Below are positions 1 through 64,000 of a DNA stretch of 64,000 bases, piece after piece. Source of the stretch: Minisyncoccota bacterium. Lineage in GTDB: Bacteria; Patescibacteriota; Minisyncoccia; Phycocordibacterales; SBAW01. The stretch lies in assembly GCA_035546575.1 (NCBI GenBank), contig DASZWN010000001.1, positions 119,254 to 183,253 on the forward strand. The letters are read 5' to 3'. The number at the start of each line of letters is the position of its first letter. Position 1 is the first letter of the stretch. A program made the position numbers and the translations under genes. The notes below the pieces were generated by a model. It did not search any database and was not told where the DNA came from. It saw only the letters and a program-made list of their open reading frames with translations.

Positions 1-1152
1 TGCTCCGCCGGTCGATTGAATGTCGATTCTCCAACCCGTGAGCTTTGCTGCAAGGCGCACGTTTTGGCCGCCGCGGCCGATAGCGAGGCTCTGCTGGTCC
101 TCGGCAACTTTGATAGTTGCTTTATGCTCACCCTCGTCCAAATCTACCGAGACAATGCGCGCAGGGGAGAGGGCCTCCTGGATAAATGCTTTAGTGTCTT
201 CGTTCCACTCGATAATGTCGATCTTTTCGCCACCGAGTTCCGAGGTAACGGTGCTTACGCGCACACCGCGCTGGCCAACCAGTGAGCCAACCGGGTCAAC
301 ATGCGGGTCGGTCGATGCAACAGCAACCTTTGAGCGGCTGCCAGCCTCGCGAGCGATAGCTTTAAACACCACGGTGCCGTGTGCGGCCTCGGGAGCTTCC
401 ATCTCAAACAATTTTGCGAGGAACTGCCCGTTGGCGCGCGAGAGGCGGAGGTAAATGCCGCGAGGAGATTCCTCTACTTGGTAAAGCAGTGCGCGGATGC
501 GCTCGCCTTGGCGATAGCGCTCGCCCGGGATCTGTTCCTCGTATGGCAAGATGCCCGTTGCACGGCCGAGGTCCACATAAATATTGCCGCGCTCCATACG
601 CTGCACGGTGCCCGAGACAATTTCGCCGGCGCGCTTGCCAAACTCTGCGACAACAGAAACTTTTTCCGCTTCGCGGATCTTCTGGATAATGACCTGCTTT
701 GCAGTTTGTGCGGCAATGCGGCCGTAGTCGTCCTTGGCCTCAAGCGGGAAGACAAGCTCGTCTCCAACCTGCGCGTCGCGCTTGATAAACTTGGCGTCTG
801 CAAGGAGGATGTGCTGCTCGGGGTTGAAGTAAGGCAACTCAACAGCGCCTTCAGTTACTTCGTCTACCGGCGCAGTATGGCGTGCAGGCTTGTGCAACTC
901 TTCCGGAATCTCTTCGCCCTCTTCGCCAAAACGAACGGTGTTCTCGTCGACGACTTCCTTCACCTGTACAAACTGCGTGGTGCCTGCGTCCATGTCGATA
1001 ACGGCGCGGATAACCTGGCCCTTTTTTGCGTACTCTTTTTTATATGCGGTTGCGAGTGCGGCCTCGATAGCCTCGATAACCTTTGCACGAGGGATACCGC
1101 GCTCCTCTTCGAGCTCGCCCAATACCGAATTCATTACTTTAAGGTCAAACAT
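1..1152 (-). CDS. nusA: Transcription termination/antitermination factor NusA (partial; C-terminal end lies beyond the window start)
   Basis: Minus-strand translation from the ATG at 1152 reads MFDLKVMNSVLGELEEERGIPRAKVIEAIEAALATAYKKEY..., then S1-like and KH-like regions (IGRGGQNVRLAAKLTGWRIDIQS). The reading frame is still open at position 1. The ORF track misses it because it is truncated. Confidence 0.85.
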   Translation of the reverse strand, partial: MFDLKVMNSVLGELEEERGIPRAKVIEAIEAALATAYKKEYAKKGQVIRAVIDMDAGTTQFVQVKEVVDENTVRFGEEGEEIPEELHKPARHTAPVDEVTEGAVELPYFNPEQHILLADAKFIKRDAQVGDELVFPLEAKDDYGRIAAQTAKQVIIQKIREAEKVSVVAEFGKRAGEIVSGTVQRMERGNIYVDLGRATGILPYEEQIPGERYRQGERIRALLYQVEESPRGIYLRLSRANGQFLAKLFEMEAPEAAHGTVVFKAIAREAGSRSKVAVASTDPHVDPVGSLVGQRGVRVSTVTSELGGEKIDIIEWNEDTKAFIQEALSPARIVSVDLDEGEHKATIKVAEDQQSLAIGRGGQNVRLAAKLTGWRIDIQSTGGA

Positions 1153-1251
1153 ATAGTTGTTGTGATGTGTAAGTTTGGTAACAAAAAAACCGACCCTATT
1201 CAGGACGGTTATCAGTCAATATGAGTATACGCTTGTATACGGGTTAGTCAA

Positions 1252-1275
1252 CCTACCTGCCGGTAGGCAGGTAGG
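1252..1275. repeat. Palindromic element copy 1 (cctacctgcc-ggta-ggcaggtagg), intergenic between nusA and the gspE-like gene
   Basis: 10-bp arms with a 4-nt centre. Same core as the copies at 2472, 14472 and 32532. Confidence 0.7.
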
Positions 1276-1293
1276 CATTGTATACTATGTGTA

Positions 1294-2973
1294 ATGCAGG
1301 TTGATGAAGGGCAGCTCAGGGACTTTCTTATTGACTCAGGTCTGATGACCCGGAGCCAAGTGGCCGATGCCACAAGGCACTCGCAAGAGGAAAGCCTGCC
1401 TCTTTATACAACGCTCTCGCAGGGCGGTTACCTTGCGGCCGACGAGCTGCGCCGCGCGCTTGCCCACGCCTCGGGGGTAGCGTTTGTGCAGCTTAAGCAT
1501 GACGACATCTCCGCCAATGCGCTTGTGCTTATACCCGAGCCGGTCGCCCGCACCTACAACATGGTTGCGTTTAAGCAAGACGGCAACATAGTTGAGGTTG
1601 CGATGCTCGACTTGGCCGACTTGTCGCGTATCGACTTTTTGCGCGAAAAGCACGGCCTTACCATTGTGCCGCGGCTCACGACTGCCGAGTCTATAAAGCG
1701 CGCGCTCCATATCTACCAGAAGCATCTTAAAGAAAAGTTTTCGGCGCTGTTGCAGCATGGCACTACTGCTGTCGATGCGCTCATCCACCACGCGATACTC
1801 TCGTATGCCTCGGGCGTGCATCTCGACTTACACGACACGAGCATGTTGGTGCGCTACCGCATACAAGGTGTGCTCCACGAGGCAATGCGCTTGCCTGCCG
1901 ATGCCGCCACGATGCTCGAGCGTCTTAAAGAGTTGGCAAAGTTATCGCTCACACTGCATGTACCGCAAGAAGGCAGCTTTAGAGTCGAGATGGAAGGTGG
2001 GGACCAGGTAGGCGTGCGCGTTGCAACAGCACCAACCGCAAACGGCGAGCGCATGGTGCTGCACTTGACCCCCGATCGTGTTAGCAGCACCGGCTTTACG
2101 CTCTCGTCGCTTGGGCTGCACGGGCAAGCGCTCGAGGAAGCGCATCACATGCTGCAAACACGCTCAGGCCTTATTGTTGTGGCAGGGCGCGCGGGTGCGG
2201 GTAAAACTACAACGCTCTACACACTGCTCGACAATCTCTCGCAGCGCGACGCTGCAATCGCCACTATCGAGAGCGAGATAGAGCATCGCTTCCCGCATAT
2301 TGCACAGACACAAGTACGCCCCGACATCGGCGTAACATACGCGTCTGGTTTGCGTGCGCTGCTTAAACAAGACCCGGACATGGTAATGGTGGGGGAACTG
2401 AATGACGAAAAGACCGCAGCGCTCGCCGCGGCCGCAGCTGCGCGCGGCGTGCTGGTGCTCGCAGGCGTTGACCTGCCTGCCGGTAGGCAGGGGCTCGCTG
2501 CTGCAGCAATAGAGGTGCTGCGCGGGTTTGGTATCTCCGACCATTTGCTCGCGTCAACCTTACGCGGGGTTATAGGCGTGGAAGTTGTACGCAAACTTTG
2601 TAAAGAAGAGCGCGAGGAATATAGGCTTTCGCGCGCCGAGGGCGAGCCCATGGAGGGGCGGGCCAACTTTGGCCACGTGCTAGCGCAGCTTAAAGAGGAG
2701 GGGATAGTCCACAAAGACCTACCCTGGAAGGAATTACTGTTTGCCCGGGCCGAGCCCTGCTCTAACTGCGAGGATGGTTATGTGGGCCAAGTTGGCCTGC
2801 AGGAGGTGCTCCCCATCACCGCTACTATTAAAGAGAAGCTTATGGCTGGGGCCTTGGCCGAGGATATCGAGGCCTTGGCTCGGGCAGACGGGATGACCAC
2901 TACTATAGAAGACGGGCTTTTTAAGGCTGCCCAAGGAATAACAAGCGTTGAGGAGGTAGTTCGGGTTGTCTAA
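1294..2973 (+). CDS. Type II secretion / type IV pilus assembly ATPase, GspE/PilB family
   Basis: N-terminal T2SSE_N/MshEN-like domain. Walker A GRAGAGKTTT. Walker B/Glu box DPDMVMVGELND. C-terminal Cys cluster CSNCEDGY. The His box and Asp box look degenerate. Palindrome copy 2 lies in-frame at 2472-2493 and encodes LPAGRQG. Confidence 0.8.
   Translation: MQVDEGQLRDFLIDSGLMTRSQVADATRHSQEESLPLYTTLSQGGYLAADELRRALAHASGVAFVQLKHDDISANALVLIPEPVARTYNMVAFKQDGNIVEVAMLDLADLSRIDFLREKHGLTIVPRLTTAESIKRALHIYQKHLKEKFSALLQHGTTAVDALIHHAILSYASGVHLDLHDTSMLVRYRIQGVLHEAMRLPADAATMLERLKELAKLSLTLHVPQEGSFRVEMEGGDQVGVRVATAPTANGERMVLHLTPDRVSSTGFTLSSLGLHGQALEEAHHMLQTRSGLIVVAGRAGAGKTTTLYTLLDNLSQRDAAIATIESEIEHRFPHIAQTQVRPDIGVTYASGLRALLKQDPDMVMVGELNDEKTAALAAAAAARGVLVLAGVDLPAGRQGLAAAAIEVLRGFGISDHLLASTLRGVIGVEVVRKLCKEEREEYRLSRAEGEPMEGRANFGHVLAQLKEEGIVHKDLPWKELLFARAEPCSNCEDGYVGQVGLQEVLPITATIKEKLMAGALAEDIEALARADGMTTTIEDGLFKAAQGITSVEEVVRVV
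2472..2493. repeat. Palindromic element copy 2 (cctgcctgcc-ggta-ggcagggg), inside the gspE-like CDS
   Basis: Same core as 1252, 14472 and 32532. In-frame, encoding DLPAGRQGL. Confidence 0.7.
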
Positions 2974-3054
2974 ACAGTAGATTTTAAAAAATCGCCCAAA
3001 TACCTATATTTTAGGCCACATTCTGGCTACTCGAGAAGTAACTTGACCACATAC

Positions 3055-3083
3055 TTGACAAATAGTCCAATAGGGTGTATACT
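3055..3083 (+). promoter_or_regulatory. Sigma70-like promoter, TTGACA-17-TATACT
   Basis: Near-consensus -35 TTGACA at 3055-3060, a 17-nt spacer, and -10 TATACT at 3078-3083. A second TTGACC lies at 3043. It sits in an AT-rich segment downstream of the gspE-like gene. Confidence 0.5.
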
Positions 3084-3111
3084 TATACCAGTTACGATCG
3101 ATTACATATTC

Positions 3112-3162
3112 TTGGGTAAGCAGCTTTTAGAGGAGGCGGCACACCATCATCACCATATATAG
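3112..3162 (+). CDS. Candidate leader peptide, 16 aa, M(TTG)GKQLLEEAAHHHHHI, with five consecutive His codons
   Basis: TTG start about 25 nt downstream of the predicted transcription start. The run CAC CAT CAT CAC CAT lies immediately before the stop. It is followed by a 9-bp perfect palindrome (3158-3176) and a terminator-like hairpin. Confidence 0.3.
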   Translation: MGKQLLEEAAHHHHHI

Positions 3163-3177
3163 ACTGTCTATATATAG

Positions 3178-3228
3178 AGGCGATTGGGGAGCATTTCTTC
3201 TAAAGGAATACTGCCCAATCGCCTTTTT
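3178..3228 (+). terminator. Terminator/attenuator-like hairpin: 11-bp stem (aggcgattggg/cccaatcgcct), 25-nt loop, then TTTTT
   Basis: Perfect 11-bp inverted repeat followed by a T-run on the plus strand. Lies downstream of the His-codon ORF. Confidence 0.45.
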
Positions 3229-3405
3229 CGTTAGGGCGGATCGTTAGCCTGGTCTCTGACAACAAAATAGCAATTAGGAATAAAGCAGAACAATAGTGGC
3301 AAAGCCACAACTGATGTTGTTCCTCGTTGCCGGACTGACTCACCTAGTCGGTACGGTACGAGGGATCGCTTCCGCGATACCCGATAGTTCAACAGGAGAG
3401 AAGTC

Positions 3406-3528
3406 ATGAAGATCATTCGTAAGGTCGGTAATTGGTGGATGAGCCTCAGTCTCGGCGAGGCTGCGATCATCTCGTTCGGTTCGGCTGTGGCGGCAATGGT
3501 TGCCATAGCAGCGATCGTCGCCAGCTAG
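3406..3528 (+). CDS. Small hydrophobic peptide, 40 aa: MKIIRKVGNWWMSLSLGEAAIISFGSAVAAMVAIAAIVAS
   Basis: Strong SD (caGGAGAgaagtcATG). Single predicted TM helix. The stop is followed at once by a 12-bp perfect hairpin at 3536-3565. Not in the ORF track because it is under 60 aa. The overlapping antisense ORF 3231..3506 has poor codon usage. Confidence 0.35.
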   Translation: MKIIRKVGNWWMSLSLGEAAIISFGSAVAAMVAIAAIVAS

Positions 3529-3647
3529 TTCGTTCGGTAACCTGCAATACGTTTTGCAGGTTACCGATCCATTCAAGTACTTGATTCGCTCGAGTATTTT
3601 AATGGGAGTAGATTATCGAAACCACCGAATGCGCGTCGGTATCGCGC

Positions 3648-3914
3648 ATGAGCCCGATGGAGGGCAAGATGTACAAAGTTCAAGTTGGGGTGTGCGGTTT
3701 GGTTCTTTTTGGTCTGCTCGGACTTGTGTTTGTGTACGGAGGGTTATTCGCATTCTTAATCGCGTTTATTGCGACGCTCGCATCTCATCGTATGGCCGTG
3801 GTTACGGCACATGAGGAGCTTGCAGAGCTGACCAAGACGCTGATTTCGCTAAGTGCGGAGAATTCCCGCTACTATCAGAAGTTCGGGGAACTGGAAGAAT
3901 CATCCGCCACCTAA
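3648..3914 (+). CDS. Hypothetical small membrane protein; likely start at the ATG at 3669 (MYKVQVGV...)
   Basis: ORF-track ORF. SD GGAGGG 4-5 nt before the ATG at 3669. One TM segment plus a charged C-terminus. An operator-like inverted repeat lies upstream. Confidence 0.4.
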   Translation: MSPMEGKMYKVQVGVCGLVLFGLLGLVFVYGGLFAFLIAFIATLASHRMAVVTAHEELAELTKTLISLSAENSRYYQKFGELEESSAT

Positions 3915-4049
3915 GCTCAGGGCGTCGTTGATGTAAACGTCTACGACGCCCATCCATTCAAGTACTCAAGATATTGAATATTTGAATGGGTCCATAGTGC
4001 GGCCCTGAACGCGAGCATTGTGCTCGCACAACGCTGAGGAGAAGTTAGA

Positions 4050-4352
4050 ATGGAAATGATGATCACGCGGGTGCACAATATGCCCGCTTTCCTGATCCCT
4101 GGGGCGTACGATCTTCTGCGGCCGGTTCCGGTCGAGGTCGTCCAGCAAGTGCGGCAGGAGCGTCAGCGTCCGGCCAAGCCGTTGGTGGTTCTGGCCAAGA
4201 AGCAGCCGCAGGTGCTGCTGCCTGCATCCATCACCACACCGACGCATTCGACGAAGTTCTACGAGCCCAAGAAGCTCGACTCCTGCATCGTCGTGGTCCG
4301 GCGCAAGGGTCGCGGGGTGCGTTCCCCGCGCGTGAAGTTCCGGGTCCACTAG
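4050..4352 (+). CDS. Hypothetical protein, 100 aa, basic C-terminus
   Basis: SD GAGGAG 8 nt upstream. Strong GC3 bias in this frame, about 62% GC, higher than the neighbouring genes. Operator-like inverted repeat upstream. Confidence 0.45.
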   Translation: MEMMITRVHNMPAFLIPGAYDLLRPVPVEVVQQVRQERQRPAKPLVVLAKKQPQVLLPASITTPTHSTKFYEPKKLDSCIVVVRRKGRGVRSPRVKFRVH

Positions 4353-4693
4353 TCCGAGTTCGGTGGCGATTGTAATGGCTCAAACCCATTACACTCGCCG
4401 CCCCTTTCAAGCATTTATCCGTCTCGATGCCGAGATGAGTGTTTGAAAGGGGAGGTTAGTATGTGCGTACTCCCCACAAGTTCTTCTCGCTGCGCTGGTT
4501 AACGCCCCGTGAGCCATGCGCGCGGTTGGCGCGGCGATCCCGACGAGTGTACTTCGTGCAGGGATCGCCGCCGCCTTCTTCTTTGTGGCAGTTTTTGGGC
4601 TATAAACGGATCCTCTACACTTCAGTCGACACAAATCCTGGGATTTGCATCGATTGGAGCGACCCGTTTGTAGCCCTAAGACTGTCATACCAA

Positions 4694-4718
4694 GCCCTGC
4701 CCAACGGCGGGGCTTTTT
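4694..4718 (+). terminator. Intrinsic terminator (gccctgcc-caac-ggcggggc + TTTTT)
   Basis: 8-bp GC-rich stem with one G-U pair, tetraloop, U5 tract. Ends the structured region 4353-4718 just upstream of tpiA. Confidence 0.7.
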
Positions 4719-4742
4719 CCTACCCAAAAATGGTATAGTTGC

Positions 4743-5504
4743 TTGGTGAAGAAACGCCTCGTTGTCGGTAACTGGAAGATGTATATCACCTCAGCCGACA
4801 CTGCGAGTGAGTTTGCACTAATGTTGCGTAAAAAAGCTCGAGGACTCTCGGGCGCTGAGGTACTTATTGCGCCGTCTTTTACGCTCATACCCGTAGTTGC
4901 TGATGTGCTTGCAAGCTCGAGCATTCGCGTAGGAGCACAAGCGCTCTCAAGCTATACCGACGAGAAACATACCGGCGATGTCTCGGGCGCGATGCTGCGC
5001 GCCGCTGGTGCTAGCTTTGTAATTGTCGGCCACTCTGAGCGCCGCGCTGCGGGCGACACCGATGCGCTTGTGCATGCGCAGCTTGAGAATGCGATATCCG
5101 CAAAGCTTATGCCGATTTTGTGCGTAGGCGAGCTTGAGCGCACGCATGAGGCCGACCATTTTTCTTTTGTTGAAGAGCAGCTCAATACGGCGCTTATGGG
5201 CATTCCCAAAAATTTACTGAAGAAACTGGTGGTCGCATATGAGCCCGTGTGGGCGATAGGAAAAAGTGCTGCAGATGCGATGAAGCCGAGCGATGTGCAG
5301 GAGATGACTATTTTTATACGCAAAATTCTAACAGAGATCCTCGATCGCAAGATGGCACAACGCACTCCAGTTTTGTACGGTGGTTCAGTCGAGCCGGACA
5401 ACGCACCGACGCTACTTAAAGAGGGAGATGTCTCCGGTTTTTTGGTCGGGCACGCTAGCACGAATGTCGACTCGTTTGTGTCTATACTAAAAGCCGTTCG
5501 TTAG
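4743..5504 (+). CDS. tpiA: Triosephosphate isomerase
   Basis: VGNWKM, GHSERR, AYEPVWAIG, YGGSV motifs. TTG start per the ORF track. Confidence 0.92.
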   Translation: MVKKRLVVGNWKMYITSADTASEFALMLRKKARGLSGAEVLIAPSFTLIPVVADVLASSSIRVGAQALSSYTDEKHTGDVSGAMLRAAGASFVIVGHSERRAAGDTDALVHAQLENAISAKLMPILCVGELERTHEADHFSFVEEQLNTALMGIPKNLLKKLVVAYEPVWAIGKSAADAMKPSDVQEMTIFIRKILTEILDRKMAQRTPVLYGGSVEPDNAPTLLKEGDVSGFLVGHASTNVDSFVSILKAVR

Positions 5505-5512
5505 AACCCGCA

Positions 5513-6481
5513 ATGATTAAACCAGTAGTAAGGTCAGTGAGAGATGCAGAGGTGAGCGGCAAGCGAGTGCTCGTGCGCGTCGACTTTAATGTGCCGATCA
5601 AGGACGGCAAGGTGGCGGAAGACATGCGCATTCGCGTGGCAATTCCAACGCTAGAACTCATTCACGAGCACGGAGCGTCGCAAATTGTATTGATCACACA
5701 TATTGGCCGGCCCGATGGAAAGGTTGTCGAAGAGTTACGCGTTGCTCCGGTTGCAGCACGTTTGCGTGAGCTAACCTCAATACCGTTTACCATGGAGGAA
5801 AATCTACGCTTTGACCCAGGCGACGAGGCCAACGACCCCGAGTTTGCAAAAAAGCTGGCAAGTCTCGGAGATATATTTGTAAACGACGCATTCTCGGTCT
5901 CGCATCGTGCGCATGCCTCCACGGTTGGCGTGGCGCAACTCCTGCCATCGTATGCGGGGCTTAATTTGGAAAAAGAGATCGAAAAACTCTCAGGCGCACT
6001 CACGCCGCCCCAAGGCGCGGTCGCGCTCATGGCCGTTACCAAAAAAGACAAGATCCCTCTTATCGACAAATTAGCGGGGCTCTACGCCAAGGTGCTTGTG
6101 GGCGGCCCTGTCCCGCCAGACTACGTGCCGAGCGCGCCAAACATCTTAATTCCAGCAGACGGCATCCCGGAGCTTACAGGCTTGCTTGATATTGGCCCTA
6201 ATACTCGCGAAGCATGGGTCGCATATGTGGCTCAGGCTCCGTTTGTGCTCTGGAACGGCCCTTTGGGTTGGTATGAAAAAGGGTACACGCAGAGTACCGA
6301 TGCTATTGCAAACCAGATCATCGCAAGCGGTACCGAGGCAGTGATAGGTGGAGGCGATACGGTTGCTGCACTTGAGAAGTTTCAATTCAACAGAGAAAAA
6401 GTTTTTATCTCCACGGGCGGAGGAGCAATGCTCGAGTTTTTGATAGCAGGCACCTTGCCCGGGATTGAGGTGCTAAAATAG
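5513..6481 (+). CDS. pgk: Phosphoglycerate kinase (compact, 322 aa)
   Basis: RVDFNVP, DAFSVSHRAH, WNGPLG, GGGDT, STGGGA motifs. Confidence 0.9.
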   Translation: MIKPVVRSVRDAEVSGKRVLVRVDFNVPIKDGKVAEDMRIRVAIPTLELIHEHGASQIVLITHIGRPDGKVVEELRVAPVAARLRELTSIPFTMEENLRFDPGDEANDPEFAKKLASLGDIFVNDAFSVSHRAHASTVGVAQLLPSYAGLNLEKEIEKLSGALTPPQGAVALMAVTKKDKIPLIDKLAGLYAKVLVGGPVPPDYVPSAPNILIPADGIPELTGLLDIGPNTREAWVAYVAQAPFVLWNGPLGWYEKGYTQSTDAIANQIIASGTEAVIGGGDTVAALEKFQFNREKVFISTGGGAMLEFLIAGTLPGIEVLK

Positions 6482-6487
6482 AAACAT

Positions 6488-6814
6488 ATGTACCCGAAGG
6501 GGACCGTAGTTGCGAGTGTTATTGCCGCATGTGTCTTGCTGCTTTTGCTCGCTGGAGCATTTTGGTATGGAATCCATGCGCCCCCAGCTCCAACCGCTAT
6601 TACAGAACCTGCTCAGGACATCATGCAAGCGGCAGAAAACAGAAAACAAGATTTGCTGCAACTTGCCGCTACGCTACAAACAGGTACCTCTTCCGAAACT
6701 GATGCAAAGCGCATGAGGGAGTTTGAGCATTTGCAGTCGCACGATACATCGGTCGCCAATACTGCCGCCGAAGAACAGCGCAGACAAGACCTCCTAAAAA
6801 TCGAAATTAAATAA
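6488..6814 (+). CDS. Hypothetical membrane-anchored protein
   Basis: N-terminal TM helix followed by a charged coil. Confidence 0.5.
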   Translation: MYPKGTVVASVIAACVLLLLLAGAFWYGIHAPPAPTAITEPAQDIMQAAENRKQDLLQLAATLQTGTSSETDAKRMREFEHLQSHDTSVANTAAEEQRRQDLLKIEIK

Positions 6815-6818
6815 AAGC

Positions 6819-7808
6819 ATGCATCGCTTATCACTCAAGCAAAAAACGATATTCTTGTGGGGCATTGAGTTGGCTATGGCTGTTGCTTTGGTGCTGGCAA
6901 TTACAGCTCCTCGTGCATACGTACCCAACGCTCATGCGCAGGCCGCAACTAACGCGGGTACTCTTACAGGATATGCATGGAGCGAGAACGTAGGCTGGCT
7001 CAGTTTCAGCGGCAGCAACTATGGCGTTACTGTTTCTCCGACCGATGGCAACACTCTCACAGGATATGCATGGAGCGAGAACGTAGGCTGGGTCAGTTTT
7101 ACGTCGAGCGATTTATCGGGTTGTCCCTCAGGCGCATGCTCCGCACGACTTACCGGCACAAAACCAAATGTCTCTTTGGCGGGTTGGGCGCGCGCATGCG
7201 CAAGTACCGACAGCGGCGCATGTAGTGGGGCACAACATGTCGGTGGGTGGGATGGATGGATAAGCCTAAGTGGCACCTCTCCCAACTATAGTCCGACGAT
7301 TTCAACATACGCACCTAAGCCGGGGGCTGGCGGGATATTGGAAGGCTATGCGTGGGGGAGTACCGTAATGGGATGGTTGCAATTTAACCCAGCCTTCGGG
7401 GGAGTAACCGTTGCACTCACCGCATGCAACGACGGACTCGACGAAGATGGTGACGGCAATCCTGACCTAACCGACCCAGATTGTGTCGATCTCACTACCG
7501 ACTCTGAGGGTTCTACAGCAGTTGGTGCAGTAGATATCAAAGTAAACGGGAGCGATAGCCTTTCGGTGCGCAGTGGTTCCAGTGTGTCTGTGACTTGGAC
7601 GAGCGCTCTAGTTGGAGGATGTACGCTGCAGTCGCCATCCGGCACAAACTCAGTTGCTGCCCAAAACACTACAGGTACTCCATTTACCATAGCTGCTATC
7701 ACCAAGTTTGCGCTCACATGTACTACGCTTGTCGGCGGTAATCCGACGGGCCCTGCAATAAGCGACTCGGTCACGGTGCGACTTATTCCGGTATACAAAG
7801 AAATTTAG
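6819..7808 (+). CDS. Secreted/surface repeat protein; two LTGYAWSENVGW(L/V)SF repeats, Cys-rich middle, shared C-terminal domain ending IPVYKEI
   Basis: Signal-anchor N-terminus. Tandem repeats. The C-terminal ~90 aa align with the C-terminus of 15723..19997 (..VTW..C.L....G....T.FT..CT......IPV[YF][KQ]EI). Confidence 0.7.
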   Translation: MHRLSLKQKTIFLWGIELAMAVALVLAITAPRAYVPNAHAQAATNAGTLTGYAWSENVGWLSFSGSNYGVTVSPTDGNTLTGYAWSENVGWVSFTSSDLSGCPSGACSARLTGTKPNVSLAGWARACASTDSGACSGAQHVGGWDGWISLSGTSPNYSPTISTYAPKPGAGGILEGYAWGSTVMGWLQFNPAFGGVTVALTACNDGLDEDGDGNPDLTDPDCVDLTTDSEGSTAVGAVDIKVNGSDSLSVRSGSSVSVTWTSALVGGCTLQSPSGTNSVAAQNTTGTPFTIAAITKFALTCTTLVGGNPTGPAISDSVTVRLIPVYKEI

Positions 7809-7826
7809 CCCTATAATTGTAAGCAT

Positions 7827-8888
7827 ATGCAAAGTGTCAAAACAAAAGTAGCTGAGCTGACCCGCTTCGCCAAGGCGTTCCTTTTAGCGGCACTGGTGCT
7901 GCTTGCCGCAGGTGCCTATGCCTGGACTGCGCCAACGCAAGCGCCACCTGCTGGCAACGTACAACCGCCTATCAACGCAGGCGGCTCATATCAAACAATC
8001 GGGATTCTTGCCAACGGCACGACTACCGCCATTACCGGCGGTCTCTTATCGAGCGATGTGTTTGTGGTGGGCTCACCTACACCAAGCTCTGCGCCGCATG
8101 GCTCTATTTGTCTTTCCGGGTCGTGCATTACGAGCTGGAATCAGGCGGCTGGAGGCACCGACTATCAAGTTTTTACGTCGAGCGGTACTTGGACAAAGCC
8201 TGCCGATACGAGCGCATCGTCGCGTACGCTTATCGAGTGCTGGGGCGCAGGCGGGGGAGGCAGCAATAACGGAGGCGGGGGAGGCGGTGCATACGATGCC
8301 GTATGGTCCCTTACCTCTTCACTTAGCTCGACCATTGCGGTAACCGTAGCTACAGCGCCGGCTACGTCGGTGGCGGGGGGCGACTCCTCTTTCGGTTCGC
8401 TCGTTATTGCCAAGGGGGGAGGCGCCGGCGGCGCTGGCGGAGGCGGAGGAGGCGGAGGATACAGCGCAACGGGGAGTAACGGCACTTCTGCTGGGGGAGA
8501 CGGCGGTAATCCGAAGGGTAGTTGGATCTACCCGGGGGTAATTCCTTACTGTCGAGGAGGTACAAGCAGCAAGGGGGCCACCGGCGGTTCCGCATGCGGC
8601 GGAGGTGGCGGCAACGCCAATACGGAAGGCTACGATAAGGGCGGTTATTCCGTCACCGGAGGGGGCGGCGGTGCCGGTAATCACAATGATTCCAACCCTG
8701 CTAACGGTGGCGACTCTGTGTATGGCGGCGGCGGCGGGTCGGCAGGATCTTCCGGGGGTACTGGCGGCCAAAGCATGTTCGGCGGCAATGGCGGGGCTAC
8801 GGGCAGTGCCGGAATTGCCCCCGGCGGCGGCGGCGGGCGCAACGCGCAAGGTGCTCGCGGTGAGTGCCGCGTGACTACGTTTAAATAA
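7827..8888 (+). CDS. Secreted glycine-rich protein carrying a TWTKP...LIECWGAGGGG module
   Basis: Signal anchor. The module FTSSGTWTKPAD...TLIECWGAGGGGSNNGGGGGGAY recurs at residues ~1000-1050 of 15723..19997. Long Gly/Ser/Thr/Asn-rich tail. Confidence 0.7.
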   Translation: MQSVKTKVAELTRFAKAFLLAALVLLAAGAYAWTAPTQAPPAGNVQPPINAGGSYQTIGILANGTTTAITGGLLSSDVFVVGSPTPSSAPHGSICLSGSCITSWNQAAGGTDYQVFTSSGTWTKPADTSASSRTLIECWGAGGGGSNNGGGGGGAYDAVWSLTSSLSSTIAVTVATAPATSVAGGDSSFGSLVIAKGGGAGGAGGGGGGGGYSATGSNGTSAGGDGGNPKGSWIYPGVIPYCRGGTSSKGATGGSACGGGGGNANTEGYDKGGYSVTGGGGGAGNHNDSNPANGGDSVYGGGGGSAGSSGGTGGQSMFGGNGGATGSAGIAPGGGGGRNAQGARGECRVTTFK

Positions 8889-8890
8889 TT

Positions 8891-9220
8891 TTAAAGCGCA
8901 GAGGCTTTCTCGCGCCCTATCTGGGGCAGCAAGTGTAAGTGCGTATGTGGTACGTCTTTTCCGACTATGCCCACCTGTACGTATCCTATATTCGGCCTCT
9001 TTTTCATCTCGCGCGCTAGCTTTTTTGCGATGCGGAATACATGGTCCGACACTTCGTCTGACATTTCCTCAAACCATGTAGAGTGCTCTTTCGGTATAAG
9101 GAGCGTATGACCGGGCACTTTTGGGTTTTTGTCTATAAACGCCAGCACTTTATCATCCTCATATATCTTTTCTGCCGGAATCTGACCCGCAATTATTTTG
9201 CAAAAAATACAGTCATCCAT
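8891..9220 (-). CDS. HIT-family (histidine triad) nucleotide hydrolase
   Basis: C-x-F-C at the N-terminus and the HTHLHLLP histidine triad. Confidence 0.85.
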   Translation of the reverse strand: MDDCIFCKIIAGQIPAEKIYEDDKVLAFIDKNPKVPGHTLLIPKEHSTWFEEMSDEVSDHVFRIAKKLAREMKKRPNIGYVQVGIVGKDVPHTHLHLLPQIGREKASAL

Positions 9221-9243
9221 CCCTTTAGTATATACTTGCTTGG

Positions 9244-10899
9244 ATGAAATCGTACAGAATCCGCGAACGCCAGGACGAAAATCTGCTTTCTGATTTGCTG
9301 TTGGCGCGTGGAGTAGAGGGCGAGGAGGCGCAGAAGCAGTTCTTGGTACCCGACTTTGAGCGCGACTCGGGCGACCCGATGCTATTGCCAGACATGGAAA
9401 AAGCAGTGGATCGTATTTTGTCTGCTGTAAAAAATAACGAGCCTGTGTGCGTGTGGAGCGACTACGACTGCGACGGTATCCCCGGTGGCGTGATGCTCAC
9501 TGAGTTTTTGCGAGGCATAGGGCTCACGGTGCGCCATTATATCCCGCATCGGCATACGGAAGGGTACGGATTGAACGAAGAGGGGATTGAAGAACTGTTT
9601 CAGCAGGGCATCAAGCTCATCATCACCATTGACCTGGGCACCACAGAGATAGAGCAGATCGCATATGCAAATACAAAAGGAGTTGATGTAATCGTGACCG
9701 ACCACCACGTAGTGCAGCACGACTTGCCGGATGCGTTTGCGCTTTTAAACCCTAAACGCCCCGACAGCAAATATGGGTTCGACGGCTTGTGTGGTGCAGG
9801 TGTCGCCTGGAAGTTGATACAAGGCATCCTTAGCAAAAACCGTTTTGGTTTGAAGGAAGGGCAGGAAAAGTGGCTGCTCGATTTTGTCGGTATTGCGACG
9901 CTCTCCGACATGGTGCCCTTGGTGGGAGAAAACCGGATGCTCGCGCACTTTGGCTTGCGCGTCATGCGCCGCGACCGCCGGCCGGGAATCTCCGCCCTCT
10001 TAAAAATGCTGCGCATTAAGCCCGCAAGCCTTACCGAAGACGATATCGGTTTTATGATCTCTCCGCGCATTAATGCCGCATCGCGCATGGACAAGCCCGA
10101 CACTGCTGCGCGGTTGCTTGCTACAAGCGACACAGTTGAGGCTGCTGAGATTGCGGAGGAGTTGAATCACATTAATGATGAGCGTAAAGGAGTTGTTGCT
10201 GCAATAGTAAAAGAGGCAAACAAACGCATGGCCGACACTCCTATTGATGGACCAGTTATTGTAATGGGCAACCCTAAGTGGCGCCCAGGCGTACTTGGGC
10301 TTGTTGCAAACAAGTTGATGGAGGATCACAACAAGCCGGTATTTTTGTGGGGACGCGAGGGCGGCGACGTTATAAAAGGCTCGTGTCGCAGTGACGGCAG
10401 CGTGAGCGTTGTCGACCTGATGGCTGCGACAGGAGATGTGTTTCTCGGGTTTGGCGGACATACCGCCTCAGGTGGATTTTCTGTAGACGCTGGAAACGTG
10501 CACGAGCTATTGCCGCGGCTTACTCAGGCATACGAGATCCTTAAAGCAAAGGCATCAGTGCAGCAAGATGTTGTAATCGATCGCCAGGCAGATGTTGCAG
10601 AAATCCCGCACGCGCACCGCGACCTTCTGAAGCTCGCTCCGTTTGGCATAGGCAATCCAAAGCCGTTATTTATGTTCCCGGGGGTGTCTATAGGCAACAC
10701 CAAAATGTTTGGCAAAACCGAGAACCATCTCGACATGAGCTTACAGAAAGATGGCGCTAGGATCTCGGGCATCGCGTTTTTCTCGACACGCGACTCGTTT
10801 ACTAAACCTGTCGCTACTGGCGAACGCGCCGACATCGTGGGTCATATAGAGAGCGACTGGCGCGGCAACTCCCGTATCCGAGTAGTTGATATACTGTAA
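9244..10899 (+). CDS. recJ: Single-stranded-DNA-specific exonuclease RecJ (DHH family)
   Basis: DYDCDG, VTDHHV (DHH) and GGHTASGG (GGGH-like) motifs; typical length. Confidence 0.85.
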   Translation: MKSYRIRERQDENLLSDLLLARGVEGEEAQKQFLVPDFERDSGDPMLLPDMEKAVDRILSAVKNNEPVCVWSDYDCDGIPGGVMLTEFLRGIGLTVRHYIPHRHTEGYGLNEEGIEELFQQGIKLIITIDLGTTEIEQIAYANTKGVDVIVTDHHVVQHDLPDAFALLNPKRPDSKYGFDGLCGAGVAWKLIQGILSKNRFGLKEGQEKWLLDFVGIATLSDMVPLVGENRMLAHFGLRVMRRDRRPGISALLKMLRIKPASLTEDDIGFMISPRINAASRMDKPDTAARLLATSDTVEAAEIAEELNHINDERKGVVAAIVKEANKRMADTPIDGPVIVMGNPKWRPGVLGLVANKLMEDHNKPVFLWGREGGDVIKGSCRSDGSVSVVDLMAATGDVFLGFGGHTASGGFSVDAGNVHELLPRLTQAYEILKAKASVQQDVVIDRQADVAEIPHAHRDLLKLAPFGIGNPKPLFMFPGVSIGNTKMFGKTENHLDMSLQKDGARISGIAFFSTRDSFTKPVATGERADIVGHIESDWRGNSRIRVVDIL

Positions 10900-10903
10900 T
10901 CTC

Positions 10904-11329
10904 ATGCAAAAGATCACGATTCATACCGATGGAGGAGCGAGGGGGAATCCGGGTCCGGCAGGCATTGGTGCTGTTGTCACAGACGAGAGGGGTACGGTGA
11001 TACGCGAGGTTTCCAAATACATCGGCGAGCAGACAAATAACTTTGCCGAGTACGAGGCACTTATTGTCGTCCTGAATGAGCTAAAGAAAATGTTTGGCGA
11101 AAAGCTGCGCGAGATGCAGTTGGAAGTAAAAATGGACTCCGAGCTCGTGGTGCGCCAGCTCTCCGGCATCTACAAAGTAAAAGAGCCAACGCTCAAAGAG
11201 CAATTTGCAAAGGTAGCCAAAATCCGCCTCGAAGACGCCCCCAACATGACCTTTACTCATGTCTTCCGCGAGGCAAACGCCCACGCCGACAAGCTGGTAA
11301 ACAAAGCCATAGACGCGAGCCTGAAATAA
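10904..11329 (+). CDS. rnhA: Ribonuclease HI
   Basis: TDGGARGNPGPAG, NNFAEYEAL, DSELVVRQ, REANAHADKL motifs. Start taken at the ATG of MQKITIH. Confidence 0.8.
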   Translation: MQKITIHTDGGARGNPGPAGIGAVVTDERGTVIREVSKYIGEQTNNFAEYEALIVVLNELKKMFGEKLREMQLEVKMDSELVVRQLSGIYKVKEPTLKEQFAKVAKIRLEDAPNMTFTHVFREANAHADKLVNKAIDASLK

Positions 11330-11344
11330 CGCTAAGGTACTGGC

Positions 11345-12676
11345 GTGAAATATTGGAGCATCTTTGGCCTCCTGGTGTTTGCATACGCGGCGCTTTTATT
11401 TGCTCGCGTTGTTTTTACGCTCAATGCCGAGGCTGCGGAGACTTTGCCTCTGTACGACGGACACACGGGTGCAGTGGTGGGGAGGGTAGTTAACGACCCT
11501 GACCGACGCGCTACTTCGCTCCATGTACATGTGAGGGTGGCGACAGTTGATGGCGAGCCCGCACGCGGTACGCTGCTTGCGCTTTTGCCGCCACAAGCAG
11601 AAGTTTCGTACGGCGACACCGTTGAGGTGTCGGGGACAATCAAAACACCAGAGCCGTTTGAGACCGACACGGGCCGCGAGTTTAACTACGCAGGCTATCT
11701 GCGCGTGCAAGGGGTCTCAATGATGATGCAAAAAGCTACGCTACAAAATGTAGAAGAGGGAGGACTATCTTTGCAAAAAACTCTTTTTAGCATCAAACAC
11801 ACGTTTGAACACTCGCTCGAGAAATTATTCCCCGAGCCGGACAACTCGCTGCTTGAGGGGATTCTGCTCGGCGAGCGCTCGGGGCTCCCGAAAGATGTAC
11901 AGAATGCGTTTATCGCATCGAGCTTGGTGCACGTGGTGGTGCTCTCCGGCTACAATATATCGATTGTTGCCAACGCGGTGCTCTACGCCACCTCGGGTTT
12001 GCCGCGCACATTCTCCTACGGCTTTGGCGGAATGCTCATGATCTTGTTTGCCATGATGACTGGTGCAGGTGCCACTACGGTGCGTGCATGCGCCATGGGA
12101 GTTATCTCTATTGTTGCGCAGTACATGCACCGGCCAACGGTCGCGATGCGCAGCCTTATCGCAGCGGCGGGTGCGATGATACTCTGGAACCCGCTTATTG
12201 TGCTCTACGACTCCTCTTTTATATTGAGTGTGCTCGCGACATTTGGACTCGTGACACTGTCACCGACGACCGAGCGGTGGGTAAGGTGGATCCCAGAGAA
12301 GTTTGGCCTACGGTCAATTGCCGCAGCAACAATCGCAGTGCAACTGTTTGTGCTGCCAGCACTTTTGTATTTTACCGGCGTACTTTCTGTTGTTGCACTG
12401 CCTGCAAATTTACTCGCGCTCCCTGTTGTGTCTTGGGCAATGTTGTTTGGTTTTATTGCGGGGCTTCTTGGATTTGTACATCCTGCACTCGCACTACCGT
12501 TCGCGATCCTCGGTGACGCGCTCCTTAGGTGGATGATGCTTGTAGCAAACACAGCAACCGCGTTCCCGTTCTCCTCGACAGTAGTGGCGGCTTTTCCTGC
12601 TTGGATACTTATAGCGATGTATATTCCGCTAACGACTATTGCCACTAAGATTTACCTTACACAAAGTAACTCATAA
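11345..12676 (+). CDS. comEC: ComEC/Rec2 DNA internalisation channel, N-terminal DUF4131-like plus competence domain only (no MBL domain)
   Basis: LLGERSGLPKDVQNAFIASSLVHVVVLSGYNISIV core and multiple TM segments. The protein ends before an MBL domain. Confidence 0.8.
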   Translation: MKYWSIFGLLVFAYAALLFARVVFTLNAEAAETLPLYDGHTGAVVGRVVNDPDRRATSLHVHVRVATVDGEPARGTLLALLPPQAEVSYGDTVEVSGTIKTPEPFETDTGREFNYAGYLRVQGVSMMMQKATLQNVEEGGLSLQKTLFSIKHTFEHSLEKLFPEPDNSLLEGILLGERSGLPKDVQNAFIASSLVHVVVLSGYNISIVANAVLYATSGLPRTFSYGFGGMLMILFAMMTGAGATTVRACAMGVISIVAQYMHRPTVAMRSLIAAAGAMILWNPLIVLYDSSFILSVLATFGLVTLSPTTERWVRWIPEKFGLRSIAAATIAVQLFVLPALLYFTGVLSVVALPANLLALPVVSWAMLFGFIAGLLGFVHPALALPFAILGDALLRWMMLVANTATAFPFSSTVVAAFPAWILIAMYIPLTTIATKIYLTQSNS

Positions 12677-12739
12677 AAAAGTCCTTAGCCCCATTTCGCT
12701 TCGCGAAACGGCACGCCCCCACCTAGACTTTTTTCTGAG

Positions 12740-13333
12740 CTACTTTGTCACGGCTTCAAACCGCTTCTCGATAACAGACCAATTAAGATTTTTGAAAAAC
12801 GCGTCTATATATTTGCCGCGGCCGGTGGCACCTTGGTCAAGTATGTATGCGTGCTCCCACACGTCGATGGCAAGCATAATAGGGAGCGTCACAAAGTGGC
12901 CCTGATGCTGCTCGCCCGAGAAGCCAGCAATAAATTGTTTTGTCTCAGGGTCCCAGTACAAAATCGCCCAACCCGGCCCGCGTGTTGACGCGATGCTCTT
13001 GAGATACGGCTCAATGTGCGCAGCCTTCATATAATCTTTTGTGAGCGCTGCCTCGAATGCACCGCCGCTTGTAATCGGCGTAGCGCCACCCTCGAGCTGC
13101 TCAAAGTAATACTCGTGCAAGCGCATACCGTCCCACTCAAACGCGCGGCGGCGGAATATCTCGGCGAGCGCGTGGGCGTTCTTCTCGGCCTCCTTGGCGT
13201 ACTCCGGCATCAAGGCCGACATCGCATTAAAGTTTTTTACATAGCCTGCATAGAGGGCGAGGTGCTGGTCTATAGATTCCTTAGAGATACCCTCTAGAGC
13301 GGGGATAGTAAACTGTTTTTCTTGGTATTGCAT
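12740..13333 (-). CDS. sodA: Fe/Mn superoxide dismutase
   Basis: DVWEHAYILD metal-binding motif and N-terminal FTIPALEG. The ORF-track GTG start at 13366 is also possible. Confidence 0.85.
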   Translation of the reverse strand: MQYQEKQFTIPALEGISKESIDQHLALYAGYVKNFNAMSALMPEYAKEAEKNAHALAEIFRRRAFEWDGMRLHEYYFEQLEGGATPITSGGAFEAALTKDYMKAAHIEPYLKSIASTRGPGWAILYWDPETKQFIAGFSGEQHQGHFVTLPIMLAIDVWEHAYILDQGATGRGKYIDAFFKNLNWSVIEKRFEAVTK

Positions 13334-13471
13334 GTGTTCAGTAAAACATCTTAATTCTAAAGACACCCTAAAGATATCCCCATAAGGGTTGCAAAAAGTA
13401 CTATTTGTGGCATAGTTCTGTGTAGTTAGTCCTTAGCCGCAATCTGCGGCGTTTCAAAACGGGGGAACCCA

Positions 13472-13780
13472 ATGAAATATGTTTTAGGTGTTGCTTTGGT
13501 CGGGATAGCGGCGGGAGCGTGTTTCGCACTCGCTAATCCCAGCCCAATCGATACGCTGTTCACAAAAGCGGGAATGATGATCCTGCCCCACAAAGGGCAA
13601 GACCGCATTTTTCCGGCCGGCAAGGGTTTTGGCACGGTAGTGGTGCCAGATCCTGAGAACCGTATCACCAGGGTCAGCAAGCCAATTACGGTCGAGATGG
13701 AGCCGAGCGCAGCCGATCTGGCAGCGTACGACTACATGCTCGCCATCGGCCTGGCCGACACTGGCAAGCCCGACCACTAA
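13472..13780 (+). CDS. Hypothetical secreted protein
   Basis: SD GGGGGA. Signal-peptide-like N-terminus (VALVGIAAGACFALA). Intrinsic terminator downstream at 13800-13836. Confidence 0.5.
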   Translation: MKYVLGVALVGIAAGACFALANPSPIDTLFTKAGMMILPHKGQDRIFPAGKGFGTVVVPDPENRITRVSKPITVEMEPSAADLAAYDYMLAIGLADTGKPDH

Positions 13781-13799
13781 CAATCCCAGATTTTCTGGG

Positions 13800-13836
13800 C
13801 AAGAAGGCGCGATGCGAATCGCGCCTTCTTTCTTTT
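13800..13836 (+). terminator. Intrinsic terminator (agaaggcgcga/tcgcgccttct 11-bp stem + T-run)
   Basis: Perfect 11-bp stem, 6-nt loop, TTTCTTTTT. Confidence 0.65.
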
Positions 13837-13837
13837 T

Positions 13838-14743
13838 ATGTATACTTTGCGCATGCAGTTTTTGCGCCGATACTTTTCTTACCTTATCCTTGCTGCTCTG
13901 GTTTTAATTTCAATCGGCATCTGGTCAGTTGTTTGGGCCGAGACTGCGCCCGGCAAACTCATTGTTGCGGTGCTCGACGTCGGCCAAGGCGACTCCATTT
14001 TTATAGAGTCTCCAACCGGAGTGCAGATTATTATCGATGGCGGCCCCGACAACTCTCTTTTGCACGACCTGCCGCATGTGATGCCGCTCTCTGACCGCTC
14101 TATCGACGCGGTGCTCGCAACGCACCTCGACGCTGACCACATCACCGGCTTTATTGACCTGCTCAAGCGCTACTCAGTTGGCGCGTTTATTGAATCAGGT
14201 TTAGTTAAGAGTACACTCACTGCGCGCACATTAGAAAAAGAAGTTGATGCGGAAAAAATCCCCCGCACGATCGCACGCCGGGGCATGTCGCTTGACCTCG
14301 GCGGGGGAGCGTATCTTGATGTCTTGTCTCCTGACTACGATGTCTCCATCTTGCCAGAGGACAAAGGCAACGAGGGGTGCATTGTCGCACATTTGGTCTA
14401 CGGCAAAACCTCGATGCTTTTAATGTGCGACGCATCTATGGATGTTGAGGATCATATTATGGCACTTGGGAGCCTGCCTACCGGACAGGCAGGCACAACG
14501 CAGATCAAAAGCGATATTTTAAAAGTCGGACACCATGGTTCGCACTCTTCGACGGGAGATGAATTTGTGAGCGAGGTTGACCCGTCGGTTGCCATTATCT
14601 CGGTTGGCGCACACAACACGTACGGTCACCCGGCTGAGCAGACACTCGACACCCTCGCAGCTCATAATGTAGAAACCCTCCGTACAGACGAGGAGGGGAC
14701 TATCAAGTTTATTTCGAACGGGGAGAAGTTTGTGAGGGATTAG
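13838..14743 (+). CDS. ComEC C-terminal metallo-beta-lactamase domain protein, encoded as a separate gene
   Basis: VLDVGQGDS, THLDADHITG, VGHHGSHSS, NTYGHP motifs and an N-terminal TM. Palindrome copy 3 lies in-frame at 14472-14494 and encodes LPTGQAGT. Confidence 0.8.
   Translation: MYTLRMQFLRRYFSYLILAALVLISIGIWSVVWAETAPGKLIVAVLDVGQGDSIFIESPTGVQIIIDGGPDNSLLHDLPHVMPLSDRSIDAVLATHLDADHITGFIDLLKRYSVGAFIESGLVKSTLTARTLEKEVDAEKIPRTIARRGMSLDLGGGAYLDVLSPDYDVSILPEDKGNEGCIVAHLVYGKTSMLLMCDASMDVEDHIMALGSLPTGQAGTTQIKSDILKVGHHGSHSSTGDEFVSEVDPSVAIISVGAHNTYGHPAEQTLDTLAAHNVETLRTDEEGTIKFISNGEKFVRD
14472..14494. repeat. Palindromic element copy 3 (gcctgcct-accggac-aggcaggc), inside the comEC-MBL CDS
   Basis: Same CCTGCC...GGCAGG core as 1252, 2472 and 32532. 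Confidence 0.6.
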
Positions 14744-14982
14744 ATAACCCCGGCTGCCTTGAGAGTCTTGTACGCGCCGTTTTTTGTAACGGTGCGCATA
14801 CCTTTTGTCGAGAGAGTAACGGTAACGGTGCGATTAAGTTCTGGTACAAAGATGCGCTTCTTCTGCATATTCGGTTGTTTCCGAACTATACCAGTGGGGT
14901 TGAACTTGGTTGCGCGGATGCGGTTAGAATAGCCGCCTGCGACCTTGGACCCCTTTTTTGTTACCGGGCAGATTTTAGCCAT
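14740..14982 (-). CDS. rpmB: 50S ribosomal protein L28
   Basis: MAKICPVTKKGSKV..NRIRATKFNPTG.. is typical of bL28. Confidence 0.85.
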   Translation of the reverse strand: MAKICPVTKKGSKVAGGYSNRIRATKFNPTGIVRKQPNMQKKRIFVPELNRTVTVTLSTKGMRTVTKNGAYKTLKAAGVI

Positions 14983-15022
14983 ACGTTTTAGTGCTCAAGC
15001 ATGATATCATCATTCTACAAAT

Positions 15023-15670
15023 ATGCCAACTGAGCTTGTTTTCGGCCTCCTGGTGCTCATTTTCTCGGTTATTTTGCACGAGGTGGCCCACGGCTATATG
15101 GCCAATTGGCTAGGCGATCCGACAGCGCGTCTTGCTGGTCGGCTAACGCTCAATCCAATCTCGCATATCGACCCGATAGGTTCGGTTATCTTGCCGGGTC
15201 TACTCCTCATCACGCAGCCGCTCACGGGCTTTCCGTTTTTGATCGGCTATGCCAAGCCGGTGCCCTATAATCCGTATAACCTGCATGGTAAGTACGACGA
15301 GGCGCTTGTTGCCGGCGCCGGCCCGGCAACCAATATCTTACTCGCTCTTATTTTTGGTCTGCTTATCCGCTTTGGAGGAGCGGGGATCGACATCTCAGTA
15401 CTGAGCGCGTTTGCTACGATCGCTTACATCAATATGCTGCTCGCACTCTTCAACCTCATTCCCATCCCGCCCCTGGACGGCTCCAAAGTGCTTTCGGGTA
15501 TTTTGCCTCGAGGTTTGGCGCACTCATATGACCTCTTCCGTTCCAACTTTGAGCGGCTCGGCGTGCTCCAGGGGACTCTCCTTATAATGATCGTTTTCTA
15601 CTTTTTATCGCCGTTTTTTACCGCACTTCTGAGATTTTGCTTTGGCGTGCTCACTGGCGTGACAATATAA
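15023..15670 (+). CDS. Site-2 protease family (M50) membrane metalloprotease
   Basis: HEVAHG (HExxH) zinc site, NLIPIPPLDGSKVL motif and multiple TM helices. Confidence 0.75.
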   Translation: MPTELVFGLLVLIFSVILHEVAHGYMANWLGDPTARLAGRLTLNPISHIDPIGSVILPGLLLITQPLTGFPFLIGYAKPVPYNPYNLHGKYDEALVAGAGPATNILLALIFGLLIRFGGAGIDISVLSAFATIAYINMLLALFNLIPIPPLDGSKVLSGILPRGLAHSYDLFRSNFERLGVLQGTLLIMIVFYFLSPFFTALLRFCFGVLTGVTI

Positions 15671-15722
15671 TGTGTGTTGATAACCCTTCGTTCTAAAAAG
15701 GCCGCAGCACCCTATACTTACG

Positions 15723-18700
15723 TTGATGTCTCACGAATTCCTGCCGAGGATTTCTTTCAACAGACTTACACTACTAGCTAAGCTCACCGGAGGTGTTGCG
15801 GCGCTGGTTATGTTTGCCGTTGTCTTTAGCGGACGCATACCGATTAGCGGAGGGCTTGGAGCGGCGACCGCTACGTTCGCCGACGGCTCTGTGCTTACTC
15901 TCACTGCGGCAGACTCCTCTGTTACATCGGGGAATTCGACTAAACTTTCTTGGAACGCAAATTTACTCCCATCCTGTTTCGGCAGCGATACGACCGGTTG
16001 CGGCAAAGCAAATGCATCTATTGCAAGCATACTTCCGGTACAAGTATTTACTATTGGAACAGACCCCACACCGTATCTTTTGGCGCAGAACGGGATATAT
16101 AAATGGATCACGTCCGGCCCCACCGGAGCGCCATGCTTTGGCAAGGATACCTCAAGCTCGTGCGGAACAGTATTCCAATCAATTCCTCCATTAACCAATG
16201 GCCAGCAGGGAATAATGGCATTTACAGCGAGCAACGGCACTACCTACCTTGCGACGGTGGAAGTATATGCTTCTCCTCGCCTCTACAAATGGCTTCCGAC
16301 GCAAAATAGCGGAAACGGATGCTTCGGCAATGGCACTACCTGCATGAGTTCTGCGGCCGCATCCATGTTTCAGAATAACTTTCCTACAGGACCGTATTCT
16401 GAAGGAGGATTTGATTGGGAATATGCATATATAGGAGGCAATGACTACGTAATGCTCACGGTAGGAAATGCGGTGTATGTATACAAATGGATAGCAGGTA
16501 CCAAGAACTGCTTCGGAGACGGAACAAACTGCGCGACACCGGCAGTCCAATTCCAAACTATTGCGCCGCCATCTCCTCAAAGTTTCTACATGAGAGCTTT
16601 CTCTATAGGAACTGGTGCGTATCTTATTGTCGCCGACAGTACTACCTCTACCGGAGGGAACTCCGTCGTCTACCGGTGGAACCCGACCGCCAACAGTAGC
16701 AAGGGCTGCTTCGGGAGTACCTCGAGTTCCAATTGTGGTACGGCCTTCCAAAGCGGATTGTCCCGCGGGGCGTCTGCCTCGACAGCGGTGTCGGTGACCA
16801 CGCTTGGAAGCGATCAAAATCCTTACCTATTTCTCGCCCCTGGCGTAGGAGGTGTAGGAGGTTCTGATAATGCGGGGCTCATATATAAATGGAATCCCTC
16901 TGGTAATAGTAGTAATGGCTGTTTCGGTACTGGCTCGGGAACTGCCTGCGGTACAAGCAGCGGTAATTTCTTCCAGAAACTGCCTCTAGCTAACTGGCAA
17001 ATGACGGCAACTACCACACCAATCGGCACATTTTTGGTAACTATGGTTAACAGCTATGACGCAACTCCGGGGAACGTATATAAGTGGAACCCGACCGGCA
17101 ATGGCGGCTTAGGTTGTTTCGGTAATGGAACTGCTTGCGAATCCGCAACGACCAAAACCAATGTATGGCAGACGCCGTTTGATTATATAGCTGCGCCAAC
17201 TACCTACGCCCTCCTTTCGGGGAATACTTATATCGTTACGCCGTATTCCGCAACTCAAGGCGGCACGTACGGAGCGGGCATCTTTAAACCTCGATATCCG
17301 ACCTGTTCGGTAACATGGAGTAATGCAGGAGGTTCAGGGACGATTGGATCTGGAGTCGTCGGTGTAAACGTAGATACCCCGCCTATAACCCAAAACACCA
17401 CCTACACGCTCAACTGTGTTGGCGTGGGCAGCGTACAAGTTCAGGTAACTATCGCGGCAGCTGCGGTTACTCCTATTGTCTCTGTCTCCACGATTGCATC
17501 TCCCGCAACCGAGTCCGGCACACCGGGAACATTGCGCATCACTCGGGCTGCCGGTACCACCGCATCCAAAACAGTATTTTTAGATTCTGCCTCTGGTTGG
17601 ACACAACGACCGTCAGCCGGCAACCGTAGCTGGTCGAGCATCACCTCTTCTTCCGACGGCACCAAGCTTGCGGCGGTGGTAGGGCTCGATTCAGCCGGCT
17701 ACATCTATACCTCGACCGACTCCGGCGCTACGTGGACGGAGCGTACCGGCGCGGGAAGTCATAAGTGGGGAAGCATCGCATCGTCCGCCGACGGCACTAA
17801 GCTCGTGGCGGTAGTAGGTGGACCGGGAGAAGGACAATCTGAATTAGGCTACATCTATACCTCGACCGACTCCGGCGCCACGTGGACCCAGCGCACTGGC
17901 TCCGGCAGCCGCGATTGGATCTCCGTTACCTCTTCTAGCAATGGAACTAAGCTTGCGGCTGCAGTATTCGGCGGCTACATCTATACCTCGACCGATTCCG
18001 GCGCTACGTGGACGCAACGTGCAAGCAGCCGTCTGTGGAGTTCAATCACTTCCTCTGCCGACGATGGCACCAAGCTCGCCGCAGCGGTACAAAGCGGCTA
18101 CATCTATACCTCGACCGATTCCGGCGCTACGTGGACGGAGCGCACGACTGCAGGCAATCGTTATTGGAATTCCATCACCTCTTCTTCCGACGGCACCAAG
18201 CTTGCGGCGGGAGTGTACCCTCAAAGCCCAGACGAATCCATCTACCGCTCTTCGGATAGCGGTGCCACCTGGGCTCCTGATCCTAGCGTCGGTTCGCATG
18301 ATTGGCAGTCAGTCACCTCCTCTTCCGACGGTACTAAACTTGCTGCAGTTACTGAATCAGATACGGAAGGAGGCGGTTATTCTTACACAGGTAGTTTTCC
18401 TGTGAATCAGTGGACGGTACCTTCCGATTGGAACAGCAGTAATAATAAAATTGAGGTTATTGGTGGCGGAGGAGGCGCTGCTTCGACTGGCGGTGGCGGT
18501 GCAGGAGGCGGATACTCAAAATCATTAAATGTCTCTCTTACACCCGGCGCCTCTCTTGCTTATAGCGTTGGTTCGGGCGGTGCGGGAGGAGGTCCAGGGG
18601 GCACTTACCCATCCTGTGTCCTCGGTGCAGTCGGGGGCAATACATACATATGTAATTCGACCGGCAGTTGCACTTCCTTGTCGGATAGCGGAGTTTTGGT

Positions 18701-19997
18701 AGGTGCCCAAGGCGGCGGCGGCGGATCGTTCGGTGCCCCGAGCACTAACGCTGTAGGCGGCGATGCGGCTAATGGGAAGGGCAATTCCAGCAAATATTCG
18801 GGAGGGAACGGCGGATACGGATATGGAGGGACTTCGGGCGGCGGTGGCGGCGCTGCCGGTCCTGCCGGTAAAGGGGGCGCAGGCGGTCCTGCTTTTGGAG
18901 GGACTGCAGTATCAGGTGCTGGCGGTGGTGGCAATGGCGGCGGCACAGACGGTACAAAGGGCGCGGGAGTAACTACCGGCGGGGCGGGTGGAAATAATGC
19001 GAATGGTACCGGCGGAGGGACAGCGGGCAATCCCGGTAATCCTGGTTCCAGCGGCGGCGGAGGCGGTGGTGCCGGAGGAGGAAACAGTAATCCCAATGTT
19101 GCCGGCGGAGCAGGAGGCGGAGGGATTGAATGGGATTCTTCTCACGGTTCGGGCGGCGGCGGCGGCGCTGGCGCACGGAAGAATAGCTCTATGTCCAATG
19201 GAGGAAACGGCGGACTGTATGGCGGCGGCGGCGGTGCCGGAGGAGCGGATGCCGGCACCGGTGCCTGCGGCACAGGCGGCAATGGAGCTCCAGGCATTAT
19301 CGTCATTACCTATACGCCTGCCGGCGGCACGCTTGATACCTCTGCAGCTCTTCCTGTTACGTTTTCGCTCGCGACGGGTGGTAATAACGCGATTCGCAAC
19401 AGCGACTACACGCTGTCGGGCGCAAGTATTGCAAATCCTTCCGGAAATACACTCACTATTCCGGCAGGACAAGCGTCTGTCGACGTGACAATAACTCCCG
19501 TCCAGGATCTTCTTTATGAAGGCAATGAGCCGGTCACTATGACTATCCAACCGCCTGGCGACTCCAGCTATACCGTCGGTTCTCCGAACAGCGATACTGT
19601 CACCATCGTGGATCAGCAGGGTCCGACATCGTTACCAAATTCTTCAGGAGGGCTCACCTCATGTGTAGGCGTCGCAAGCGCGTCATGCAATCTCGGAGTT
19701 ACGCCGCAGCGTGTCCGCAGCGGAAGCTCCGTAACGGTTACGTGGTACGTGTCTGGTCTCATTACCGGAGCCAACGGGAACGGAAGCGACTCGTGCGTTA
19801 TTACTAAAACTCCTGATGACTCAGTCTTTCCTCAGAGTTGGAATCAATCCGGCAGTACCTGGATAAACGGCGGGGGTGTTTCGTCAGTCATCACTCAAAA
19901 CAGCGTATTCACGCTTACCTGTACCGCCCCTGACGGGATTACTAAAACCAGCACTTCGCAGTTGATCAGCATCATACCGGTTTTCCAAGAGATATAA
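15723..19997 (+). CDS. Giant secreted/surface protein, 1424 aa. Order: seven Cys-containing YKW-P..GCFG..C..FQ repeats, six BNR/Asp-box repeats (TDSGATWT), a Gly-rich TWTVP...VIGGGGG module, a Calx-beta-like domain, then the shared C-terminal domain ending IPVFQEI
   Basis: Signal anchor. Repeats visible in the translation: SxDxGxTW six times, consistent with a beta-propeller. Gly-rich region of about 300 aa. C-terminal ~90 aa homologous to the C-terminus of 6819..7808. Confidence 0.8.
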   Translation: MMSHEFLPRISFNRLTLLAKLTGGVAALVMFAVVFSGRIPISGGLGAATATFADGSVLTLTAADSSVTSGNSTKLSWNANLLPSCFGSDTTGCGKANASIASILPVQVFTIGTDPTPYLLAQNGIYKWITSGPTGAPCFGKDTSSSCGTVFQSIPPLTNGQQGIMAFTASNGTTYLATVEVYASPRLYKWLPTQNSGNGCFGNGTTCMSSAAASMFQNNFPTGPYSEGGFDWEYAYIGGNDYVMLTVGNAVYVYKWIAGTKNCFGDGTNCATPAVQFQTIAPPSPQSFYMRAFSIGTGAYLIVADSTTSTGGNSVVYRWNPTANSSKGCFGSTSSSNCGTAFQSGLSRGASASTAVSVTTLGSDQNPYLFLAPGVGGVGGSDNAGLIYKWNPSGNSSNGCFGTGSGTACGTSSGNFFQKLPLANWQMTATTTPIGTFLVTMVNSYDATPGNVYKWNPTGNGGLGCFGNGTACESATTKTNVWQTPFDYIAAPTTYALLSGNTYIVTPYSATQGGTYGAGIFKPRYPTCSVTWSNAGGSGTIGSGVVGVNVDTPPITQNTTYTLNCVGVGSVQVQVTIAAAAVTPIVSVSTIASPATESGTPGTLRITRAAGTTASKTVFLDSASGWTQRPSAGNRSWSSITSSSDGTKLAAVVGLDSAGYIYTSTDSGATWTERTGAGSHKWGSIASSADGTKLVAVVGGPGEGQSELGYIYTSTDSGATWTQRTGSGSRDWISVTSSSNGTKLAAAVFGGYIYTSTDSGATWTQRASSRLWSSITSSADDGTKLAAAVQSGYIYTSTDSGATWTERTTAGNRYWNSITSSSDGTKLAAGVYPQSPDESIYRSSDSGATWAPDPSVGSHDWQSVTSSSDGTKLAAVTESDTEGGGYSYTGSFPVNQWTVPSDWNSSNNKIEVIGGGGGAASTGGGGAGGGYSKSLNVSLTPGASLAYSVGSGGAGGGPGGTYPSCVLGAVGGNTYICNSTGSCTSLSDSGVLVGAQGGGGGSFGAPSTNAVGGDAANGKGNSSKYSGGNGGYGYGGTSGGGGGAAGPAGKGGAGGPAFGGTAVSGAGGGGNGGGTDGTKGAGVTTGGAGGNNANGTGGGTAGNPGNPGSSGGGGGGAGGGNSNPNVAGGAGGGGIEWDSSHGSGGGGGAGARKNSSMSNGGNGGLYGGGGGAGGADAGTGACGTGGNGAPGIIVITYTPAGGTLDTSAALPVTFSLATGGNNAIRNSDYTLSGASIANPSGNTLTIPAGQASVDVTITPVQDLLYEGNEPVTMTIQPPGDSSYTVGSPNSDTVTIVDQQGPTSLPNSSGGLTSCVGVASASCNLGVTPQRVRSGSSVTVTWYVSGLITGANGNGSDSCVITKTPDDSVFPQSWNQSGSTWINGGGVSSVITQNSVFTLTCTAPDGITKTSTSQLISIIPVFQEI

Positions 19998-20088
19998 TCC
20001 TATAGTCCGGATATATCGTAGATTTGCAGATATTGGCTCTGTATAGTAGAGTATCGGCACACGCCTTTGGGGCGTTTTTACTTGAACG

Positions 20089-20499
20089 ATGGCACGCATC
20101 TCACAACTCGTCCGTAAAGGGCGTACACAGATGAAGAGCAAGACAAAGTCGCCCGCACTCGCGCGCGGCTTTAACGTGCTTAAAAACCGCCCGGTTTACT
20201 ATCCATCGCCTTTTAAGCGTGGCGTATGCACCAAGGTTACGACCACTACTCCTCGCAAGCCTAACTCAGCTATCCGCAAGATCGCCCGCGTTCGCCTCAC
20301 CAACGGTATGGAGATCACCGCCTACATTCCGGGCGAGGGTCACAACCTCCAGGAGCACTCGGTGGTTATCGTGCGCGCCGGCCGCGTGAAGGACATCAAC
20401 GTTCGTTACACGGTTGTGCGCGGCAAGCTCGACGCTGCTGGTGTAGAAAAGCGCAATGTGTCCCGCTCACGCTACGGTGTAAAGCGTCCGAAGAAATAA
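20089..20499 (+). CDS. rpsL: 30S ribosomal protein S12
   Basis: QLVRKGR...[55 protein letters not shown]. Confidence 0.95.
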
Positions 20500-20535
20500 A
20501 CTTTTTAACTGAAATAAAATAAATTTTATTTATAT

Positions 20536-21006
20536 ATGCGACGCCCAGTAAAAAACAGAAATATCGTCGGCCCTGATATGAAGTATCAGTCTTTGCGCGT
20601 GGAGAAGTTTATCAACTCGGTCATGCGCGACGGCAAAAAGTCGACTGCCCGCAAGGTGGTCTACGACGCACTCGATATCATAAAAGAAAAGACAAAGGAC
20701 GAGCAGCCGGTCGAGATTTTTGAGACTGCAATCCGCAATGTTGGCCCTGCGATGGAAATCCGCTCCCGCCGCGTGGGTGGCGCCAACTATCAGGTGCCGC
20801 GCGAGGTTCGCCCAGAGCGCAAGCAGGCGCTCGCCTTCCGCTGGATACTCCTTGCTGCCCGCACAAAAAAGGGCAAACCAATGGCAGAGAAACTTGCCGA
20901 GGAAATCATCTTAGCTTCCAACAACGAGGGCTCAGCTATCAAGAAGAAGGACGACACGCTGCGCATGGCAGAATCGAACAAGGCGTTTGCTCACTTTGCT
21001 TGGTAA
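20536..21006 (+). CDS. rpsG: 30S ribosomal protein S7
   Basis: S7 family sequence throughout. Confidence 0.95.
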
Positions 21007-21029
21007 TTCAGATACATCATGTTTCAAAA

Positions 21030-21057
21030 ACAGCGCCATCGGGCGCTGTTTTTGTAT
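21030..21057 (+). terminator. Intrinsic terminator after rpsG (aacagcgcc-atcg-ggcgctgtt + TTTTT)
   Basis: 9-bp stem, tetraloop, T-run. The following TTGACA-17-TAGTCT promoter-like sequence lies upstream of glmM. Confidence 0.65.
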
Positions 21058-21127
21058 ACGTTGACAAGCACTCTCGCGGCAACTAGTCTTGCCGCAGACT
21101 TGTATTCAGATAAAGGGAGTACGTTCA

Positions 21128-22510
21128 ATGCAGAAACAGAAACCGAAGAAAAACGTCTTCCGTCGGCAGTTCGGCCGCTTTGGTACCGATGGTATCCGCG
21201 GAGTCGCTAATACCGAGGTTACTGCTGAACTTGCAATGCAGGTTGGCAAGGCAGCCGGCGCAGTGTTCATGAAGAATAATGGCGCCCATCGGCACCGTGT
21301 CATTATCGGCAAGGACACGCGCGAGTCGGGCTACATGATCGAGAACGCGATCACGTCCGGCTTTCTGGCCGTGGGAGTCGACGTTCTTCTGACCGGCCCG
21401 CTGCCGACCCCCGCTATTGCAATGCTGACAGTCTCCATGGGTTGTGATATCGGCGTCATGATATCGGCGTCGCATAATCCATATGCTGACAACGGCATCA
21501 AGATATTCGGCTCGGACGGCCACAAGCTGCCCGATTCGGTCGAGGCGGAGATCGAGCAGTTGGTAAACTCTGATCTCTCTGAGTACGCAGCTCAGGCCGG
21601 GAAACTTGGCCGAGCGGAACGTATTCATGAGGTCCAGGGTCGCTACGTCGAGTTTGCGAAGAGGACCCTTCCTCGCAACACCAACTTCGAGAACCTCAAG
21701 GTTGTCATCGACTGCGCCAATGGTGCGGCCCACAAGGTTGCTCCGTGGGTACTGCGCGAGTTGCGTGCTGACGCGATCCCGATCGGGATCGAACCTAACG
21801 GCGTCAATATCAACCAAAAGGTCGGCTCTACGTACCCGTCTACAGTTGCGGCCCGTGTGCTGACCGAGGCGGCTGATGTCGGTATCGCGCTCGATGGCGA
21901 TGCCGACCGTGTCATCATCGTCGACGAGAAAGGGCAAGTCGTCGATGGCGACCAGATCATTGCGGCTATCGCAACCGCGATGCACGAAGGCAAACGTCTG
22001 CGCGGCGGAGTAGCGGTGACCGTGATGTCCAACCTCGGGCTTGAGCACTATCTCCGCGATCGGGATATCAAGGTCACGTACACCAAGGTTGGCGATCGAC
22101 ACGTGAACGAGGCTATGCAGTCGCTGGGGTATAACCTCGGCGGCGAGCAGTCCGGGCATATCATCTGCTCGGATTACTCCACCACCGGAGATGGTCTCAT
22201 TGCTGGCCTTCAGGCGCTCTCGATCCTCAAGAAGTCCGGGCGTCCGGCGAGCGAGGTGTTTCATTGCTTCGATCCGATTCCGCAGGACTTGCGTAACGTT
22301 CTCTACCGAGAGGGCACCAAGCCTTTGGAGCATCTCGCCGTCAAGCGGGTGATTGCCAAGAGCGAGAGGCTTCTTTTGGGGAGGGGTCGCCTCGTAGTTC
22401 GAGAGTCGGGCACTGAATCTGTAATTCGCATCATGGCGCAGGGCGAAAATCGTGCGGAAATCGAGGAAGTCGTACGTAGCATTGCCCACGCTATCGAAAT
22501 GACTTCCTAA
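21128..22510 (+). CDS. glmM: Phosphoglucosamine mutase
   Basis: FGTDGIRG and SASHNPYADNGIK (phospho-Ser loop). RBS GGGAG before the ATG at 21128. The fully overlapping antisense ORF 21125..22489 is rejected. Confidence 0.9.
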   Translation: MQKQKPKKNVFRRQFGRFGTDGIRGVANTEVTAELAMQVGKAAGAVFMKNNGAHRHRVIIGKDTRESGYMIENAITSGFLAVGVDVLLTGPLPTPAIAMLTVSMGCDIGVMISASHNPYADNGIKIFGSDGHKLPDSVEAEIEQLVNSDLSEYAAQAGKLGRAERIHEVQGRYVEFAKRTLPRNTNFENLKVVIDCANGAAHKVAPWVLRELRADAIPIGIEPNGVNINQKVGSTYPSTVAARVLTEAADVGIALDGDADRVIIVDEKGQVVDGDQIIAAIATAMHEGKRLRGGVAVTVMSNLGLEHYLRDRDIKVTYTKVGDRHVNEAMQSLGYNLGGEQSGHIICSDYSTTGDGLIAGLQALSILKKSGRPASEVFHCFDPIPQDLRNVLYREGTKPLEHLAVKRVIAKSERLLLGRGRLVVRESGTESVIRIMAQGENRAEIEEVVRSIAHAIEMTS

Positions 22511-22592
22511 ACAAGCATCGGGGCCGCGGGATTCATACTCCTGCGGCCTCTTTTATTTGCTTTTTGGGTTTCAAATATGCTACTAAAAACCA

Positions 22593-22632
22593 CTGTTCCT
22601 TAAATCTAACGACCGCGTATAATAAGGAACAT
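22593..22632 (+). repeat. 40-bp direct repeat copy 1 (ctgttccttaaatctaacgaccgcgtataataaggaacat). Contains a 9-bp inverted repeat TGTTCCTTA/TAAGGAACA and a TATAAT box, and ends at the ATG of the paaX-like gene
   Basis: Near-identical copy at 23226-23265 (one A/G difference). Confidence 0.75.
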
Positions 22633-23221
22633 GGATATTGAGAAAAGGGTTAAAACTCGAGCACGGCGGCAAAGAATACAGCATATCGTCCTTGGCTCTG
22701 TCTATGCGGCAACTGCTATTGGTATGGCAATGGTCGCACCAAACTCTGTGCAACTATTGCGGCATGTTCAAAAACATTTTGGCCCAAAAGAAAAACTCGG
22801 CCGGCGTATATCTCAAGCTATTACACGCCTACATAGCAAAGGCCTTGTTGTCCGTGTAAAAACTGAAAAAGGTTTCTCGCTCAAACTTACAGAGAAGGGG
22901 AATCGGCTCGCGGAGTCACTGGAGGCAAGAGAGTCTACTCATGCACATACGCCAAAGCGGTGGGACGGAAAGTGGCGGATTGTGATATTTGATGTGTGGG
23001 AGCGCAGGCGGGGAGTGCGCGACCAGTTGCGCCATATGCTCCAAAAAGCAGGTTTCGTAAAAATCCAAAACAGTGTATGGGTGTACCCGTATGACTGCGA
23101 GGAATTGTTTACCTTTCTACGTATCGACCTACATCTGGGGAAGGGGATTCTCTACATCGTTGCAGAAGAAATCGAGCATGACGAAAAGTTGCGCCAGCAC
23201 TTTCACCTCCCACGTCCATAA
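22631..23221 (+). CDS. PaaX-family transcriptional regulator (wHTH plus PaaX_C-like WDGKW domain), short form
   Basis: PKRWDGKWRIVIFDVWERRRGVRDQL matches the PaaX WDGKW signature. The N-terminal region is wHTH-like. Confidence 0.65.
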   Translation: MDIEKRVKTRARRQRIQHIVLGSVYAATAIGMAMVAPNSVQLLRHVQKHFGPKEKLGRRISQAITRLHSKGLVVRVKTEKGFSLKLTEKGNRLAESLEARESTHAHTPKRWDGKWRIVIFDVWERRRGVRDQLRHMLQKAGFVKIQNSVWVYPYDCEELFTFLRIDLHLGKGILYIVAEEIEHDEKLRQHFHLPRP

Positions 23222-23225
23222 GCCT

Positions 23226-23265
23226 CTGTTCCTTAAATCTAGCGACCGCGTATAATAAGGAACAT
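23226..23265 (+). repeat. 40-bp direct repeat copy 2 (downstream of the paaX-like gene, upstream of 23354)
   Basis: Matches 22593-22632. Confidence 0.75.
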
Positions 23266-23353
23266 AGAGAATAAGATTGTACTAGGAACTGACCTGTGCA
23301 CAGCAGCAAAAGCCAACACAGCCTTCGCCCGCCTTGCATGATAAAATAGAATC

Positions 23354-23656
23354 GTGAAAAAGTGGCTATATATCGGTGGTGTTCTCGCCGTTGTTGAGTA
23401 TTTTTTGTGGATTTTCTATGTTTGTGCTTCAGACACAAGTGGCGGATGCGGTGTCGGGTTATTAATTATCCACCCATGGCTTGGTCTTGCTTATATAATC
23501 CAAATTCCCGTTGATGGATCAATTGGCTATATATTAGAGCCTTATTTTTCAGATATTCTTTTCGTAGCTATTCAATTTATAGTAGGAATGTTTTTTGGAT
23601 GGTTAGCATACCGAATATTTAATTGGTTCAAGAAGTTACCGCCCAGCAGTTTCTAG
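23354..23656 (+). CDS. Hypothetical small membrane protein (AT-rich gene)
   Basis: Three predicted TM helices. Lower GC than the flanking genes. Confidence 0.45.
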   Translation: MKKWLYIGGVLAVVEYFLWIFYVCASDTSGGCGVGLLIIHPWLGLAYIIQIPVDGSIGYILEPYFSDILFVAIQFIVGMFFGWLAYRIFNWFKKLPPSSF

Positions 23657-23717
23657 AAGGTTGCATTTTTGCGGTTTTTTAGTATCTTAGTGGTAACGCC
23701 TTTGGCGATTTTTATTT

Positions 23718-25868
23718 ATGGCAGGACGCGACTATCCACTGGAGAAAGTTAGAAACTTCGGCATCATCGCACACATCGATGCGGGCAAGACCACCACGTC
23801 TGAGCGCGTGTTGTATTACACCGGCTCGCAGCACAAGATAGGCGAGGTACACGAGGGCGAGACAACCACCGACTGGATGGAGCAGGAGCGCGAGCGCGGC
23901 ATCACTATTACCGCCGCCGCTATTACCTGCTTCTGGTCCAAGACAAACGAGCCGGACAAGAAGGACGCTTCTAAAAAATTCCGTTTCAATATTATCGACA
24001 CTCCCGGACACATCGACTTTACCGTAGAGGTTAAGCGCTCGATGCGCGTGCTCGACGGCGCAGTGGTGGTGTTCGACGGCGTAGCCGGCGTAGAACCGCA
24101 GTCGGAGACAAACTGGCGCTATGCCGACGAGGCTAATGTGCCGCGCGTCTGTTTTATCAACAAGATGGACCGCATGGGCGCCTCGTTTGAAAAATCGTAC
24201 GCATCGATCCTCGACCGCCTCACCAAGCACGCGGTGCGCATGCAGATCCCGATAGGCGCAGAAGGGGATTTTGACGGCGTTGTCGACCTGCTGAGTATGA
24301 AGGCCTACAAATTTGAGGGCAACATGGGCGAAGATGTTGTTGAGACTGAGGTTCCAGAGAACCTTAAAGAGGAGGCTCTCAAATATCGCGGCATGCTGAT
24401 TGAGAAGATCGTCGAGCAGGACGATGCGCTCATGACCGCCTACCTCGACGGCAAAGAGCCAAGCATAGAGGAGCTTAAAGCCACTCTTCGCAAGGCAGTT
24501 ATCGCAAACAAGATCTTTCCGGTCTACACGGGCTCTGCTCTTAAAAACAAAGGCGTGCAGCTCGTGCTTGATGCGGTGGTGGACTATCTCCCGTCTCCAG
24601 TCGACATGCCGCCGGTTACCGGCACCGATCCTAAGACAGGTAATCCTATCGAGCGCCACGCATCAGACGATGAGCCGTTTACCGCACTCGCATTCAAACT
24701 CCAGGCCGACCCATTTGTGGGCCAGCTCACCTTCTTCCGCGTATACTCGGGCACCATCGAGGCAGGTTCATATATCTACAATTCAACTACCGGTACTAAG
24801 GAGCGCCTTGGCCGTATCGTGCGCCTCCAAGCAAACGAGCGCGAAGAGGTAAAGAAGGTCTACGCCGGCGAGATCGCTGCAGCCGTAGGTCTTAAGGACA
24901 CCAAGACATCGCACACGCTGTGCGACGAGGCACACCCGATCCAGCTCGAGCAGATCAAATTCCCTGAGCCGGTTATTTCTCTGCGCATTGAGCCAAAGAC
25001 AAAGGCCGACCAAGAGAAGATGGGCATGGCAATGAAGAAGCTCGCTGACGAGGACCCAACCTTTAAGGTGTCGACCGACTCCGAGACGATGGAGACCCTC
25101 ATTTCAGGCATGGGTGAGCTCCACCTCGAAATCCTCGTCGACCGCATGAAGCGCGAGTTCGGCGTAGAGGCAAACGTGGGCAAGCCGCAGGTGGCATACC
25201 GCGAGACTATCCAGAAGGAGGCCGAGGCAGAAGGCAAATACATCAAGCAAACCGGCGGTAAGGGCCAGTACGGTCATGTGCGCTTGCGTCTCAAGCCGCT
25301 CGAGCCGCTTGCTGAGGGTGCCAAAATTTCTAAAACAACTACGCGCGAAGATCACTTTGAGTTTATCAACTCGATTAAGGGAGGCGTTGTCCCGAACGAG
25401 TTTATCGGTCCTGTTGAAGACGGCGTGCGCGAGGCTATGGAGCGCGGTATTGTTGCCGGCTTTAAGATGGTGGACATCTCATGCGAGCTCTACGACGGCT
25501 CCTATCACGATGTCGACTCGTCAGAAATCGCCTTTAAGATTGCTGCGTCGATGGGCTTCCAGGAGGCTGCAAAGGCTGCAAAGCCTGTTCTGCTTGAGCC
25601 TATTATGAAAGTGGAGGTTGTAGTGCCAGAGAAGTTCATGGGTGATATTACCGGCTCGCTTAACTCCAAGCGCGGGCAGATCGAGGGTATGGAGGAGCGC
25701 GGTATGGCTCGCGCTGTTAAGGCAAAGGTGCCGCTGAGCGAGATGTTTGGCTACACCACCGCGCTTCGCTCGATGACCGAAGGCCGCGCCTCGTTTACCA
25801 TGGAGTTTGACCACTACGAGGTGGTGCCGCCAAACGTAGCTGCGACCATTGTTGCAGCTCGCAAATAG
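23718..25868 (+). CDS. fusA: Elongation factor G
   Basis: [12 protein letters not shown] and DTPGHIDF G-domain motifs; full-length EF-G. Confidence 0.95.
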
Positions 25869-25930
25869 AGCCTACTACTTATCCCCACCCGCCTCTTGCG
25901 GGGAATAGGGAAGATACTAGAATGAAGACA

Positions 25931-25975
25931 ACAGGGTGCGAGCGAAAGCTCGTGCCCTCTCTTCGTTTTAATTAT
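25931..25975 (+). terminator. Intrinsic terminator after fusA (10-bp stem with GAAA tetraloop + T-run)
   Basis: gggtgcgagc-gaaa-gctcgtgccc followed by tctcttcgtttt. Confidence 0.6.
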
Positions 25976-25982
25976 TAGTTTT

Positions 25983-26771
25983 TTGAAAATCATGACAAAA
26001 GCGCAGACGTTATCAGCAACTTTTATAAAAACACTCTACGTGTTTACGGTGATTTTTGCCGTTTTGTTGGCATATGCTTTCTGGGCGCCAAAGGCTCACG
26101 CCGCAGCACTCACCGAGACGCAAATCCAAGCCGTGAGCAGTTTGCTTGCCTCGTTTGGTGCGGAGCAATCAGTGCTGAGTAACGTGCAGTTGGCCCTTAA
26201 GGGTGCATCGCGGGAGGATATTTTAAAAGCGATGGGAGCGAACATGGGCTCAACCTCTCCAAGGGGGGATATGCGCCCAACCCTTTCTAATGTCATGGGC
26301 ACCTCAAGCCCTATTATGTGCCCGATGCTCGTCCGCACGGTGGGTAAGGGCGCAAACGGGGATGATGTCTCTAATCTCCAAGCCTTTTTGCAGAGAAGCG
26401 GCGATTTGAAAGAAGCTTCAACAACTGGTTACTTTGGCCAGAGCACTGAAGATGCGCTCAAGGCATGGCAGGCTCGCCAAGGTATAGCAACGAGCGGCGA
26501 TCGCTCCACGACAGGTTTTGGCGCTGCTGGTCCTAAGACTCGCGATGCGCTGGTAATAAACTGTATGAAGATGCAGGTAGAACAGCAGCAAAAAATGCGC
26601 ATGATGGAGCCGAAGCGCGTCTCGAGCACCACTCCGCTGGTGCCGCCTCCTCCAAAACAAAAAGATTCCGACGTTGTATCGCTCATTAACTCAATCAAGC
26701 AAGTATCCGGGCTTATCTCATTGGGGGCAGCCTCGGTATTTGAGGGCTACACCTCGTTGTTTGAGCAATAA
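25983..26771 (+). CDS. Secreted protein with a peptidoglycan-binding (PG_binding_1-like) domain
   Basis: Signal peptide. GANGDDVSNLQAFLQRSGDL...GYFGQSTEDALKAWQARQGIATSGD...GPKTRDAL fits the PGBD repeat pattern. Confidence 0.65.
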   Translation: MKIMTKAQTLSATFIKTLYVFTVIFAVLLAYAFWAPKAHAAALTETQIQAVSSLLASFGAEQSVLSNVQLALKGASREDILKAMGANMGSTSPRGDMRPTLSNVMGTSSPIMCPMLVRTVGKGANGDDVSNLQAFLQRSGDLKEASTTGYFGQSTEDALKAWQARQGIATSGDRSTTGFGAAGPKTRDALVINCMKMQVEQQQKMRMMEPKRVSSTTPLVPPPPKQKDSDVVSLINSIKQVSGLISLGAASVFEGYTSLFEQ

Positions 26772-26847
26772 CAACTTGCGTATCCTCTTAGGAGTGATTG
26801 AATAGGGGAAGAAGATAACTTGTGTGTAACATGCAGGAGAATGATCA

Positions 26848-27285
26848 ATGTCTATCTCCGAGCTTGAGTTCGAGTTGAAGAGTCGTCGAGCTCCTTACGA
26901 AAAGAACGAAGACGGAAGTCTTGTGCTAAGGGCGGAGAGCAAATCGTGTATATATCCGGTTCTCTTTACCCCTAGCGGTGATCATATCCAGGCCCTCGTG
27001 TGGTTTCCCGCCACCCAGCGTCTTGTCAGTGATGCCAAGGGTCTCTGCAGGAGTATCCTGGCACACTGGGTTTCCGGCATGGACATCGGCTTCGAGTTCA
27101 GTAATGGTAAGTTTTACGCCGGCGCTTTTCTCACCCCACAAAATGTATGGGCCCAGATGGATAAATTCGTCATGGCCTGCGACATACTGACGATCCTTTT
27201 CAAACGTGCGGGAGAGCTGGGTACATGGGATGGGCATCTTATAGACCTCGCATTTACTCCGGTCGAAAGATTGCCTCCCCAATAA
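26848..27285 (+). CDS. Hypothetical cytoplasmic protein (possibly YbjN-like)
   Basis: About 145 aa with no TM segment; weak resemblance only. Confidence 0.45.
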   Translation: MSISELEFELKSRRAPYEKNEDGSLVLRAESKSCIYPVLFTPSGDHIQALVWFPATQRLVSDAKGLCRSILAHWVSGMDIGFEFSNGKFYAGAFLTPQNVWAQMDKFVMACDILTILFKRAGELGTWDGHLIDLAFTPVERLPPQ

Positions 27286-27290
27286 ACTTT

Positions 27291-27316
27291 AACCGCCGGC
27301 CCACAAAGCCGGCGGT
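27291..27316 (+). terminator. Intrinsic terminator (aaccgccggc-cacaaa-gccggcggtt)
   Basis: 10-bp perfect stem. Confidence 0.6.
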
Positions 27317-27342
27317 TGACTCTTTTTCGTGCTCTGCTACTA
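27315..27342 (+). promoter_or_regulatory. Promoter TTGACT-16-TACTAT upstream of tuf
   Basis: -35 TTGACTCTTTT and -10 TACTAT. The same TTGACTCTTTT -35 element also occurs at 33570 and 34674. Confidence 0.55.
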
Positions 27343-27412
27343 TGGCCCTAACGCAATAGGGCGGGCTTTCCTTTGCTTGTAATTAAAAGTTATTAATTAG
27401 GGTTTCTTATAT

Positions 27413-28606
27413 ATGGCAACATTCGATAGACAGAAGCCGCACGTAAACGTCGGCACAATCGGTCACGTCGACCACGGCAAGACGACGCTCACTGCGTCGA
27501 TCCTCCACACACTCGACTTGGCAAAGGGTCAGGGCTACAGCGCACGCGTAGAAGGTGTCGATGGCATCGACAACGCTCCCGAGGAAAAGGCCCGCGGTAT
27601 TACCATTGCTCTCCACCACTCTGAGTACGAGACGCCGAAGCGCCACTACGCGCACATCGACGCTCCAGGCCACGCCGACTACATCAAGAACATGATTACC
27701 GGTGCCGCTCAAATGGACGGCGCAGTACTCGTGGTTGCGGCAACTGACGGCGTGATGCCTCAGACCCGCGAGCACATTCTCCTTGCAAAGCAGGTTGGTG
27801 TGCCGAAGCTTATCGTCTTCCTCAACAAGGTAGACATGGTAGACGACAAAGACCTCGTTGATCTCGTTGAAGAGGAGGTTAAAGACGCTCTCAAGAAGCA
27901 GGGCTACACTGACTCTCCGGTTATCAAGGGCTCAGGCCTCAAGGCGCTGGAAAGTACAGACATCAACAACGAATGGTCGCAGAAGGTCCTCGAGCTCGTT
28001 AACACGATGGATAGCTACTTCCCGGACCCTGTCCGCGAGACTGACAAGCCATTCCTCATGCCGATCGAAGACATCTTCTCGATCGAAGGTCGCGGTACCG
28101 TAGTTACCGGCCGCATCGAGCGCGGTATCGTTAAAGTAGGCGAGGAAGTCGAGATCGTTGGTCTTGAGCCAACCTCGAAGACCACCATCACTGGTATCGA
28201 GATGTTCAACAAGCAGCTCGACCAGGGTATGGCAGGCGACAACGCAGGCATTTTGCTCCGCGGTACTAAAAAAGAGGACATTCATCGCGGCCAGGTGCTC
28301 GCAAAGGCTGGCTCGGTTACGCCGCATACTGAGTTTGAGGGCGAGGTATACGTCCTCACCAAGGAGGAGGGTGGCCGCCACACGCCATTCTTTACTGGCT
28401 ACAAGCCTCAGTTCTACATCCGCACCACAGACGTTACCGGCGAGGTAACACTCCCAGCTGGTGTTGAGATGGTTATGCCAGGCGACACGATCACATTCAA
28501 GGTTAAACTCACCGCTCCGGTTGCGCTCGAAGACAAGCAGCGCTTCGCAGTTCGCGAAGGCGGCAAGACCGTCGGTGCCGGTGTCGTAACAAAGATTGTT
28601 GCGTAA
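27413..28606 (+). CDS. tuf: Elongation factor Tu
   Basis: [20 protein letters not shown] and NKVDMVDD motifs. Confidence 0.95.
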
Positions 28607-28629
28607 TCCAAATAAGATTTGAAAAGAAA

Positions 28630-28653
28630 AACCCGGTTTACGCCGGGTTTTTC
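28630..28653 (+). terminator. Intrinsic terminator after tuf (aacccgg-tttacg-ccgggtt + TTTTT)
   Basis: 7-bp stem plus U-tract. Confidence 0.7.
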
Positions 28654-28746
28654 TTATGCTATTGTCTACCTGTTCTCATTATCACTGTAAGCGTTAGCTA
28701 ATAGGGTATAGGTTACGGCATCGCCGAGAACTACGCCCAAACAATT

Positions 28747-29124
28747 ATGGCAACCGAACCAGCAGCAGAAAAGAAGGCAGCTCCTAAGCGCACTCGCAAA
28801 ACAGCCGCTCCGGCTGCAGTGCAGCGCCTTCGCATTAAGGTCCGTGCATACGAGCACAAAGTGCTCGACGCATCGGTAAAGCAGATCATGGAGACAGCGT
28901 TGCGTTACGACGCAAAGATCGCTGGCCCTATCCCGCTTCCGACCGAGATCAAAAAGTATACGGTCAACCGCTCAACCTTCGTCTACAAAGACGCTCGCGA
29001 GCAGTTTGAGATGCGCGTGCACAAGCGCCTCATCGACATCCTCGACCCGTCCCCGAAGGTGATTGAGGCTCTCACGAACCTCTCCCTCCCGTCTGGAGTC
29101 ACTATTGATGTAAAAATGGCGTAG
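28747..29124 (+). CDS. rpsJ: 30S ribosomal protein S10 (with N-terminal extension)
   Basis: [13 protein letters not shown]...GPIPLPT...[18 protein letters not shown]. Confidence 0.9.
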
Positions 29125-29232
29125 CGTAGCTACTGACATTTTTACAAATCAAAAAGAATGGCATTACAGAAAATCCCCGAAAGGGGATTTTCTGTGCTAC
29201 GTTGTAGGCAGGATAGGCAAAGGAGAAGTTCG

Positions 29233-29436
29233 ATGACATCAAAAAAGAGGGGAACGAAATTCGAAGATCAGCGCACGCGGCCTTCGGTACTCGACAAAAA
29301 GATAAGGCAGCCGGCAATTGTCGGCTCCAAACTCCCGAGACCTTCGGTGCGCGGGCGAAAGACTGCCAACAGCACTCTTTCTCCGGGAGGGCAGTTCGAA
29401 CGTCATATCAACTGGGTAAATTCCCACTTCAGGTAA
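29233..29436 (+). CDS. Candidate small basic protein, 67 aa, with an internal RPSV repeat. May instead be part of a structured RNA
   Basis: SD AAAGGAG 7 nt before the ATG. Heavy AGG/AGA codon use, atypical for this genome. Lies inside a highly structured spacer. Confidence 0.25.
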   Translation: MTSKKRGTKFEDQRTRPSVLDKKIRQPAIVGSKLPRPSVRGRKTANSTLSPGGQFERHINWVNSHFR

Positions 29437-29448
29437 TCCCTGAACTTC

Positions 29449-29480
29449 CTAAGCCTCGGCATTTGTCCCGAGGCTAATTT
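29449..29480 (+). terminator. Intrinsic terminator (gcctcgg-catttgtc-ccgaggc + TAATTTTTT)
   Basis: 7-bp stem plus T-run. Confidence 0.6.
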
Positions 29481-29772
29481 TTTGTAACCTTTTTGTTTCT
29501 ACTCAGTTTTTATAAGTGGATAGAGTAGTCTGACAGTGGAGGCCTGTGAGGGGAAACCCTCGGACGCTCACATACGAGCTCACACATTCCTTTTGAGCCT
29601 CTGTATTTTTTACACGCTCTCCCACTCCATCTTCGTTCTTTCTTCCCCCACCCGCCTCATCATTTTTGATGAGGCATATTTCTTGCTACACTCAGGTTGT
29701 CCGGTGCCAGAAGGTATTGAGGAGGGGCGCAAGCTCTGAATCAGAGCTCTGGCAAACGACGGCCGTAACTAT

Positions 29773-29820
29773 AACGGCCCTAGGGGGTGGAGGCGTCAAA
29801 ACCTCCACCCCTGCCTTTTT
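29773..29820 (+). terminator. Terminator-like hairpin (ggggtggagg/cctccacccc 10-bp stem, then TGCCTTTTTC)
   Basis: Perfect 10-bp stem followed by a T-run, inside the rpsJ-rplC spacer. Confidence 0.5.
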
Positions 29821-29927
29821 CTTGCATAATTTTAAACCTTAGGTTATAGTCTTCTGGACTCTCGACCCGCGCCCTTGGCGGGGTAAACATAGGGTTGTCC
29901 ACGTCCCCTCGGGGACCAATAGAAACC

Positions 29928-30551
29928 ATGAAATTCATCCTTGGAACAAAGGGCAAAATGACGACTGTATACACCGAAGAGGGTCAGGCCTTTGCCGCGA
30001 CCGTTATTACTGCTACTCCGGGTGTAGTTACACAGATCAAAACAGCCGAGAAGGAGGGTTACAACGCCGTCCAGATCGGTGGTATCGACGGCAACGTAAA
30101 GCACACCAACAAAGCGCAGCGGGGCCACGCAAAGGGCAAATTCTTTAAGCATTTCCGTGAGCTTCGCGCACGCGACGGCAAACTGCCGGAGGGTGTCGAG
30201 GTAGGTGCCACAATCGACCTTTCTGCGTTTGCAGTTGGCGACAAGGTGCAAGTGTCTGCAATCTCAAAGGGCAAAGGCTTTGCCGGCGTTGTTAAGCGCT
30301 ACAACTTTAAGGGCGGTCCACGTTCCCATGGCCAGAAGCACAGCGAGCGTGCACCGGGTTCTATCGGCGGCTCTGGCGGTCGCGCAGGCGGTCGCGTTGC
30401 TAAGGGTATGCGCATGGCAGGCCGCATGGGCCAAGACCGCGTAACCGTGCGCAACCTCGCAATACTCCAGGTGCTTCCAGAGACAAACGAGCTCGTTATT
30501 GCAGGTGCAATCCCGGGCCGCGCAGGTACGCTTGTTGAGATACGCGGCTAG
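29928..30551 (+). CDS. rplC: 50S ribosomal protein L3
   Basis: MKFILGTKGKMTTVYTEEG...; start chosen at the conserved N-terminus rather than the longer ORF-track start at 29895. Confidence 0.9.
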   Translation: MKFILGTKGKMTTVYTEEGQAFAATVITATPGVVTQIKTAEKEGYNAVQIGGIDGNVKHTNKAQRGHAKGKFFKHFRELRARDGKLPEGVEVGATIDLSAFAVGDKVQVSAISKGKGFAGVVKRYNFKGGPRSHGQKHSERAPGSIGGSGGRAGGRVAKGMRMAGRMGQDRVTVRNLAILQVLPETNELVIAGAIPGRAGTLVEIRG

Positions 30552-30556
30552 ATAAT

Positions 30557-31354
30557 TTGAATACCACTATGGAAACTACTATCTACAACAAACAAGGCAA
30601 AGAATCAGGAAAGATCACGCTTCCTGAAAACATTTTTGGCCTGCCGTGGAATGCAGACCTGGTACACCTGGTTGTAACTGCAATGCGCGCAAATGCTCGC
30701 GGCAATGTCGCACACACCAAAGACCGCGGCGAGGTTCGCGGAGGCGGGCGCAAGCCATGGGCCCAAAAAGGGACTGGCCGCGCTCGCCATGGCTCAAGCC
30801 GCTCACCAATCTGGAAGGGCGGCGGTGTGACCCACGGTCCTCGCAACGAGAAGATCTTTGGCCTCAAGGCAAACCGTCAGGCTCGCCAGAAGGCGCTTTT
30901 GGTTGCGCTCTCTCGCAAATTTAAAGACGGCGAGGTGCTCTTTATCGACTCGCTCGAGATGGAGACACCTAAGACAGCAGCAGCAAAGGTGATGCTCTCA
31001 GCGCTCGGTAAAAACTTCTCCGGTCTCAGCAAAACCAAGAATGCAGCACTCATTGCTATCCCTGCTGCTCACGCTGCAACACAAAAGAGCTTCCAGAACT
31101 TTGGCAATATCGAGGTGGCCGAGGTGCGTAATCTCAACCCGCTGTCGGTGCTCTCGAGCAAATACGTTATCTTTGCAAACCCAGAGGCTGCATTTGAGAC
31201 GCTTAGTGCCAAGAAGGTTGTAAAAAGCACTACGGGCGAAAAGAAGGTTAAGAAGGCAAAGGTGGTGGCCGAGGAAGCAGCGCCTGCACCAAAGGCAGTT
31301 AAAAAGGCACCGGCCAAAAAGGCAATAAAAAAGGTAGCTGCACCGGCAAAATAA
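30557..31354 (+). CDS. rplD: 50S ribosomal protein L4 (with Lys/Ala-rich C-terminal extension)
   Basis: L4 family core. C-terminal KKAKVVAEEAAPAPKAVKK tail. Confidence 0.9.
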   Translation: MNTTMETTIYNKQGKESGKITLPENIFGLPWNADLVHLVVTAMRANARGNVAHTKDRGEVRGGGRKPWAQKGTGRARHGSSRSPIWKGGGVTHGPRNEKIFGLKANRQARQKALLVALSRKFKDGEVLFIDSLEMETPKTAAAKVMLSALGKNFSGLSKTKNAALIAIPAAHAATQKSFQNFGNIEVAEVRNLNPLSVLSSKYVIFANPEAAFETLSAKKVVKSTTGEKKVKKAKVVAEEAAPAPKAVKKAPAKKAIKKVAAPAK

Positions 31355-31355
31355 T

Positions 31356-31643
31356 ATGAACAAGCCTCACTCAAAAATTCTCCTTTCTCCTCGCATTACC
31401 GAAAAGGGCGCGTACCTCGCCGAGGGCAGCGTATATGTCTTTAACGTCGCGATGGATGCAAACAAAAAGCAGATTGCCGATGCGGTACGCGATACCTTTA
31501 AGGTGACGCCTCGCTATGTGCGCATTGCGGCAGTGCCACGCAAGGTGGTGATGACTCGCGGCACTAACCGCAAGGGCAAGACTACTGCGGGCAAGAAGGC
31601 ATACGTATTCCTCAAGAAAGGAGAGACCATTGAGCTGGTCTAA
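31356..31643 (+). CDS. rplW: 50S ribosomal protein L23
   Basis: L23 family sequence. Confidence 0.9.
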   Translation: MNKPHSKILLSPRITEKGAYLAEGSVYVFNVAMDANKKQIADAVRDTFKVTPRYVRIAAVPRKVVMTRGTNRKGKTTAGKKAYVFLKKGETIELV

Positions 31644-31674
31644 ATTTATTTAGACCCAATCAAAAAGAAATCTT

Positions 31675-32523
31675 ATGAAACACTATCGACCATACACAAA
31701 ATCACGCCGTGGTATGACCACCATTACCTTCAAGGGTAAGCTCACGACCAATGAGCCGCACAAAGCTCTTGTACACGGCGGCAAACGCGATATGGGCCGC
31801 AATAATGCGGGCCGCATTTCGGTGCGCCACAAGGGCGGTGGACACAAGCGCATGTTCCGCGATGTGGACTTTTTCTACAACAAGCAGGTTCCGGCTCGCG
31901 TAGAGACTGTCGAGTACGATCCGAACCGCTCCGGCTTTATCGGCGTGCTTGCATATCGCGACGGCGAGCGCCGCTACGCACTCCTTCCGCAGTCGGTTAA
32001 AGTTGGCGACACTGTCGAGACTTCTGCTACCGCGCCTGCAACTCCAGGTAACCGCATGCCACTCAAGAATGTTCCGATCGGCGCGTTTGTCTACAACGTT
32101 GAGATTAAGCCGGGCAACGGTGCCAAGCTTGGCCGCGCTGCAGGTACGCACATCGAGGTTATCGCACGCGACGGCGGCTATGTAGACCTTAAGATGCCAT
32201 CGAGCGAGGTCCGTAAAGTCCTCGAGACCTGCTGGGCAACGCTCGGCGAGGTTTCAAACCCAGAGAACAAACTCATGAACATTGGTAAGGCAGGTCGCAG
32301 CCGCTGGCTCGGTATCCGCCCAACCGTGCGCGGTACTGCAATGAACCCGGTTGATCACCCATACGGCGGAGGCGAAGGCCGCCAAGGCCGCGGTACTCGC
32401 CGCGCCAAGTCTATGTGGGGCAAGCCGACAGGCAAGGGCCAGAAGTCTCGCCGCCCAAAGAAGTACTCCAACTACTTGATAGTTAGTCGAAGAAAGGTTG
32501 GTAAAAGAGGCGCGCAGCAATAA
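31675..32523 (+). CDS. rplB: 50S ribosomal protein L2
   Basis: GGGHKR..., GTAMNPVDHPYGGGEG motifs. Confidence 0.95.
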   Translation: MKHYRPYTKSRRGMTTITFKGKLTTNEPHKALVHGGKRDMGRNNAGRISVRHKGGGHKRMFRDVDFFYNKQVPARVETVEYDPNRSGFIGVLAYRDGERRYALLPQSVKVGDTVETSATAPATPGNRMPLKNVPIGAFVYNVEIKPGNGAKLGRAAGTHIEVIARDGGYVDLKMPSSEVRKVLETCWATLGEVSNPENKLMNIGKAGRSRWLGIRPTVRGTAMNPVDHPYGGGEGRQGRGTRRAKSMWGKPTGKGQKSRRPKKYSNYLIVSRRKVGKRGAQQ

Positions 32524-32531
32524 GTAGGCAA

Positions 32532-32551
32532 CCTGCCTGCCGGCAGGCAGG
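32532..32551. repeat. Palindromic element copy 4, a perfect 20-bp palindrome cctgcctgccggcaggcagg, intergenic just after rplB
   Basis: Perfect palindrome sharing its core with 1252, 2472 and 14472. Confidence 0.75.
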
Positions 32552-32582
32552 GCGCGGAGCCCAGCAGTAACTATAAAAAAGA

Positions 32583-32609
32583 GAAAAGGCGCCGAAGGGG
32601 CGCCTTTTG
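32583..32609. terminator. Bidirectional terminator (AAAAGGCGCC-gaagg-GGCGCCTTTT)
   Basis: A-run, 7-bp GC stem, T-run. Member of a three-copy terminator family with 38583 and 39133. Confidence 0.7.
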
Positions 32610-32634
32610 CAATAGCGGGGAAGCAGGCCTTAGC

Positions 32635-32829
32635 TTACTTCATCTGGATCTGCGGAACGGATACAAGCCTCGCGCGTGGCGAAGATTGCTGCTGTTGCGG
32701 AGTGACGTCGCGCCGAATTTGGTCGTCGGCGCAACCCGGGACACAATACAGGAAAGGTCCTCGTCTGGTGGGTTTGCCAAGAATTTGGCGAGTGCAGGTT
32801 GAGTTGTGACAAAACAACCTATGCGTCAT
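32635..32829 (-). CDS. Hypothetical small Cys-containing protein, 64 aa
   Basis: ORF track. CHNSTC and CVPGC motifs. Terminator on its 3' side. Weak call. Confidence 0.25.
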   Translation of the reverse strand: MTHRLFCHNSTCTRQILGKPTRRGPFLYCVPGCADDQIRRDVTPQQQQSSPRARLVSVPQIQMK

Positions 32830-33016
32830 TTCAGAATTCCTTCTGCTGCATCTGAAAACAAGATGAACTCTCAGCCTTTTCCCACCATACTCTCATATAT
32901 TTTATTTGGCAAGAATTTTCCGGTGCATAACGTAGAAATATTTTATTGGATCGCGCGTTGAAACTTGAAGGAAAATTAGTTACTCTTTGCAACAGATACG
33001 ATAGGAGAAACAATCC

Positions 33017-33238
33017 ATGTTCTACTTTTTTGCATTAGCGCTGGCTGCAGCCGCACTTCTTGTAATAGGCTATCTGTCGCGGGTTGCGACCGTGTTCGAG
33101 AAGATGGTTCAATATGAACGCAGTTGCGGCCGGAAGACTCACTGGGCACTCATTCTCCTTTATAGTCTTGTCCTAGTTGGGCTCATGTATGAAGGAGCTG
33201 ATATACGCATACCGCAGGTTAATCCTGCGAAGAAGTAA
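33017..33238 (+). CDS. Hypothetical small membrane protein, 73 aa
   Basis: Two TM helices. AT-rich upstream region. Terminator hairpin at 33245-33275. Confidence 0.35.
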   Translation: MFYFFALALAAAALLVIGYLSRVATVFEKMVQYERSCGRKTHWALILLYSLVLVGLMYEGADIRIPQVNPAKK

Positions 33239-33284
33239 AACGACGCCCCGGCAAAGTGCCGGGGTGATTTTCGCTCAGCCCTCA

Positions 33285-33524
33285 TTAATTGCGAGGGAGT
33301 TTTTTCTTCGGGACAATCTTGACCGCCTCCTCAAGCACTCCTCTGAATTGCTTCCTCGTGATACCTGGGCCGCCAGATTGCATTCGCCGCTGTAGAGGTG
33401 TCATATCCTTTTCGTCCACCACCTCCGGGTGTTTCTTCTTGTGGGCGAAGAACTCATCTGCGATCTTCTTTGCCACAGGCGATAGGGCGCCCTTAACCAC
33501 TCGCCGATCCCTTGCTTTCTTCAT
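33285..33524 (-). CDS. Hypothetical small basic protein, 79 aa
   Basis: Perfect SD GGAGGtacccc before the ATG at 33524. Confidence 0.5.
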   Translation of the reverse strand: MKKARDRRVVKGALSPVAKKIADEFFAHKKKHPEVVDEKDMTPLQRRMQSGGPGITRKQFRGVLEEAVKIVPKKKLPRN

Positions 33525-33641
33525 GGGGTACCTCCGTTTTGTTCAACTAAAGCCGAATATAGCACAATATTGACTCTTTTAATTTTTTCCAGCACCATTG
33601 CGCCAGCTTAGTTCGCCAAAACGTTCAACCAGGAGGACTCA

Positions 33642-34616
33642 ATGTCGAAGACAGACCAAATACGGCCGATGGTTATCGACTTGCCGCTCAAGTATCGCGG
33701 CAAAACGCGCGACACATATGAGGCCAAGTGGCCTGACCCAAACGACAAGCGCCGGCCGCCGCTCTTGATCGTGGCAAGCGACCGTATCTCGACGCATGAC
33801 GTCGTGCACAAGAGCATGATCCCAAAGAAGGGCGAGGTGCTCAATGCGCTAACGATCTTCTGGATCGTCGACGTGCTCGAGAAGCTCGGTATTGCTCACC
33901 ATCTCATTGCCTACGGCAAGAAGATCTATGATTACGTGCCGAAGCCGGACAGCGACCCCAAGGACGTACCGCTCCACCACCGAGCAATCGTAGTGAAGCA
34001 ACTCGATATAATTCTGGTCGAGTTTATCCTCCGGCAATTTCTGTGTGGGGGCTTGTGGAGCAAGCATTACAGTAAGGGTCTGGACCCTTACGGGCTCAGT
34101 ATCCCCGCAGGTCTTCCGCTCATGACGAACTTTGGCACGTTGGCAAAGTTTGCTGCACCCGTCTTCACTCCGACCAAGAAATCGGATGAAGAACATGATC
34201 CGCCGCTACTGAGCGAGGCGACTGCTCGGGAACATCCGGAGGCTCTTATGCTCAGCCGAAAAGTGTTCGATCGCGGCAGGCAACGTCTCCGTACGAGGGG
34301 AATCGAGCTCATCGACTCCAAGTTCGAGTTTGGGATCGACGAAGATGGTCAGGTGGTGCTCGCCGATGAGGTTCTCACGCCTGACTCAAGCCGCTTCGCA
34401 CTGCTCAGCGACATCAAGGAGGGGGAGAACCCGCCTTGGCTCGATAAGCAGATCGCTCGCGATTGGGCGGAAAAGCATTGGGGGCTTAACCCCAAAGAGC
34501 CTCTGGTATTTCCACCTCTTACGATCAGCGGCATCCGCAATACCTACGTCGATCTATTCGAGCAGATCGTCGGCATGAAGCTCAGTCAGTTCCAGCACGA
34601 ACGGCTCGACAACTAG
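33642..34616 (+). CDS. purC: Phosphoribosylaminoimidazole-succinocarboxamide (SAICAR) synthase
   Basis: YRGKTRDTYE, LLIVASDRISTHDVV, DSKFEFG, DEVLTPDSSRF motifs. SD GGAGG. Confidence 0.85.
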   Translation: MSKTDQIRPMVIDLPLKYRGKTRDTYEAKWPDPNDKRRPPLLIVASDRISTHDVVHKSMIPKKGEVLNALTIFWIVDVLEKLGIAHHLIAYGKKIYDYVPKPDSDPKDVPLHHRAIVVKQLDIILVEFILRQFLCGGLWSKHYSKGLDPYGLSIPAGLPLMTNFGTLAKFAAPVFTPTKKSDEEHDPPLLSEATAREHPEALMLSRKVFDRGRQRLRTRGIELIDSKFEFGIDEDGQVVLADEVLTPDSSRFALLSDIKEGENPPWLDKQIARDWAEKHWGLNPKEPLVFPPLTISGIRNTYVDLFEQIVGMKLSQFQHERLDN

Positions 34617-34632
34617 AGTTCCCAAGCAAACG

Positions 34633-34664
34633 CCCCGGCCGTTTACGGCCGGGGTTCTCTTTTT
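34633..34664 (+). terminator. Intrinsic terminator after purC (ccccggccg-ttta-cggccgggg + T-run)
   Basis: 9-bp stem. Confidence 0.7.
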
Positions 34665-34673
34665 GCCCTAAAT

Positions 34674-34702
34674 TTGACTCTTTTGGGCTTATCCTGTAGT
34701 AT
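34674..34702 (+). promoter_or_regulatory. Promoter TTGACT-17-TAGTAT upstream of rpsS
   Basis: Near-consensus -35 and -10 with a 17-nt spacer. Shares TTGACTCTTTT with the tuf and purC upstream regions. Confidence 0.6.
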
Positions 34703-34772
34703 CTCCTTACTTCCGTGCCGCAAGGTTTGAGCGCTCTCTGCTTAAACGGGCAGGGAATTTAATTTTGGAAAT

Positions 34773-35129
34773 ATGGCACGCAGCCTCAAAAAAGGACCAT
34801 ACGTAGACGCAAAGCTCCTCAAGAAGATTGAGGGCAAGAAAGCTCAGGGCTCTGAGCTTATTAAGACGTGGGCACGCCGCAGCCAGATCTCTCCGGAGAT
34901 GGTTGGCTTTAAGTTTGGCGTACACAACGGCAAGACGCACATTGAGGTACTTGTAAGCGAGGACATGGTCGGGCACCGCCTGGGCGAGTTCTCTCCTACA
35001 AAGAAGTTCCAGCGCCACGGAGGCAAGATGCAGAAGGAGATGGAGACCAAGGCTAAGGAGGCCGAGATCGCAGCAGCATCTGCAGCAAAGGCAGCTACCG
35101 ACACCAAGGGCGCCGCAGCAAAGAAATAA
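34773..35129 (+). CDS. rpsS: 30S ribosomal protein S19 (with C-terminal extension)
   Basis: SLKKGPYVD...HNGK..I.V...MVGH.LGEF. Confidence 0.95.
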
Positions 35130-35132
35130 TAT

Positions 35133-35507
35133 ATGGCTGACTCAACCGCATCACTTAAGAATTACCGCCAGTCGCCTCGCAAGGTGCGTCTTGTGGCTGA
35201 TCTTATCCGCGGCAAGTCGGCAGACCGCGCGCTCGCGCTTTTGAACACGCTCCCAAAGCGCGCGTCTGATCCGGTTGCCAAACTCCTCCTCTCGGCTATC
35301 GCAAATGCAAAGCAGGCGGCCCCGCAGTCGGAGCTCTATGTTTCGAGCATTCAGGTCAACGGCGGGATTGTCTTTAAGCGCTCGATGCCTCGCGCACGCG
35401 GTCGCGCATCGGCTATCCGCAAGCGCACCAGCCACATCACCTTGGCCCTCAGCCGCAAGGCTGAAAGTCAAAAAGCAAGAAGCGCTTCTTCGAAGGCCCA
35501 AAAATAA
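35133..35507 (+). CDS. rplV: 50S ribosomal protein L22
   Basis: L22 family sequence. Confidence 0.9.
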   Translation: MADSTASLKNYRQSPRKVRLVADLIRGKSADRALALLNTLPKRASDPVAKLLLSAIANAKQAAPQSELYVSSIQVNGGIVFKRSMPRARGRASAIRKRTSHITLALSRKAESQKARSASSKAQK

Positions 35508-35508
35508 T

Positions 35509-36183
35509 ATGTCTAAAGTTGTACACCCATTTGCACATCGGCTCGGTATCCTGCGTGACTGGCGTCATCGCTGGTTTGTGACGGGCCCTAAGTACCAGCA
35601 GTACCTCAAGGCCGACATTCTTTTGCGTGAGTACCTCCAAAAGGAGCTCCGCGGCATGTATATCGGCGGTATGGAGATTGAGCGCAACGAGAAGCAGCTC
35701 CGCGTTATCATCAAAACATCGCGCCCGGGCGTTATCATCGGTCGCAGCGGCGAGGGCTCTGCTAAAATGCGCGACAAGATCACCGCATTCCTCCGCAAGC
35801 ACAAACTCCCGGTTCCGGAGATCAAGCTCGATATCGAGGAGATCCGCTCACCAGAATCGAGCGCTGCTATTGTTGGCTACATGGTAGCCGAGGGTCTCGA
35901 AAAGCGCATGCCATTCCGCCGCGTACTCAAGCAGACTATCGAAAAGGTTATGGCAAACCGCGATGTTAAGGGTGTCCGTATCGGCCTCTCGGGCATGCTC
36001 GGCGGTGGCTCTATGTCCCGCACCGAGGAGCTCAAGAAGGGCCGTATTCCGCTGCAGACTTTCCGCTCTGATATCGACTTTGCTAAGGAGCGCGCAAACC
36101 TCCCGCTCGGCGTGATCGGTATTAAAGTGTGGATCTACCGCGGCGAGGTCTTTGCGGACGCGCCTAAAGAGAAGACCAAATAA
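35509..36183 (+). CDS. rpsC: 30S ribosomal protein S3
   Basis: MSKVVHPFAHRLGI... The ORF-track ORF 35275..36183 begins 78 codons upstream of the conserved S3 N-terminus; start set at the ATG at 35509. Confidence 0.9.
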   Translation: MSKVVHPFAHRLGILRDWRHRWFVTGPKYQQYLKADILLREYLQKELRGMYIGGMEIERNEKQLRVIIKTSRPGVIIGRSGEGSAKMRDKITAFLRKHKLPVPEIKLDIEEIRSPESSAAIVGYMVAEGLEKRMPFRRVLKQTIEKVMANRDVKGVRIGLSGMLGGGSMSRTEELKKGRIPLQTFRSDIDFAKERANLPLGVIGIKVWIYRGEVFADAPKEKTK

Positions 36184-36188
36184 ACTGT

Positions 36189-36611
36189 ATGTTGACTCCT
36201 AAGAAAGTAAAATTTAGAAAGTGGCACACCATGCGCCACAATGCCAAGAAGGGGAAGGTGGCTTCTCGCGGCATTACGGTTGCGTTTGGCTCGCACGGCC
36301 TCAAGGCAACGAGCCAGGCCCGCCTTCGCTCCAACCAGCTCGAAAGTGCTCGCAAGGTTATCGTCCGCTCGCTCGGCAAGACCGGCAAGATGTGGTTGCG
36401 CGTTTTCCCAGACAAGCCATTTACCCAGAAGCCGCCGGAAGTGAAGCTCGGCAAGGGTAAGGGCGACCCGGTTGGCTACGAAGTGGAGGTATGGCCAGGC
36501 CGCGTGCTCTTTGAGGTAGACGGCGTATCTGCCGCTATCGCATCCGAGACGCTCATCAAGGCAGGCAAGAAGCTCCCGCTCAAGACAAAGGTTGTCACCC
36601 GCGCGCATTAA
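36189..36611 (+). CDS. rplP: 50S ribosomal protein L16
   Basis: L16 family sequence. Confidence 0.95.
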   Translation: MLTPKKVKFRKWHTMRHNAKKGKVASRGITVAFGSHGLKATSQARLRSNQLESARKVIVRSLGKTGKMWLRVFPDKPFTQKPPEVKLGKGKGDPVGYEVEVWPGRVLFEVDGVSAAIASETLIKAGKKLPLKTKVVTRAH

Positions 36612-36618
36612 AATCCGT

Positions 36619-36816
36619 ATGGCTACTAAAAAAACAACACTAAAAAACCACACTCCAGAGGAACTCAACAAGCTCGCTCTCGATAAGCAGGAAGAGCTCC
36701 GGGTCTTGCGCTTTTCTGCTTCTGGTGGTAAAAACCACAATGTAAAGCAGACTAAAATGCTCCGCAAGCAGATTGCGCGTGCACTCACAGAGCTTAACGC
36801 CCGCCGCACCAAGTAA
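36619..36816 (+). CDS. rpmC: 50S ribosomal protein L29
   Basis: MATKK...EELNKLALDKQEELRVLRF...; start set at the internal ATG of the ORF-track ORF. Confidence 0.85.
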   Translation: MATKKTTLKNHTPEELNKLALDKQEELRVLRFSASGGKNHNVKQTKMLRKQIARALTELNARRTK

Positions 36817-36820
36817 ACCT

Positions 36821-37066
36821 ATGGAACCAAAAGTAATACATAAAAAGACGCTTCGCGGCACCGTAGTCTCCGACAAAATGCAGGAGACTGCGGTAGTTGC
36901 CGTGTCTCGCTACGTTAAGCACCCAAAGTACAAAAAGTATATGAAGAGCACCAAAAAGTACCATGCTCACAACCCAGGCAACCGCGCTAAGGAGGGGGAG
37001 ATGGTAACAATCCGCTCCTGCCGACCAATGTCTAAGACAAAGTCGTTCGAGATCGTGTTTGCATAA
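36821..37066 (+). CDS. rpsQ: 30S ribosomal protein S17
   Basis: TLRGTVVSDKMQETAVVAV.RYVKHPKY.K; start set at MEPKV. Confidence 0.85.
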   Translation: MEPKVIHKKTLRGTVVSDKMQETAVVAVSRYVKHPKYKKYMKSTKKYHAHNPGNRAKEGEMVTIRSCRPMSKTKSFEIVFA

Positions 37067-37071
37067 TTTTT

Positions 37072-37452
37072 ATGATCCAGCCACAAACATTAGTAGTGAT
37101 TGCAGATAACTCCGGCGGCAAGATCGGGCGCATTTTCAAAGTGCTCGGCTCATCGCACAAGCGCTATGCGGAGATCGGCGAGCTCGTAGTGCTCTCGGTA
37201 CAGGTTGCCGAGCCGCGCAAGGGTGTAAAGAAAAAGGATATTCTCCGCGGTGTGGTAGTGCGCCAGAAAAAGGCAATGCGCCGCAAAGACGGCTCGTACA
37301 TCCGCTTTGACGAGAACGCAGTCGTGATCCTTGAGACTGCAGGCAAAGACAAGAAGGAGCCTAAGGCGGGCCGCATCTTTGGTCCAATTCCGCGCGAGCT
37401 CCAGGAGCTTGGCTACCAGACAATCATCTCCCGTGCTCCGGAGGTTGTATAA
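37072..37452 (+). CDS. rplN: 50S ribosomal protein L14
   Basis: [17 protein letters not shown]... Confidence 0.95.
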
Positions 37453-37457
37453 ACACT

Positions 37458-37682
37458 ATGAACACTCTCCACATTAAAAAAGGCGATAGCGTTGTAGTGC
37501 TCTCTGGCAACGACAAAGGCAAGAGCGGCAAAGTGACCGCAGTGCTCCCAAAGCTCAACCAGGTGGTTGTTGAGGGTGTTGGTATGCGCAAAAAGCACGC
37601 AAAGCCTCGCCGCGAAGGCCAAAAGGGCCAGATCATCGATAAGCAGTTTCCAATCCACGCCAGCAATGTAGCGAAGAAGTAA
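37458..37682 (+). CDS. rplX: 50S ribosomal protein L24
   Basis: [20 protein letters not shown]. Confidence 0.9.
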
Positions 37683-37689
37683 ATCGTAT

Positions 37690-38241
37690 ATGTCTAAACT
37701 ACTTCAAGAACAACAGAAAACAGTATTTGCTGATCTCAAGGGCAACTTTGGATGGGTAAATGTCATGCAGACACCAAAGATCGAGAAGGTGGTTGTCTCG
37801 GTTGGTGTAGGCTCTACTAAAGACAAAAAGAAAGTGGAACTGATCGAGAACCGCCTTGCTACTATCACGGGCCAGAAGCCGGCTCCTCGCGCAGCTAAAA
37901 AGGCTATCGCCACGTTTAAGACTAGGCTGGGCGACAAGGTTGGCTACCAGGTTACGCTCCGCGGCAAGCGTGCAGAGGACTTTGTTAACCGCCTTATCCA
38001 CATTGCACTTCCTCGCACCAAGGACTTTAAGGGCATTCCGGTTACTGCTATCGACGAGATGGGCAACTACACGCTCGGCATCAAGGAGCACTCGGTGTTT
38101 GCAGAAACTGCAGACGAGGAGCTCAAAGACATCTTCGGCATGGCTATCACGGTTGTTACGACCGCAAAAAACAAGGACGAGGCAAAAGCATATCTCACAC
38201 ACCTCGGATTCCCCTTCAAAAAGGACCCGACGCAAAAATAA
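37690..38241 (+). CDS. rplE: 50S ribosomal protein L5
   Basis: L5 family sequence. Confidence 0.95.
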   Translation: MSKLLQEQQKTVFADLKGNFGWVNVMQTPKIEKVVVSVGVGSTKDKKKVELIENRLATITGQKPAPRAAKKAIATFKTRLGDKVGYQVTLRGKRAEDFVNRLIHIALPRTKDFKGIPVTAIDEMGNYTLGIKEHSVFAETADEELKDIFGMAITVVTTAKNKDEAKAYLTHLGFPFKKDPTQK

Positions 38242-38261
38242 TTTTTAGAAAATAGTTTGAC

Positions 38262-38293
38262 AAAGAGTGCTTAAAGGAGCACTCTTTTGTTTG
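38262..38293 (+). terminator. Intrinsic terminator after rplE (aaagagtgct-taaagg-agcactcttt + T-run)
   Basis: 10-bp perfect stem. Its position is unusual, in the middle of the normally contiguous spc operon. Confidence 0.7.
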
Positions 38294-38321
38294 GTGGTTC
38301 AACTAGGCGGAGGAATGAAGC

Positions 38322-38522
38322 ATGAAAGACGGGGAACATACTCAGGGTCAGCGGGGCAAACGCCCCATGTCCAAGCATGAGCGTGCGGTTGCATATGCGC
38401 TGAGCCAGGAGGGCCAGCGTGAAGCCCGGGGGTTTCAGAAAGATGTTGCTCGCCACCGGCACGACGAAGTAGTAACTGCTCTGGTGGGAGACTTCCGTCT
38501 CCGCCTCTTTTACAGGCATTAG
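38322..38522 (+). CDS. Hypothetical small protein, 66 aa
   Basis: SD GGCGGAGGA 7 nt upstream. Followed by the terminator cccgcg-tatcgctg-cgcggg + T-run at 38531-38567. Confidence 0.4.
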   Translation: MKDGEHTQGQRGKRPMSKHERAVAYALSQEGQREARGFQKDVARHRHDEVVTALVGDFRLRLFYRH

Positions 38523-38582
38523 GCCTCCTGGGTCCCGCGTATCGCTGCGCGGGGCCTTTCTTTTTATAAAATTGAGAAAAGT

Positions 38583-38611
38583 AAAAGGCGCTCCTTACGG
38601 GGCGCCTTTTT
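38583..38611. terminator. Bidirectional terminator (AAAAGGCGCtcc-ttac-ggGGCGCCTTTTT), family member 2
   Basis: On the 3' side of the minus gene 38610..39077. Near-identical core to 32583 and 39133, including a shared upstream AGTAAAAGGCGC. Confidence 0.7.
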
Positions 38612-39077
38612 AGAAAAATTCTCCTGCCTTGTACTCCTTCATCAGCTTCTGTGCTGTTTCTCTTTCTTCTTCGTCGTTGATTCGCTCTGCCCACTGTTCA
38701 GCCTCAGGAAGGTTGTCGTATACAAGAAGGGTCAGGAGTGTCGTAATCTGGTTCGGGTGGTCGTCGCCTTGGTATATCAAGGCCGCAACTGCGTTGAGAC
38801 GAGCTGCCTCCTTGTCTTTGTGCATCCAGATTGCACTGCTGATTGCATGATGATGCCAGAACCACAGTATCTCGAGACACCATTCGCGCTCCTCTTTTGG
38901 AAGTGCGCGCAGATTTGTACGACTGAGGATTTTTCGGACCTTATTGGTGAGTAGGAAAGGGTTTTCGTAATCCCACTCTCCAGCCTTAAATAGCCGCTGG
39001 TCTTCATCGATGTACGCACGATACAGGTCGCGGATAGTAGTGACTCCCGCCACCGCGTACGCCTCAAGAAGTGACAT
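38610..39077 (-). CDS. Hypothetical protein, 155 aa, inserted inside the spc operon
   Basis: ORF-track ORF. Sits between a promoter-like AT-rich region and a terminator. No recognisable family. Confidence 0.5.
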   Translation of the reverse strand: MSLLEAYAVAGVTTIRDLYRAYIDEDQRLFKAGEWDYENPFLLTNKVRKILSRTNLRALPKEEREWCLEILWFWHHHAISSAIWMHKDKEAARLNAVAALIYQGDDHPNQITTLLTLLVYDNLPEAEQWAERINDEEERETAQKLMKEYKAGEFF

Positions 39078-39132
39078 GTTGTCCTCCGTATTTCAAACCA
39101 ACCATCACTGTGTCATATCTGCGGAAAAAGTA

Positions 39133-39160
39133 AAAGGCGCCGGTGGAAGGGCGCCTTTCT
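39133..39160. terminator. Bidirectional terminator (AAAAGGCGCC-ggtggaag-GGCGCCTTTCT), family member 3
   Basis: On the 3' side of the minus gene 39175..39480. Confidence 0.65.
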
Positions 39161-39174
39161 GCATTCTTGGGCAG

Positions 39175-39480
39175 TCAGTCCAACTGCTCGACGAGCTTCT
39201 CAGCTGTCGCTTTATCAACACCGTGGATGACGAAGCACCCAACCAATGTCGAGCGTCCCGACTGAGCCTGCTTCTCCTGGATAAGTCGGAGGGCCTCCTC
39301 CGGGAGTCCCTTTGGGAGGGACCGTCCGGCGAAACGCACCTTCATGTCCTTCGCTCCTGCGAAGGCGAGGGCAAGGCTCCTTTCGGCAGCTGCCTTGACC
39401 TCGGGTGAAGCCGGATCTGCCCGGCCAGCCGCTAGGCGGACTGCAACTTGCCCAAGCGCCTCTGTACGAGGGTCGCTCAT
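39175..39480 (-). CDS. Hypothetical protein, 101 aa
   Basis: ORF-track ORF with its own terminator. No recognisable family. Confidence 0.45.
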   Translation of the reverse strand: MSDPRTEALGQVAVRLAAGRADPASPEVKAAAERSLALAFAGAKDMKVRFAGRSLPKGLPEEALRLIQEKQAQSGRSTLVGCFVIHGVDKATAEKLVEQLD

Positions 39481-39612
39481 CTCGATTTCTCCTTGTTTCG
39501 AAGAACGCTTAACCAGACTATATTATACCATAGGATATAGATAAAAGTCAAGTGATAGAAATGGCCCTCAAAATAGGGTTGGTACATAAGGGTGGGGCAG
39601 GAGGGCGGGTAT

Positions 39613-39641
39613 TTGCATTTCTGCCTGGGCTACGGTATAGT
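39613..39641 (+). promoter_or_regulatory. Promoter TTGCAT-17-TATAGT that restarts transcription of rpsZ-rpsH-rplF-... after the insertion
   Basis: Good -35 and -10 with a 17-nt spacer. Followed by a gcccatatgggc palindrome plus T6 (possible attenuator) and a leader of about 120 nt. Confidence 0.55.
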
Positions 39642-39775
39642 CTCTCCACGCCCATATGGGCTCCTTTTTTCTGTCAGGTGCCGCTTAGTCTTAATTGGCG
39701 AGGCAAACCCACAGAATCACCCTTCGACAGGTTTGAGCATGGGGCTTAGCCGAGGGATCGAAGGAACAAAAGTAT

Positions 39776-39961
39776 ATGGCAAAAAAGTCTACAGTAGCGC
39801 GCTCAAACCGTGCCCCGAAATTCAAGTCGAGGGTTGTTAATCGTTGCTTCCGCTGCGGCCGCAAGCGCTCATTTATGCGCGACTTCGGCATGTGCCGCGC
39901 CTGCTTCCGCGAGGCAGCGCTTGAGGGCCTTATACCTGGCGTTCGCAAATCATCTTGGTAA
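39776..39961 (+). CDS. rpsZ: 30S ribosomal protein S14, type Z (zinc-binding, 61 aa)
   Basis: [23 protein letters not shown] with CxxC...CxxC. Confidence 0.9.
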
Positions 39962-39970
39962 TCATCTTTT

Positions 39971-40357
39971 ATGGTAACTGACCCTATCGCAGATTTTTTG
40001 ATCCGACTTCGCAACGCGCTTATGGCGAATAAGGAGTCTGTCGTCGTACCGTCCTCTAAGATGACCCTCGCTCTTTCCGAGGTGCTCTCTCGCGAGGGAT
40101 ACATCGGCGCTGTCGACAAAAAGGTCAAAAACAACTCACTCACGATTGCGCTCACCTACAAAAACGGCCGTCCATCTATATTGGGCAGCAAGCGCATCAG
40201 CAAGCCGTCGCGCCGCATGTACATCGGAGTACACGATGTAAAGCCGGTTAAACGCGGCCACGGCCTCCTTGTACTCTCAACCCCGGCAGGCATTCTCACA
40301 GGCAAAGAAGCGAAGGAGAAGCATGTCGGCGGGGAAGCGCTGTTCGAAATCTGGTAG
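39971..40357 (+). CDS. rpsH: 30S ribosomal protein S8
   Basis: MVTDPIADFLIRLRNA... Confidence 0.95.
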   Translation: MVTDPIADFLIRLRNALMANKESVVVPSSKMTLALSEVLSREGYIGAVDKKVKNNSLTIALTYKNGRPSILGSKRISKPSRRMYIGVHDVKPVKRGHGLLVLSTPAGILTGKEAKEKHVGGEALFEIW

Positions 40358-40389
40358 TTCGATATGACTCACCACAAGTAATCATTCGT

Positions 40390-40923
40390 ATGTCACGCCT
40401 TGCTAAAAGACCAATAACGCTCCCCGCTAAAACCGAGATAACATTCTCCGGCGATTTGCTGACGGTTAAGGGGCCTAAAGGCACGCTCACGCGCCAAGGT
40501 CATCGCCTTATCACTATCGAGAAAGGGGAGGAAGGCGTGCAGGTGTCGATGAAGAAGGACACGCTTGAGGCCCGCGCGCTTGTCGGCAGTTTTGCTTCGC
40601 ATGTGCGCAACATGATCGAGGGCGTCAACGCCGGCTTCAGCAAAAAGCTGATCATCGAGGGCGTCGGCTACAAGTGGGACGTTGCGGGTAAGACACTCAA
40701 TTTGGCACTCGGCTTTTCGCACCCTGTCAAAATGTCGATCCCCGAAGGCCTCACCGTAACGATCGAGAAGGGAGTACTCTCAGTTGCGGGATTTGATAAA
40801 GAACTCGTGGGCCAGTTTGCCGCAAACGTCCGCGCGCTCAAGGTGCCGGAGCCGTACAAGGGCAAGGGTATCCGCTACAGCGACGAAGTGATCCGCCGCA
40901 AGCAGGGCAAGAAGGCGGCGTAA
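40390..40923 (+). CDS. rplF: 50S ribosomal protein L6
   Basis: L6 family sequence. Confidence 0.95.
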   Translation: MSRLAKRPITLPAKTEITFSGDLLTVKGPKGTLTRQGHRLITIEKGEEGVQVSMKKDTLEARALVGSFASHVRNMIEGVNAGFSKKLIIEGVGYKWDVAGKTLNLALGFSHPVKMSIPEGLTVTIEKGVLSVAGFDKELVGQFAANVRALKVPEPYKGKGIRYSDEVIRRKQGKKAA

Positions 40924-40956
40924 TCCCGAGCTTGCGAGGAACAATACAAAGAACGT

Positions 40957-41301
40957 ATGAAAAACAACATTAAAACTCAAGGCCGTGAACGCCGCCACAA
41001 CCGCATTCGCTCTCGCGTCGTGGGTTCAGCTGCGCGCCCACGCCTCACCGTATACAAATCAAACCGCTACCTCCATGCCCAGATTATCGACGATGCTGAG
41101 GGTAAAACCCTTGTCTCTGGTACGACACAGGGAGTGAAGGCCACGAAGATGGACGCTGCAAAGAAACTCGGCGCTGATATGGCAAAGCGCGCACAGGAGG
41201 CGGGGATCAAGGCGGTTGTATTTGATCGCGGCGGCTTCCGCTACACTGGTCGCGTAGCCATGCTCGCAACGGCAGCGCGCGAAGCAGGACTCAACTTTTA
41301 A
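40957..41301 (+). CDS. rplR: 50S ribosomal protein L18
   Basis: L18 family sequence. Confidence 0.9.
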   Translation: MKNNIKTQGRERRHNRIRSRVVGSAARPRLTVYKSNRYLHAQIIDDAEGKTLVSGTTQGVKATKMDAAKKLGADMAKRAQEAGIKAVVFDRGGFRYTGRVAMLATAAREAGLNF

Positions 41302-41307
41302 TTACGT

Positions 41308-41916
41308 ATGGACGATATGACTGAACAAAAGAATGATATGGAAGTGGTAGCACAAGAGGCTGCGGTTGAGACTGCTACCGAAAACGCTGCACCGGCAGCA
41401 GACACCCGCGCTCCTCGCGAGCGTCGTGGTCGTACGGGCGGTCGTGGCGGACGCCCAGGCAGCAATCGTGCGCGTCCGGAGCGCAAGAGCGAGTACGACC
41501 AGCGCATCATCAATATCCGCCGAGTGTCTCGTGTGACTACTGGCGGTCGCCGCTTCACCTTTAGCGTTTCGGTTATTATCGGCAATAAAAAAGGCAAGGT
41601 GGGTGTGGGTGTCGGCAAAGCGGGGGACACTACGCTCGCTATCGACAAGGCGGTGCGCGATGCAAAAAAGCACATGATCACCGTGGCGCTGCGCAAAGAC
41701 TCTTCTATTGCGCACGACGTGCTCGCAAAGTTTAACGCGTCTCGCGTTTCGCTCACTCCGGCGCACGGCCGCGGTCTTGTTGCAGGCTCATCGGTACGCC
41801 CGGTACTCGAACTCGCAGGTATCACCAACATCGTTGCCAAGGTGCATTCGGGCAGCAAGAACGGCCTCAACAATGCGCGCGCAGCAATCGAGGCACTCAA
41901 ATCTCTTAAGGCATAA
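41308..41916 (+). CDS. rpsE: 30S ribosomal protein S5 (with Arg/Gly-rich N-terminal extension)
   Basis: S5 core sequence IINIRRVSRVTTGGRRFTFS... Confidence 0.9.
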   Translation: MDDMTEQKNDMEVVAQEAAVETATENAAPAADTRAPRERRGRTGGRGGRPGSNRARPERKSEYDQRIINIRRVSRVTTGGRRFTFSVSVIIGNKKGKVGVGVGKAGDTTLAIDKAVRDAKKHMITVALRKDSSIAHDVLAKFNASRVSLTPAHGRGLVAGSSVRPVLELAGITNIVAKVHSGSKNGLNNARAAIEALKSLKA

Positions 41917-41926
41917 AACACCCACC

Positions 41927-42346
41927 ATGCAACTCAACGAACTTAAACGGGCAACCCCGAACAAAAAAGAAAAGCGCGTAGGCCGCGGAGGCGGTCGCGG
42001 CAAAACCTCTGGTCGCGGTACCAAGGGCCAGAAGGCGCGCGCGGGCCACAGCATCATGCCGGCAATCCGCGAGCAGCTGAAGAAACTTCCGAAGCGCCGC
42101 GGCTACAGCTTTAAGAGCATCCAGGCAAAGTCGTCGGTAGTTAACCTCTCCTTGCTCGAAAAGGTGTTTCAGGCAGGTGATACCATTAACCCAAAGATCC
42201 TCATGGATCGCGGCGTCGTGCGTGACACGGGCGCGGTCAAGATCTTGGGCGATGGCGAACTCACTAAAAAATTTACGATCTCCGGGTGCGCGATCTCTGC
42301 AAGCGCTCGGGCAAAAGTAGAGAAGGCAGGCGGCTCGGTTTCCTAA
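41927..42346 (+). CDS. rplO: 50S ribosomal protein L15
   Basis: MQLNELKRATPNKKEKRVGRGGGRGKTSGRG...; start set at the internal ATG at 41927. It directly follows rpsE; no L30 gene lies between them. Confidence 0.9.
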   Translation: MQLNELKRATPNKKEKRVGRGGGRGKTSGRGTKGQKARAGHSIMPAIREQLKKLPKRRGYSFKSIQAKSSVVNLSLLEKVFQAGDTINPKILMDRGVVRDTGAVKILGDGELTKKFTISGCAISASARAKVEKAGGSVS

Positions 42347-42358
42347 CACCACTCGGAT

Positions 42359-43633
42359 ATGAATACCTTTATACAACGACTCACGCTTCTCATCGCAGAC
42401 AAGTCGCTGCGCAATCGGCTATTGTTCGTAGTCGGCGCGCTCGCTGTATTCCGCGTACTCGCGGCTATTCCGATTCCGGGCGTTAACGCGGCCCAGCTGC
42501 AAAACTTTTTTGCTAACAATCAGTTTTTCGGTCTCCTCAACCTCTTCTCGGGCGGCGGCCTTTCGAGCCTCTCCATTGTGATGCTCGGCGTAGCGCCGTA
42601 CATCACGGCCTCTATCATCATGCAGCTCCTTACGATGATGATTCCGGCGCTCAAACAGCTCTACCAGGAAGAGGGGGAAGCGGGTCGCCAGCGCTTTAGC
42701 CAATACACCCGCATGCTCGCGCTTCCGATAGCGGTGCTCCAGGGTGTTAGCTTTTTGCTTATCCTCGAGCGCCAGGGCGTACTCACGGTACTTTCGCCAT
42801 TTAACTTTGCGGCAAACTTGCTTGTGATAACGGCAGGCTCACTCCTCCTTATGTGGATCGGCGAGCTTATCTCGGAGTTCGGTCTCGGCAACGGCGTATC
42901 GCTCATCATTTTTGCCGGCATTGTGTCCCGCCTTCCAGAAACTATCAGCCAGAGCATCTTCGCATTCGACTCAACGCAGGTTCCGGTATATCTCGGCTTC
43001 CTTGCGGGGGCTATCGCAGTTATCGCGGCAGTCGTCGTTATCAGCGAGGCTGAGCGTCCGGTGCCGGTAACCTACGCCAAGCGCGTTCGCGGTATGAAGT
43101 TTATCTCCGGCGGCGGTTCAACCTACCTTCCGCTTCGCCTTAACCAGGCAGGCGTTATCCCGATTATCTTTGCGCTCTCACTCCTCCTTATCCCGCAGAT
43201 GTTCGCGAGTTTCTTCTCAACCTCAAGCAACGCAATCCTTTCCGGCATCTCGGCTTCAATACTCAGCACCTTCCAAAACCTGACCATCTACGGCAGCCTC
43301 TACTTTGTCTTCGTGTTCCTCTTTACCTACTTCTACACTGCAGTTACGTTCGACCCGAACCAGATCTCGGAAAATCTGCAGAAGAACGGCGCGTTTATCC
43401 CGGGTGTGCGCCCAGGCATTTCCACCTCTGAGCATCTCGCACGCATCATTACGCGCATCACGTTTGTGGGCGCGCTCTTCCTCGCGATCATCGCGGTGCT
43501 CCCGATTATCATGCAGTCGATAACGGGTATCACCACGCTCGCGCTGGGCGGTACTGCGCTCCTCATCGTGGTTCAGGTGATCCTCGACCTCGCGCGTCGC
43601 ATTGACGCGCAGATCTCAATCCGCGAGTATTAA
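42359..43633 (+). CDS. secY: Protein translocase subunit SecY
   Basis: 10-TM SecY family with conserved segments. Confidence 0.95.
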   Translation: MNTFIQRLTLLIADKSLRNRLLFVVGALAVFRVLAAIPIPGVNAAQLQNFFANNQFFGLLNLFSGGGLSSLSIVMLGVAPYITASIIMQLLTMMIPALKQLYQEEGEAGRQRFSQYTRMLALPIAVLQGVSFLLILERQGVLTVLSPFNFAANLLVITAGSLLLMWIGELISEFGLGNGVSLIIFAGIVSRLPETISQSIFAFDSTQVPVYLGFLAGAIAVIAAVVVISEAERPVPVTYAKRVRGMKFISGGGSTYLPLRLNQAGVIPIIFALSLLLIPQMFASFFSTSSNAILSGISASILSTFQNLTIYGSLYFVFVFLFTYFYTAVTFDPNQISENLQKNGAFIPGVRPGISTSEHLARIITRITFVGALFLAIIAVLPIIMQSITGITTLALGGTALLIVVQVILDLARRIDAQISIREY

Positions 43634-43636
43634 TAG

Positions 43637-44218
43637 ATGGAGAAGCAGGGCAAACTCGTTCTCGTTATTGGCCCAACTGGCAGCGGAAAGAGTGCGCTCA
43701 TGGCACATGCGCGGCAAGCCGTGCCTGGCCTCGTGTTTCCGATATCGTGCACTACTCGCGCGATGCGACCCGGCGAAGTCGAAGGAGAAAATTATTTTTT
43801 TGTAACTCCAGAGGAGTTTGAACGCCGCGTTAAAGCGGGCGATTTTCTAGAGTGGAAGCATACCGACGAAAAGCGCTACGGCACCCTTAAATCACAGATT
43901 CTTACGCCGCTCGCAGAAGGTAAGACCGTCATTCGAGAGGTTGAGATACGCGGCGCGCGCGATATTTTGGGCGGCCTCGTCCCGCGCGATCTCGTACACA
44001 CTATATATATCGACGGCGGTTCGTGGGAGCAGCTTGAGGCGCGCATTTTAAGACGTGCTTCCATGGGAGAGGTCGAGCTTGCATCACGCCGCACCCGCTA
44101 TGCGGAGGAGTCGGTTTTTAAGAACGAAGCGGATGTGGTGATAGAAAATACGGAGGGCAAGCTGGAAGAGGCAAAACAAGAGTTCGAGAAAGCTATCCGG
44201 GCTATCATGGAAGCGTAA
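43637..44218 (+). CDS. gmk: Guanylate kinase
   Basis: GPTGSGKSAL P-loop; RPGEVEGENYFFV. Confidence 0.85.
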   Translation: MEKQGKLVLVIGPTGSGKSALMAHARQAVPGLVFPISCTTRAMRPGEVEGENYFFVTPEEFERRVKAGDFLEWKHTDEKRYGTLKSQILTPLAEGKTVIREVEIRGARDILGGLVPRDLVHTIYIDGGSWEQLEARILRRASMGEVELASRRTRYAEESVFKNEADVVIENTEGKLEEAKQEFEKAIRAIMEA

Positions 44219-44238
44219 TATAGTTTAAAATACCTAGC

Positions 44239-44832
44239 GTGAATCAACTTACCGTAATCTTTTTAGGGCCGCAAGGGAGTGGAAAGGGCACACACGCAAA
44301 TATGTTTCAGGAGGACCTCAAGCGGCTCGACGCCGGTCGTCCCATCGTTCACTTTGAGATGGGCAAAAATCTGCGCGACTTGGCTTCCGGCAACTCGTAC
44401 ACGGGGAGACTGCTCCAAGAAGTAATCAGCCGCGGAGAGCTGGTACCGTTTAACATCAGCAGCAGCGTGCTCTCGCAATATCTCATCAGCGCCATGCAAG
44501 GCAACGAACATCTTATCATCGACGGCTTTCCCCGCAGCGAAACACAGATGGACGTTGTAGACACCACCATGCAATTTTATAAGCGCGAGTCTCCAACCGT
44601 CGTGCACATCAATATTTCCGATGAAGAAGGGCTTAAGCGCCTCCTCAAGCGCGGCCGCTCCGACGATACCGAGGACAATATTCGCAGACGTCTTGCCTGG
44701 ACTCGTGCTGAGTGGGATAAAATCCGCAAACGACTAGACGCAAATCCAATGTACAAAGTACTCGAGATAGATGGCGACCACAGTATCGAGGACGTACATG
44801 CCGATATTCTCGCCAAATTAGGTTTAGCATGA
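44239..44832 (+). CDS. adk: Adenylate kinase
   Basis: GPQGSGKGT P-loop; IDGFPR. Confidence 0.9.
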   Translation: MNQLTVIFLGPQGSGKGTHANMFQEDLKRLDAGRPIVHFEMGKNLRDLASGNSYTGRLLQEVISRGELVPFNISSSVLSQYLISAMQGNEHLIIDGFPRSETQMDVVDTTMQFYKRESPTVVHINISDEEGLKRLLKRGRSDDTEDNIRRRLAWTRAEWDKIRKRLDANPMYKVLEIDGDHSIEDVHADILAKLGLA

Positions 44833-45590
44833 TAGCAAAAACACAAAGCGAAATAAAAAATCTGCGCGAAGCAGGGAAGCGCATGGCTGAGGTGGTGCGC
44901 GAGGTGCTTGCTGCGGTCAAGCCGGGAGTTTCTTCTATGGAGCTTGAGCGTATCGCACGCGAGGCAACCAAACGGGTTGATGCTGTGCCATCGTACTTAG
45001 GCTATGGCGTAAAAGGGGAAAACATATATCCGGCAGCACTCTGTGTTTCTATCAACGACGATATTGCGCATAGTCCGCCCACTCCAGATAAAATTTTAAA
45101 AAAGGGAGATGTGGTCTCGATCGACTTCGGTCTCAACTATAAGGGCGCGTTTATGGATACTGCCTACACGATTGCCGTGGGCGAGGTAGACAGCAAAGCA
45201 AAAAATCTTATTGCTGGCACTGAAGCCGCGCTTGCGGTTGGTATAGATGCTGCGCGTGTCGGAGGCAAAACTGGCGACATTGGTGCGGCAGTTGAGGCAG
45301 TAGCAAAGCAATACAAACTCGACGTCGTGCGCGACTTACGCGGTCACGGCGTTGGCAAGGCAGTGCACGAGGCACCAAATATTCCAAACTTTGGCACTAA
45401 AGGCAAAGGAGTAGAGATGGTAGAGGGCTTGGTGATTGCGATCGAACCGATTTTCGCAGAAGGCTCCGGTGAGATGGTAGACAAGGGCGACGGATTTACC
45501 TACACGACCAAAGACGGCTCGCGCGCCGCGCATTTTGAGCACACGGTGCTTATCACCAAAGACGGTCCGGAGATTTTAACGCTCTTGTAA
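44829..45590 (+). CDS. map: Methionine aminopeptidase, type I
   Basis: Pita-bread fold sequence with metal-ligand residues (D..D..H..E..E). Confidence 0.9.
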   Translation: MIAKTQSEIKNLREAGKRMAEVVREVLAAVKPGVSSMELERIAREATKRVDAVPSYLGYGVKGENIYPAALCVSINDDIAHSPPTPDKILKKGDVVSIDFGLNYKGAFMDTAYTIAVGEVDSKAKNLIAGTEAALAVGIDAARVGGKTGDIGAAVEAVAKQYKLDVVRDLRGHGVGKAVHEAPNIPNFGTKGKGVEMVEGLVIAIEPIFAEGSGEMVDKGDGFTYTTKDGSRAAHFEHTVLITKDGPEILTLL

Positions 45591-45619
45591 AAACTCCCGC
45601 ACTATTGTAGAGTGCTGCC

Positions 45620-46204
45620 ATGCAGCATCCTAAAGAGGAGAAGACATTCGTGCTTATAAAACCCGATGGGGTCCGTAAGGGCCTGGTGGGTGAGATTATC
45701 AAGCGCTTTGAGCAGCGCGACCTTAAGGTCGTGGCGCTCGAAATGTTTGAGCCATCGCGCGCCGAGATGGATCAACATTATCCAAAAGACGAAAAGTGGC
45801 TGACCCGCATCGGCGACAAGACCGCCGCAACCTACGAGAAGTACGGTTACGATATCAAAAAAGATTTTGGCACGACCAACCGTCTTTCGATCGGCAAAGA
45901 AGTACGCAAATGGCTCATCACGTTCATGACCTCGGCGCCGATGGTTAAGATGGTGGTACAGGGCGTGCATTCGGTAGATATGGTCCGCAAAATCGTGGGG
46001 CCTACGATGCCATACCTAGCTGAGATGGGCACCATCCGTGGCGATTACTCCGCAGATTCGGCCATAAGCGCAAATATGGAGAAACGCGCGGTGTTTAACC
46101 TGGTCCATGCAAGCGAGACTCCCGAGGAGGCGCGTCACGAGATCAATCATTGGTTTGGTAAAAAGAACATCTTTCACTACAAGCGTTTTGGTATTGATGA
46201 ATAA
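45620..46204 (+). CDS. ndk: Nucleoside diphosphate kinase (with insertion)
   Basis: EKTFVLIKPDGVRKGLVGEIIKRFE...GPTMPY...GTIRGDY. Confidence 0.85.
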   Translation: MQHPKEEKTFVLIKPDGVRKGLVGEIIKRFEQRDLKVVALEMFEPSRAEMDQHYPKDEKWLTRIGDKTAATYEKYGYDIKKDFGTTNRLSIGKEVRKWLITFMTSAPMVKMVVQGVHSVDMVRKIVGPTMPYLAEMGTIRGDYSADSAISANMEKRAVFNLVHASETPEEARHEINHWFGKKNIFHYKRFGIDE

Positions 46205-46255
46205 AGCTTTTTAGCCTCTTCATTGCATCTTTTTAGAGTTTGCTATAATAGGTCT

Positions 46256-46420
46256 AGGACTGCGAAGGCAAATGTCCTTAAGTGATCTATCGGGAGTTCG
46301 CTGTGGCGGGGCACCGTGGTGTACCGCTTAGAACACCCACTTTGCACAAAGGTAGACGCTTGCTTTCGGAGTCCCACAAAGAACAACAAACTCTGCGTAT
46401 GCAGGGGTTTTTTGTTCCCA
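46256..46420 (+). ncRNA. Candidate small RNA of about 165 nt with its own promoter (TTGCAT-15-TATAAT at 46223-46249) and a weak terminator (ctgc-gtat-gcag + GGGGTTTTTT)
   Basis: No convincing ORF. Several internal hairpins. Promoter-like and terminator-like signals bracket it. Family not recognised. Confidence 0.25.
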
Positions 46421-46466
46421 AAAAATAGACCGCGTTTTCTCTGGGATTTTTTGTTACAATTACACG

Positions 46467-47828
46467 ATGCAATCGACCATATATTTTTACGGAGGCGCGG
46501 GAGCCGTGACAGGCTCTAATTTTTTGCTCGACACGGGCGGCGCAAAATTTTTGATAGACTGCGGTCTCTCGCAGGGGAGGCATGATGCAGAAGAGGACAA
46601 TTGGAAAGCGTTTCCCTATGACCCTGCCTCAATCCCGTTTCTCGTTGTGACGCATGCTCACATCGATCACGTCGGGCGCATTCCTAAGCTGGTGCGTGAT
46701 GGCTTTAAGGGCAAGATTATTTCGACCGAGGCAACCAAGGCATTATCCGAGCCGTTACTCATGGACAGCATGGAACTGCTCGCGCACGACGCGCGCAAGC
46801 ACGGCCGCGAAGAGCTCTACAACGAGCATGACATCGCAAAAGCCTTCACCATGTGGGAAGGCGTCGGCTATCATCAAAGGCAAGAACTCGCAGACGGAGT
46901 TATGCTAGAATTTTTTGATTCCGGACACATCCTCGGTTCCGCAATGGCGCAGTTTGAGAGGGGAGGAGTAAAAGTAGTGTTTACCGGCGACTTGGGCGGC
47001 GGCAACTCCCCGCTCTTGGTTGGTGCGGACGAAATCCCTGGTACGAACTATCTCACTATGGAGAGCGTCTATGGGGACCGCATCCGCGGCAAAGAGGAGA
47101 ATCATAAAGATCAGCTCGAGGATGTTATTGAAGACACTGCAGCGCGCGGTGGCACGCTGCTTATACCTGCGTTCTCAACCGAGCGCACCCAAGACCTCTT
47201 GTTTGAGGTCAGGAGCCTCATGATGGATAAAAAAGTCCCTTCTATGCCGGTGTATGTCGACTCGCCGTTAGCGCAAAAGATAACGGCCGCGTATTTGGCA
47301 CACCCCGAATACTTTCCTCCTACTATACGTGAGCGAATACAAAACGGAGAGAATATTTTTACGTTTCCGGAGCTCAAGTTTGTTGAGAGTGTCGAGGAGT
47401 CCAAACATACAGCCGGGCTCCCCGGGCCAAAAATAGTTATTGCCGGCTCTGGCATGAGCAACGGCGGGCGCGTGCAAGGCCACCAAAAGTACGTGCTCCC
47501 GGACGCAAAGTCAACCCTCCTGATTGTTGGATACCAAGCAGCAGGCAGCCTCGGCCGCCGCCTGCTCGAGGGCGAAAAGCATGTCCGTGTGGCGGGCGAG
47601 GAGGTAGTAGTGCGCTCAAAAGTTGAGGCTATCTACGGCTACTCGGCCCACATGGACGGCGAGCAGCTGCTTGAGTTTGCTAACAAAGCGGCACCGTCGC
47701 TTAAGCAGGTGTTTGTGGTGATGGGGGAGCCTGCATCATCGGGTTTTTTGGTGCAGCGTATTCGCGATTACCTTGGTATTAAGGCGAATGCTCCCAACGT
47801 GGGTGATAAAGCGCAAATAGATTTTTAA
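46467..47828 (+). CDS. Beta-CASP family metallo-beta-lactamase ribonuclease (RNA-metabolising MBL hydrolase)
   Basis: HAHIDHVG (HxHxDH). Beta-CASP region. C-terminal RMMBL-like segment. Confidence 0.8.
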   Translation: MQSTIYFYGGAGAVTGSNFLLDTGGAKFLIDCGLSQGRHDAEEDNWKAFPYDPASIPFLVVTHAHIDHVGRIPKLVRDGFKGKIISTEATKALSEPLLMDSMELLAHDARKHGREELYNEHDIAKAFTMWEGVGYHQRQELADGVMLEFFDSGHILGSAMAQFERGGVKVVFTGDLGGGNSPLLVGADEIPGTNYLTMESVYGDRIRGKEENHKDQLEDVIEDTAARGGTLLIPAFSTERTQDLLFEVRSLMMDKKVPSMPVYVDSPLAQKITAAYLAHPEYFPPTIRERIQNGENIFTFPELKFVESVEESKHTAGLPGPKIVIAGSGMSNGGRVQGHQKYVLPDAKSTLLIVGYQAAGSLGRRLLEGEKHVRVAGEEVVVRSKVEAIYGYSAHMDGEQLLEFANKAAPSLKQVFVVMGEPASSGFLVQRIRDYLGIKANAPNVGDKAQIDF

Positions 47829-47887
47829 GTCCCGACGTAAATTCGGGGTCCCGACCAAGGCGTCGGGAGTAAGATATAATACATAGA

Positions 47888-48490
47888 ATGGATCCTAAAC
47901 AGACGCATCTGCAGCTGAAGCTTTGCGTGTCCGGTGCTGCCGAGACTGGACACTGCGGTATCGATGCATACGACAAAGGTGTTGAGCTTGGCCGCCAGAT
48001 AGCAAAACATGGCGCGATTGTTGTAACTGGTGCGACTACTGGCTTTCCACTTTGGTCGGCGATGGGCGCAAAACAGGCGGGCGGTTTTTCAATAGGGTTT
48101 TCTCCTGCAAACACCGAGAAGGAACATGTCGAGAGCTACAACCTGCCGATCGAGTACATGGACATGATTGTGTACACCGGCTTTGGCTATCCGGGCCGCG
48201 ACTTGATACTCACGCGCGCGTCGGACGCCGTATTTTTTGGCTGTGGGCGCATTGGTACCATCCACGAGTTTACTATCGCGTTTGAGGACAAAAAGCCGAT
48301 AGGCATTCTTGAGGCAGACTGGGAGACCGACGAGGTACTCAAAAATATTATCGAGAACGGCCATCGCGACAACGACCGCATCGTATTTGATACTGACCCA
48401 AAGGCGCTCGTGGAGCGTATTATCGAGCTTGTTAACAAAGACAAGATAAACAGAGCATCTTTCCACTTTGATGCAACGCAGAAAGCATAG
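47888..48490 (+). CDS. LOG/TIGR00725-like Rossmann-fold nucleotide-binding protein
   Basis: CVSGAAETG...IVVTGATTG...GGFSIGFSP fits the LOG/SLOG-type glycine-rich motifs. Confidence 0.5.
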   Translation: MDPKQTHLQLKLCVSGAAETGHCGIDAYDKGVELGRQIAKHGAIVVTGATTGFPLWSAMGAKQAGGFSIGFSPANTEKEHVESYNLPIEYMDMIVYTGFGYPGRDLILTRASDAVFFGCGRIGTIHEFTIAFEDKKPIGILEADWETDEVLKNIIENGHRDNDRIVFDTDPKALVERIIELVNKDKINRASFHFDATQKA

Positions 48491-48547
48491 TAACCTTTGC
48501 CTTTGCGGCGCAGTTGCAGTAAGAAGTTGCACAAAACGAGGAGGATT

Positions 48548-48727
48548 ATGGTGAGAGACCTCAAGTTGAGAGCGGCGGTGGAACGTGATTTTCCGCAGTT
48601 TGTTGCGGGGATTCATGCCAAGCATGGTCTGCAGCCTCCGGAGCACATACAGTTTGCAAGCGATCTTCCGGCCGGGCAGGGGAGACTTACCGAAAAGCCC
48701 GATACTACAAAGGGTGAGAAACCCTAA
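48548..48727 (+). CDS. Hypothetical small protein, 59 aa
   Basis: Strong SD GAGGAGG 6 nt before the ATG at 48548. Confidence 0.3.
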   Translation: MVRDLKLRAAVERDFPQFVAGIHAKHGLQPPEHIQFASDLPAGQGRLTEKPDTTKGEKP

Positions 48728-48774
48728 TTCCCCTGGCAGCAAAAACGAAAAGAGCCCTTGCGGGCTCTTTTACT

Positions 48775-49125
48775 TTATCCGATTTTCTTAACGAATCGAG
48801 CAAACGACTCAGGAGACTTTTGCGCGAGCTCGGCGAGCATCTTGCGGTTAACCAGTACTCCCTTTTTGCGCATCGCGCCCATAAACTTGCTGTACGAGAA
48901 CTTGGGGTCAATCGCACGGAGCCCTGCGTTTGCCTGGACATTCCAGAGACGCTTAAAGTCGTTCTTTTTATCGCGGCGGTGCGCAAATGCATACTTACCG
49001 GCGTGGAAGATCGCCTCGCGTGCCTGGCGCTTTTTGGTCGAGCGGCCAAAGCGATAGCCCTTGGTCATCGCAAGGATATTCTTGCGACGCTTATTACTTG
49101 TTTTACCTCCTTTTACGCGTGCCAT
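48775..49125 (-). CDS. rplT: 50S ribosomal protein L20
   Basis: MARVKGG...RRKN..K.AKGYRG. Confidence 0.95.
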   Translation of the reverse strand: MARVKGGKTSNKRRKNILAMTKGYRFGRSTKKRQAREAIFHAGKYAFAHRRDKKNDFKRLWNVQANAGLRAIDPKFSYSKFMGAMRKKGVLVNRKMLAELAQKSPESFARFVKKIG

Positions 49126-49131
49126 ATATGT

Positions 49132-49332
49132 TTAATTCTTTGATTTAGAAGCAGTACCAATATAGCGCTGGCTCACCTTTGGGGTGAGGGAGAGCGACTG
49201 CGAGCGACGACCGTCCATCTGAGAAGCGCGGTTCTCCTTGGCATTAAAGTGATTCTGCCCAGGCTTGCGCGCAATAATCTTCCCCGTACGGGTAATTTTG
49301 AGGCGCTTTGTAAATGACTTATTAGTTTTCAT
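49132..49332 (-). CDS. rpmI: 50S ribosomal protein L35
   Basis: MKTNKSFTKRLKITRTGKIIARKPGQNH...; start set at the internal ATG at 49332. Confidence 0.85.
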   Translation of the reverse strand: MKTNKSFTKRLKITRTGKIIARKPGQNHFNAKENRASQMDGRRSQSLSLTPKVSQRYIGTASKSKN

Positions 49333-49336
49333 ACGA

Positions 49337-49855
49337 TTATTTGTTTTTTGACGCACGCTCTAGCACAGTACTGAGGCCTTTCGGGCTTTTGCCTATCGGC
49401 TCAGCTATCTTATACTCCTCGGGAATCAGCTTCAAAAATTGCTCCAAGCGGTCCTTTAGGAAGTTAAATTCCATGTACTTGTACCGCCCCCACAAAAAGA
49501 GGTCTACCTTGACCCGGTGCCCCTCCCCAAGCCACTCGGCCGCCTTGCGGGCCTTGAGGTTGAGGTCGTGGTCTCCCGTGCCTATTTTGACCTGGACGCC
49601 CTTCGTCTCAGTAACGTGGGATTTGGCCTTCATTTCCCGGCGTTTCTTCTGCTGTTCGTATTGGAATTTACCATATTCCATGATTTTTGCAACCGGAGGG
49701 ACGGCGTTGGGGGAGATCTCGATAAGGTCGAGTCCGGCGTCCTGGGCGCGCTGTATAGCCTCGGAAAGGGGGATAACCCCGATATTTTCGCCCTCGGGGC
49801 CGATAACGCGGACCTCAGCCGCACGGATTTGGTGGTTAATGCGAGTGGTATCCAA
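49337..49855 (-). CDS. infC: Translation initiation factor IF-3 (non-AUG start likely)
   Basis: IF3 N- and C-terminal domain sequence. The ORF track gives a TTG start. Confidence 0.9.
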   Translation of the reverse strand: MDTTRINHQIRAAEVRVIGPEGENIGVIPLSEAIQRAQDAGLDLIEISPNAVPPVAKIMEYGKFQYEQQKKRREMKAKSHVTETKGVQVKIGTGDHDLNLKARKAAEWLGEGHRVKVDLFLWGRYKYMEFNFLKDRLEQFLKLIPEEYKIAEPIGKSPKGLSTVLERASKNK

Positions 49856-50077
49856 AGTTGTCGTAACACTATACCAGAAAATGTCATCCCCGACAACGTG
49901 GTTGACAGAGGTATGCCGTGCCGATACAGTCGATATATGGAGTCATATGCAGCCAATCCTCACTTCGATTTCGCGACAACATGTGTCGCGCTCTTCTGCC
50001 GTATGTGGAAGCGCACGATGCCGGAGATTAGGCTGCAGTATGTGAGGATCTAAAACCACCAAACTATTTGCATCTCG

Positions 50078-50108
50078 AAATCTCCGGCAACCGCCGGAGA
50101 TTTTTTGT
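50078..50108 (+). terminator. Hairpin atctccggc-aacc-gccggagat + TTTTT upstream of infC, oriented as a plus-strand terminator
   Basis: 9-bp perfect stem with a T-run on the plus strand. A related hairpin (aatctccggcgcggg...) lies at 50745-50790. Confidence 0.5.
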
Positions 50109-50213
50109 TCGGACCCTGATGCAAGGAAAAAGAAAAAAGTTTTTGCACCAGCGCCTGAGCAGGGTAGAGCTGGGTTGATCTTTAACTTATTACAATAGAG
50201 GAGGAATTCGGTA

Positions 50214-50741
50214 ATGCCGGAAGCTAGCACTCAGTCCGGATTACGTCCCATAGTGTTCTACACCATCATGGAAGGAGGCCAGAATCTGCATAGCGTACGT
50301 GTAATCGATGCGATGGAATGGATTATTTCCACCCAGCTTGAAGAAAAGCCCTATCTCAGAGGCATACTTTGCTCCAAGCTGCATTCCGAGTCGCAGATGC
50401 ATAGTATTCCTTTGAATTCGGTCGCCATCTTCGATGGTTACGTGAACAGGCGCTTTAGCTTTCTTGCTCCGTCGCACAATAAGGGCGCACCCGCATGGTC
50501 CAAGAGTTCTTCATGGGCCATAGTGGTTGGGCCACAAGCGGGGGAGAAGGGGGATTACATACGCTCCTGCGCTTTCAATGCCGTTGCAAACTTTGCACGG
50601 CACTTCGAGGATAGGCTCGCAGCCGGACACTATCCGTGGGGTGAGCGTCGCACAGGGCCGAGGCATCGAGGTGGCAAGCAGCAGCGACTGAAGAAGCAGA
50701 TGAAGGAAGCCGGAGGCCCCGGCGGCTGGCCCTCGCTCTAA
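50214..50741 (+). CDS. Hypothetical protein, 175 aa
   Basis: Strong SD GAGGAGG 8 nt upstream. No recognisable family. Confidence 0.5.
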   Translation: MPEASTQSGLRPIVFYTIMEGGQNLHSVRVIDAMEWIISTQLEEKPYLRGILCSKLHSESQMHSIPLNSVAIFDGYVNRRFSFLAPSHNKGAPAWSKSSSWAIVVGPQAGEKGDYIRSCAFNAVANFARHFEDRLAAGHYPWGERRTGPRHRGGKQQRLKKQMKEAGGPGGWPSL

Positions 50742-50746
50742 CAATC

Positions 50747-50786
50747 TCCGGCGCGGGTTTAAAACCCGCGCCGGATTTCTATGTAT
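50747..50786. terminator. Bidirectional terminator (ccggcgcgggttt-a-aaacccgcgccgg)
   Basis: Perfect inverted repeat of 13 nt between convergent genes. Confidence 0.65.
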
Positions 50787-50837
50787 AAAAAGAGAAAGCA
50801 CGCGCGTACGCGTGCCTCTTAAGAATGTGAGTGGAGT

Positions 50838-51095
50838 TTAGTTTCTCCGCCGCAGCACTTTCTCGAAGTCGGAGGAAAAACTGACCACCATTTCACCTCG
50901 GCTAGAGGTAAGGTTGATGGTGCGGCTTTCCCCGGCTGGGGACTCAAGGATCACCTCCAGAGTATGCAGCTCCGCCGGAATATCCGGCGAGGCGTATTCT
51001 TCTGCGGCCTTTTTGAGGCCCTCCGGCGAGTTATCGAACTTCTGGTCCGGATGCGGCAGCACCCGGTACGCTCTAACAGAGTATCTGCGTGCCAT
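50838..51095 (-). CDS. Hypothetical protein, 85 aa
   Basis: SD AGGAG before the ATG. Confidence 0.45.
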   Translation of the reverse strand: MARRYSVRAYRVLPHPDQKFDNSPEGLKKAAEEYASPDIPAELHTLEVILESPAGESRTINLTSSRGEMVVSFSSDFEKVLRRRN

Positions 51096-51165
51096 CTAGC
51101 GCTCCTGTAAAACAGGGGTGGGGTGCATCTATTTGCACCTTACCGTATATCCCTGGATTCCTCAA

Positions 51166-51552
51166 CTATCTCCCAACCCAACTGTTCTTAAAAAACCTTT
51201 GTCTCCACAGTTTTAAACAAAAACCAATAAGATTTCCTAAAATAGTCACACCAATAAATCCTAAATATATCTTTAGGCTAAGGTTATACAAAAGAAAGAA
51301 GCCCAGAAAAGCATATAGTGTAATAATAATATAGTCGGCTTTTTTCCCTAGGGCGCCAAAAATAACACTAACCCATAGAGCGTAAGAAAATACTAAGGCT
51401 AAAAAATCTGTAGCGAACCCCTGGAATGCCCCAAAAAAAGTGGAAGATTCACTATAACCAAGGTATTGAGTTACAAATGGAATAAAGCCATCTACTAGTA
51501 TAAATCCAATTACCAATACAAAAATTAACCAAAACATTCTCATGAGCACCAT
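51166..51552 (-). CDS. Hypothetical membrane protein (AT-rich gene)
   Basis: Four predicted TM helices. About 35% GC segment. Start trimmed to the internal ATG to avoid overlap with the upstream gene. Confidence 0.45.
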   Translation of the reverse strand: MVLMRMFWLIFVLVIGFILVDGFIPFVTQYLGYSESSTFFGAFQGFATDFLALVFSYALWVSVIFGALGKKADYIIITLYAFLGFFLLYNLSLKIYLGFIGVTILGNLIGFCLKLWRQRFFKNSWVGR

Positions 51553-51560
51553 TTTAGTAA

Positions 51561-53807
51561 TTACTGCGTCTGATGATCTCTGAACCATGTTGTGTATTTG
51601 TGTATTAAGTCTACACCATCTTTCATATTACCCTTGTCCTTTGCCAACAGATCCATGTCAGCTAAAGTCAACTTAATAGCTGCGGTCGTTATAGTAAGAA
51701 GTAATGCGTTTGCCTTAGTGCGTTTCGCAGGGATAACCTTCTCGATAGTTTCTTTAGTCTTAAGGAGCTCCTTTAATGCTTTGCAGTCAAAGACTAAATT
51801 GTCAGCAACAGCTTTTTTACCAATCCACTTGTTTTTGTAAGCCAGAGTCATGTCCGTAACACAAGTGTCTGGAGTGAGTGTGGTTAGTGGAGGCGGCGGG
51901 GAAGCGTCGGCAGTAATTGTAACCGCTGTGGTCGTAGAGGATAAGTAAAGCGAATTGTTTATTACTTGGTTGAGGGTAGTGGTGCCGCTCACGTAAGCCT
52001 CGTTTGTGGTTGTGCTCTGTATATAGCTTGTAGCGATGGTGTAAGTGCCATTGCCAGTACCCTTGGTTTGCACTTTATATGTGCCAGGCAAGGGGTCAAA
52101 AATAATTGCGTACTCATGTTCGGCATCCGGGCCTGAGTACAAAGCGTTAGGAATTTCGTTAACTACTGACCCGGTCGTAATATCTTTACCTATATGCGCG
52201 CCATTAGGAGCAGTAATCTCCATATTGATAGGAGAGAAAAGAAGAAAGAATAATATTGTATGATTTTCGGCAAAACTACCTATGGTTTGCATCAAATCCT
52301 TAAATTCCGAAGGCGTTGGTGATAGTTTATTTATCAAAACAGAGTAATCAGCATCTTTAAGAGGTACGAACACATTTCCCACGATTATCTGTGGATCCTT
52401 GTTATTTAATTGTCTAAATATATAAGCTGCACTTGTAGAAGCTACTTCTGTATGGTTCACCCCGTGAAACTCCTTATCAGCCGCACCAACAAGATTTTCT
52501 ATACTTACTCTTGGAACCGTCACGTCTCCTGTGTCAAAATAAGTCGCCGTAATTTCTCCATCTTGCCACTTTGGCAACACCGTGGAAGGTTTGGTAATAA
52601 AAAAACTGATGGTATTGCTAAGATCTGTATCAGCCAGAATAGTGTCAGTCCGTGCCGCCTTTGTAATCTTTGCGAAGTTAGACGCAATATTCTCTAGAAA
52701 TATATTTTTAGGTGGAGTGATGGTGTTGAAGTCGGAATCAAACAAATAATCATACGTAGGCAAAAGTTGTTGTATCGAAAGAACAGGCTTGTTTCTTAGG
52801 TAACTAAATGTATCGTTATAACCTGCTTGCTTTGCTTCTTTAGTAAAAACTCTTTCCAGCAGCATGTTTTGGAGTTTTGAGAAAATATCGTTTGAATCAG
52901 GGTCAATCTGACCACCTTCCCACATCTTATAAGCTTTAGGGGAACCTGATAGGGGGGTTGCGAGGAAGAAGACCTGGTCGACATCGTTTTTGTACCCAGG
53001 GCTCTCGATGTATTGGGCCGCAACCAGTCCTCCCATCGAGTGTCCTATCAAGTTTACATGGCTACAGTTGCAGATAGTTTTTATATCCTGGATCTTTTTT
53101 GCCAACACCGATGCGGTAACTTCGTTCGGCTCCTCCCAATCGTAGGGGAATTTAAAAAGAGTTTTACCGTCTACATAGCCGTTGGCTAGGAAAGTGTCGA
53201 CCAAGTTGTCGTAAATATGAGTAATTGGATCGAGTACCCACTCGCCGTTCTTTTGCCATGATCCGAGGATCCCAGGAATGATCACCACCGGCTCATACTC
53301 GCTCGCGGGTACGCCGCCCCACTTCCACTGTATGATCGCGTAGTTATTGCTTGGCAGTAGCGTGCCGGTAGTCGAGCCTGTTTTAAATGCGGCATCAAAC
53401 CTAGCAGCTTCGGTGCTTGAGCTGTATCCGTATACTACGGAAAAATAATTCTGATCCTGCGCTGGGCTGCCAAAGTTATTGGTATCTTCCTGTACAAGGG
53501 TAGGAGAGTCGCCCTGTATTTTATCACCAGCCACAAATATCGAGTTGCCAGGTACTCCTTTGTAGGTGGCGATCGTTTTGGTGCCGGGGATCTTCGAGGG
53601 AATGCTATACACGCACGGCCCCCCATTTTGAGCTACATAATGCTTTCCTGACTCAAAAGAAAATTTGTATGGACTACAGGAGAAGCTGAATGGTTGGGCT
53701 CCATATACAGGATCAAAGGAGAGGTTGGTAGTGTTGGCAAGGGCTACCGATGTTCCCAGAGATAGGAATATGCCTGCAACCAGAGAGATAATGCCAACTA
53801 CACGCAT
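51561..53807 (-). CDS. Secreted alpha/beta-hydrolase (lipase/esterase-like, GHSMGG nucleophile elbow) with C-terminal beta-rich domains
   Basis: Signal peptide. GxSxG motif as GHSMGG. The N-terminal ~430 aa are paralogous to 53985..57239. The 3' half is markedly AT-rich. Confidence 0.8.
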   Translation of the reverse strand: MRVVGIISLVAGIFLSLGTSVALANTTNLSFDPVYGAQPFSFSCSPYKFSFESGKHYVAQNGGPCVYSIPSKIPGTKTIATYKGVPGNSIFVAGDKIQGDSPTLVQEDTNNFGSPAQDQNYFSVVYGYSSSTEAARFDAAFKTGSTTGTLLPSNNYAIIQWKWGGVPASEYEPVVIIPGILGSWQKNGEWVLDPITHIYDNLVDTFLANGYVDGKTLFKFPYDWEEPNEVTASVLAKKIQDIKTICNCSHVNLIGHSMGGLVAAQYIESPGYKNDVDQVFFLATPLSGSPKAYKMWEGGQIDPDSNDIFSKLQNMLLERVFTKEAKQAGYNDTFSYLRNKPVLSIQQLLPTYDYLFDSDFNTITPPKNIFLENIASNFAKITKAARTDTILADTDLSNTISFFITKPSTVLPKWQDGEITATYFDTGDVTVPRVSIENLVGAADKEFHGVNHTEVASTSAAYIFRQLNNKDPQIIVGNVFVPLKDADYSVLINKLSPTPSEFKDLMQTIGSFAENHTILFFLLFSPINMEITAPNGAHIGKDITTGSVVNEIPNALYSGPDAEHEYAIIFDPLPGTYKVQTKGTGNGTYTIATSYIQSTTTNEAYVSGTTTLNQVINNSLYLSSTTTAVTITADASPPPPLTTLTPDTCVTDMTLAYKNKWIGKKAVADNLVFDCKALKELLKTKETIEKVIPAKRTKANALLLTITTAAIKLTLADMDLLAKDKGNMKDGVDLIHKYTTWFRDHQTQ

Positions 53808-53876
53808 GGCGGCACATTACACGTCTGCACGGCCCAATGCAACTACACTGGCTTTATCAAAGCCGGATTGACCTTA

Positions 53877-53902
53877 TTCGCACATTCGCGCGAATGTACG
53901 AA
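53877..53902. promoter_or_regulatory. 26-bp near-perfect palindrome (16-bp perfect core acattcgcgcgaatgt) about 70 bp upstream of lipase gene 51561..53807
   Basis: ttcgCacattcgcgcgaatgtAcgaa; operator-like. Confidence 0.4.
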
Positions 53903-53926
53903 TATCTGAGGAGGTGGAGGTAGATA

Positions 53927-53956
53927 TCTAAAAAGAGGCGTGGGAGCGCCTCTTTT
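53927..53956. terminator. Bidirectional terminator (aaaaagaggcg-tggga-gcgcctcttttta)
   Basis: 8-bp stem flanked by A-run and T-run, between the two lipase paralogues. Confidence 0.65.
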
Positions 53957-53984
53957 TATTTCTCTATGCTACTGCGGGTTAGAC

Positions 53985-56900
53985 TTACAAACCTGCAGGG
54001 ACGGGAATTGTGCTGTTGCCGCTCGGGAGCGTGAAGGTCATCGTTGGCGAGCCCGAGATGTTTATCGTGTCGGCTACGACTGCAAAGAAGTTCGAAGGGG
54101 TGTTCTTGGCACTGCCTGCGACATTGAGCTGCTGGCGAGGGAGGTAGACTACGCCGTCGAGCGTCAGAGTACCCGATCCTGCGAGCGTGGTTGCCGCAAG
54201 CGGCGTGCCGTTTGTATTTGAAGGATCAAGGAAGATAGCAAAACCTGCCATCGTGCCCGAGGTTGGCGCCGAGATGTCGAGCTTGCCGGAGCCGGCCAGA
54301 GTGAGGCCCGCACCGCTGCCTGTCATAAAGAACGAGACGCCGTCGCCCGTGACCGACGCACTACCCGCGATGCTCAAGTCGCCGCCCTTAAGGATATAGA
54401 TGCCCGGGTTAAGCGTGAGTTTTGCCGAGCCGTCTACCGTGATGCCGCCGCAGTATACGCCGGGGCTGATTGTTGCTTTGTTATTTTGTGCCAGCGTGTA
54501 GTTGGTCTGCGTGCATGCGCCGACTGCTGGTTTTGCGTGGCTGGCAAACGGATCGGCGATGGCGGTGCACGAAACCGCGTTAGGCGAGATTGACGCGCTT
54601 CCGGATTTAGAAACCGTGCCGACGATGCAGTTCTTAGTCGAAGTAATCTTGGTGCTGCCGCTAATGTTGACTGCGCCGCTTGAGTTTGAGTTTACCTGCA
54701 CGCCGCAGTTGGTGCCCTTGATCTGCGTGCTGCCCGCAAGCGTAATCGCGCCCGCACCGCTTGTCTTGAGTGCTACTGCACATGCGCCTGTGCCGGTTGA
54801 AACTTGCGGCGCGCTTATCTTGAACGAGCTCGTCGCATAGCCAGTGTTGCCTGCAGCGTCGGTCGCAGAGATCACGAACGTGCTGGTACCTACCGGTGCA
54901 GACGAGAATGGCAGGGCTTGTGCTGGGTTTACTGAGGCGCCATTAAACTTGTACGTCTTGGTAGGTATAGCCGATCCCTCCGGGTCGGTGATCGTGAAGG
55001 CGGGCACGACGGAATCGGTCGTGAGATACGAACCGTTGTTTTGCGGCGCGGTTATGGTTATCACCGGAGCACCTGTGTCTGCCGGCGGAGGCGCTACAAC
55101 AACCGAGAACGATGACGTTGCGTAGCCAGTGTTGGTAAACACATCGGTTGCAGACACAACTAGTGTTGATGTGCCGAGCGGGAGATTTGCGAAGTTGATC
55201 GGCTGCGCTGGGTTGATCAGTACACCGTTAAGACGATAGGTGCTTGTTGCGATAGGGGAGTTTTCCGGATCGGTAAATGTTGCAGACACCGAGGTTGTCG
55301 CGTTGTTGAAGTATGCGTGGTTTTGCTGTGGGCTGTTGATAACGACTGCAGGCGGATTGATGTCGAGCGACTCGATAGTGATTGAGTCTGATGTGGTTGC
55401 AAGCGTGAACTGGAGACCTATGAGTTGACCGGGTGTTGTTTGGGTCGGGGCAGTACTTGTTGCAACAACGCCCTGGCCGCAGACATCGGATGCGTTAACG
55501 CTAAAGTTGCCGGTACCGGAGCCCTGCGTGCGGATCTGGTAGATGCCGTTGATCGGGTTTACGACAATACCGTACTCAGGAGCTGCAGCAAAACCGGAAT
55601 AGATAGAGTTGCCGATCTCGTGGAAGGTGCCGCTACCGCCCAGGTCCTTGCCAAGGCGATTGCCGTTAGGGTCCGTAATCTGCATGTCGGCCGGCGAAGT
55701 GGTGGTGAGGAAGAGCACGCAACTCACCGGATATGAGGTTGTTACGGTCGGAAGCGGCGCTTTGCTGTTGAGGAGCGTAAAGACATAGCTCTGCGATGCG
55801 GTAGGGAGTGCGCGGTGCGCCACGGGGAACTCATGGTCGGGTTGGACATAATTCTCGATACTTGCACGTGGCACCATGCCGTCGCCTGTATCGGTAAAGG
55901 TGTTGGTTGGCTGACCCTCGGGCCACAGCGGCGGCTGCGAGGACGGCGCTACGGTATAAAGCGTAGTTGTCTGCCCCGTGTTGTCATCTGCAAGGATCGT
56001 GTTTACGCGCACGCGGTTAAACACATTGAGCCCGTAGTTCGAGATCAAGTTCTCGATAAAGGTGTTGCGCGGGTAACCGGTTGGGTACGTGTAGGTGTTA
56101 AAGTCGTTGTCAAAGAGATAATCATAGGTCGGGAGCATTTCTTGGAACGAGAGCACCGGCTTGTTATGAATATAGTCGAACACACTCAGGAATCCGAGCT
56201 CTTTTGCTGATGCGCCCAGGAATACCTGCGCAAGGCCGTCTGAAAGCGGACTGCCAAAAGAGATCTGGCCGCCCTCCCATGCGAGGTACGCCGCCGGCAC
56301 GCCGCCGAGTGGTGTTGCCATCAGCACAAGCTGGTCGACGTCGTTTTGGTAGTCGGTTCCGCCGATGTACTGCTCGGCAATGAGGCCGCCGGTGCCGTGC
56401 GCGACAACATCAACATGCGAGCAGCCGCAGGCAGCTTTTACGTCCTGGATTTTATTCTTGAGTGCCTGCGCCGTCAGGATATTTGAATCCTGCCAGTTGT
56501 ACGGCATCGGAAAGAATGTCTGGTTGAGCACGTAGCCGTTTGCCAAGAATGTGTCAGTAAGGTTTTGGTAGATATGGAATATCGGGTCGATTACGAGCCC
56601 CGTGTCGGTCTGCCATGAGTTAAGAATGTCGGGTACCAATAGCACAGGCTCGTACTCGCTTGCGGGCTTGCCGCCCCATTTCCACTGAATGAGCGCGTAA
56701 TTATTGCCGGGAGGGAGCACGTTGGTCGAGGAGCCGTTTTTAAATGATGCGTCGTAGAGCGCAGCATCGGCCGGAGTTGTGTAGCCGTATACAACCGAGA
56801 AATAGTTCTGATCCTGGAGCGGCGAGCCAAAGTTGTTGGTGTCCTCCTGCACCAAAGTAGGAGAGCCCTGTATCTGGTCGCCAGCTACGAAGGTCGAGTT

Positions 56901-57239
56901 GCCAGGTACTCCTTTATAGGTAGCGATAGTCTTGGTACCAAGGACTGTCGAAGGGATAGTGTACACGCACGGACCGCCGTTTTGCGCGACGTAATGGTTA
57001 CCGGCCTGGAAGCCGATTTTGTACGGACTGCAGTAAAAGGTGAGCGGCTGTGAGCCGTAGCTCGGATCAGATGAGAGATTAGTAGTGTTTGCAAAAACGG
57101 GTGTAATAAATAAAAAGAATCCTGCCAGCACCCCAACCGCGCCCGTGATAAGTCGTGTATGCATATGCCTATACGATACTATATATAGGAGCTGCGTATA
57201 AGAAGCCTTCAGGATACCTGTGTAAAAGCTCCTAGACAC
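53985..57239 (-). CDS. Large secreted lipase-like paralogue, 1084 aa. The nucleophile Ser is replaced (AHGTGG), so it is probably non-catalytic. Ig-like and beta-helix-like C-terminal region
   Basis: N-terminal 430 aa align with 51561..53807, but GHSMGG becomes AHGTGG. Long Thr/Ser/Gly-rich C-terminus with repeated ..SGSG..LTLAGS.. segments. Confidence 0.8.
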   Translation of the reverse strand: MSRSFYTGILKASYTQLLYIVSYRHMHTRLITGAVGVLAGFFLFITPVFANTTNLSSDPSYGSQPLTFYCSPYKIGFQAGNHYVAQNGGPCVYTIPSTVLGTKTIATYKGVPGNSTFVAGDQIQGSPTLVQEDTNNFGSPLQDQNYFSVVYGYTTPADAALYDASFKNGSSTNVLPPGNNYALIQWKWGGKPASEYEPVLLVPDILNSWQTDTGLVIDPIFHIYQNLTDTFLANGYVLNQTFFPMPYNWQDSNILTAQALKNKIQDVKAACGCSHVDVVAHGTGGLIAEQYIGGTDYQNDVDQLVLMATPLGGVPAAYLAWEGGQISFGSPLSDGLAQVFLGASAKELGFLSVFDYIHNKPVLSFQEMLPTYDYLFDNDFNTYTYPTGYPRNTFIENLISNYGLNVFNRVRVNTILADDNTGQTTTLYTVAPSSQPPLWPEGQPTNTFTDTGDGMVPRASIENYVQPDHEFPVAHRALPTASQSYVFTLLNSKAPLPTVTTSYPVSCVLFLTTTSPADMQITDPNGNRLGKDLGGSGTFHEIGNSIYSGFAAAPEYGIVVNPINGIYQIRTQGSGTGNFSVNASDVCGQGVVATSTAPTQTTPGQLIGLQFTLATTSDSITIESLDINPPAVVINSPQQNHAYFNNATTSVSATFTDPENSPIATSTYRLNGVLINPAQPINFANLPLGTSTLVVSATDVFTNTGYATSSFSVVVAPPPADTGAPVITITAPQNNGSYLTTDSVVPAFTITDPEGSAIPTKTYKFNGASVNPAQALPFSSAPVGTSTFVISATDAAGNTGYATSSFKISAPQVSTGTGACAVALKTSGAGAITLAGSTQIKGTNCGVQVNSNSSGAVNISGSTKITSTKNCIVGTVSKSGSASISPNAVSCTAIADPFASHAKPAVGACTQTNYTLAQNNKATISPGVYCGGITVDGSAKLTLNPGIYILKGGDLSIAGSASVTGDGVSFFMTGSGAGLTLAGSGKLDISAPTSGTMAGFAIFLDPSNTNGTPLAATTLAGSGTLTLDGVVYLPRQQLNVAGSAKNTPSNFFAVVADTINISGSPTMTFTLPSGNSTIPVPAGL

Positions 57240-57262
57240 TTGTTTTTATAGGATACAATGGT

Positions 57263-57721
57263 GTGCATATAAGTAATGGTGCGTATTTGATGTTCTTTAT
57301 GAAAAATAGCTCTTTACACGAGATAGCAAAGTTTGCTGCGGGGCTTGTGGCGGCGGATTTTCTCTGGTTGCTCTGGTTCTCCCAGCAGCACCTGAGGTCA
57401 ATAAGCTTCTTCGGAATGAACGTAACGTCCGAAATGCTCCTGCCAAACCTTATTTTTGACCTCGCACTCTTTATTGTGCTTGTCCACTACGCATGGCATG
57501 TGGGCAAGATCCCGGCTATGCGCGAGCGCTCGTATGTATTTATCGCAGGAATTATCTTTGCCTTTGTGGCGGTGCTCCATATCTGGCGCATCTTCACCGG
57601 CGCGGACCTGCAGCTGGGCGACTGGGACGCTCCGGTCTGGCTCTCGTGGTTTGGCGTCGCAGTGACGACCTATCTCGCCTACATGAGCTTCCACCTCGCG
57701 GCTCGCATCAAGGGTAAATAA
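57263..57721 (+). CDS. Hypothetical membrane protein
   Basis: Four TM helices. The start could instead be the internal ATG at 57290. Confidence 0.5.
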   Translation: MHISNGAYLMFFMKNSSLHEIAKFAAGLVAADFLWLLWFSQQHLRSISFFGMNVTSEMLLPNLIFDLALFIVLVHYAWHVGKIPAMRERSYVFIAGIIFAFVAVLHIWRIFTGADLQLGDWDAPVWLSWFGVAVTTYLAYMSFHLAARIKGK

Positions 57722-57840
57722 AGTTCACCCGTATTTCACGGCAAGTGTGGCCTCCTAATTTTAGGAGGCCTTCTTGTTTTTAGGCGAGCGTCACACTTTT
57801 TTGAAATTTTTACATACCCATTTTGGTATAATAAGTACTT

Positions 57841-58269
57841 ATGCTCAAAAAATTGAAGACGCACGTGCACAACCGCGTCCTGGTGCAGCTCGTGCTATTT
57901 GCGATTGTGTCACTCGGGCTGCTTGGAGCTGTCTTATACGATGTTATAGAAGGGGAGATTGGGCTCATGCTTCTGGTAGTGGCACTTTTAGTCGGCTTCG
58001 TTGTCGGATATGTTGTGGGCAAAATATTCAAGCTCAGCTGGCACGAAGACACGCGCAAGGTGATCATGAGCCTCGATAAAATGAGCTTTGTCTTAATCGG
58101 TATCTACGTAGTATTCCGCATTTTTGGCGAGCAACTTCTTGGTCAGTATATCCATGGCGACGAGTTGAGTGCGTTCACTTTTACATTCCTCGACGGACTC
58201 CTTATCGGCCGCTTAGTGAGCGTCTGGCGCGGTGTCACTCGAATACTGCGCGAGCAGGGGATTATGTAA
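57841..58269 (+). CDS. Hypothetical membrane protein, 142 aa
   Basis: Three or four TM helices. Extended -10 TGgTATAAT upstream. GAAA-capped terminator at 58276-58300. Confidence 0.55.
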   Translation: MLKKLKTHVHNRVLVQLVLFAIVSLGLLGAVLYDVIEGEIGLMLLVVALLVGFVVGYVVGKIFKLSWHEDTRKVIMSLDKMSFVLIGIYVVFRIFGEQLLGQYIHGDELSAFTFTFLDGLLIGRLVSVWRGVTRILREQGIM

Positions 58270-58308
58270 AGAAAGAAAACGCCCGAAAGGGCGTTTTCTT
58301 TATATCTG

Positions 58309-58678
58309 TGGAAGTGGAGAGATTTGAACTCTCGTGCAATATAAGATAGAACGCAGGTCTACAAGAGATAGACTATCTTATTTTCTTAGACTCAGTTGTA
58401 AGAGATAGACAGAATAAAACTGAGCTGCAGATCCTTTTTCTTGATTAGCAGCGAATCACTTTGCCAACCACAGCCCGATATATAACACCCTATCTCCCTA
58501 CTCAGACACTCGGGAGGGGATGGACCTTAGGCTCGCGCAGTGGCGAGAGAAAGATCATTCACCGAGAAATACGGTGAGCTAACTGATTTTGCAGTTATGG
58601 TTTGGAGCTTTTAAAGCAGATCTCCACTGCTCCCTTGCGTGTGAACTATTGATTACATTGTCTAAGCCTGTCACTCCC
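58309..58678 (-). ncRNA. ssrA: tmRNA (SsrA), about 370 nt, encoded without a CCA end
   Basis: Minus-strand RNA begins GGGAGUGACAGGCUUAGACAAUG... (compare the GGNUUCGACA consensus). It ends ...GAGAGUUCAAAUCUCUC-CACUUCC-A, with a T-arm and a 7-bp acceptor stem containing the G3-U70 wobble typical of Ala identity. Resume codon GCA near nt 87. Adjacent to smpB. Confidence 0.7.
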
Positions 58679-58722
58679 CATCAAAGCGCGAGTAGTCGCG
58701 CACTGGTGGGGACGGCCTAGGT

Positions 58723-59205
58723 TTATTGATTTTTCAACGTTCTGCGAATATCTCGCTCGGTATCGCGCTCTTTTAAGACGGCGCGCTTGTCGTACTTCTT
58801 ACGGCCTCGCGCTAGAGCGATACGGAGCTTGAGATTCTTACCCTTATTATACACCGAAATAGGTACGATTGTCAACCCCTTCTGTCCCTCAAACCCGGCA
58901 AGCGCCGCAAGTTCTTTTTTAGTGAGCAGGAGCCGGCGGCTGCGCTCAGGGTCGTACTCTTTTGGAGTGTTAGCCGGTTGGTAGGGGGGGATACTCATGC
59001 CCACTACCCACGCTTCGCCACCGCGCACTAGTATATGTGCGCCCTCGAGCTTGCCGTGGCGAGCGCGCAAAGATTTAACCTCATGGCCAAGCAATTCCAA
59101 GCCGGCCTCGTATTCCTCGAGGATTTCGTACTCAAGCCGGGCCTTTTTGTGCTCGATCAAGTTCATACGGGTGAATATAGCATGCGATATGCTACTATGG
59201 GTCAA
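58723..59205 (-). CDS. smpB: SsrA-binding protein SmpB
   Basis: SmpB family sequence (..GHEVKSLR..G..L.GA...). Confidence 0.9.
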   Translation of the reverse strand: MTHSSISHAIFTRMNLIEHKKARLEYEILEEYEAGLELLGHEVKSLRARHGKLEGAHILVRGGEAWVVGMSIPPYQPANTPKEYDPERSRRLLLTKKELAALAGFEGQKGLTIVPISVYNKGKNLKLRIALARGRKKYDKRAVLKERDTERDIRRTLKNQ

Positions 59206-59210
59206 TCATC

Positions 59211-61184
59211 ATGGCAGAGGGTGAAAAAAATAGGCCGCAGGGGCAAGGCGGAGGTAAGCGCCCAAAAGGCATGCCGCCCGTACCACCCCTGCCTAAACTC
59301 CCGCGCAGCGACTCGTTTTGGTTTAATTTGGCAACGAGCGTAATGATCCTGCTCCTCCTCGCAGGCGGGTACGCGTACTTTACGCAAAGCGGCAGCACCG
59401 AAAAGGAGTCGATTCCGATCTCGCAACTCGCCCAAGACATTGGCGCGGGCAAGGTTGCTACCATTGTCGTAAGCGGCGAGACGCTCAACATAACGTACTC
59501 CGACGAGACAGAAAAAACCTCTAAAAAAGAGCCTGATGCATCGCTCACCACAACGCTTGCTAACTACGGCGTTGCAAAAGAGGCGCTCGACAAGGTTTCT
59601 ATCGAGATCAAGCGCGAGAGCTCATTCCAATTTTGGCTTGGCGCGCTCGCGCCCTTTTTGGCACCGCTTCTCCTGATTGCATTTTTTGTGTGGTACCTCA
59701 GCCGCCAAGTGCGCGGTGCGGGTATGCAGGCATTCTCGTTTGGGCAGAGCAAGCCGCGCGTGATCGACCCGAACGACCAGAACTCGCGCGTGACCTTTAA
59801 AGACGTTGCCGGCGCAAAAGAGGCAAAAGAGGAGCTCCTGGAGGTCGTAGACTTTCTTAAAAATCCTAAAAAATTCCTCGACATCGGCGCGCGCATACCA
59901 AAAGGCATTCTGATGATGGGCGCTCCGGGTACCGGCAAAACCTTGCTCGCACGCGCGGTAGCGGGGGAGGCAGGCGTGCCGTTTTTCTCGATCTCGGGCT
60001 CGGAGTTTGTTGAGATGTTTGTAGGCGTGGGCGCAAGCCGCGTACGCGATCTCTTTTTGACCGCTAAGAAAGCAGCTCCTGCAATTATCTTTGTTGACGA
60101 GATCGATGCGGTGGGCCGCGTACGCGGTACGGGTGTCGGTGGCGGCAACGACGAGCGCGAGCAGACTCTCAACCAGATACTCGTGGAGATGGACGGATTT
60201 GAACCGAACGAAAAGGTGATTGTGATGGCCGCAACCAACCGCCCCGATGTGCTCGACCCGGCGCTCCTCAGGCCCGGCCGCTTTGACCGCCGCGTTACGA
60301 TCGACCTACCGGATCGCTCCGACCGCCTCGAAATTTTGAAAGTACACTCGCGTAAAAAGCCTTTTGCCGAGGACGTAAACCTGGAGGTTATCGCCGAGCG
60401 CACACCAGGCTTCTCGGGTGCAGACCTCTTCTCGCTTATGAACGAGGGTGCAATCTTAGCCGCACGCGAGAACCGCAAGACTGTCGGACAGTTCGATCTC
60501 ATTCGCTCAATCGAGAAGGTGATGCTCGGCCCGGAGCGTAAATCGCACGTGCTCAATAAAAAAGAAAAGGAGATCACTGCATATCACGAGGCCGGCCATG
60601 CGCTTGTGGCCTCGGTCTTACCGTATGCTGACCCGGTCCACAAAATCTCGATCATTTCTCGCGGCCGCGCTGCAGGCTACACGCTCAAGCTGCCACTCGA
60701 CGACCGCAAAATGCAGAGCAAAAAAGAGTTCCTCGACGACATCGCAATGAGCCTCGGCGGCTACATTGCCGAGAAGGAGATCTTTGGTGATGTGACGACC
60801 GGACCAAGCAACGATCTCCAAGTGCTCACGGGCTTGGCGCGCGACATGGTGACCCGCTTTGGTATGTCTGACAAGATGGGCACCATAGCGCTTGAAGGGG
60901 AAGGAGGCCGAGCGCTCTTTGGCCGTGGAGTAGAGGATAAATCATACTCAGAGAAAGTTTCTGGTGAGATCGATACTGAAGTCAAGAAAATAATCGACGA
61001 GGCATATGCTAAAGCCACCAATATTATTACCGAGCATCGCAAGCTGCTCGATGCTATTGCAGCCCGCCTGATCGAAAAGGAGACTATTGAGCGCGATGAG
61101 TTTGAGGGCATGCTGGTAGCGCACGGTATCCAACCTAAAAAGAAAGAGGAGATAACGATAGACCCGATTAAGGTAGATTTTTAA
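59211..61184 (+). CDS. ftsH: ATP-dependent zinc metalloprotease FtsH
   Basis: [22 protein letters not shown] Walker A, SRF, HEAGHAL zinc site. Confidence 0.95.
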
Positions 61185-61190
61185 TAGTGT

Positions 61191-61592
61191 ATGACCAGAG
61201 AGCGGGGCATTATAAAATTCTTCGACAAGCTTGAGGATAAAGTGAGAATCAGCCTGAGTCATCGGCCGATACTCTACGCGCTTATTGGTGGTATCGGCGT
61301 CGTGCTGTTTTGGAAAGGGGTGTGGGAAACAGCAGAGGCATTTCCAGTTTTGTTCGGGCTGCCTTCGGCCATACTCGGGACCGTTATCATGCTCATGACG
61401 GGGCTTTTCGTCTCGTTTTTTATCGGCGACAGCATTCTGCTCTCGGGCTTTAAGCACCAGAAAAAGATCGCCGACAAAACCGAGGAGGAGGTGGTTAAAG
61501 ACGTCGACATTACGCAAACAATAAAAGCCCAACTCGATGTGCTTGCTAAAGAAATAGCCGAGATAAAAGCAAAACTCTCGCAGACACAATAA
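61191..61592 (+). CDS. Hypothetical membrane protein, 133 aa
   Basis: Two TM helices plus a C-terminal coiled-coil-like segment. Terminator at 61601-61628. Confidence 0.5.
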   Translation: MTRERGIIKFFDKLEDKVRISLSHRPILYALIGGIGVVLFWKGVWETAEAFPVLFGLPSAILGTVIMLMTGLFVSFFIGDSILLSGFKHQKKIADKTEEEVVKDVDITQTIKAQLDVLAKEIAEIKAKLSQTQ

Positions 61593-61600
61593 AAAAGAAG

Positions 61601-61628
61601 ATCCCCGGCCAAGGTGGCCGGGGATAGT
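61601..61628. terminator. Bidirectional terminator (atccccggcca-agg-tggccggggat)
   Basis: 11-bp perfect stem. Confidence 0.7.
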
Positions 61629-61630
61629 TC

Positions 61631-62356
61631 TTATTGGGCTACTGCGAGCGCTTCTTTCAGGTCGAGCGTACCTGCGTACAGAGCCTTGCCGACAATGACG
61701 CCTTCGACGCCAGTCTGCTTCAGCTGTCGAATGTGTTCGATCGATTTCACGCCTCCGGCGGCTAGTACATGCATCGGTGCCATTAGTCCTTCCGCATATT
61801 TAACCACCCGCTCGGTAGCATGCAGGTTTGGCCCCGCAAGAGTCCCATCGCGCGAGATATCCGTGTACACGATCCTCGTTATGCCAACGTCCGATAAGAG
61901 GAGAATCAGATCATGCACCGACATGGTGCTGTGCTTCGACCAACCTTCGATAGCGATCGCGCCGTCCTTGGTGTCTATGCTGACGACCATATAGGGTGCA
62001 TGTTGTTTTGCCATCCGCTTGAACGTGTCGCGCGCGGTTACCGCAGCGGTCGAGATTACCACTCGGTCGGCTCCAAACGTGCGGTAGTGTCCAATTGCAG
62101 GACTACTGCGAAGGCCTCCGCCCACTTGCACGTGCACAGAGGTTTGCTGCATGAGCGCGTGTATGATTTTGAAGTTTTCCGCTTTCCCCGAACGCGCGGC
62201 GTCTAAGTCGATAACATGCAGACGTTTTGCGCCCGCATCAGTCCACCTTTTGGCTGCTGCCGTGGGTGTGCCGTAGTACTCCGGCTTGTCAGCGATACCC
62301 TGGGTGAGCCGCACACAGCGACCCCCCTGTATGTCGATTGCAGGAATGATTTCCAT
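61631..62356 (-). CDS. hisA: HisA/PriA-family (beta/alpha)8 ProFAR isomerase
   Basis: MEIIPAIDIQGGRCVRLTQG..., GGGLRS. SD AGGAGG before the ATG at 62356. The longer ORF-track start at 62401 is rejected. Confidence 0.75.
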   Translation of the reverse strand: MEIIPAIDIQGGRCVRLTQGIADKPEYYGTPTAAAKRWTDAGAKRLHVIDLDAARSGKAENFKIIHALMQQTSVHVQVGGGLRSSPAIGHYRTFGADRVVISTAAVTARDTFKRMAKQHAPYMVVSIDTKDGAIAIEGWSKHSTMSVHDLILLLSDVGITRIVYTDISRDGTLAGPNLHATERVVKYAEGLMAPMHVLAAGGVKSIEHIRQLKQTGVEGVIVGKALYAGTLDLKEALAVAQ

Positions 62357-62517
62357 TTCAAGCCTCCTTTTGAATCGTCTGATCTGGAGGCACCATAACA
62401 TAAGTCATACATTTTTTAAATTAAAGGACTTTTGTGATATAGTGGTACTTTAGAGTCTCAGGGTTCATCCCAACAGCTCTTTTCTCAAATTCTAGAGAGG
62501 CAAAAGGAGGAATAATC

Positions 62518-63945
62518 ATGGCCGATGGCCAAGATCTCGAGTTACTCGCTTTCCGGTTGAAGCTTGGAGGTTCGCGCATCAAAAAGCGCGCGTTTCTGAG
62601 CACCGGTAACCCCGACAATAAACAGCGCATGCTTTCTGGAGCCAAATCTCTCGCCGAGCTTGGCGTGGAGATATATGCAACCAGCGGCACAAGCGCTTTT
62701 CTCGACGAGCACGGGGTCTCCAATACCCGCGTCAACAAGATTGCGGAAGGGGGAGGCTCCAGTATCCAGCCCCTGCTCGAAAGCGGCCGGTTTGACCTGG
62801 TCGTCAACGTGCTCACCGGTGACAGCGACTACGACGAAAATTCCGATGCAAAGGTGATCCGGCGGCTTGCCATCGAGCACGGCGTTCCGCTTATCACCGA
62901 CGTTGTGGTCGCCGTCGACACTATCGAGCGCATGGTCGCTCAGATCAAGAGCGAACGTGGGCGAAAGACTTATGTGAGCATGCAGGAGTACTTTGCATCG
63001 CTTGTTCACGATCGTGGTGGTTATGCTGACAATCACGGCCACTACGACAAGGCGTACCTTATCACGCCTGACACGCTGCAAGTTGGGCAGATTGACATGA
63101 CGGAAAAGTGGCGGCTCTACCGCCAGCTCAAGGAAGGCTATACGCATGAAGATCTGATCACGCGCATTTCCCGATGCGTCGACTTTCGCTCGTCGCATGG
63201 TGTGCCCTTCATGCGTACCATGGTAGATGCGGATACTCTCGTCGAACTCAAGTGCATCGAAGCAGCGCTTGAGGTGAAGCGGCGGTATGCCGGCAAGGCT
63301 ACCATCGAGATCGGCATCCAACCACTCGAAGGTGTTCTTGAACCCGGTCCACGCAAGTGGGTGGAGAAGGCCTGTGGCATGGCCGACTTTATCGGAGGCT
63401 TGCCGTCTCGCGACGGTCCGCGCCCCGAAGCCCATCTGGACTTCATCATGGGCATGGCTCGCGAAATGGGAAAGCGGATCGACGTGCATGTCGATCAAAA
63501 AGGTGTGCCGTGGGAGAACGAAACCAAATTACTCGCCCTCAAGACGATCGAGTACGGACTTGAAGGTCGAGTTGCTGCGGTCCACTCGATTATCTCCCGC
63601 AAGCCACTCTACGAGCAAAAAGAGATCGCCAAGATGACCACGGACGCGGGTATCACCGTTGTGGTGTGTCCCGGCGCCGAGATCAGCATGAAGCAGGAGG
63701 ACATGCAGGGGCAGCTTTCAAACTGCATCCCTCCCGTTTCTATCTATCGAGAAGCGGGCACGAAGGTGGTCTACGGTTCCGACAACACCGAAGATCCTTT
63801 CATGCCGTTCTCCGATGGTGATCCATGGTACGAAGCTCGCTTCCTTATGGATGCGGTGCGGACGTATGCGGCTAATGAGGTGGCCGACATAATGTGCGAT
63901 AAGTCCTTGTTCGGACAGAATGCCGCTGTCTCGCAAGCGGCATAA
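62518..63945 (+). CDS. Two-domain protein: N-terminal MGS-like domain (as in PurH IMP-cyclohydrolase or CarB C-terminus) fused to a C-terminal metal-dependent amidohydrolase domain
   Basis: KRAFLSTGNPDNKQ...EIYATSGTSAFL...RFDLVVNVL is MGS-like. Downstream HGH (HxH), HVDQ, HSI and YGSDN fit amidohydrolase-superfamily ligands. Confidence 0.65.
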   Translation: MADGQDLELLAFRLKLGGSRIKKRAFLSTGNPDNKQRMLSGAKSLAELGVEIYATSGTSAFLDEHGVSNTRVNKIAEGGGSSIQPLLESGRFDLVVNVLTGDSDYDENSDAKVIRRLAIEHGVPLITDVVVAVDTIERMVAQIKSERGRKTYVSMQEYFASLVHDRGGYADNHGHYDKAYLITPDTLQVGQIDMTEKWRLYRQLKEGYTHEDLITRISRCVDFRSSHGVPFMRTMVDADTLVELKCIEAALEVKRRYAGKATIEIGIQPLEGVLEPGPRKWVEKACGMADFIGGLPSRDGPRPEAHLDFIMGMAREMGKRIDVHVDQKGVPWENETKLLALKTIEYGLEGRVAAVHSIISRKPLYEQKEIAKMTTDAGITVVVCPGAEISMKQEDMQGQLSNCIPPVSIYREAGTKVVYGSDNTEDPFMPFSDGDPWYEARFLMDAVRTYAANEVADIMCDKSLFGQNAAVSQAA

Positions 63946-64000
63946 CAACTGGGGCGCTGATATCCGCAAGGATCCAGCGCCCTCACTTTTTATAAAAAGA

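Follow-up and report, generated by a model that had tools for sequence, protein, structure and literature searches.

Organization of the locus

The window, the whole 64-kb stretch of DNA analyzed here, carries on its minus strand the two tandem open reading frames singled out in the initial annotation, and both are present at 51561-53807 and 53985-57239. The smaller encodes a 748-residue protein identical to P0001, an 'alpha/beta hydrolase' from a Ca. Paceibacterota MAG. The larger, read as 1084 residues, begins at a GTG codon (57239), and its orthologues and the public record P0036 (1059 aa) begin at the ATG at 57164 ('MHTRLITG...'). The GTG probably lies 75 nt too far upstream and the ATG is to be preferred, placing the gene at 53985-57164 (1059 aa plus stop). 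The smaller and larger genes are called the live and the dead copy below.

A third minus-strand frame (51166-51588) encodes a 140-residue membrane protein with about four transmembrane segments (4-TM). It begins inside the live-lipase gene, sharing that gene's final 28 nt, and the two are probably co-translated. Homologues directly follow or overlap the live copy in five related loci (L001, L004, L005, L008 and L009), where an MVQ(K/R)(S/T) start is conserved; at a sixth, L021, the match is partial (aa 45-140) and lies about 100 nt downstream of the live copy. Identity over all six loci is 32-42%. The 140-aa protein has no Pfam or NCBIfam match and could serve for anchoring, immunity or import. 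On the plus strand, a divergently transcribed gene (57263-57721) encodes a 152-aa membrane protein that is 82-90% identical to its counterparts in L001, L003, L004, L005 and L006 and 62% identical in L021. This conserved neighbor always adjoins an LCAT-like gene in these six loci, a family search of its sequence returned no match, and its place in the system is uncertain.

Directly after the large gene lies an intrinsic-terminator-like hairpin (53929-53958, minus strand), whose A-run and T-run flanks make it readable on both strands. In L001 and L004 the two genes are likewise separated by comparable hairpins with T-runs, and in L005 by a hairpin that is GC-rich. Since a terminator-like hairpin separates them, here and in relatives, the dead and live genes need not be co-expressed. 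Downstream of the hairpin, and 68-97 nt upstream of the small gene's ATG, is a palindrome first described as 26 bp at 53877-53902. The palindrome stands but is slightly longer, 30 nt at 53875-53904 (unstranded), with two 15-nt arms, no spacer and one mismatch. It is unique in the window, was not equaled in 100 shuffles, is missing from all 69 related loci, and is a candidate operator.

Two secreted LCAT/LPLA2-type proteins, one without the nucleophile

BLASTP aligns the two proteins at 49% identity over 643 aa (E = 0), confirming the proposal of tandem secreted lipase-like paralogues. The shared region, first put at about 430 N-terminal residues, proves longer and runs to about residue 640, and the shared motifs quoted in support of it were found in both proteins. 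Both also begin with Sec-type signal peptides, read from the sequence by eye as MRVVGIISLVAGIFLSLGTSVALA in the small protein and MHTRLITGAVGVLAGFFLFITPVFA in the large one, each followed by NTT. With Pfam LCAT (PF02450; cutoff 21 bits) the small protein scores 58.5 and the large protein 32.7 bits, both in excess of the cutoff, and the core fold is closest to a solved LCAT/LPLA2-family member. Identity to LPLA2 is only about 18%, and relative to LCAT and LPLA2 the bacterial pair adds an N-terminal beta-sandwich, a C-terminal beta-sandwich and further tails.

In the small protein, the signal peptide (53736-53807) is followed by the N-terminal domain (53313-53735), the core (52398-53312), a beta-sandwich (about 51888-52310) and a helical tail (51564-51887), all on the minus strand. 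The large protein, on the same strand, has a signal peptide at 57090-57164 (modeled as an N-terminal helix, residues 2-18), an N-terminal beta-sandwich (aa 26-165; 56670-57089) that evolves in concert with its small-protein counterpart, and an alpha/beta-hydrolase core (55755-56669) supported by translation, model and clade-specific substitutions. A second beta-sandwich (aa about 480-600; 55365-55727), modeled as all-beta with pLDDT above 90 and aligned by BLASTP to the small protein, is common to both paralogues. Two Ig-like repeats (aa about 605-790; 54795-55352) and a C-terminal TadG-type (DUF7305) beta-helix-like domain (53988-54785) complete the large protein, in keeping with the Ig-like and beta-helix-like extension first described. 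The repeats, found only in the large protein, are modeled as beta-strand repeats; they match an OmpL47-type profile (E 6.5e-8, 32.9 bits, under the curated cutoff of 40) and, weakly, Big_7 and Big_3_3, and their number differs from one orthologue to another.

The small protein has a Ser257-Asp428-His452 triad with Gly179, at verified codon positions 53037-53039, 52524-52526, 52452-52454 and 53271-53273, respectively. Its serine lies in an IGHSMGG elbow, of AHSMGG type, that aligns with the elbows of B. subtilis LipA, LPLA2 and LCAT, and the G179-S257-D428-H452 pattern is common to 214 of 240 relatives. In the same alignment column the large protein reads VAHGTGG, so that, as the initial annotation held, only the 748-aa copy has the nucleophile serine. 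The large protein's Gly257 (56394-56396) sits exactly at the modeled elbow, between strand 251-256 and helix 258-268; Asp428 (55881-55883) and His450 (55815-55817) are retained, and residue 179 is Asp (56628-56630). The Ser-Asp-His triad of the LCAT/LPLA2 family is therefore present in the small protein and absent from the large one. On sequence grounds, the large protein is an LCAT/LPLA2 member by descent and fold and non-catalytic by its residues, and would be unable to form an acyl-enzyme. The 748-aa copy would be a phospholipase A or an acyltransferase acting outside the cell.

A conserved clade lacking the serine

Glycine occupies the elbow in 9 of 120 homologues, and in about 20 of 240 proteins in a survey that includes representatives of a 1.84-billion-protein library. 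Of these, 18 were sufficiently complete to be placed in a neighbor-joining tree, where they are monophyletic, with no Ser-bearing intruder. A second position changes in the Gly257 subfamily: residue 179, next to the oxyanion strand and otherwise an invariant Gly, becomes Asp, Glu or Thr. In a direct comparison, Gly257 goes with Asp or Glu at 179 in 12 of 12 dead-clade sequences, and Ser with Gly in 111 of 111 live ones; in the 240-sequence survey the Gly-bearing members include three with Thr and one with Gly at 179. Asp and His are kept in every surveyed Gly-bearing sequence that covers those positions. Because the residue after the elbow Gly is unconserved (T/M/S/A/L/E/Q), no replacement nucleophile is apparent there.

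The Ser-to-Gly change recurs in independent assemblies (L001-L008). These sequences place the loss as old and fixed across the clade; a mutation or sequencing error in a single sequence is ruled out. Nei-Gojobori dN/dS for three pairs of dead-copy orthologues is 0.09-0.12, values that are approximate given the high dS (0.8-2.5). Identity between the window and L004 is 79% for the dead copy but 59% for the live one. Orthologue comparisons thus show the dead subfamily to be under strong purifying selection and slower-evolving than the live copy.

Over its last 266 aa the large protein matches residues 143-410 of the TadG-type protein P0245 with 44% identity (E 1e-69); these residues make up the whole globular C-terminal domain of P0245. 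PF23981 scores 28.1 bits in the large protein against a cutoff of 27. P0245, P0254 and P0285 have an N-terminal pilin-like segment; a profile search of the large protein, which starts with a Sec-type signal and then the sandwich domain, gave no PF13400 or PF07811 match. The syntenic neighbors in L001-L003 include no Tad or T4P families, being housekeeping genes (FtsH, SmpB, IF3, L35, L20 and others). TadG has been described as the backbone of Tad-pilus tip complexes, and its C-terminal modular domain has been proposed to be exposed at the tip (PMC12075869). Domain comparison shows that the dead copy of this lineage has exchanged an ancestral helical tail for Ig-like repeats and the globular domain of a TadG-type minor pilin, giving a tail that is adhesin-like in its sequence. 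With the conserved Ser-to-Gly clade, the purifying selection and these added domains, the larger copy is still best read, as first suggested, as a non-catalytic protein of binding or adhesin type.

A conserved tandem with homogenized N-terminal domains

At least five other genomes have the dead-then-live tandem at the same site, with SmpB on one side and IF3-L35-L20 on the other. The order in L002 is FtsH-SmpB-...-dead-live-...-IF3-L35-L20, and in L001 dead-live and then IF3-L35-L20; L004, L005 and L008 also carry the tandem. The partnership is not obligatory, since the dead copy of L003 has no live companion and only a live copy is present in L018 and L021.

Within this tandem, the N-terminal beta-sandwich domains cluster by genome and not by orthologue, and the core and C-terminal sandwich cluster by orthologue type. 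Within-genome identities of the N-terminal domain are 76%, 74%, 75%, 62% and 61%. In the window, L002, L004 and L008, no relative of this domain is closer than the paralogue, which in L005 ties with several orthologues. L002 and L004 contain DNA tracts that are 85-95% identical, with matching third positions. This pattern indicates that gene conversion has homogenized the N-terminal domains within each genome. Such concerted evolution could be a neutral by-product of tandem repeats and not selection for a common partner.

Base composition and the question of foreign DNA

The AT-rich character of the live gene and its membrane-protein neighbor had been attributed to recent recombination with foreign DNA. 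The GC dip is real and is the window's minimum, at 51001-51600 (0.35-0.41) and 52001-52700 (0.38-0.41), against a whole-window mean of 0.530 (sd 0.043) in 500-nt segments. A low-GC stretch does lie in the small gene, but it is not the whole 3' half: the trough spans codons of about 300-525. GC3 is 0.449 in the small gene and 0.293 in the 4-TM gene, the lowest in the window, against a mean of 0.595 (sd 0.080) over 65 ORFs, that is, 1.8 and 3.8 sd below it. Atypical composition of this kind is expected of recently acquired foreign DNA, but neither absence from relatives nor a near donor accompanies it. The live and 4-TM genes occur together, with the same composition, at the same syntenic site in L001, L004, L005 and L008; the live gene is also in L002, and L021 has it with the partial 4-TM match. 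Every locus examined shows lower GC in the live copy and the 4-TM gene than in the dead copy or in the locus as a whole. The intragenic profile repeats as well: the first quarter is GC-richer, and GC3 dips in the third in five of six loci (L002 is nearly flat).

Among 5.8 billion proteins, the small protein's best non-self match reaches 56-58% identity. Live-copy orthologue distances parallel those of the dead copy, and the borders showed neither mobility genes nor direct repeats. Inside the small gene GC3 rises with protein conservation (Spearman rho 0.86, p 7e-5), as it does across 13 neighboring genes (rho 0.67, p 0.012). A recent import of the 3' part of the small gene and of the membrane-protein gene from lower-GC DNA is accordingly very improbable, and the low GC and its intragenic profile, shared by at least five relatives, do not bear out the earlier proposal. 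The correlation suggests that the AT-rich stretch comprises the fastest-evolving genes and segments of the locus under AT-biased mutation.

Proposed role and alternatives

We read the locus as an old module, co-inherited vertically, of a Paceibacterota (CPR/Patescibacteria) bacterium, with genes for two Sec-secreted alpha/beta-hydrolases of LCAT/LPLA2 type and for one small membrane protein. The explanation preferred here, taken as a whole and with the base composition included, we regard as fairly probable. Most likely the pair would combine a catalytic phospholipase with a partner that binds or adheres without catalysis, and it may serve to draw lipids from a host. The live copy would release lysolipids or fatty acids from the membrane of a neighboring or host cell, the dead copy would bind lipid or the cell surface and so target or position the system, and the matching N-terminal domains would let the two proteins dock with each other or with one common partner. 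In this scheme the substrate, the choice between hydrolysis and transacylation, and the membrane attacked are inferences. The retention of Asp428 and His450 in the dead clade would be unneeded for a purely adhesive role and could reflect residual chemistry.

Known systems resemble parts of this arrangement. B. subtilis LipA, B. licheniformis BlEst2 (6wpx) and the A. fulgidus lipase (2zyr) are secreted lipases with AHSMGG-type elbows; they are single enzymes without a dead paralogue or an N-terminal sandwich, and their match is limited to the core. Neuroligins and related cholinesterase-like adhesion molecules (Ser to Gly), as well as ABHD5/CGI-58, are pseudoenzymes of the alpha/beta-hydrolase fold. 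Like the dead clade, they have lost the nucleophile and kept the fold under selection, with function shifted to binding, adhesion or partnering of an active lipase. They are, however, eukaryotic and without sequence relationship to the dead clade, whose members here stand in tandem with a live paralogue in a genome-reduced bacterium, the N-terminal domains of the two matched by gene conversion. TadG-type minor pilins (PF13400 N-terminus plus a DUF7305-type C-domain) resemble the C-terminal 266 aa, but the large protein lacks the pilin-type N-terminal helix, carries the domain fused to a dead lipase behind a Sec signal, and has no Tad genes among its syntenic neighbors. Phospholipase effector/immunity pairs of T6SS, such as Tle4-Tli4 (4r1d), differ in that Sec signal peptides and not T6SS signals are found here and that what follows downstream is a 4-TM protein resembling none of the families searched. 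An immunity role for that protein is speculation.

Three other accounts of the large protein were weighed. The serine loss might mark a decaying, pseudogene-like duplicate without function, but this is barely credible for an intact frame of more than 1000 codons that has gained new domains, is better conserved than the live copy at a dN/dS of about 0.1, and has some 20 clade members among the 240 sequences. The large protein might instead still be an enzyme, its His450-Asp428 dyad, perhaps with an acidic residue 179, activating water or another nucleophile for a different reaction (general-base hydrolysis, or a lyase- or transferase-type step) that involves no acyl-enzyme. Some enzymes of the fold, including cofactor-independent dioxygenases, do rely mainly on a His-Asp dyad, and the Asp and His kept in every Gly-bearing member that covers them, the shift of 179 with the serine throughout the 12-versus-111 comparison and the strong purifying selection all point this way. 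Position 179 is nevertheless not consistently acidic, the elbow offers no substitute nucleophile, and Ig-like repeats with a pilus-tip-type beta-helix are typical binding-protein architecture; we consider continued catalysis distinctly unlikely.

Unlikely, too, is a dead copy that regulates or chaperones the live lipase through the N-terminal domains, as co-activator, inhibitor or decoy, or folding or secretion helper, in a pair that might serve remodeling of the cell's own envelope lipids and not attack on a host. Precedents exist in the pseudo-lipase ABHD5/CGI-58, which co-activates ATGL, and in the lipase-specific foldases encoded beside Pseudomonas and Burkholderia lipase genes, and both the conserved tandem and the within-genome homogenization of the N-terminal domains are consistent with it. 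Yet dead and live copies each occur alone in some loci, a terminator-like hairpin lies between the genes, and the acquired Ig-like repeats and TadG-type domain would be superfluous for a chaperone. This account overlaps with that of a phospholipase and its binding partner, and the two are hard to tell apart in silico.

CPR bacteria lack lipid synthesis and are enriched in lysolipids, and their mechanism of lipid uptake and breakdown has not been identified (PMC7242380; PMC11665869). A bolder extension of the phospholipase-and-partner reading, which we judge unlikely, is that the dead lipase, the live lipase and the 4-TM protein act jointly as a device for harvesting lipids in the Patescibacteria, a group with no lipid-acquisition machinery identified so far. 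With its pilus-tip-type beta-helix the pseudo-lipase would attach to the host envelope and hold a phospholipid in its crippled active site, the His-Asp pair being kept for binding. The live LCAT-type enzyme, docked by its matching N-terminal domain, would then cut or transfer an acyl chain to yield lysolipids, and the membrane protein would import these or shield the epibiont's own membrane. In a more radical variant, the Gly257/Asp179 clade would have new, serine-independent chemistry.

A tandem pair of LCAT-type proteins

The smaller of the two lipase-like genes, the live copy, reads as an ORF of 748 aa on the minus strand (51561-53807). The larger, the dead copy, lies on the same strand, and the ORF assigned to it in the initial annotation (53985-57239, 1084 aa) does exist; that length, however, requires a GTG start, whereas the deposited large protein (P0036) and its orthologues begin at the ATG at 57164 (MHTRLITG...). 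The true gene is therefore probably 53985-57164, encoding 1059 aa. Both products are present in public databases from one Candidatus Paceibacterota MAG, the small protein (P0001) as 'alpha/beta hydrolase' and the large protein (P0036, 1059 aa) as 'hypothetical protein'.

The proposed paralogy of the N-terminal ~430 residues is confirmed but extends further: BLASTP aligns the small and large proteins with 49% identity across 643 residues, so that paralogy spans the N-terminal domain, the hydrolase core and the next beta-sandwich. The Sec signal peptides assigned to both proteins are likewise recognizable on reading the N-termini, which end in ALA and VFA, each followed by NTT. Both proteins pass the Pfam gathering cutoff of 21 for LCAT (PF02450), with 58.5 bits for the small and 32.7 bits for the large. 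Single-sequence phmmer searches of PDB sequences with either protein gave no match; the family profile alone reached LipA, LPLA2 and LCAT. The secreted LCAT/LPLA2-type family comprises 727 representative clusters (50% identity, E <= 1e-30), and the close full-length relatives that we fetched come nearly all from Patescibacteria-labelled genomes.

Loss of the nucleophile serine

In an alignment of 120 homologues, IGHSMGG of the small protein and VAHGTGG of the large protein occupy the same columns. Through the family profile, this element aligns to AHSMGG of lipase A from B. subtilis as well as to LPLA2 and LCAT, which supplies the comparison with characterised alpha/beta hydrolases suggested at the outset. 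In an AlphaFold2 model of the large protein (mean pLDDT 86, and >90 across most of residues 30-690), strand 251-256 and helix 258-268 flank residue 257, the position of the nucleophile elbow; Asp428 comes just after strand 418-425, and helix 450-466 begins with His450. As modelled, the layout of 257, 428 and 450 is that of a canonical alpha/beta-hydrolase. Alignment and model thus agree with the original observation that only the 748-aa copy bears the nucleophile serine, the larger copy having Gly257.

Glycine occupies the elbow in 9 of the 120 first-round homologues. Once an exhaustive profile search among 1.84 billion representative proteins had widened the set to 240 sequences, the combination G179-S257-D428-H452 was found in 214 and Gly257 in about 20, with the Asp and His kept in every Gly257 sequence covering those positions. 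A second site changes with the first. Position 179, which follows strand beta3 at the site of the oxyanion-hole loop, is Gly in all serine-bearing sequences (111/111); most Gly257 sequences have an acidic residue there (Asp or Glu), three have Thr and one has Gly. Of the Gly257 sequences, 18 were complete enough for a neighbour-joining tree of the core, where they group as a single clade that contains no serine-bearing sequence.

Dead-copy orthologues show dN/dS of 0.09-0.12, and between the window and locus L004 of a related genome the dead copies share 79% identity, the live copies only 59%. The serine loss is ancient and maintained; far from being a relic, the dead copy is functional and evolves slowly. 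The Gly257 clade, the low dN/dS and the binding-type domains described below together support the earlier view of the larger copy as a pseudoenzyme or adhesin. Two substitutes for the missing serine were also considered. A shifted serine or a Thr nucleophile within AHGTGG was rejected, the residue after the Gly varying among T, M, S, A, L, E and Q across the clade; Asp179 as a replacement nucleophile is weakened by the Thr or Gly found at 179 in some clade members.

Gene conversion in the N-terminal domain

Domain-wise identity matrices group the core and the C-terminal sandwich by type. The dead copies of the window and L004 are 77% identical in the core and 81% in the C-terminal sandwich, versus 50% and 34% between the dead and live copies inside the window; the duplication is therefore older than the compared species. 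Unlike these domains, the N-terminal one (aa 25-165) clusters by genome. Here the dead and live copies share 76% identity in the window and 74%, 75%, 62% and 61% in L002, L004, L005 and L008, respectively, and the paralogue is the closest or joint-closest sequence in the window, L002, L004 and L008, with L005 giving a tie with several orthologues. Codon alignments locate conversion tracts in L002 and L004, with 85-95% nucleotide identity and matching third positions; the tract in the window is weaker (79%, codons 63-103).

Two contigs of one MAG, carrying a dead copy (L007, 3-2417) and a live copy (L009, 3-1721), both begin at about residue 150. The assembly thus seems to have broken at the N-terminal domain, which is expected if its two copies are near-identical at the DNA level.

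A TadG-type domain at the C-terminus of the dead copy

Following the shared sandwich, the large protein carries two Ig-like repeats (an OmpL47-type match, with weak Big_7 and Big_3_3 matches), whose number differs between orthologues. Its C-terminal 266 aa match DUF7305 (PF23981) and align to residues 143-410 of homologue P0245 with 44% identity (E 1e-69). The homology is full-length, to the globular C-terminal domain of proteins with a PF13400 pilin-like N-terminus; these are named 'Flp pilus assembly protein TadG' in their sources, the named ones mostly from Acidobacteria and Proteobacteria. Dead-clade members lacking this domain (P0041, P0058 and P0059) instead end in C..D...A(Y/F)..K.I..K.....L..DC..L, a motif resembling the helical tail of live copies. 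Because these members keep a live-like tail, the TadG-type domain must have taken the place of the ancestral tail within a single sub-branch (P0036, P0039, P0054 and P0071).

Pfam gave no pilin-type N-terminus match in the large protein, and no tad genes occur among the syntenic neighbours of its gene in L001-L003. The large protein thus shares with TadG the exposed C-terminal domain but neither the pilin N-terminus nor the tad neighbours, and it is no TadG but a carrier of TadG's borrowed exposed domain. The encoding segment (53988-54785, minus strand) is 40-44% identical to TadG-type proteins, the named ones from Acidobacteria and Proteobacteria, is limited to the one dead-clade sub-branch and is the most GC-rich part of the gene (0.58-0.60).

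Conserved gene order and neighbouring genes

To compare gene order, dead-clade proteins were looked up and GTDB species genomes scanned, with concordant results. Dead copy then live copy, on the same strand, occur in L001, L002, L004, L005 and L008; the L002 pair lies, like that of the window, between FtsH-SmpB and IF3-L35-L20, and the IF3-L35-L20 side is present in L001. Live copies without a dead copy occur in L018 and L021. In L003, a dead copy (8001-10508, elbow GHGMGG) occupies the syntenic site without a live copy or the membrane-protein gene that follows it. In L001, the called dead gene (P0058, 6292-9135) begins at about residue 150; the separate 145-aa gene immediately before it may represent a split N-terminal domain or reflect a frameshift.

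Downstream of the live copy, a 140-aa protein with roughly four transmembrane segments (51166-51588, minus strand; the 4-TM protein) starts 28 nt ahead of the live-gene stop codon. A homologue overlaps or directly follows the live copy in L001, L004, L005, L008 and L009, all five keeping the start MVQ(K/R)(S/T); in L021 the match lies ~100 nt downstream and covers aa 45-140 only. Identity over these six loci is 32-42%. Because the 4-TM start overlaps the live gene and the arrangement is kept in relatives, translational coupling of the two genes is suggested. NCBIfam gave no informative match for the membrane proteins.

A divergent membrane protein of 152 aa and ~4 TM segments (57263-57721, plus strand), with no family match, is 82-90% identical in five relatives and always divergent from the lipase-like genes; it is far better conserved than those adjoining genes. 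About 1 kb from the lipase locus, a tmRNA gene (58306-58678, minus strand; Rfam 81.4 bits, ARAGORN tag peptide AKSVSSPYFSVNDLSLATARA) adjoins the SmpB gene (58723-59205, minus strand).

A terminator-like hairpin (53929-53958) lies 3' of the dead gene; L001 and L004 have comparable hairpins with T-runs, and L005 has a GC-rich one. The palindrome reported upstream of the smaller gene is real. It lies between this hairpin and the live-gene ATG (53875-53904) and has 15+15-nt arms, TATTCGCACATTCGC and GCGAATGTACGAATA on the plus strand, with one mismatch and zero spacer. The window holds no second copy at <=3 mismatches, 69 related loci lack it, and scanning for the sigma-70 consensus revealed no promoter-like site in its vicinity. 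The dead-live spacer measures 177 nt in the window versus 4-66 nt in most relatives and about 2.5 kb in L008. The palindrome may be a lineage-specific operator. In an unrelated MAG (L016), a perfect 32-36-nt palindrome, ACATTCTCACATTCT(TG/CA)AGAATGTGAGAATGT, occurs four times inside 1.5 kb (12082-13594), and a distant LCAT-family gene lies ~2 kb upstream of these copies. In both the L016 and window palindromes each arm is two direct repeats of an (AC)ATTC(G/T) unit, and the two may be related operator designs.

The GC trough

The GC dip over the live copy and the adjacent membrane-protein gene is genuine, being the minimum of the whole window, and both genes have the lowest or near-lowest GC3 among 65 ORFs. 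Its attribution to recent foreign DNA does not hold, as the same low GC recurs at the syntenic site in relatives: the live copy lies 6-13 GC points under the dead copy and under the locus average in six of six genomes, and GC3 of the 4-TM gene is 0.27-0.42 in six other loci. If foreign DNA did contribute to the locus, the TadG-type domain (53988-54785) is the part concerned. Hydrophobic amino-acid content was rejected as an explanation for the low GC of the 4-TM gene, two other nearby small membrane-protein genes having GC3 of 0.62-0.67.

Within the live copy, the first quarter is GC-richer than the remainder in five of six genomes, and in four genomes its GC3 is the highest of any quarter; GC3 is lowest in the third quarter in five genomes, L002 being nearly flat. 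GC3 follows conservation among orthologues inside the small gene (Spearman 0.86, p 7e-5, 50-codon windows) and identity to relatives over 13 neighbouring genes (correlation 0.67, p 0.012), from the 152-aa protein (87% identity, GC3 0.69) through the dead copy (60%, 0.65) and live copy (51%, 0.45) to the 4-TM protein (37%, 0.29). These correlations suggest that AT-biased mutation shows in weakly constrained sequence, and conversion from the GC-rich dead copy may have increased GC at the 5' end of the live gene. Even a sharp GC trough is not necessarily a sign of foreign DNA; in this locus it marks the genes and gene segments that evolve fast.

The sole other stretch of the window with GC <0.42 is 23101-23700, containing a 100-codon ORF (23354-23653; GC 0.38, GC3 0.34) with no Pfam match. 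Three plus-strand ORFs have unusual codon-position composition: 15723-19994 (1424 aa) has GC2 of 0.63, above its GC3 of 0.51, with a small EPTP match and a sub-threshold BNR match, and 6819-7805 and 7827-8885 have GC2 of 0.59-0.69 and no Pfam match. These could be low-complexity surface proteins or wrong-frame ORFs.

Discussion

The LCAT-type live/dead pair is conserved, and its live gene is coupled to a membrane-protein gene. Secretion signals can be read in both proteins, and the dead copy carries what by homology are binding-type domains and an N-terminal domain matched with that of its partner. Pseudoenzymes of the alpha/beta-hydrolase fold are already known, among them the neuroligins (Ser to Gly) and ABHD5, and both proteins of the pair were already deposited under generic annotations. 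Searching the literature on LCAT or lipase in CPR or Parcubacteria, we found no paper describing the family, and no description of the Gly257 clade, of its conserved tandem with a live paralogue, of gene conversion restricted to one domain, or of the TadG-type fusion.

CPR/Patescibacteria are without lipid synthesis of their own (PMC7242380; PMC11665869), their cells are enriched in lysolipids (PMC7242380), and no mechanism of lipid acquisition has been identified (PMC11665869). The live enzyme is predicted to be a phospholipase A or acyltransferase acting on a foreign membrane, and it would yield the lysolipids enriched in CPR cells. Its dead partner would bind lipid or a cell surface and so target or organise the system. 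A role for the dead copy as regulator or chaperone of the live lipase seems to us unlikely, and we regard it as quite improbable that its His-Asp dyad, kept alongside a changed position 179, supports residual or altered chemistry. The favoured arrangement, to which the conserved live/dead pair points, is an enzyme with a non-catalytic targeting partner.

As an instance of pseudoenzyme evolution in bacteria, the locus combines a single serine loss with a coupled second-site change and a slower rate than the live paralogue; a pilus-tip module has taken the place of the tail, and gene conversion is confined to one shared domain. For the organisms themselves, the secreted LCAT/LPLA2-type family is a concrete candidate for CPR lipid supply, and such enzymes would produce lysolipids.

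Follow-up and report, generated by a model that had tools for sequence, protein, structure and literature searches.

The gene at positions 62518 to 63945 of the window (the whole stretch of 64,000 nucleotides analysed here) encodes an N-terminal MGS-like domain fused to a C-terminal amidohydrolase barrel of the PRK06886 type. The conserved gene context of this fusion and its relatives points to pyrimidine synthesis (dihydroorotate/orotate), and the recurrence of the family beside late pyrimidine-synthesis genes in both bacteria and viruses raises the possibility of a dihydroorotase of a kind not recognised so far. Judging from sequence and gene context, we tentatively regard the protein as a non-canonical, nucleotide-regulated dihydroorotase-type enzyme, an assignment held at slightly less than even confidence.

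Architecture and active site of the fusion protein

The features of the gene and of its product are as follows:

62415..62443, + strand: promoter-like site with an extended -10 (TTTAAA, 17-nt spacer, TG-TATAGT; consensus scan)
62506..62510, + strand: GGAGG ribosome-binding site, 7 nt 5' of the ATG (direct sequence reading)
62518..63945, + strand: complete open reading frame, MGS-like domain plus PRK06886-type amidohydrolase (ATG to stop, 475 aa)
62563..62910, + strand: MGS-like domain, aa 16-131, nearest to the carbamoyl-phosphate synthetase allosteric domain
62620..62622, + strand: Lys35, equivalent to CarB Lys954 of the nucleotide-phosphate pocket (HMMER alignment; conserved in 106/106 fusions)
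62680..62691, + strand: T55-S-G-T58, equivalent to CarB T974-H-G-T977 (HMMER alignment; family motif A-T-x-G-T)
62737..62739, + strand: Lys74, equivalent to CarB Lys993 (HMMER alignment; 100 Lys and 6 Arg in 106 fusions)
62806..62808, + strand: Asn97, equivalent to CarB Asn1015 (HMMER alignment; conserved in 106/106 fusions)
62965..63897, + strand: amidohydrolase (beta/alpha)8 barrel, PRK06886 type, aa 150-460, devoid of the beta-sandwich of CodA/AtzC
63034..63051, + strand: H173-G-H175-Y-D177-K178, metal HxH of strand 1 and D-K motif (alignments; HTHMDK in AtzC)
63487..63498, + strand: H324-V-D326-Q327, strand-5 metal His and Gln (aligned with HCDE of 4r7w/CodA)
63583..63585, + strand: His356, strand-6 His equivalent to CodA His246 (alignment; invariant)
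63781..63786, + strand: D422-N423, strand-8 metal/general-base Asp and Asn (alignment; invariant or nearly so)

The promoter-like site lies within the 116-bp gap from which hisA and the fusion gene diverge, and is a consensus match only, one such site having been found versus 2.1 expected in shuffled sequences (scan run on locus L002, 2278-2306, L002 coordinates being those of the window minus 60137). In the 5' leader of the fusion gene, neither an Rfam family nor a structure of unusual stability was found, and thus no riboswitch clue. The AlphaFold2 model of the 475-residue protein is confident (mean pLDDT 88, pTM 0.79), and an identical database protein (P0001) is labelled 'hydrolase [Candidatus Paceibacterota bacterium]'. 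An antisense open reading frame of 318 aa (62542-63498) falls entirely within the fusion gene and is treated as a by-product of composition.

The MGS-like nature of the N-terminal domain, proposed in the initial annotation, was borne out by profile search: aa 38-127 matched Pfam MGS (PF02142) above the gathering threshold (E=2.8e-18, 66.3 bits versus a cut-off of 24.1), covering profile positions 2-94 of 94. As to the type of MGS domain, the proposed likeness to the CarB C-terminus stood while that to the PurH IMP-cyclohydrolase domain did not, the scores being 48.9 bits for CarB versus 18 bits for PurH, the latter over aa 23-76 (54 aa) of a 510-position model whose cut-off is 402. Methylglyoxal synthase itself was matched with E=0.11 only (12.2 bits versus a cut-off of 84), and MgsA structures in the PDB with E above 0.3. 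The best match is the allosteric domain of CarB (E. coli 933-1073), the best solved relatives being E. coli CarB (1a9x/1bxr, 933-1040) and the MGS domain of human CPS1 (2yvq), with E about 1e-8 to 1e-13. The equivalents of the CarB pocket (K35, T55, T58, K74, S28 and N97) are conserved in 100-106 of 106 fusions, with T55 found in 104/106 and G57 and T58 in 106/106, and the further CarB pairs S948=S28, G976=G57, D1025=D110 and R1030=R115 are conserved as well. In the CPS-IMP structure, Asn1015 of CarB has a part in ribose binding; K954, T974, T977 and K993 belong to the phosphate pocket, with S948 as a further pocket residue. Thr977 is crucial for UMP inhibition and Lys993 is a UMP-binding residue, the two being key for UMP (PMC6245113). 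By these alignments, the N-terminal domain is a homologue of the allosteric domain with which CarB binds UMP/IMP, and has kept the phosphate pocket of that domain, except that it is joined here to a hydrolase, as opposed to the ATP-grasp synthetase of carbamoyl-phosphate synthetase.

The C-terminal domain (aa 150-460) matched NCBIfam NF005365 (PRK06886) with E=4.4e-100, reaching 334.9 bits against a cut-off of 340 over profile positions 4-315 of 327; a stand-alone relative in locus L094 passed the same model (365.6 versus 340). NF005365/PRK06886 describes a stand-alone barrel of about 320 aa, to which the fusion adds the MGS-like domain, and all catalytic-site residues are common to both. The fusion is a member of the PRK06886 family in the broad sense, as a sub-branch of it. 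The model itself bears the name 'hypothetical protein'.

The barrel displays the marks of the amidohydrolase superfamily, namely an HxH on strand 1, histidines at strands 5 and 6 and an aspartate on strand 8. The predicted HxH...H...H...D ligands are indeed present as H173-x-H175, H324, H356 and D422, and are invariant in 106 fusions of at least 450 aa, 39 stand-alone homologues and 42 viral homologues from IMG/VR (187 sequences in total); D177 is likewise invariant in all sets, position 178 being K or R. The best solved relatives of the domain are 5-methylcytosine/cytosine deaminase and AtzC, such that the suggested likeness to cytosine/guanine deaminases holds for the fold, but not for the type of enzyme. 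The HxxE Glu (Glu217 in CodA), the proton shuttle in deaminases of the CodA kind, is replaced by Gln327 in every one of the 187 family members compared (106 fusions, 39 stand-alone proteins and 42 viral ones). CodA Gln156, a substrate-binding residue at the end of strand 4 (FPQEG), aligns with the invariant Leu270 (QPLEG), two residues after an invariant Gln268. Whereas CodA and 5-methylcytosine deaminase (1K6W, 4R7W) have an N- and C-terminal beta-sandwich, the fusion has its MGS-like domain at the N-terminus instead, and the alignments cover about residues 54-337 of the 400-430-aa deaminases. Because of the two substitutions and the missing beta-sandwich, the C-terminal domain is, as read from the alignments, not a cytosine deaminase. 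AtzC (N-isopropylammelide isopropylaminohydrolase; 2QT3, 4CQB) resembles the fusion in its D303-N304 pair, the counterpart of D422-N423, where CodA has D313-D314; it differs in having the beta-sandwich and a Gln160 aligned with Leu270, and in belonging to a recent catabolic pathway, with neither an MGS domain nor a pyr-gene context. The binuclear site with a bridging carboxylated Lys (or Asp) on strand 4 and the loops typical of the dihydroorotase (PyrC) family were not found in the barrel, which is probably that of a mononuclear metal amidohydrolase.

Distribution of the family and its gene neighbourhoods

Described as unusual in the initial annotation, the fusion turned out to be widespread, being represented by more than 100 clusters of proteins and, among species genomes, by about 440 matches from many phyla; since it is common to 106 full-length homologues of at least 450 aa, a gene-calling or fusion artefact was rejected. 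The accompanying remark that the architecture was not familiar from characterised enzymes held up, in that searches of the PDB and the literature found no characterised or structurally solved protein combining MGS and amidohydrolase domains, and literature searches on the architecture, PRK06886, non-canonical dihydroorotases and cog0402 subgroups found no characterisation. Stand-alone barrels of 310-350 aa without the MGS-like domain also exist, 42 of them on IMG/VR contigs (putative viral). Source annotations name family members cytosine deaminase. Two groups of candidates were set aside: the Zur-regulated PyrC paralogues, which are PyrC-family proteins and not of the PRK06886 family (PMC2770081), and matches from Enterococcus, Escherichia and Salmonella 'phages' (UNVERIFIED_ORG records), which are ordinary or frameshifted codA-type genes and were excluded from the family for missing the HxDQ and DNxxD motifs. 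A scan of metagenome contigs with a single protein returned one locus only.

Comparison of orthologue contexts, a check that the initial annotation had recommended, revealed a dihydroorotate dehydrogenase (DHOD) gene as the recurrent neighbour, pointing to pyrimidine synthesis, a pathway that the initial annotation had not named. Among 9 distinct Patescibacteria genomes, 8 have a DHOD-family gene flanking that of the amidohydrolase (window/L002, L003, L005, L011, L091, L092, L093 and the stand-alone L094), the DHOD gene of the source genome lying just beyond the window end; the exception, L007, has no such neighbour. These DHOD genes occur on either side and in either orientation, mostly convergent or divergent with the amidohydrolase gene and not in an operon with it. 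The flanking DHODs come from at least four lineages, with class-2 quinone PyrD above curated cut-offs in L005 and L011 and three or more mutually dissimilar class-1-like types in the remainder, next to amidohydrolases that are 56-80% identical to one another. A conserved SmpB-FtsH...RecG block is common to the Patescibacteria genomes, and the loci are thus not fully independent. In L094, a pyrE-like gene, DHOD, the amidohydrolase gene and argH follow one another in the same direction with small gaps. In L011, what is left of an E. coli-type pyrC (73 codons, its HxH changed to HVY) lies beside pyrD at the end of the MAG contig.

Outside Patescibacteria, locus L046 (Xanthobacteraceae) has the order pyrD, phosphoribosyltransferase (pyrE-like), fusion gene, and ArgG or ArgF adjoins the gene in gamma- and alphaproteobacteria. 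The canonical pyrC of P. aeruginosa (PA3527) lies beside argG (PA3525) in much the same manner (PMC2577666), a position that the fusion family mirrors. Most of the ~75 non-Patescibacteria loci have neighbours unrelated to pyrimidines, and these hosts probably have a canonical pyrC as well. A YgfZ-like/Tag/HD-domain block adjoins the gene in 12-13 Hyphomicrobiaceae loci; this block and the MetZ, photolyase and LMW-PTP neighbours looked like synteny at the level of the clade and offered no clue to function.

On putative viral contigs from IMG/VR, the stand-alone form is accompanied by DHOD and OMP decarboxylase(-PRTase) (L095/96, L098, L102, L105). ThyX is found nearby in 7 viral loci, and some viral copies are in an operon with purB, purA and IMPDH/GMP reductase (L098), an arrangement equally compatible with a role in purine metabolism. 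A scan starting from the viral DHOD retrieved the amidohydrolase in 4/4 contigs with an untruncated upstream region, while one viral contig (L152) has DHOD and no amidohydrolase within reach; a scan with the viral PyrF-PyrE fusion returned near-identical contigs only. Since stand-alone members keep the same contexts without it, the MGS-like domain is an accessory and not the catalytic core.

Proposed reaction and competing explanations

From the observed domain identities, residue conservation, loss of the deaminase residues and gene neighbourhoods, we infer a substrate, mechanism, metal stoichiometry and effector for the enzyme. The C-terminal domain branched from the cytosine-deaminase/AtzC lineage, losing features of amidine deamination (HxxE Glu to Gln, CodA Gln156 to Leu, the beta-sandwich) while all of the site that activates water (HxH, His, His, Asp) was kept. 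Acting alongside DHOD in the late part of de novo pyrimidine synthesis, it would most likely interconvert N-carbamoyl-L-aspartate and L-dihydroorotate by reversibly closing and opening the ring. A metal-bound hydroxide would attack the C4 carbonyl and Asp422 would hand a proton to the leaving ring nitrogen, Gln327 hydrogen-bonding the protonated N3-H/C=O of the dioxo-pyrimidine ring with no protonation of an amidine nitrogen. The MGS-like domain may bind a nucleoside monophosphate and thereby place the enzyme under nucleotide feedback. The protein would thus be a functional analogue of dihydroorotase lying outside the PyrC family, its proposed reaction and pathway position being identical to those of PyrC types I-III. 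In eukaryotic CAD, the MGS-like allosteric domain of CPSase is followed by an amidohydrolase-fold domain, and the order of domains at this CPSase-DHOase junction is the same as in the fusion. Weighing against this assignment are the pyrimidine-unrelated neighbours of most loci outside Patescibacteria, the mostly non-operonic DHOD genes and the common block within Patescibacteria, the purine genes beside some viral copies, contig L152, and the contig-end position of the L011 remnant. With somewhat greater reserve, we propose that PRK06886-type proteins, whether fused to the CarB-like domain or not, may constitute a previously unrecognised, evolutionarily independent class of dihydroorotases on the cytosine-deaminase/AtzC branch, which may fill the pyrC step in some Patescibacteria and serve large viruses as an auxiliary gene along with DHOD and UMP synthase, the fused form being under feedback of the UMP/IMP type.

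It is unlikely, though deserving serious consideration, that the enzyme acts instead on another cyclic amide, ureide or triazine-like substrate at the carbamoyl-phosphate/aspartate node of the pyrimidine and arginine pathways, with the MGS-like domain as nucleotide sensor. Candidate reactions would be a dihydropyrimidinase/hydantoinase-like ring opening, the hydrolysis of carboxymethylhydantoin or ureidosuccinate, or, as in AtzC, a displacement on a dioxo ring. The motifs HxHxDK and D-N are in common with AtzC, whose substrate is a 2,4-dioxo six-membered ring; a mononuclear site of the CodA/AtzC type is unlike the binuclear site of dihydroorotase; arginine genes (ArgG, ArgF, ArgH) are neighbours besides those of pyrimidine synthesis; and the DHOD-like neighbour in L094 scores 57.8 bits against dihydropyrimidine dehydrogenase PreA versus 69.8 against DHOD. 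The DHOD neighbours, however, carry the dihydroorotate-dehydrogenase loop (CPN/SPN), kept as NxxCPN or NVSSPN in 12/12 of them, that of dihydropyrimidine dehydrogenase being CPH, and two pass PyrD equivalog cut-offs. The pyrE and pyrF neighbours further indicate a biosynthetic direction, and no alternative substrate is known to belong with DHOD, OPRT and OMP decarboxylase.

Less probable still is a salvage deaminase of cytosine, 5-methylcytosine, CMP/dCMP or a purine, in which the MGS-like domain would recognise a nucleotide, as substrate or effector, by its 5'-phosphate and whose viral version would supply dUMP to ThyX or rebalance the purine pool. Both sequence and structure place cytosine and 5-methylcytosine deaminases nearest among characterised homologues, in keeping with the source annotations; ThyX lies near the viral gene as noted above, with purA, purB and IMPDH/GMPR adjoining other copies; and Patescibacteria lean largely on nucleotide salvage (10.64898/2026.06.21.733656). 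Against a deaminase stand the invariant loss of the catalytic Glu and of the substrate-binding Gln and the missing beta-sandwich, and the recurrent adjacency of DHOD, pyrE and pyrF would be left without a reason.

A step in purine, histidine or AICAR metabolism, such as an IMP-cyclohydrolase-like MGS activity coupled to the hydrolase, is very improbable and largely refuted by comparative context: the divergent upstream gene is a genuine hisA (TIGR00007, 246.8 bits versus a cut-off of 228.95), the window also contains purC, the fold of PurH is MGS-like and PurH is weakly matched, and some viral homologues lie beside purA and purB, but the MGS-like domain fits CarB far better than PurH, purC is 28 kb away inside a ribosomal-protein cluster and never near homologues, and among about 150 related loci hisA adjacency is confined to the source genome, so that the functional hint first drawn from hisA and purC fails. 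The one other HisA-like match among these loci is about 10 kb away from the gene. The segment 42359-46204 of the window was considered as a his operon that might explain hisA, and was rejected on finding SecY, Gmk, Adk, Map and Ndk by Pfam.

Implications for pyrimidine synthesis

Dihydroorotase catalyses a universal step of core metabolism which is generally attributed to a single enzyme family. If the PRK06886-type proteins are indeed dihydroorotases, pyrimidine pathways would be scored differently in genome annotation, since current KEGG/Pfam-based reconstructions would call the pathway incomplete in organisms that use them, among them Patescibacteria, a group in which the degree of nucleotide autonomy is actively debated. 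Large viruses could then carry four consecutive pyrimidine steps, and a CarB-type nucleotide sensor on the dihydroorotase step would be a new regulatory arrangement, the fused form being a bacterial counterpart to the junction of CPSase and DHOase in CAD. Whatever the substrate, a widespread misannotation as 'cytosine deaminase' is corrected for a family present in hundreds of species.

The fusion gene and its domains

The initial annotation had described a fusion of an MGS-like domain with an amidohydrolase, and this observation was confirmed overall: the open reading frame exists as reported, and its product is identical to a protein recorded as 'hydrolase [Candidatus Paceibacterota bacterium]' in the protein search. 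Upstream of the gene, the leader matched no Rfam family and had no structure of unusual stability. The features of the locus are listed below, L002 being the genome's own contig (window coordinate minus 60137).

61631-62401 (-): hisA, above the TIGR00007 cut-off
62415-62443 (+): promoter-like extended -10 site, in the 116 bp that separate the fusion gene from the divergent hisA
7 nt upstream of the fusion gene (+): ribosome-binding site GGAGG
62518-63945 (+): fusion gene, 475 aa
L002 3867-3889, just past the window end: GC-rich bidirectional terminator hairpin between the fusion gene stop and the convergent gene, common to both
L002 3903-4901, window 64040-65038 (-): very divergent, class-1-like dihydroorotate dehydrogenase (DHOD) homologue, the convergent downstream neighbour past the window end

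Elsewhere, the window holds a ribosomal-protein cluster and genes for SecY, SmpB, FtsH, competence and type IV pili, a content that fits a Patescibacteria genome. Other features were:

15723-19997 (+): 1424-aa protein, possibly a surface protein, whose sole Pfam match is a weak EPTP repeat
33642-34616 (+): purC (SAICAR synthetase; Pfam E=2.9e-48), oddly placed inside the ribosomal-protein cluster between the L2 region and S3
43637-46204 (+): guanylate kinase, adenylate kinase, methionine aminopeptidase and nucleoside-diphosphate kinase, in one run after SecY
47888-48490 (+): member of the SLOG cluster-4 (LOG-like) family, whose nucleotide-processing fold is commonly associated with signalling by nucleotides or their salvage
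51561-53807 and 53985-57239 (-): two adjacent very large proteins (748 and 1084 aa) with LCAT/PGAP1-like alpha/beta-hydrolase (lipase/acyltransferase) domains

The compact nucleotide-kinase set that closes the ribosomal cluster is in keeping with a salvage-centred nucleotide economy. Across the stretch bearing the LCAT/PGAP1-like genes, GC content drops to 0.45-0.47 and then climbs to 0.57.

Both domain types named in the initial annotation stood, the PurH-type assignment of the first did not. Residues 38-127 of the fusion protein match Pfam MGS (E=2.8e-18) and score 48.9 and 43.9 bits against the NCBIfam CarB models, with E. coli CarB 933-1040 and human CPS1 (2yvq) as PDB matches; PurH reached 18 bits across 54 residues, and the match to methylglyoxal synthase was not significant in profile and PDB searches. 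By these scores, the domain is clearly closest, among MGS-like domains, to the allosteric C-terminal domain of carbamoyl-phosphate synthetase. In HMMER alignments, CarB residues S948, K954, T974, G976, T977, K993 and N1015 correspond to S28, K35, T55, G57, T58, K74 and N97, which are kept in 100-106 of 106 fusions; T977 and K993 are singled out in PMC6245113 as key for UMP, and for the other residues we take the pocket roles to be those of the CPS-IMP structure. Judged from this alignment, the domain retains the CarB nucleotide pocket, and nucleotide binding is predicted. Since stand-alone family members, made up of the barrel only, manage without it, the MGS domain is accessory, and its predicted role is most plausibly regulatory. 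Residues 150-460 give an end-to-end match to NCBIfam NF005365 (PRK06886, 'hypothetical protein'; E=4.4e-100), the score of 334.9 bits falling just below the curated cut-off of 340.

The architecture had been called unusual, yet it is widespread. The protein search gave over 100 clusters (defined at 90% identity; 450-526 aa, 45-77% identity) that combine MGS with amidohydrolase, from Paceibacterota, Planctomycetota (Telmatocola, Phycisphaera), Acidobacteriota, Cyanobacteria and others, and pattern scanning of genomes, one for each species, gave ~440 matches, including Hyphomicrobium, Rhodomicrobium, Hirschia, Zavarzinella, Myxococcota, cable bacteria, Competibacteraceae, Thiotrichales, Dehalococcoidia and Saccharibacteria. 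In a library clustered at 50% identity, only ~5 representatives had the fusion, against dozens that were barrel-only (310-350 aa), which makes the fused form one rather compact sub-branch within a stand-alone family of greater diversity. Databases already list these proteins, under the labels 'hypothetical' or 'cytosine deaminase'; literature searches found no characterisation of the fusion architecture or the family, in line with the first reading that it was unfamiliar from characterised enzymes.

Genomic neighbourhoods in bacteria and on viral contigs

No universal neighbour emerged across 80 genome loci; three patterns recurred, namely DHOD in Patescibacteria, location on viral contigs, and arginine genes in Proteobacteria. 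A DHOD-family gene adjoins the family gene in eight of nine distinct Patescibacteria genomes (the window genome, L003, L005, L011, L091, L092, L093 and the stand-alone Kaiserbacteria locus L094; the exception is L007), either upstream or downstream and in divergent, convergent or co-directional orientation. The DHODs of L005 and L011 are class-2 quinone PyrD exceeding curated cut-offs. The remaining ones are class-1-like, with very little similarity to one another, and the copy of the window genome, which scores only 32 bits against DHOD models, has no significant similarity to any of the DHOD neighbours in sister genomes. The amidohydrolases beside these DHODs are 56-80% identical. Going by these comparisons, the Patescibacteria DHODs are not a single inherited partner. 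The active-site loop, NVTCPN in the window genome's copy, is kept as NxxCPN or NVSSPN in all 12 DHOD neighbours.

In L094, a pyrE-like gene, DHOD, the amidohydrolase (365.6 bits, exceeding the PRK06886 cut-off) and argH follow one another co-directionally with gaps of 1, 151 and 8 bp, and in L046 (Xanthobacteraceae) pyrD is followed by a phosphoribosyltransferase gene and then the fusion gene. In L011, a pyrC remnant of the E. coli type (73 codons) lies at about 22-290 (-), directly after the class-2 pyrD and divergently to the fusion gene. It has a stop inside the contig, 44% identity to PyrC residues 10-61 and HxH changed to HVY, and is possibly what is left of a canonical dihydroorotase, with the caution that it sits at a MAG contig end. 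In Proteobacteria, the immediate divergent neighbour is ArgG in L009, L031 and L064 (nearby in L083) and ArgF in L078 and L074. In P. aeruginosa, canonical pyrC is PA3527 and argG is PA3525, two locus tags apart (PMC2577666), so a position beside argG is one known for a dihydroorotase. In 12-13 Hyphomicrobiaceae loci (L008, L034, L040, L043, L052, L070, L086, L089 and others), a conserved block encoding a YgfZ/CAF17-like folate-binding protein, 3-methyladenine DNA glycosylase I (Tag) and an HD-domain (YfbR-like) protein follows the fusion gene or precedes it divergently, which may reflect function or mere clade synteny.

The stand-alone form was found on 42 contigs (L095-L136), some of them giant-virus MAGs or 270-465 kb long, whose viral status rests on their classification in IMG/VR, and BFVD contains one viral stand-alone protein, A0A516M768 (TM 0.92). 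The stand-alone gene accompanies a short DHOD (NISCPN) and OMP decarboxylase, on some contigs fused to phosphoribosyltransferase, in L095/96, L098, L102 and L105; ThyX is near it in seven loci, and purB, purA and IMPDH/GMP-reductase adjoin it in L098 and L101. These genes form nucleotide-metabolism islands (e.g. L098 7980-16930, L105 2253-4983). Scanning from the viral DHOD recovered the amidohydrolase on each of the four contigs with an upstream region that was not truncated; on one further contig, L152, it was not within reach. An isolated giant virus has been reported with DHOD 1A and OMP decarboxylase genes (PMC8490762). Immediately upstream of the stand-alone gene, L098, L099 and L100 each carry a gene of 2300-2400 aa, and that of L095 (at least 2619 aa) runs off the locus end; the giant neighbouring gene shows weak tail-fibre similarity only. 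In the giant-virus MAG loci L109 5631-7073 (+) and L107 6725-7954 (+), the neighbours include citrate synthase and a papain-family protease, with no nucleotide-metabolism link, unlike the phage-like contigs.

Active site and predicted function

The metal-binding and water-activating residues H173, H175, H324, H356 and D422 are invariant in 106 fusion, 39 stand-alone and 42 viral sequences, bearing out the metal ligands read initially. The suggested likeness to cytosine or guanine deaminases, in contrast, held for the fold only. Gln327 occupies the position of the HxxE glutamate (Glu217 of cytosine deaminase CodA) in 187 of 187 sequences, the invariant Leu270 aligns with CodA Gln156, and the beta-sandwich domain is missing, the MGS domain taking the place of its N-terminal half in the fusion; with three defining features absent, the protein is not a cytosine deaminase. 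In the amidohydrolase superfamily, the HxxE glutamate donates a proton to the ring nitrogen of amidine substrates, and we infer that glutamine suits a lactam or ureide, in which this nitrogen already bears a proton. N-isopropylammelide isopropylaminohydrolase (AtzC), whose substrate has a 2,4-dioxo ring, likewise has the HxHxD-K and D-N motifs and lacks the glutamate of HxxE.

Stated broadly, the family is probably a pyrimidine- or nucleotide-pathway amidohydrolase other than cytosine deaminase. The pathway neighbours of DHOD are dihydroorotase and orotate phosphoribosyltransferase, and an amidohydrolase repeatedly joined to DHOD, pyrE and pyrF would most simply perform the dihydroorotase step. 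We therefore tentatively favor a non-canonical, analogous dihydroorotase, a reading to which we give somewhat less than an even chance. The CarB-like domain would then add nucleoside-monophosphate feedback to this step, in the same domain order as the CPSase-DHOase junction of CAD, where the CPSase allosteric domain precedes an amidohydrolase-fold domain. Counting against it, the known dihydroorotases are, to our knowledge, all binuclear and from another branch, most loci outside Patescibacteria are uninformative, and some viral copies sit in purine operons. Hydrolysis of a different cyclic amide or ureide at the carbamoyl-phosphate/aspartate node is unlikely but deserves to be weighed, and a salvage deaminase, disfavored by the invariant Glu-to-Gln change, is more doubtful still. 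A purine, histidine or AICAR role, to which the initial annotation had been led by hisA and purC, is very improbable, as the solitary, genuine hisA adjoins the family gene in this genome only and purC is near none of the homologues among the loci compared. hisA is missing at the corresponding position in sister genomes, and no other histidine-biosynthesis gene was found among scanned window ORFs of at least 150 aa; a his operon at 42359-46204 was considered and rejected, Pfam showing SecY, Gmk, Adk, Map and Ndk there. De novo purine synthesis is mostly absent from the Patescibacteria phylum.

If the dihydroorotase assignment is true, the family would be an enzyme that evolved independently for a known step, carries an unusual regulatory domain and extends to viruses.
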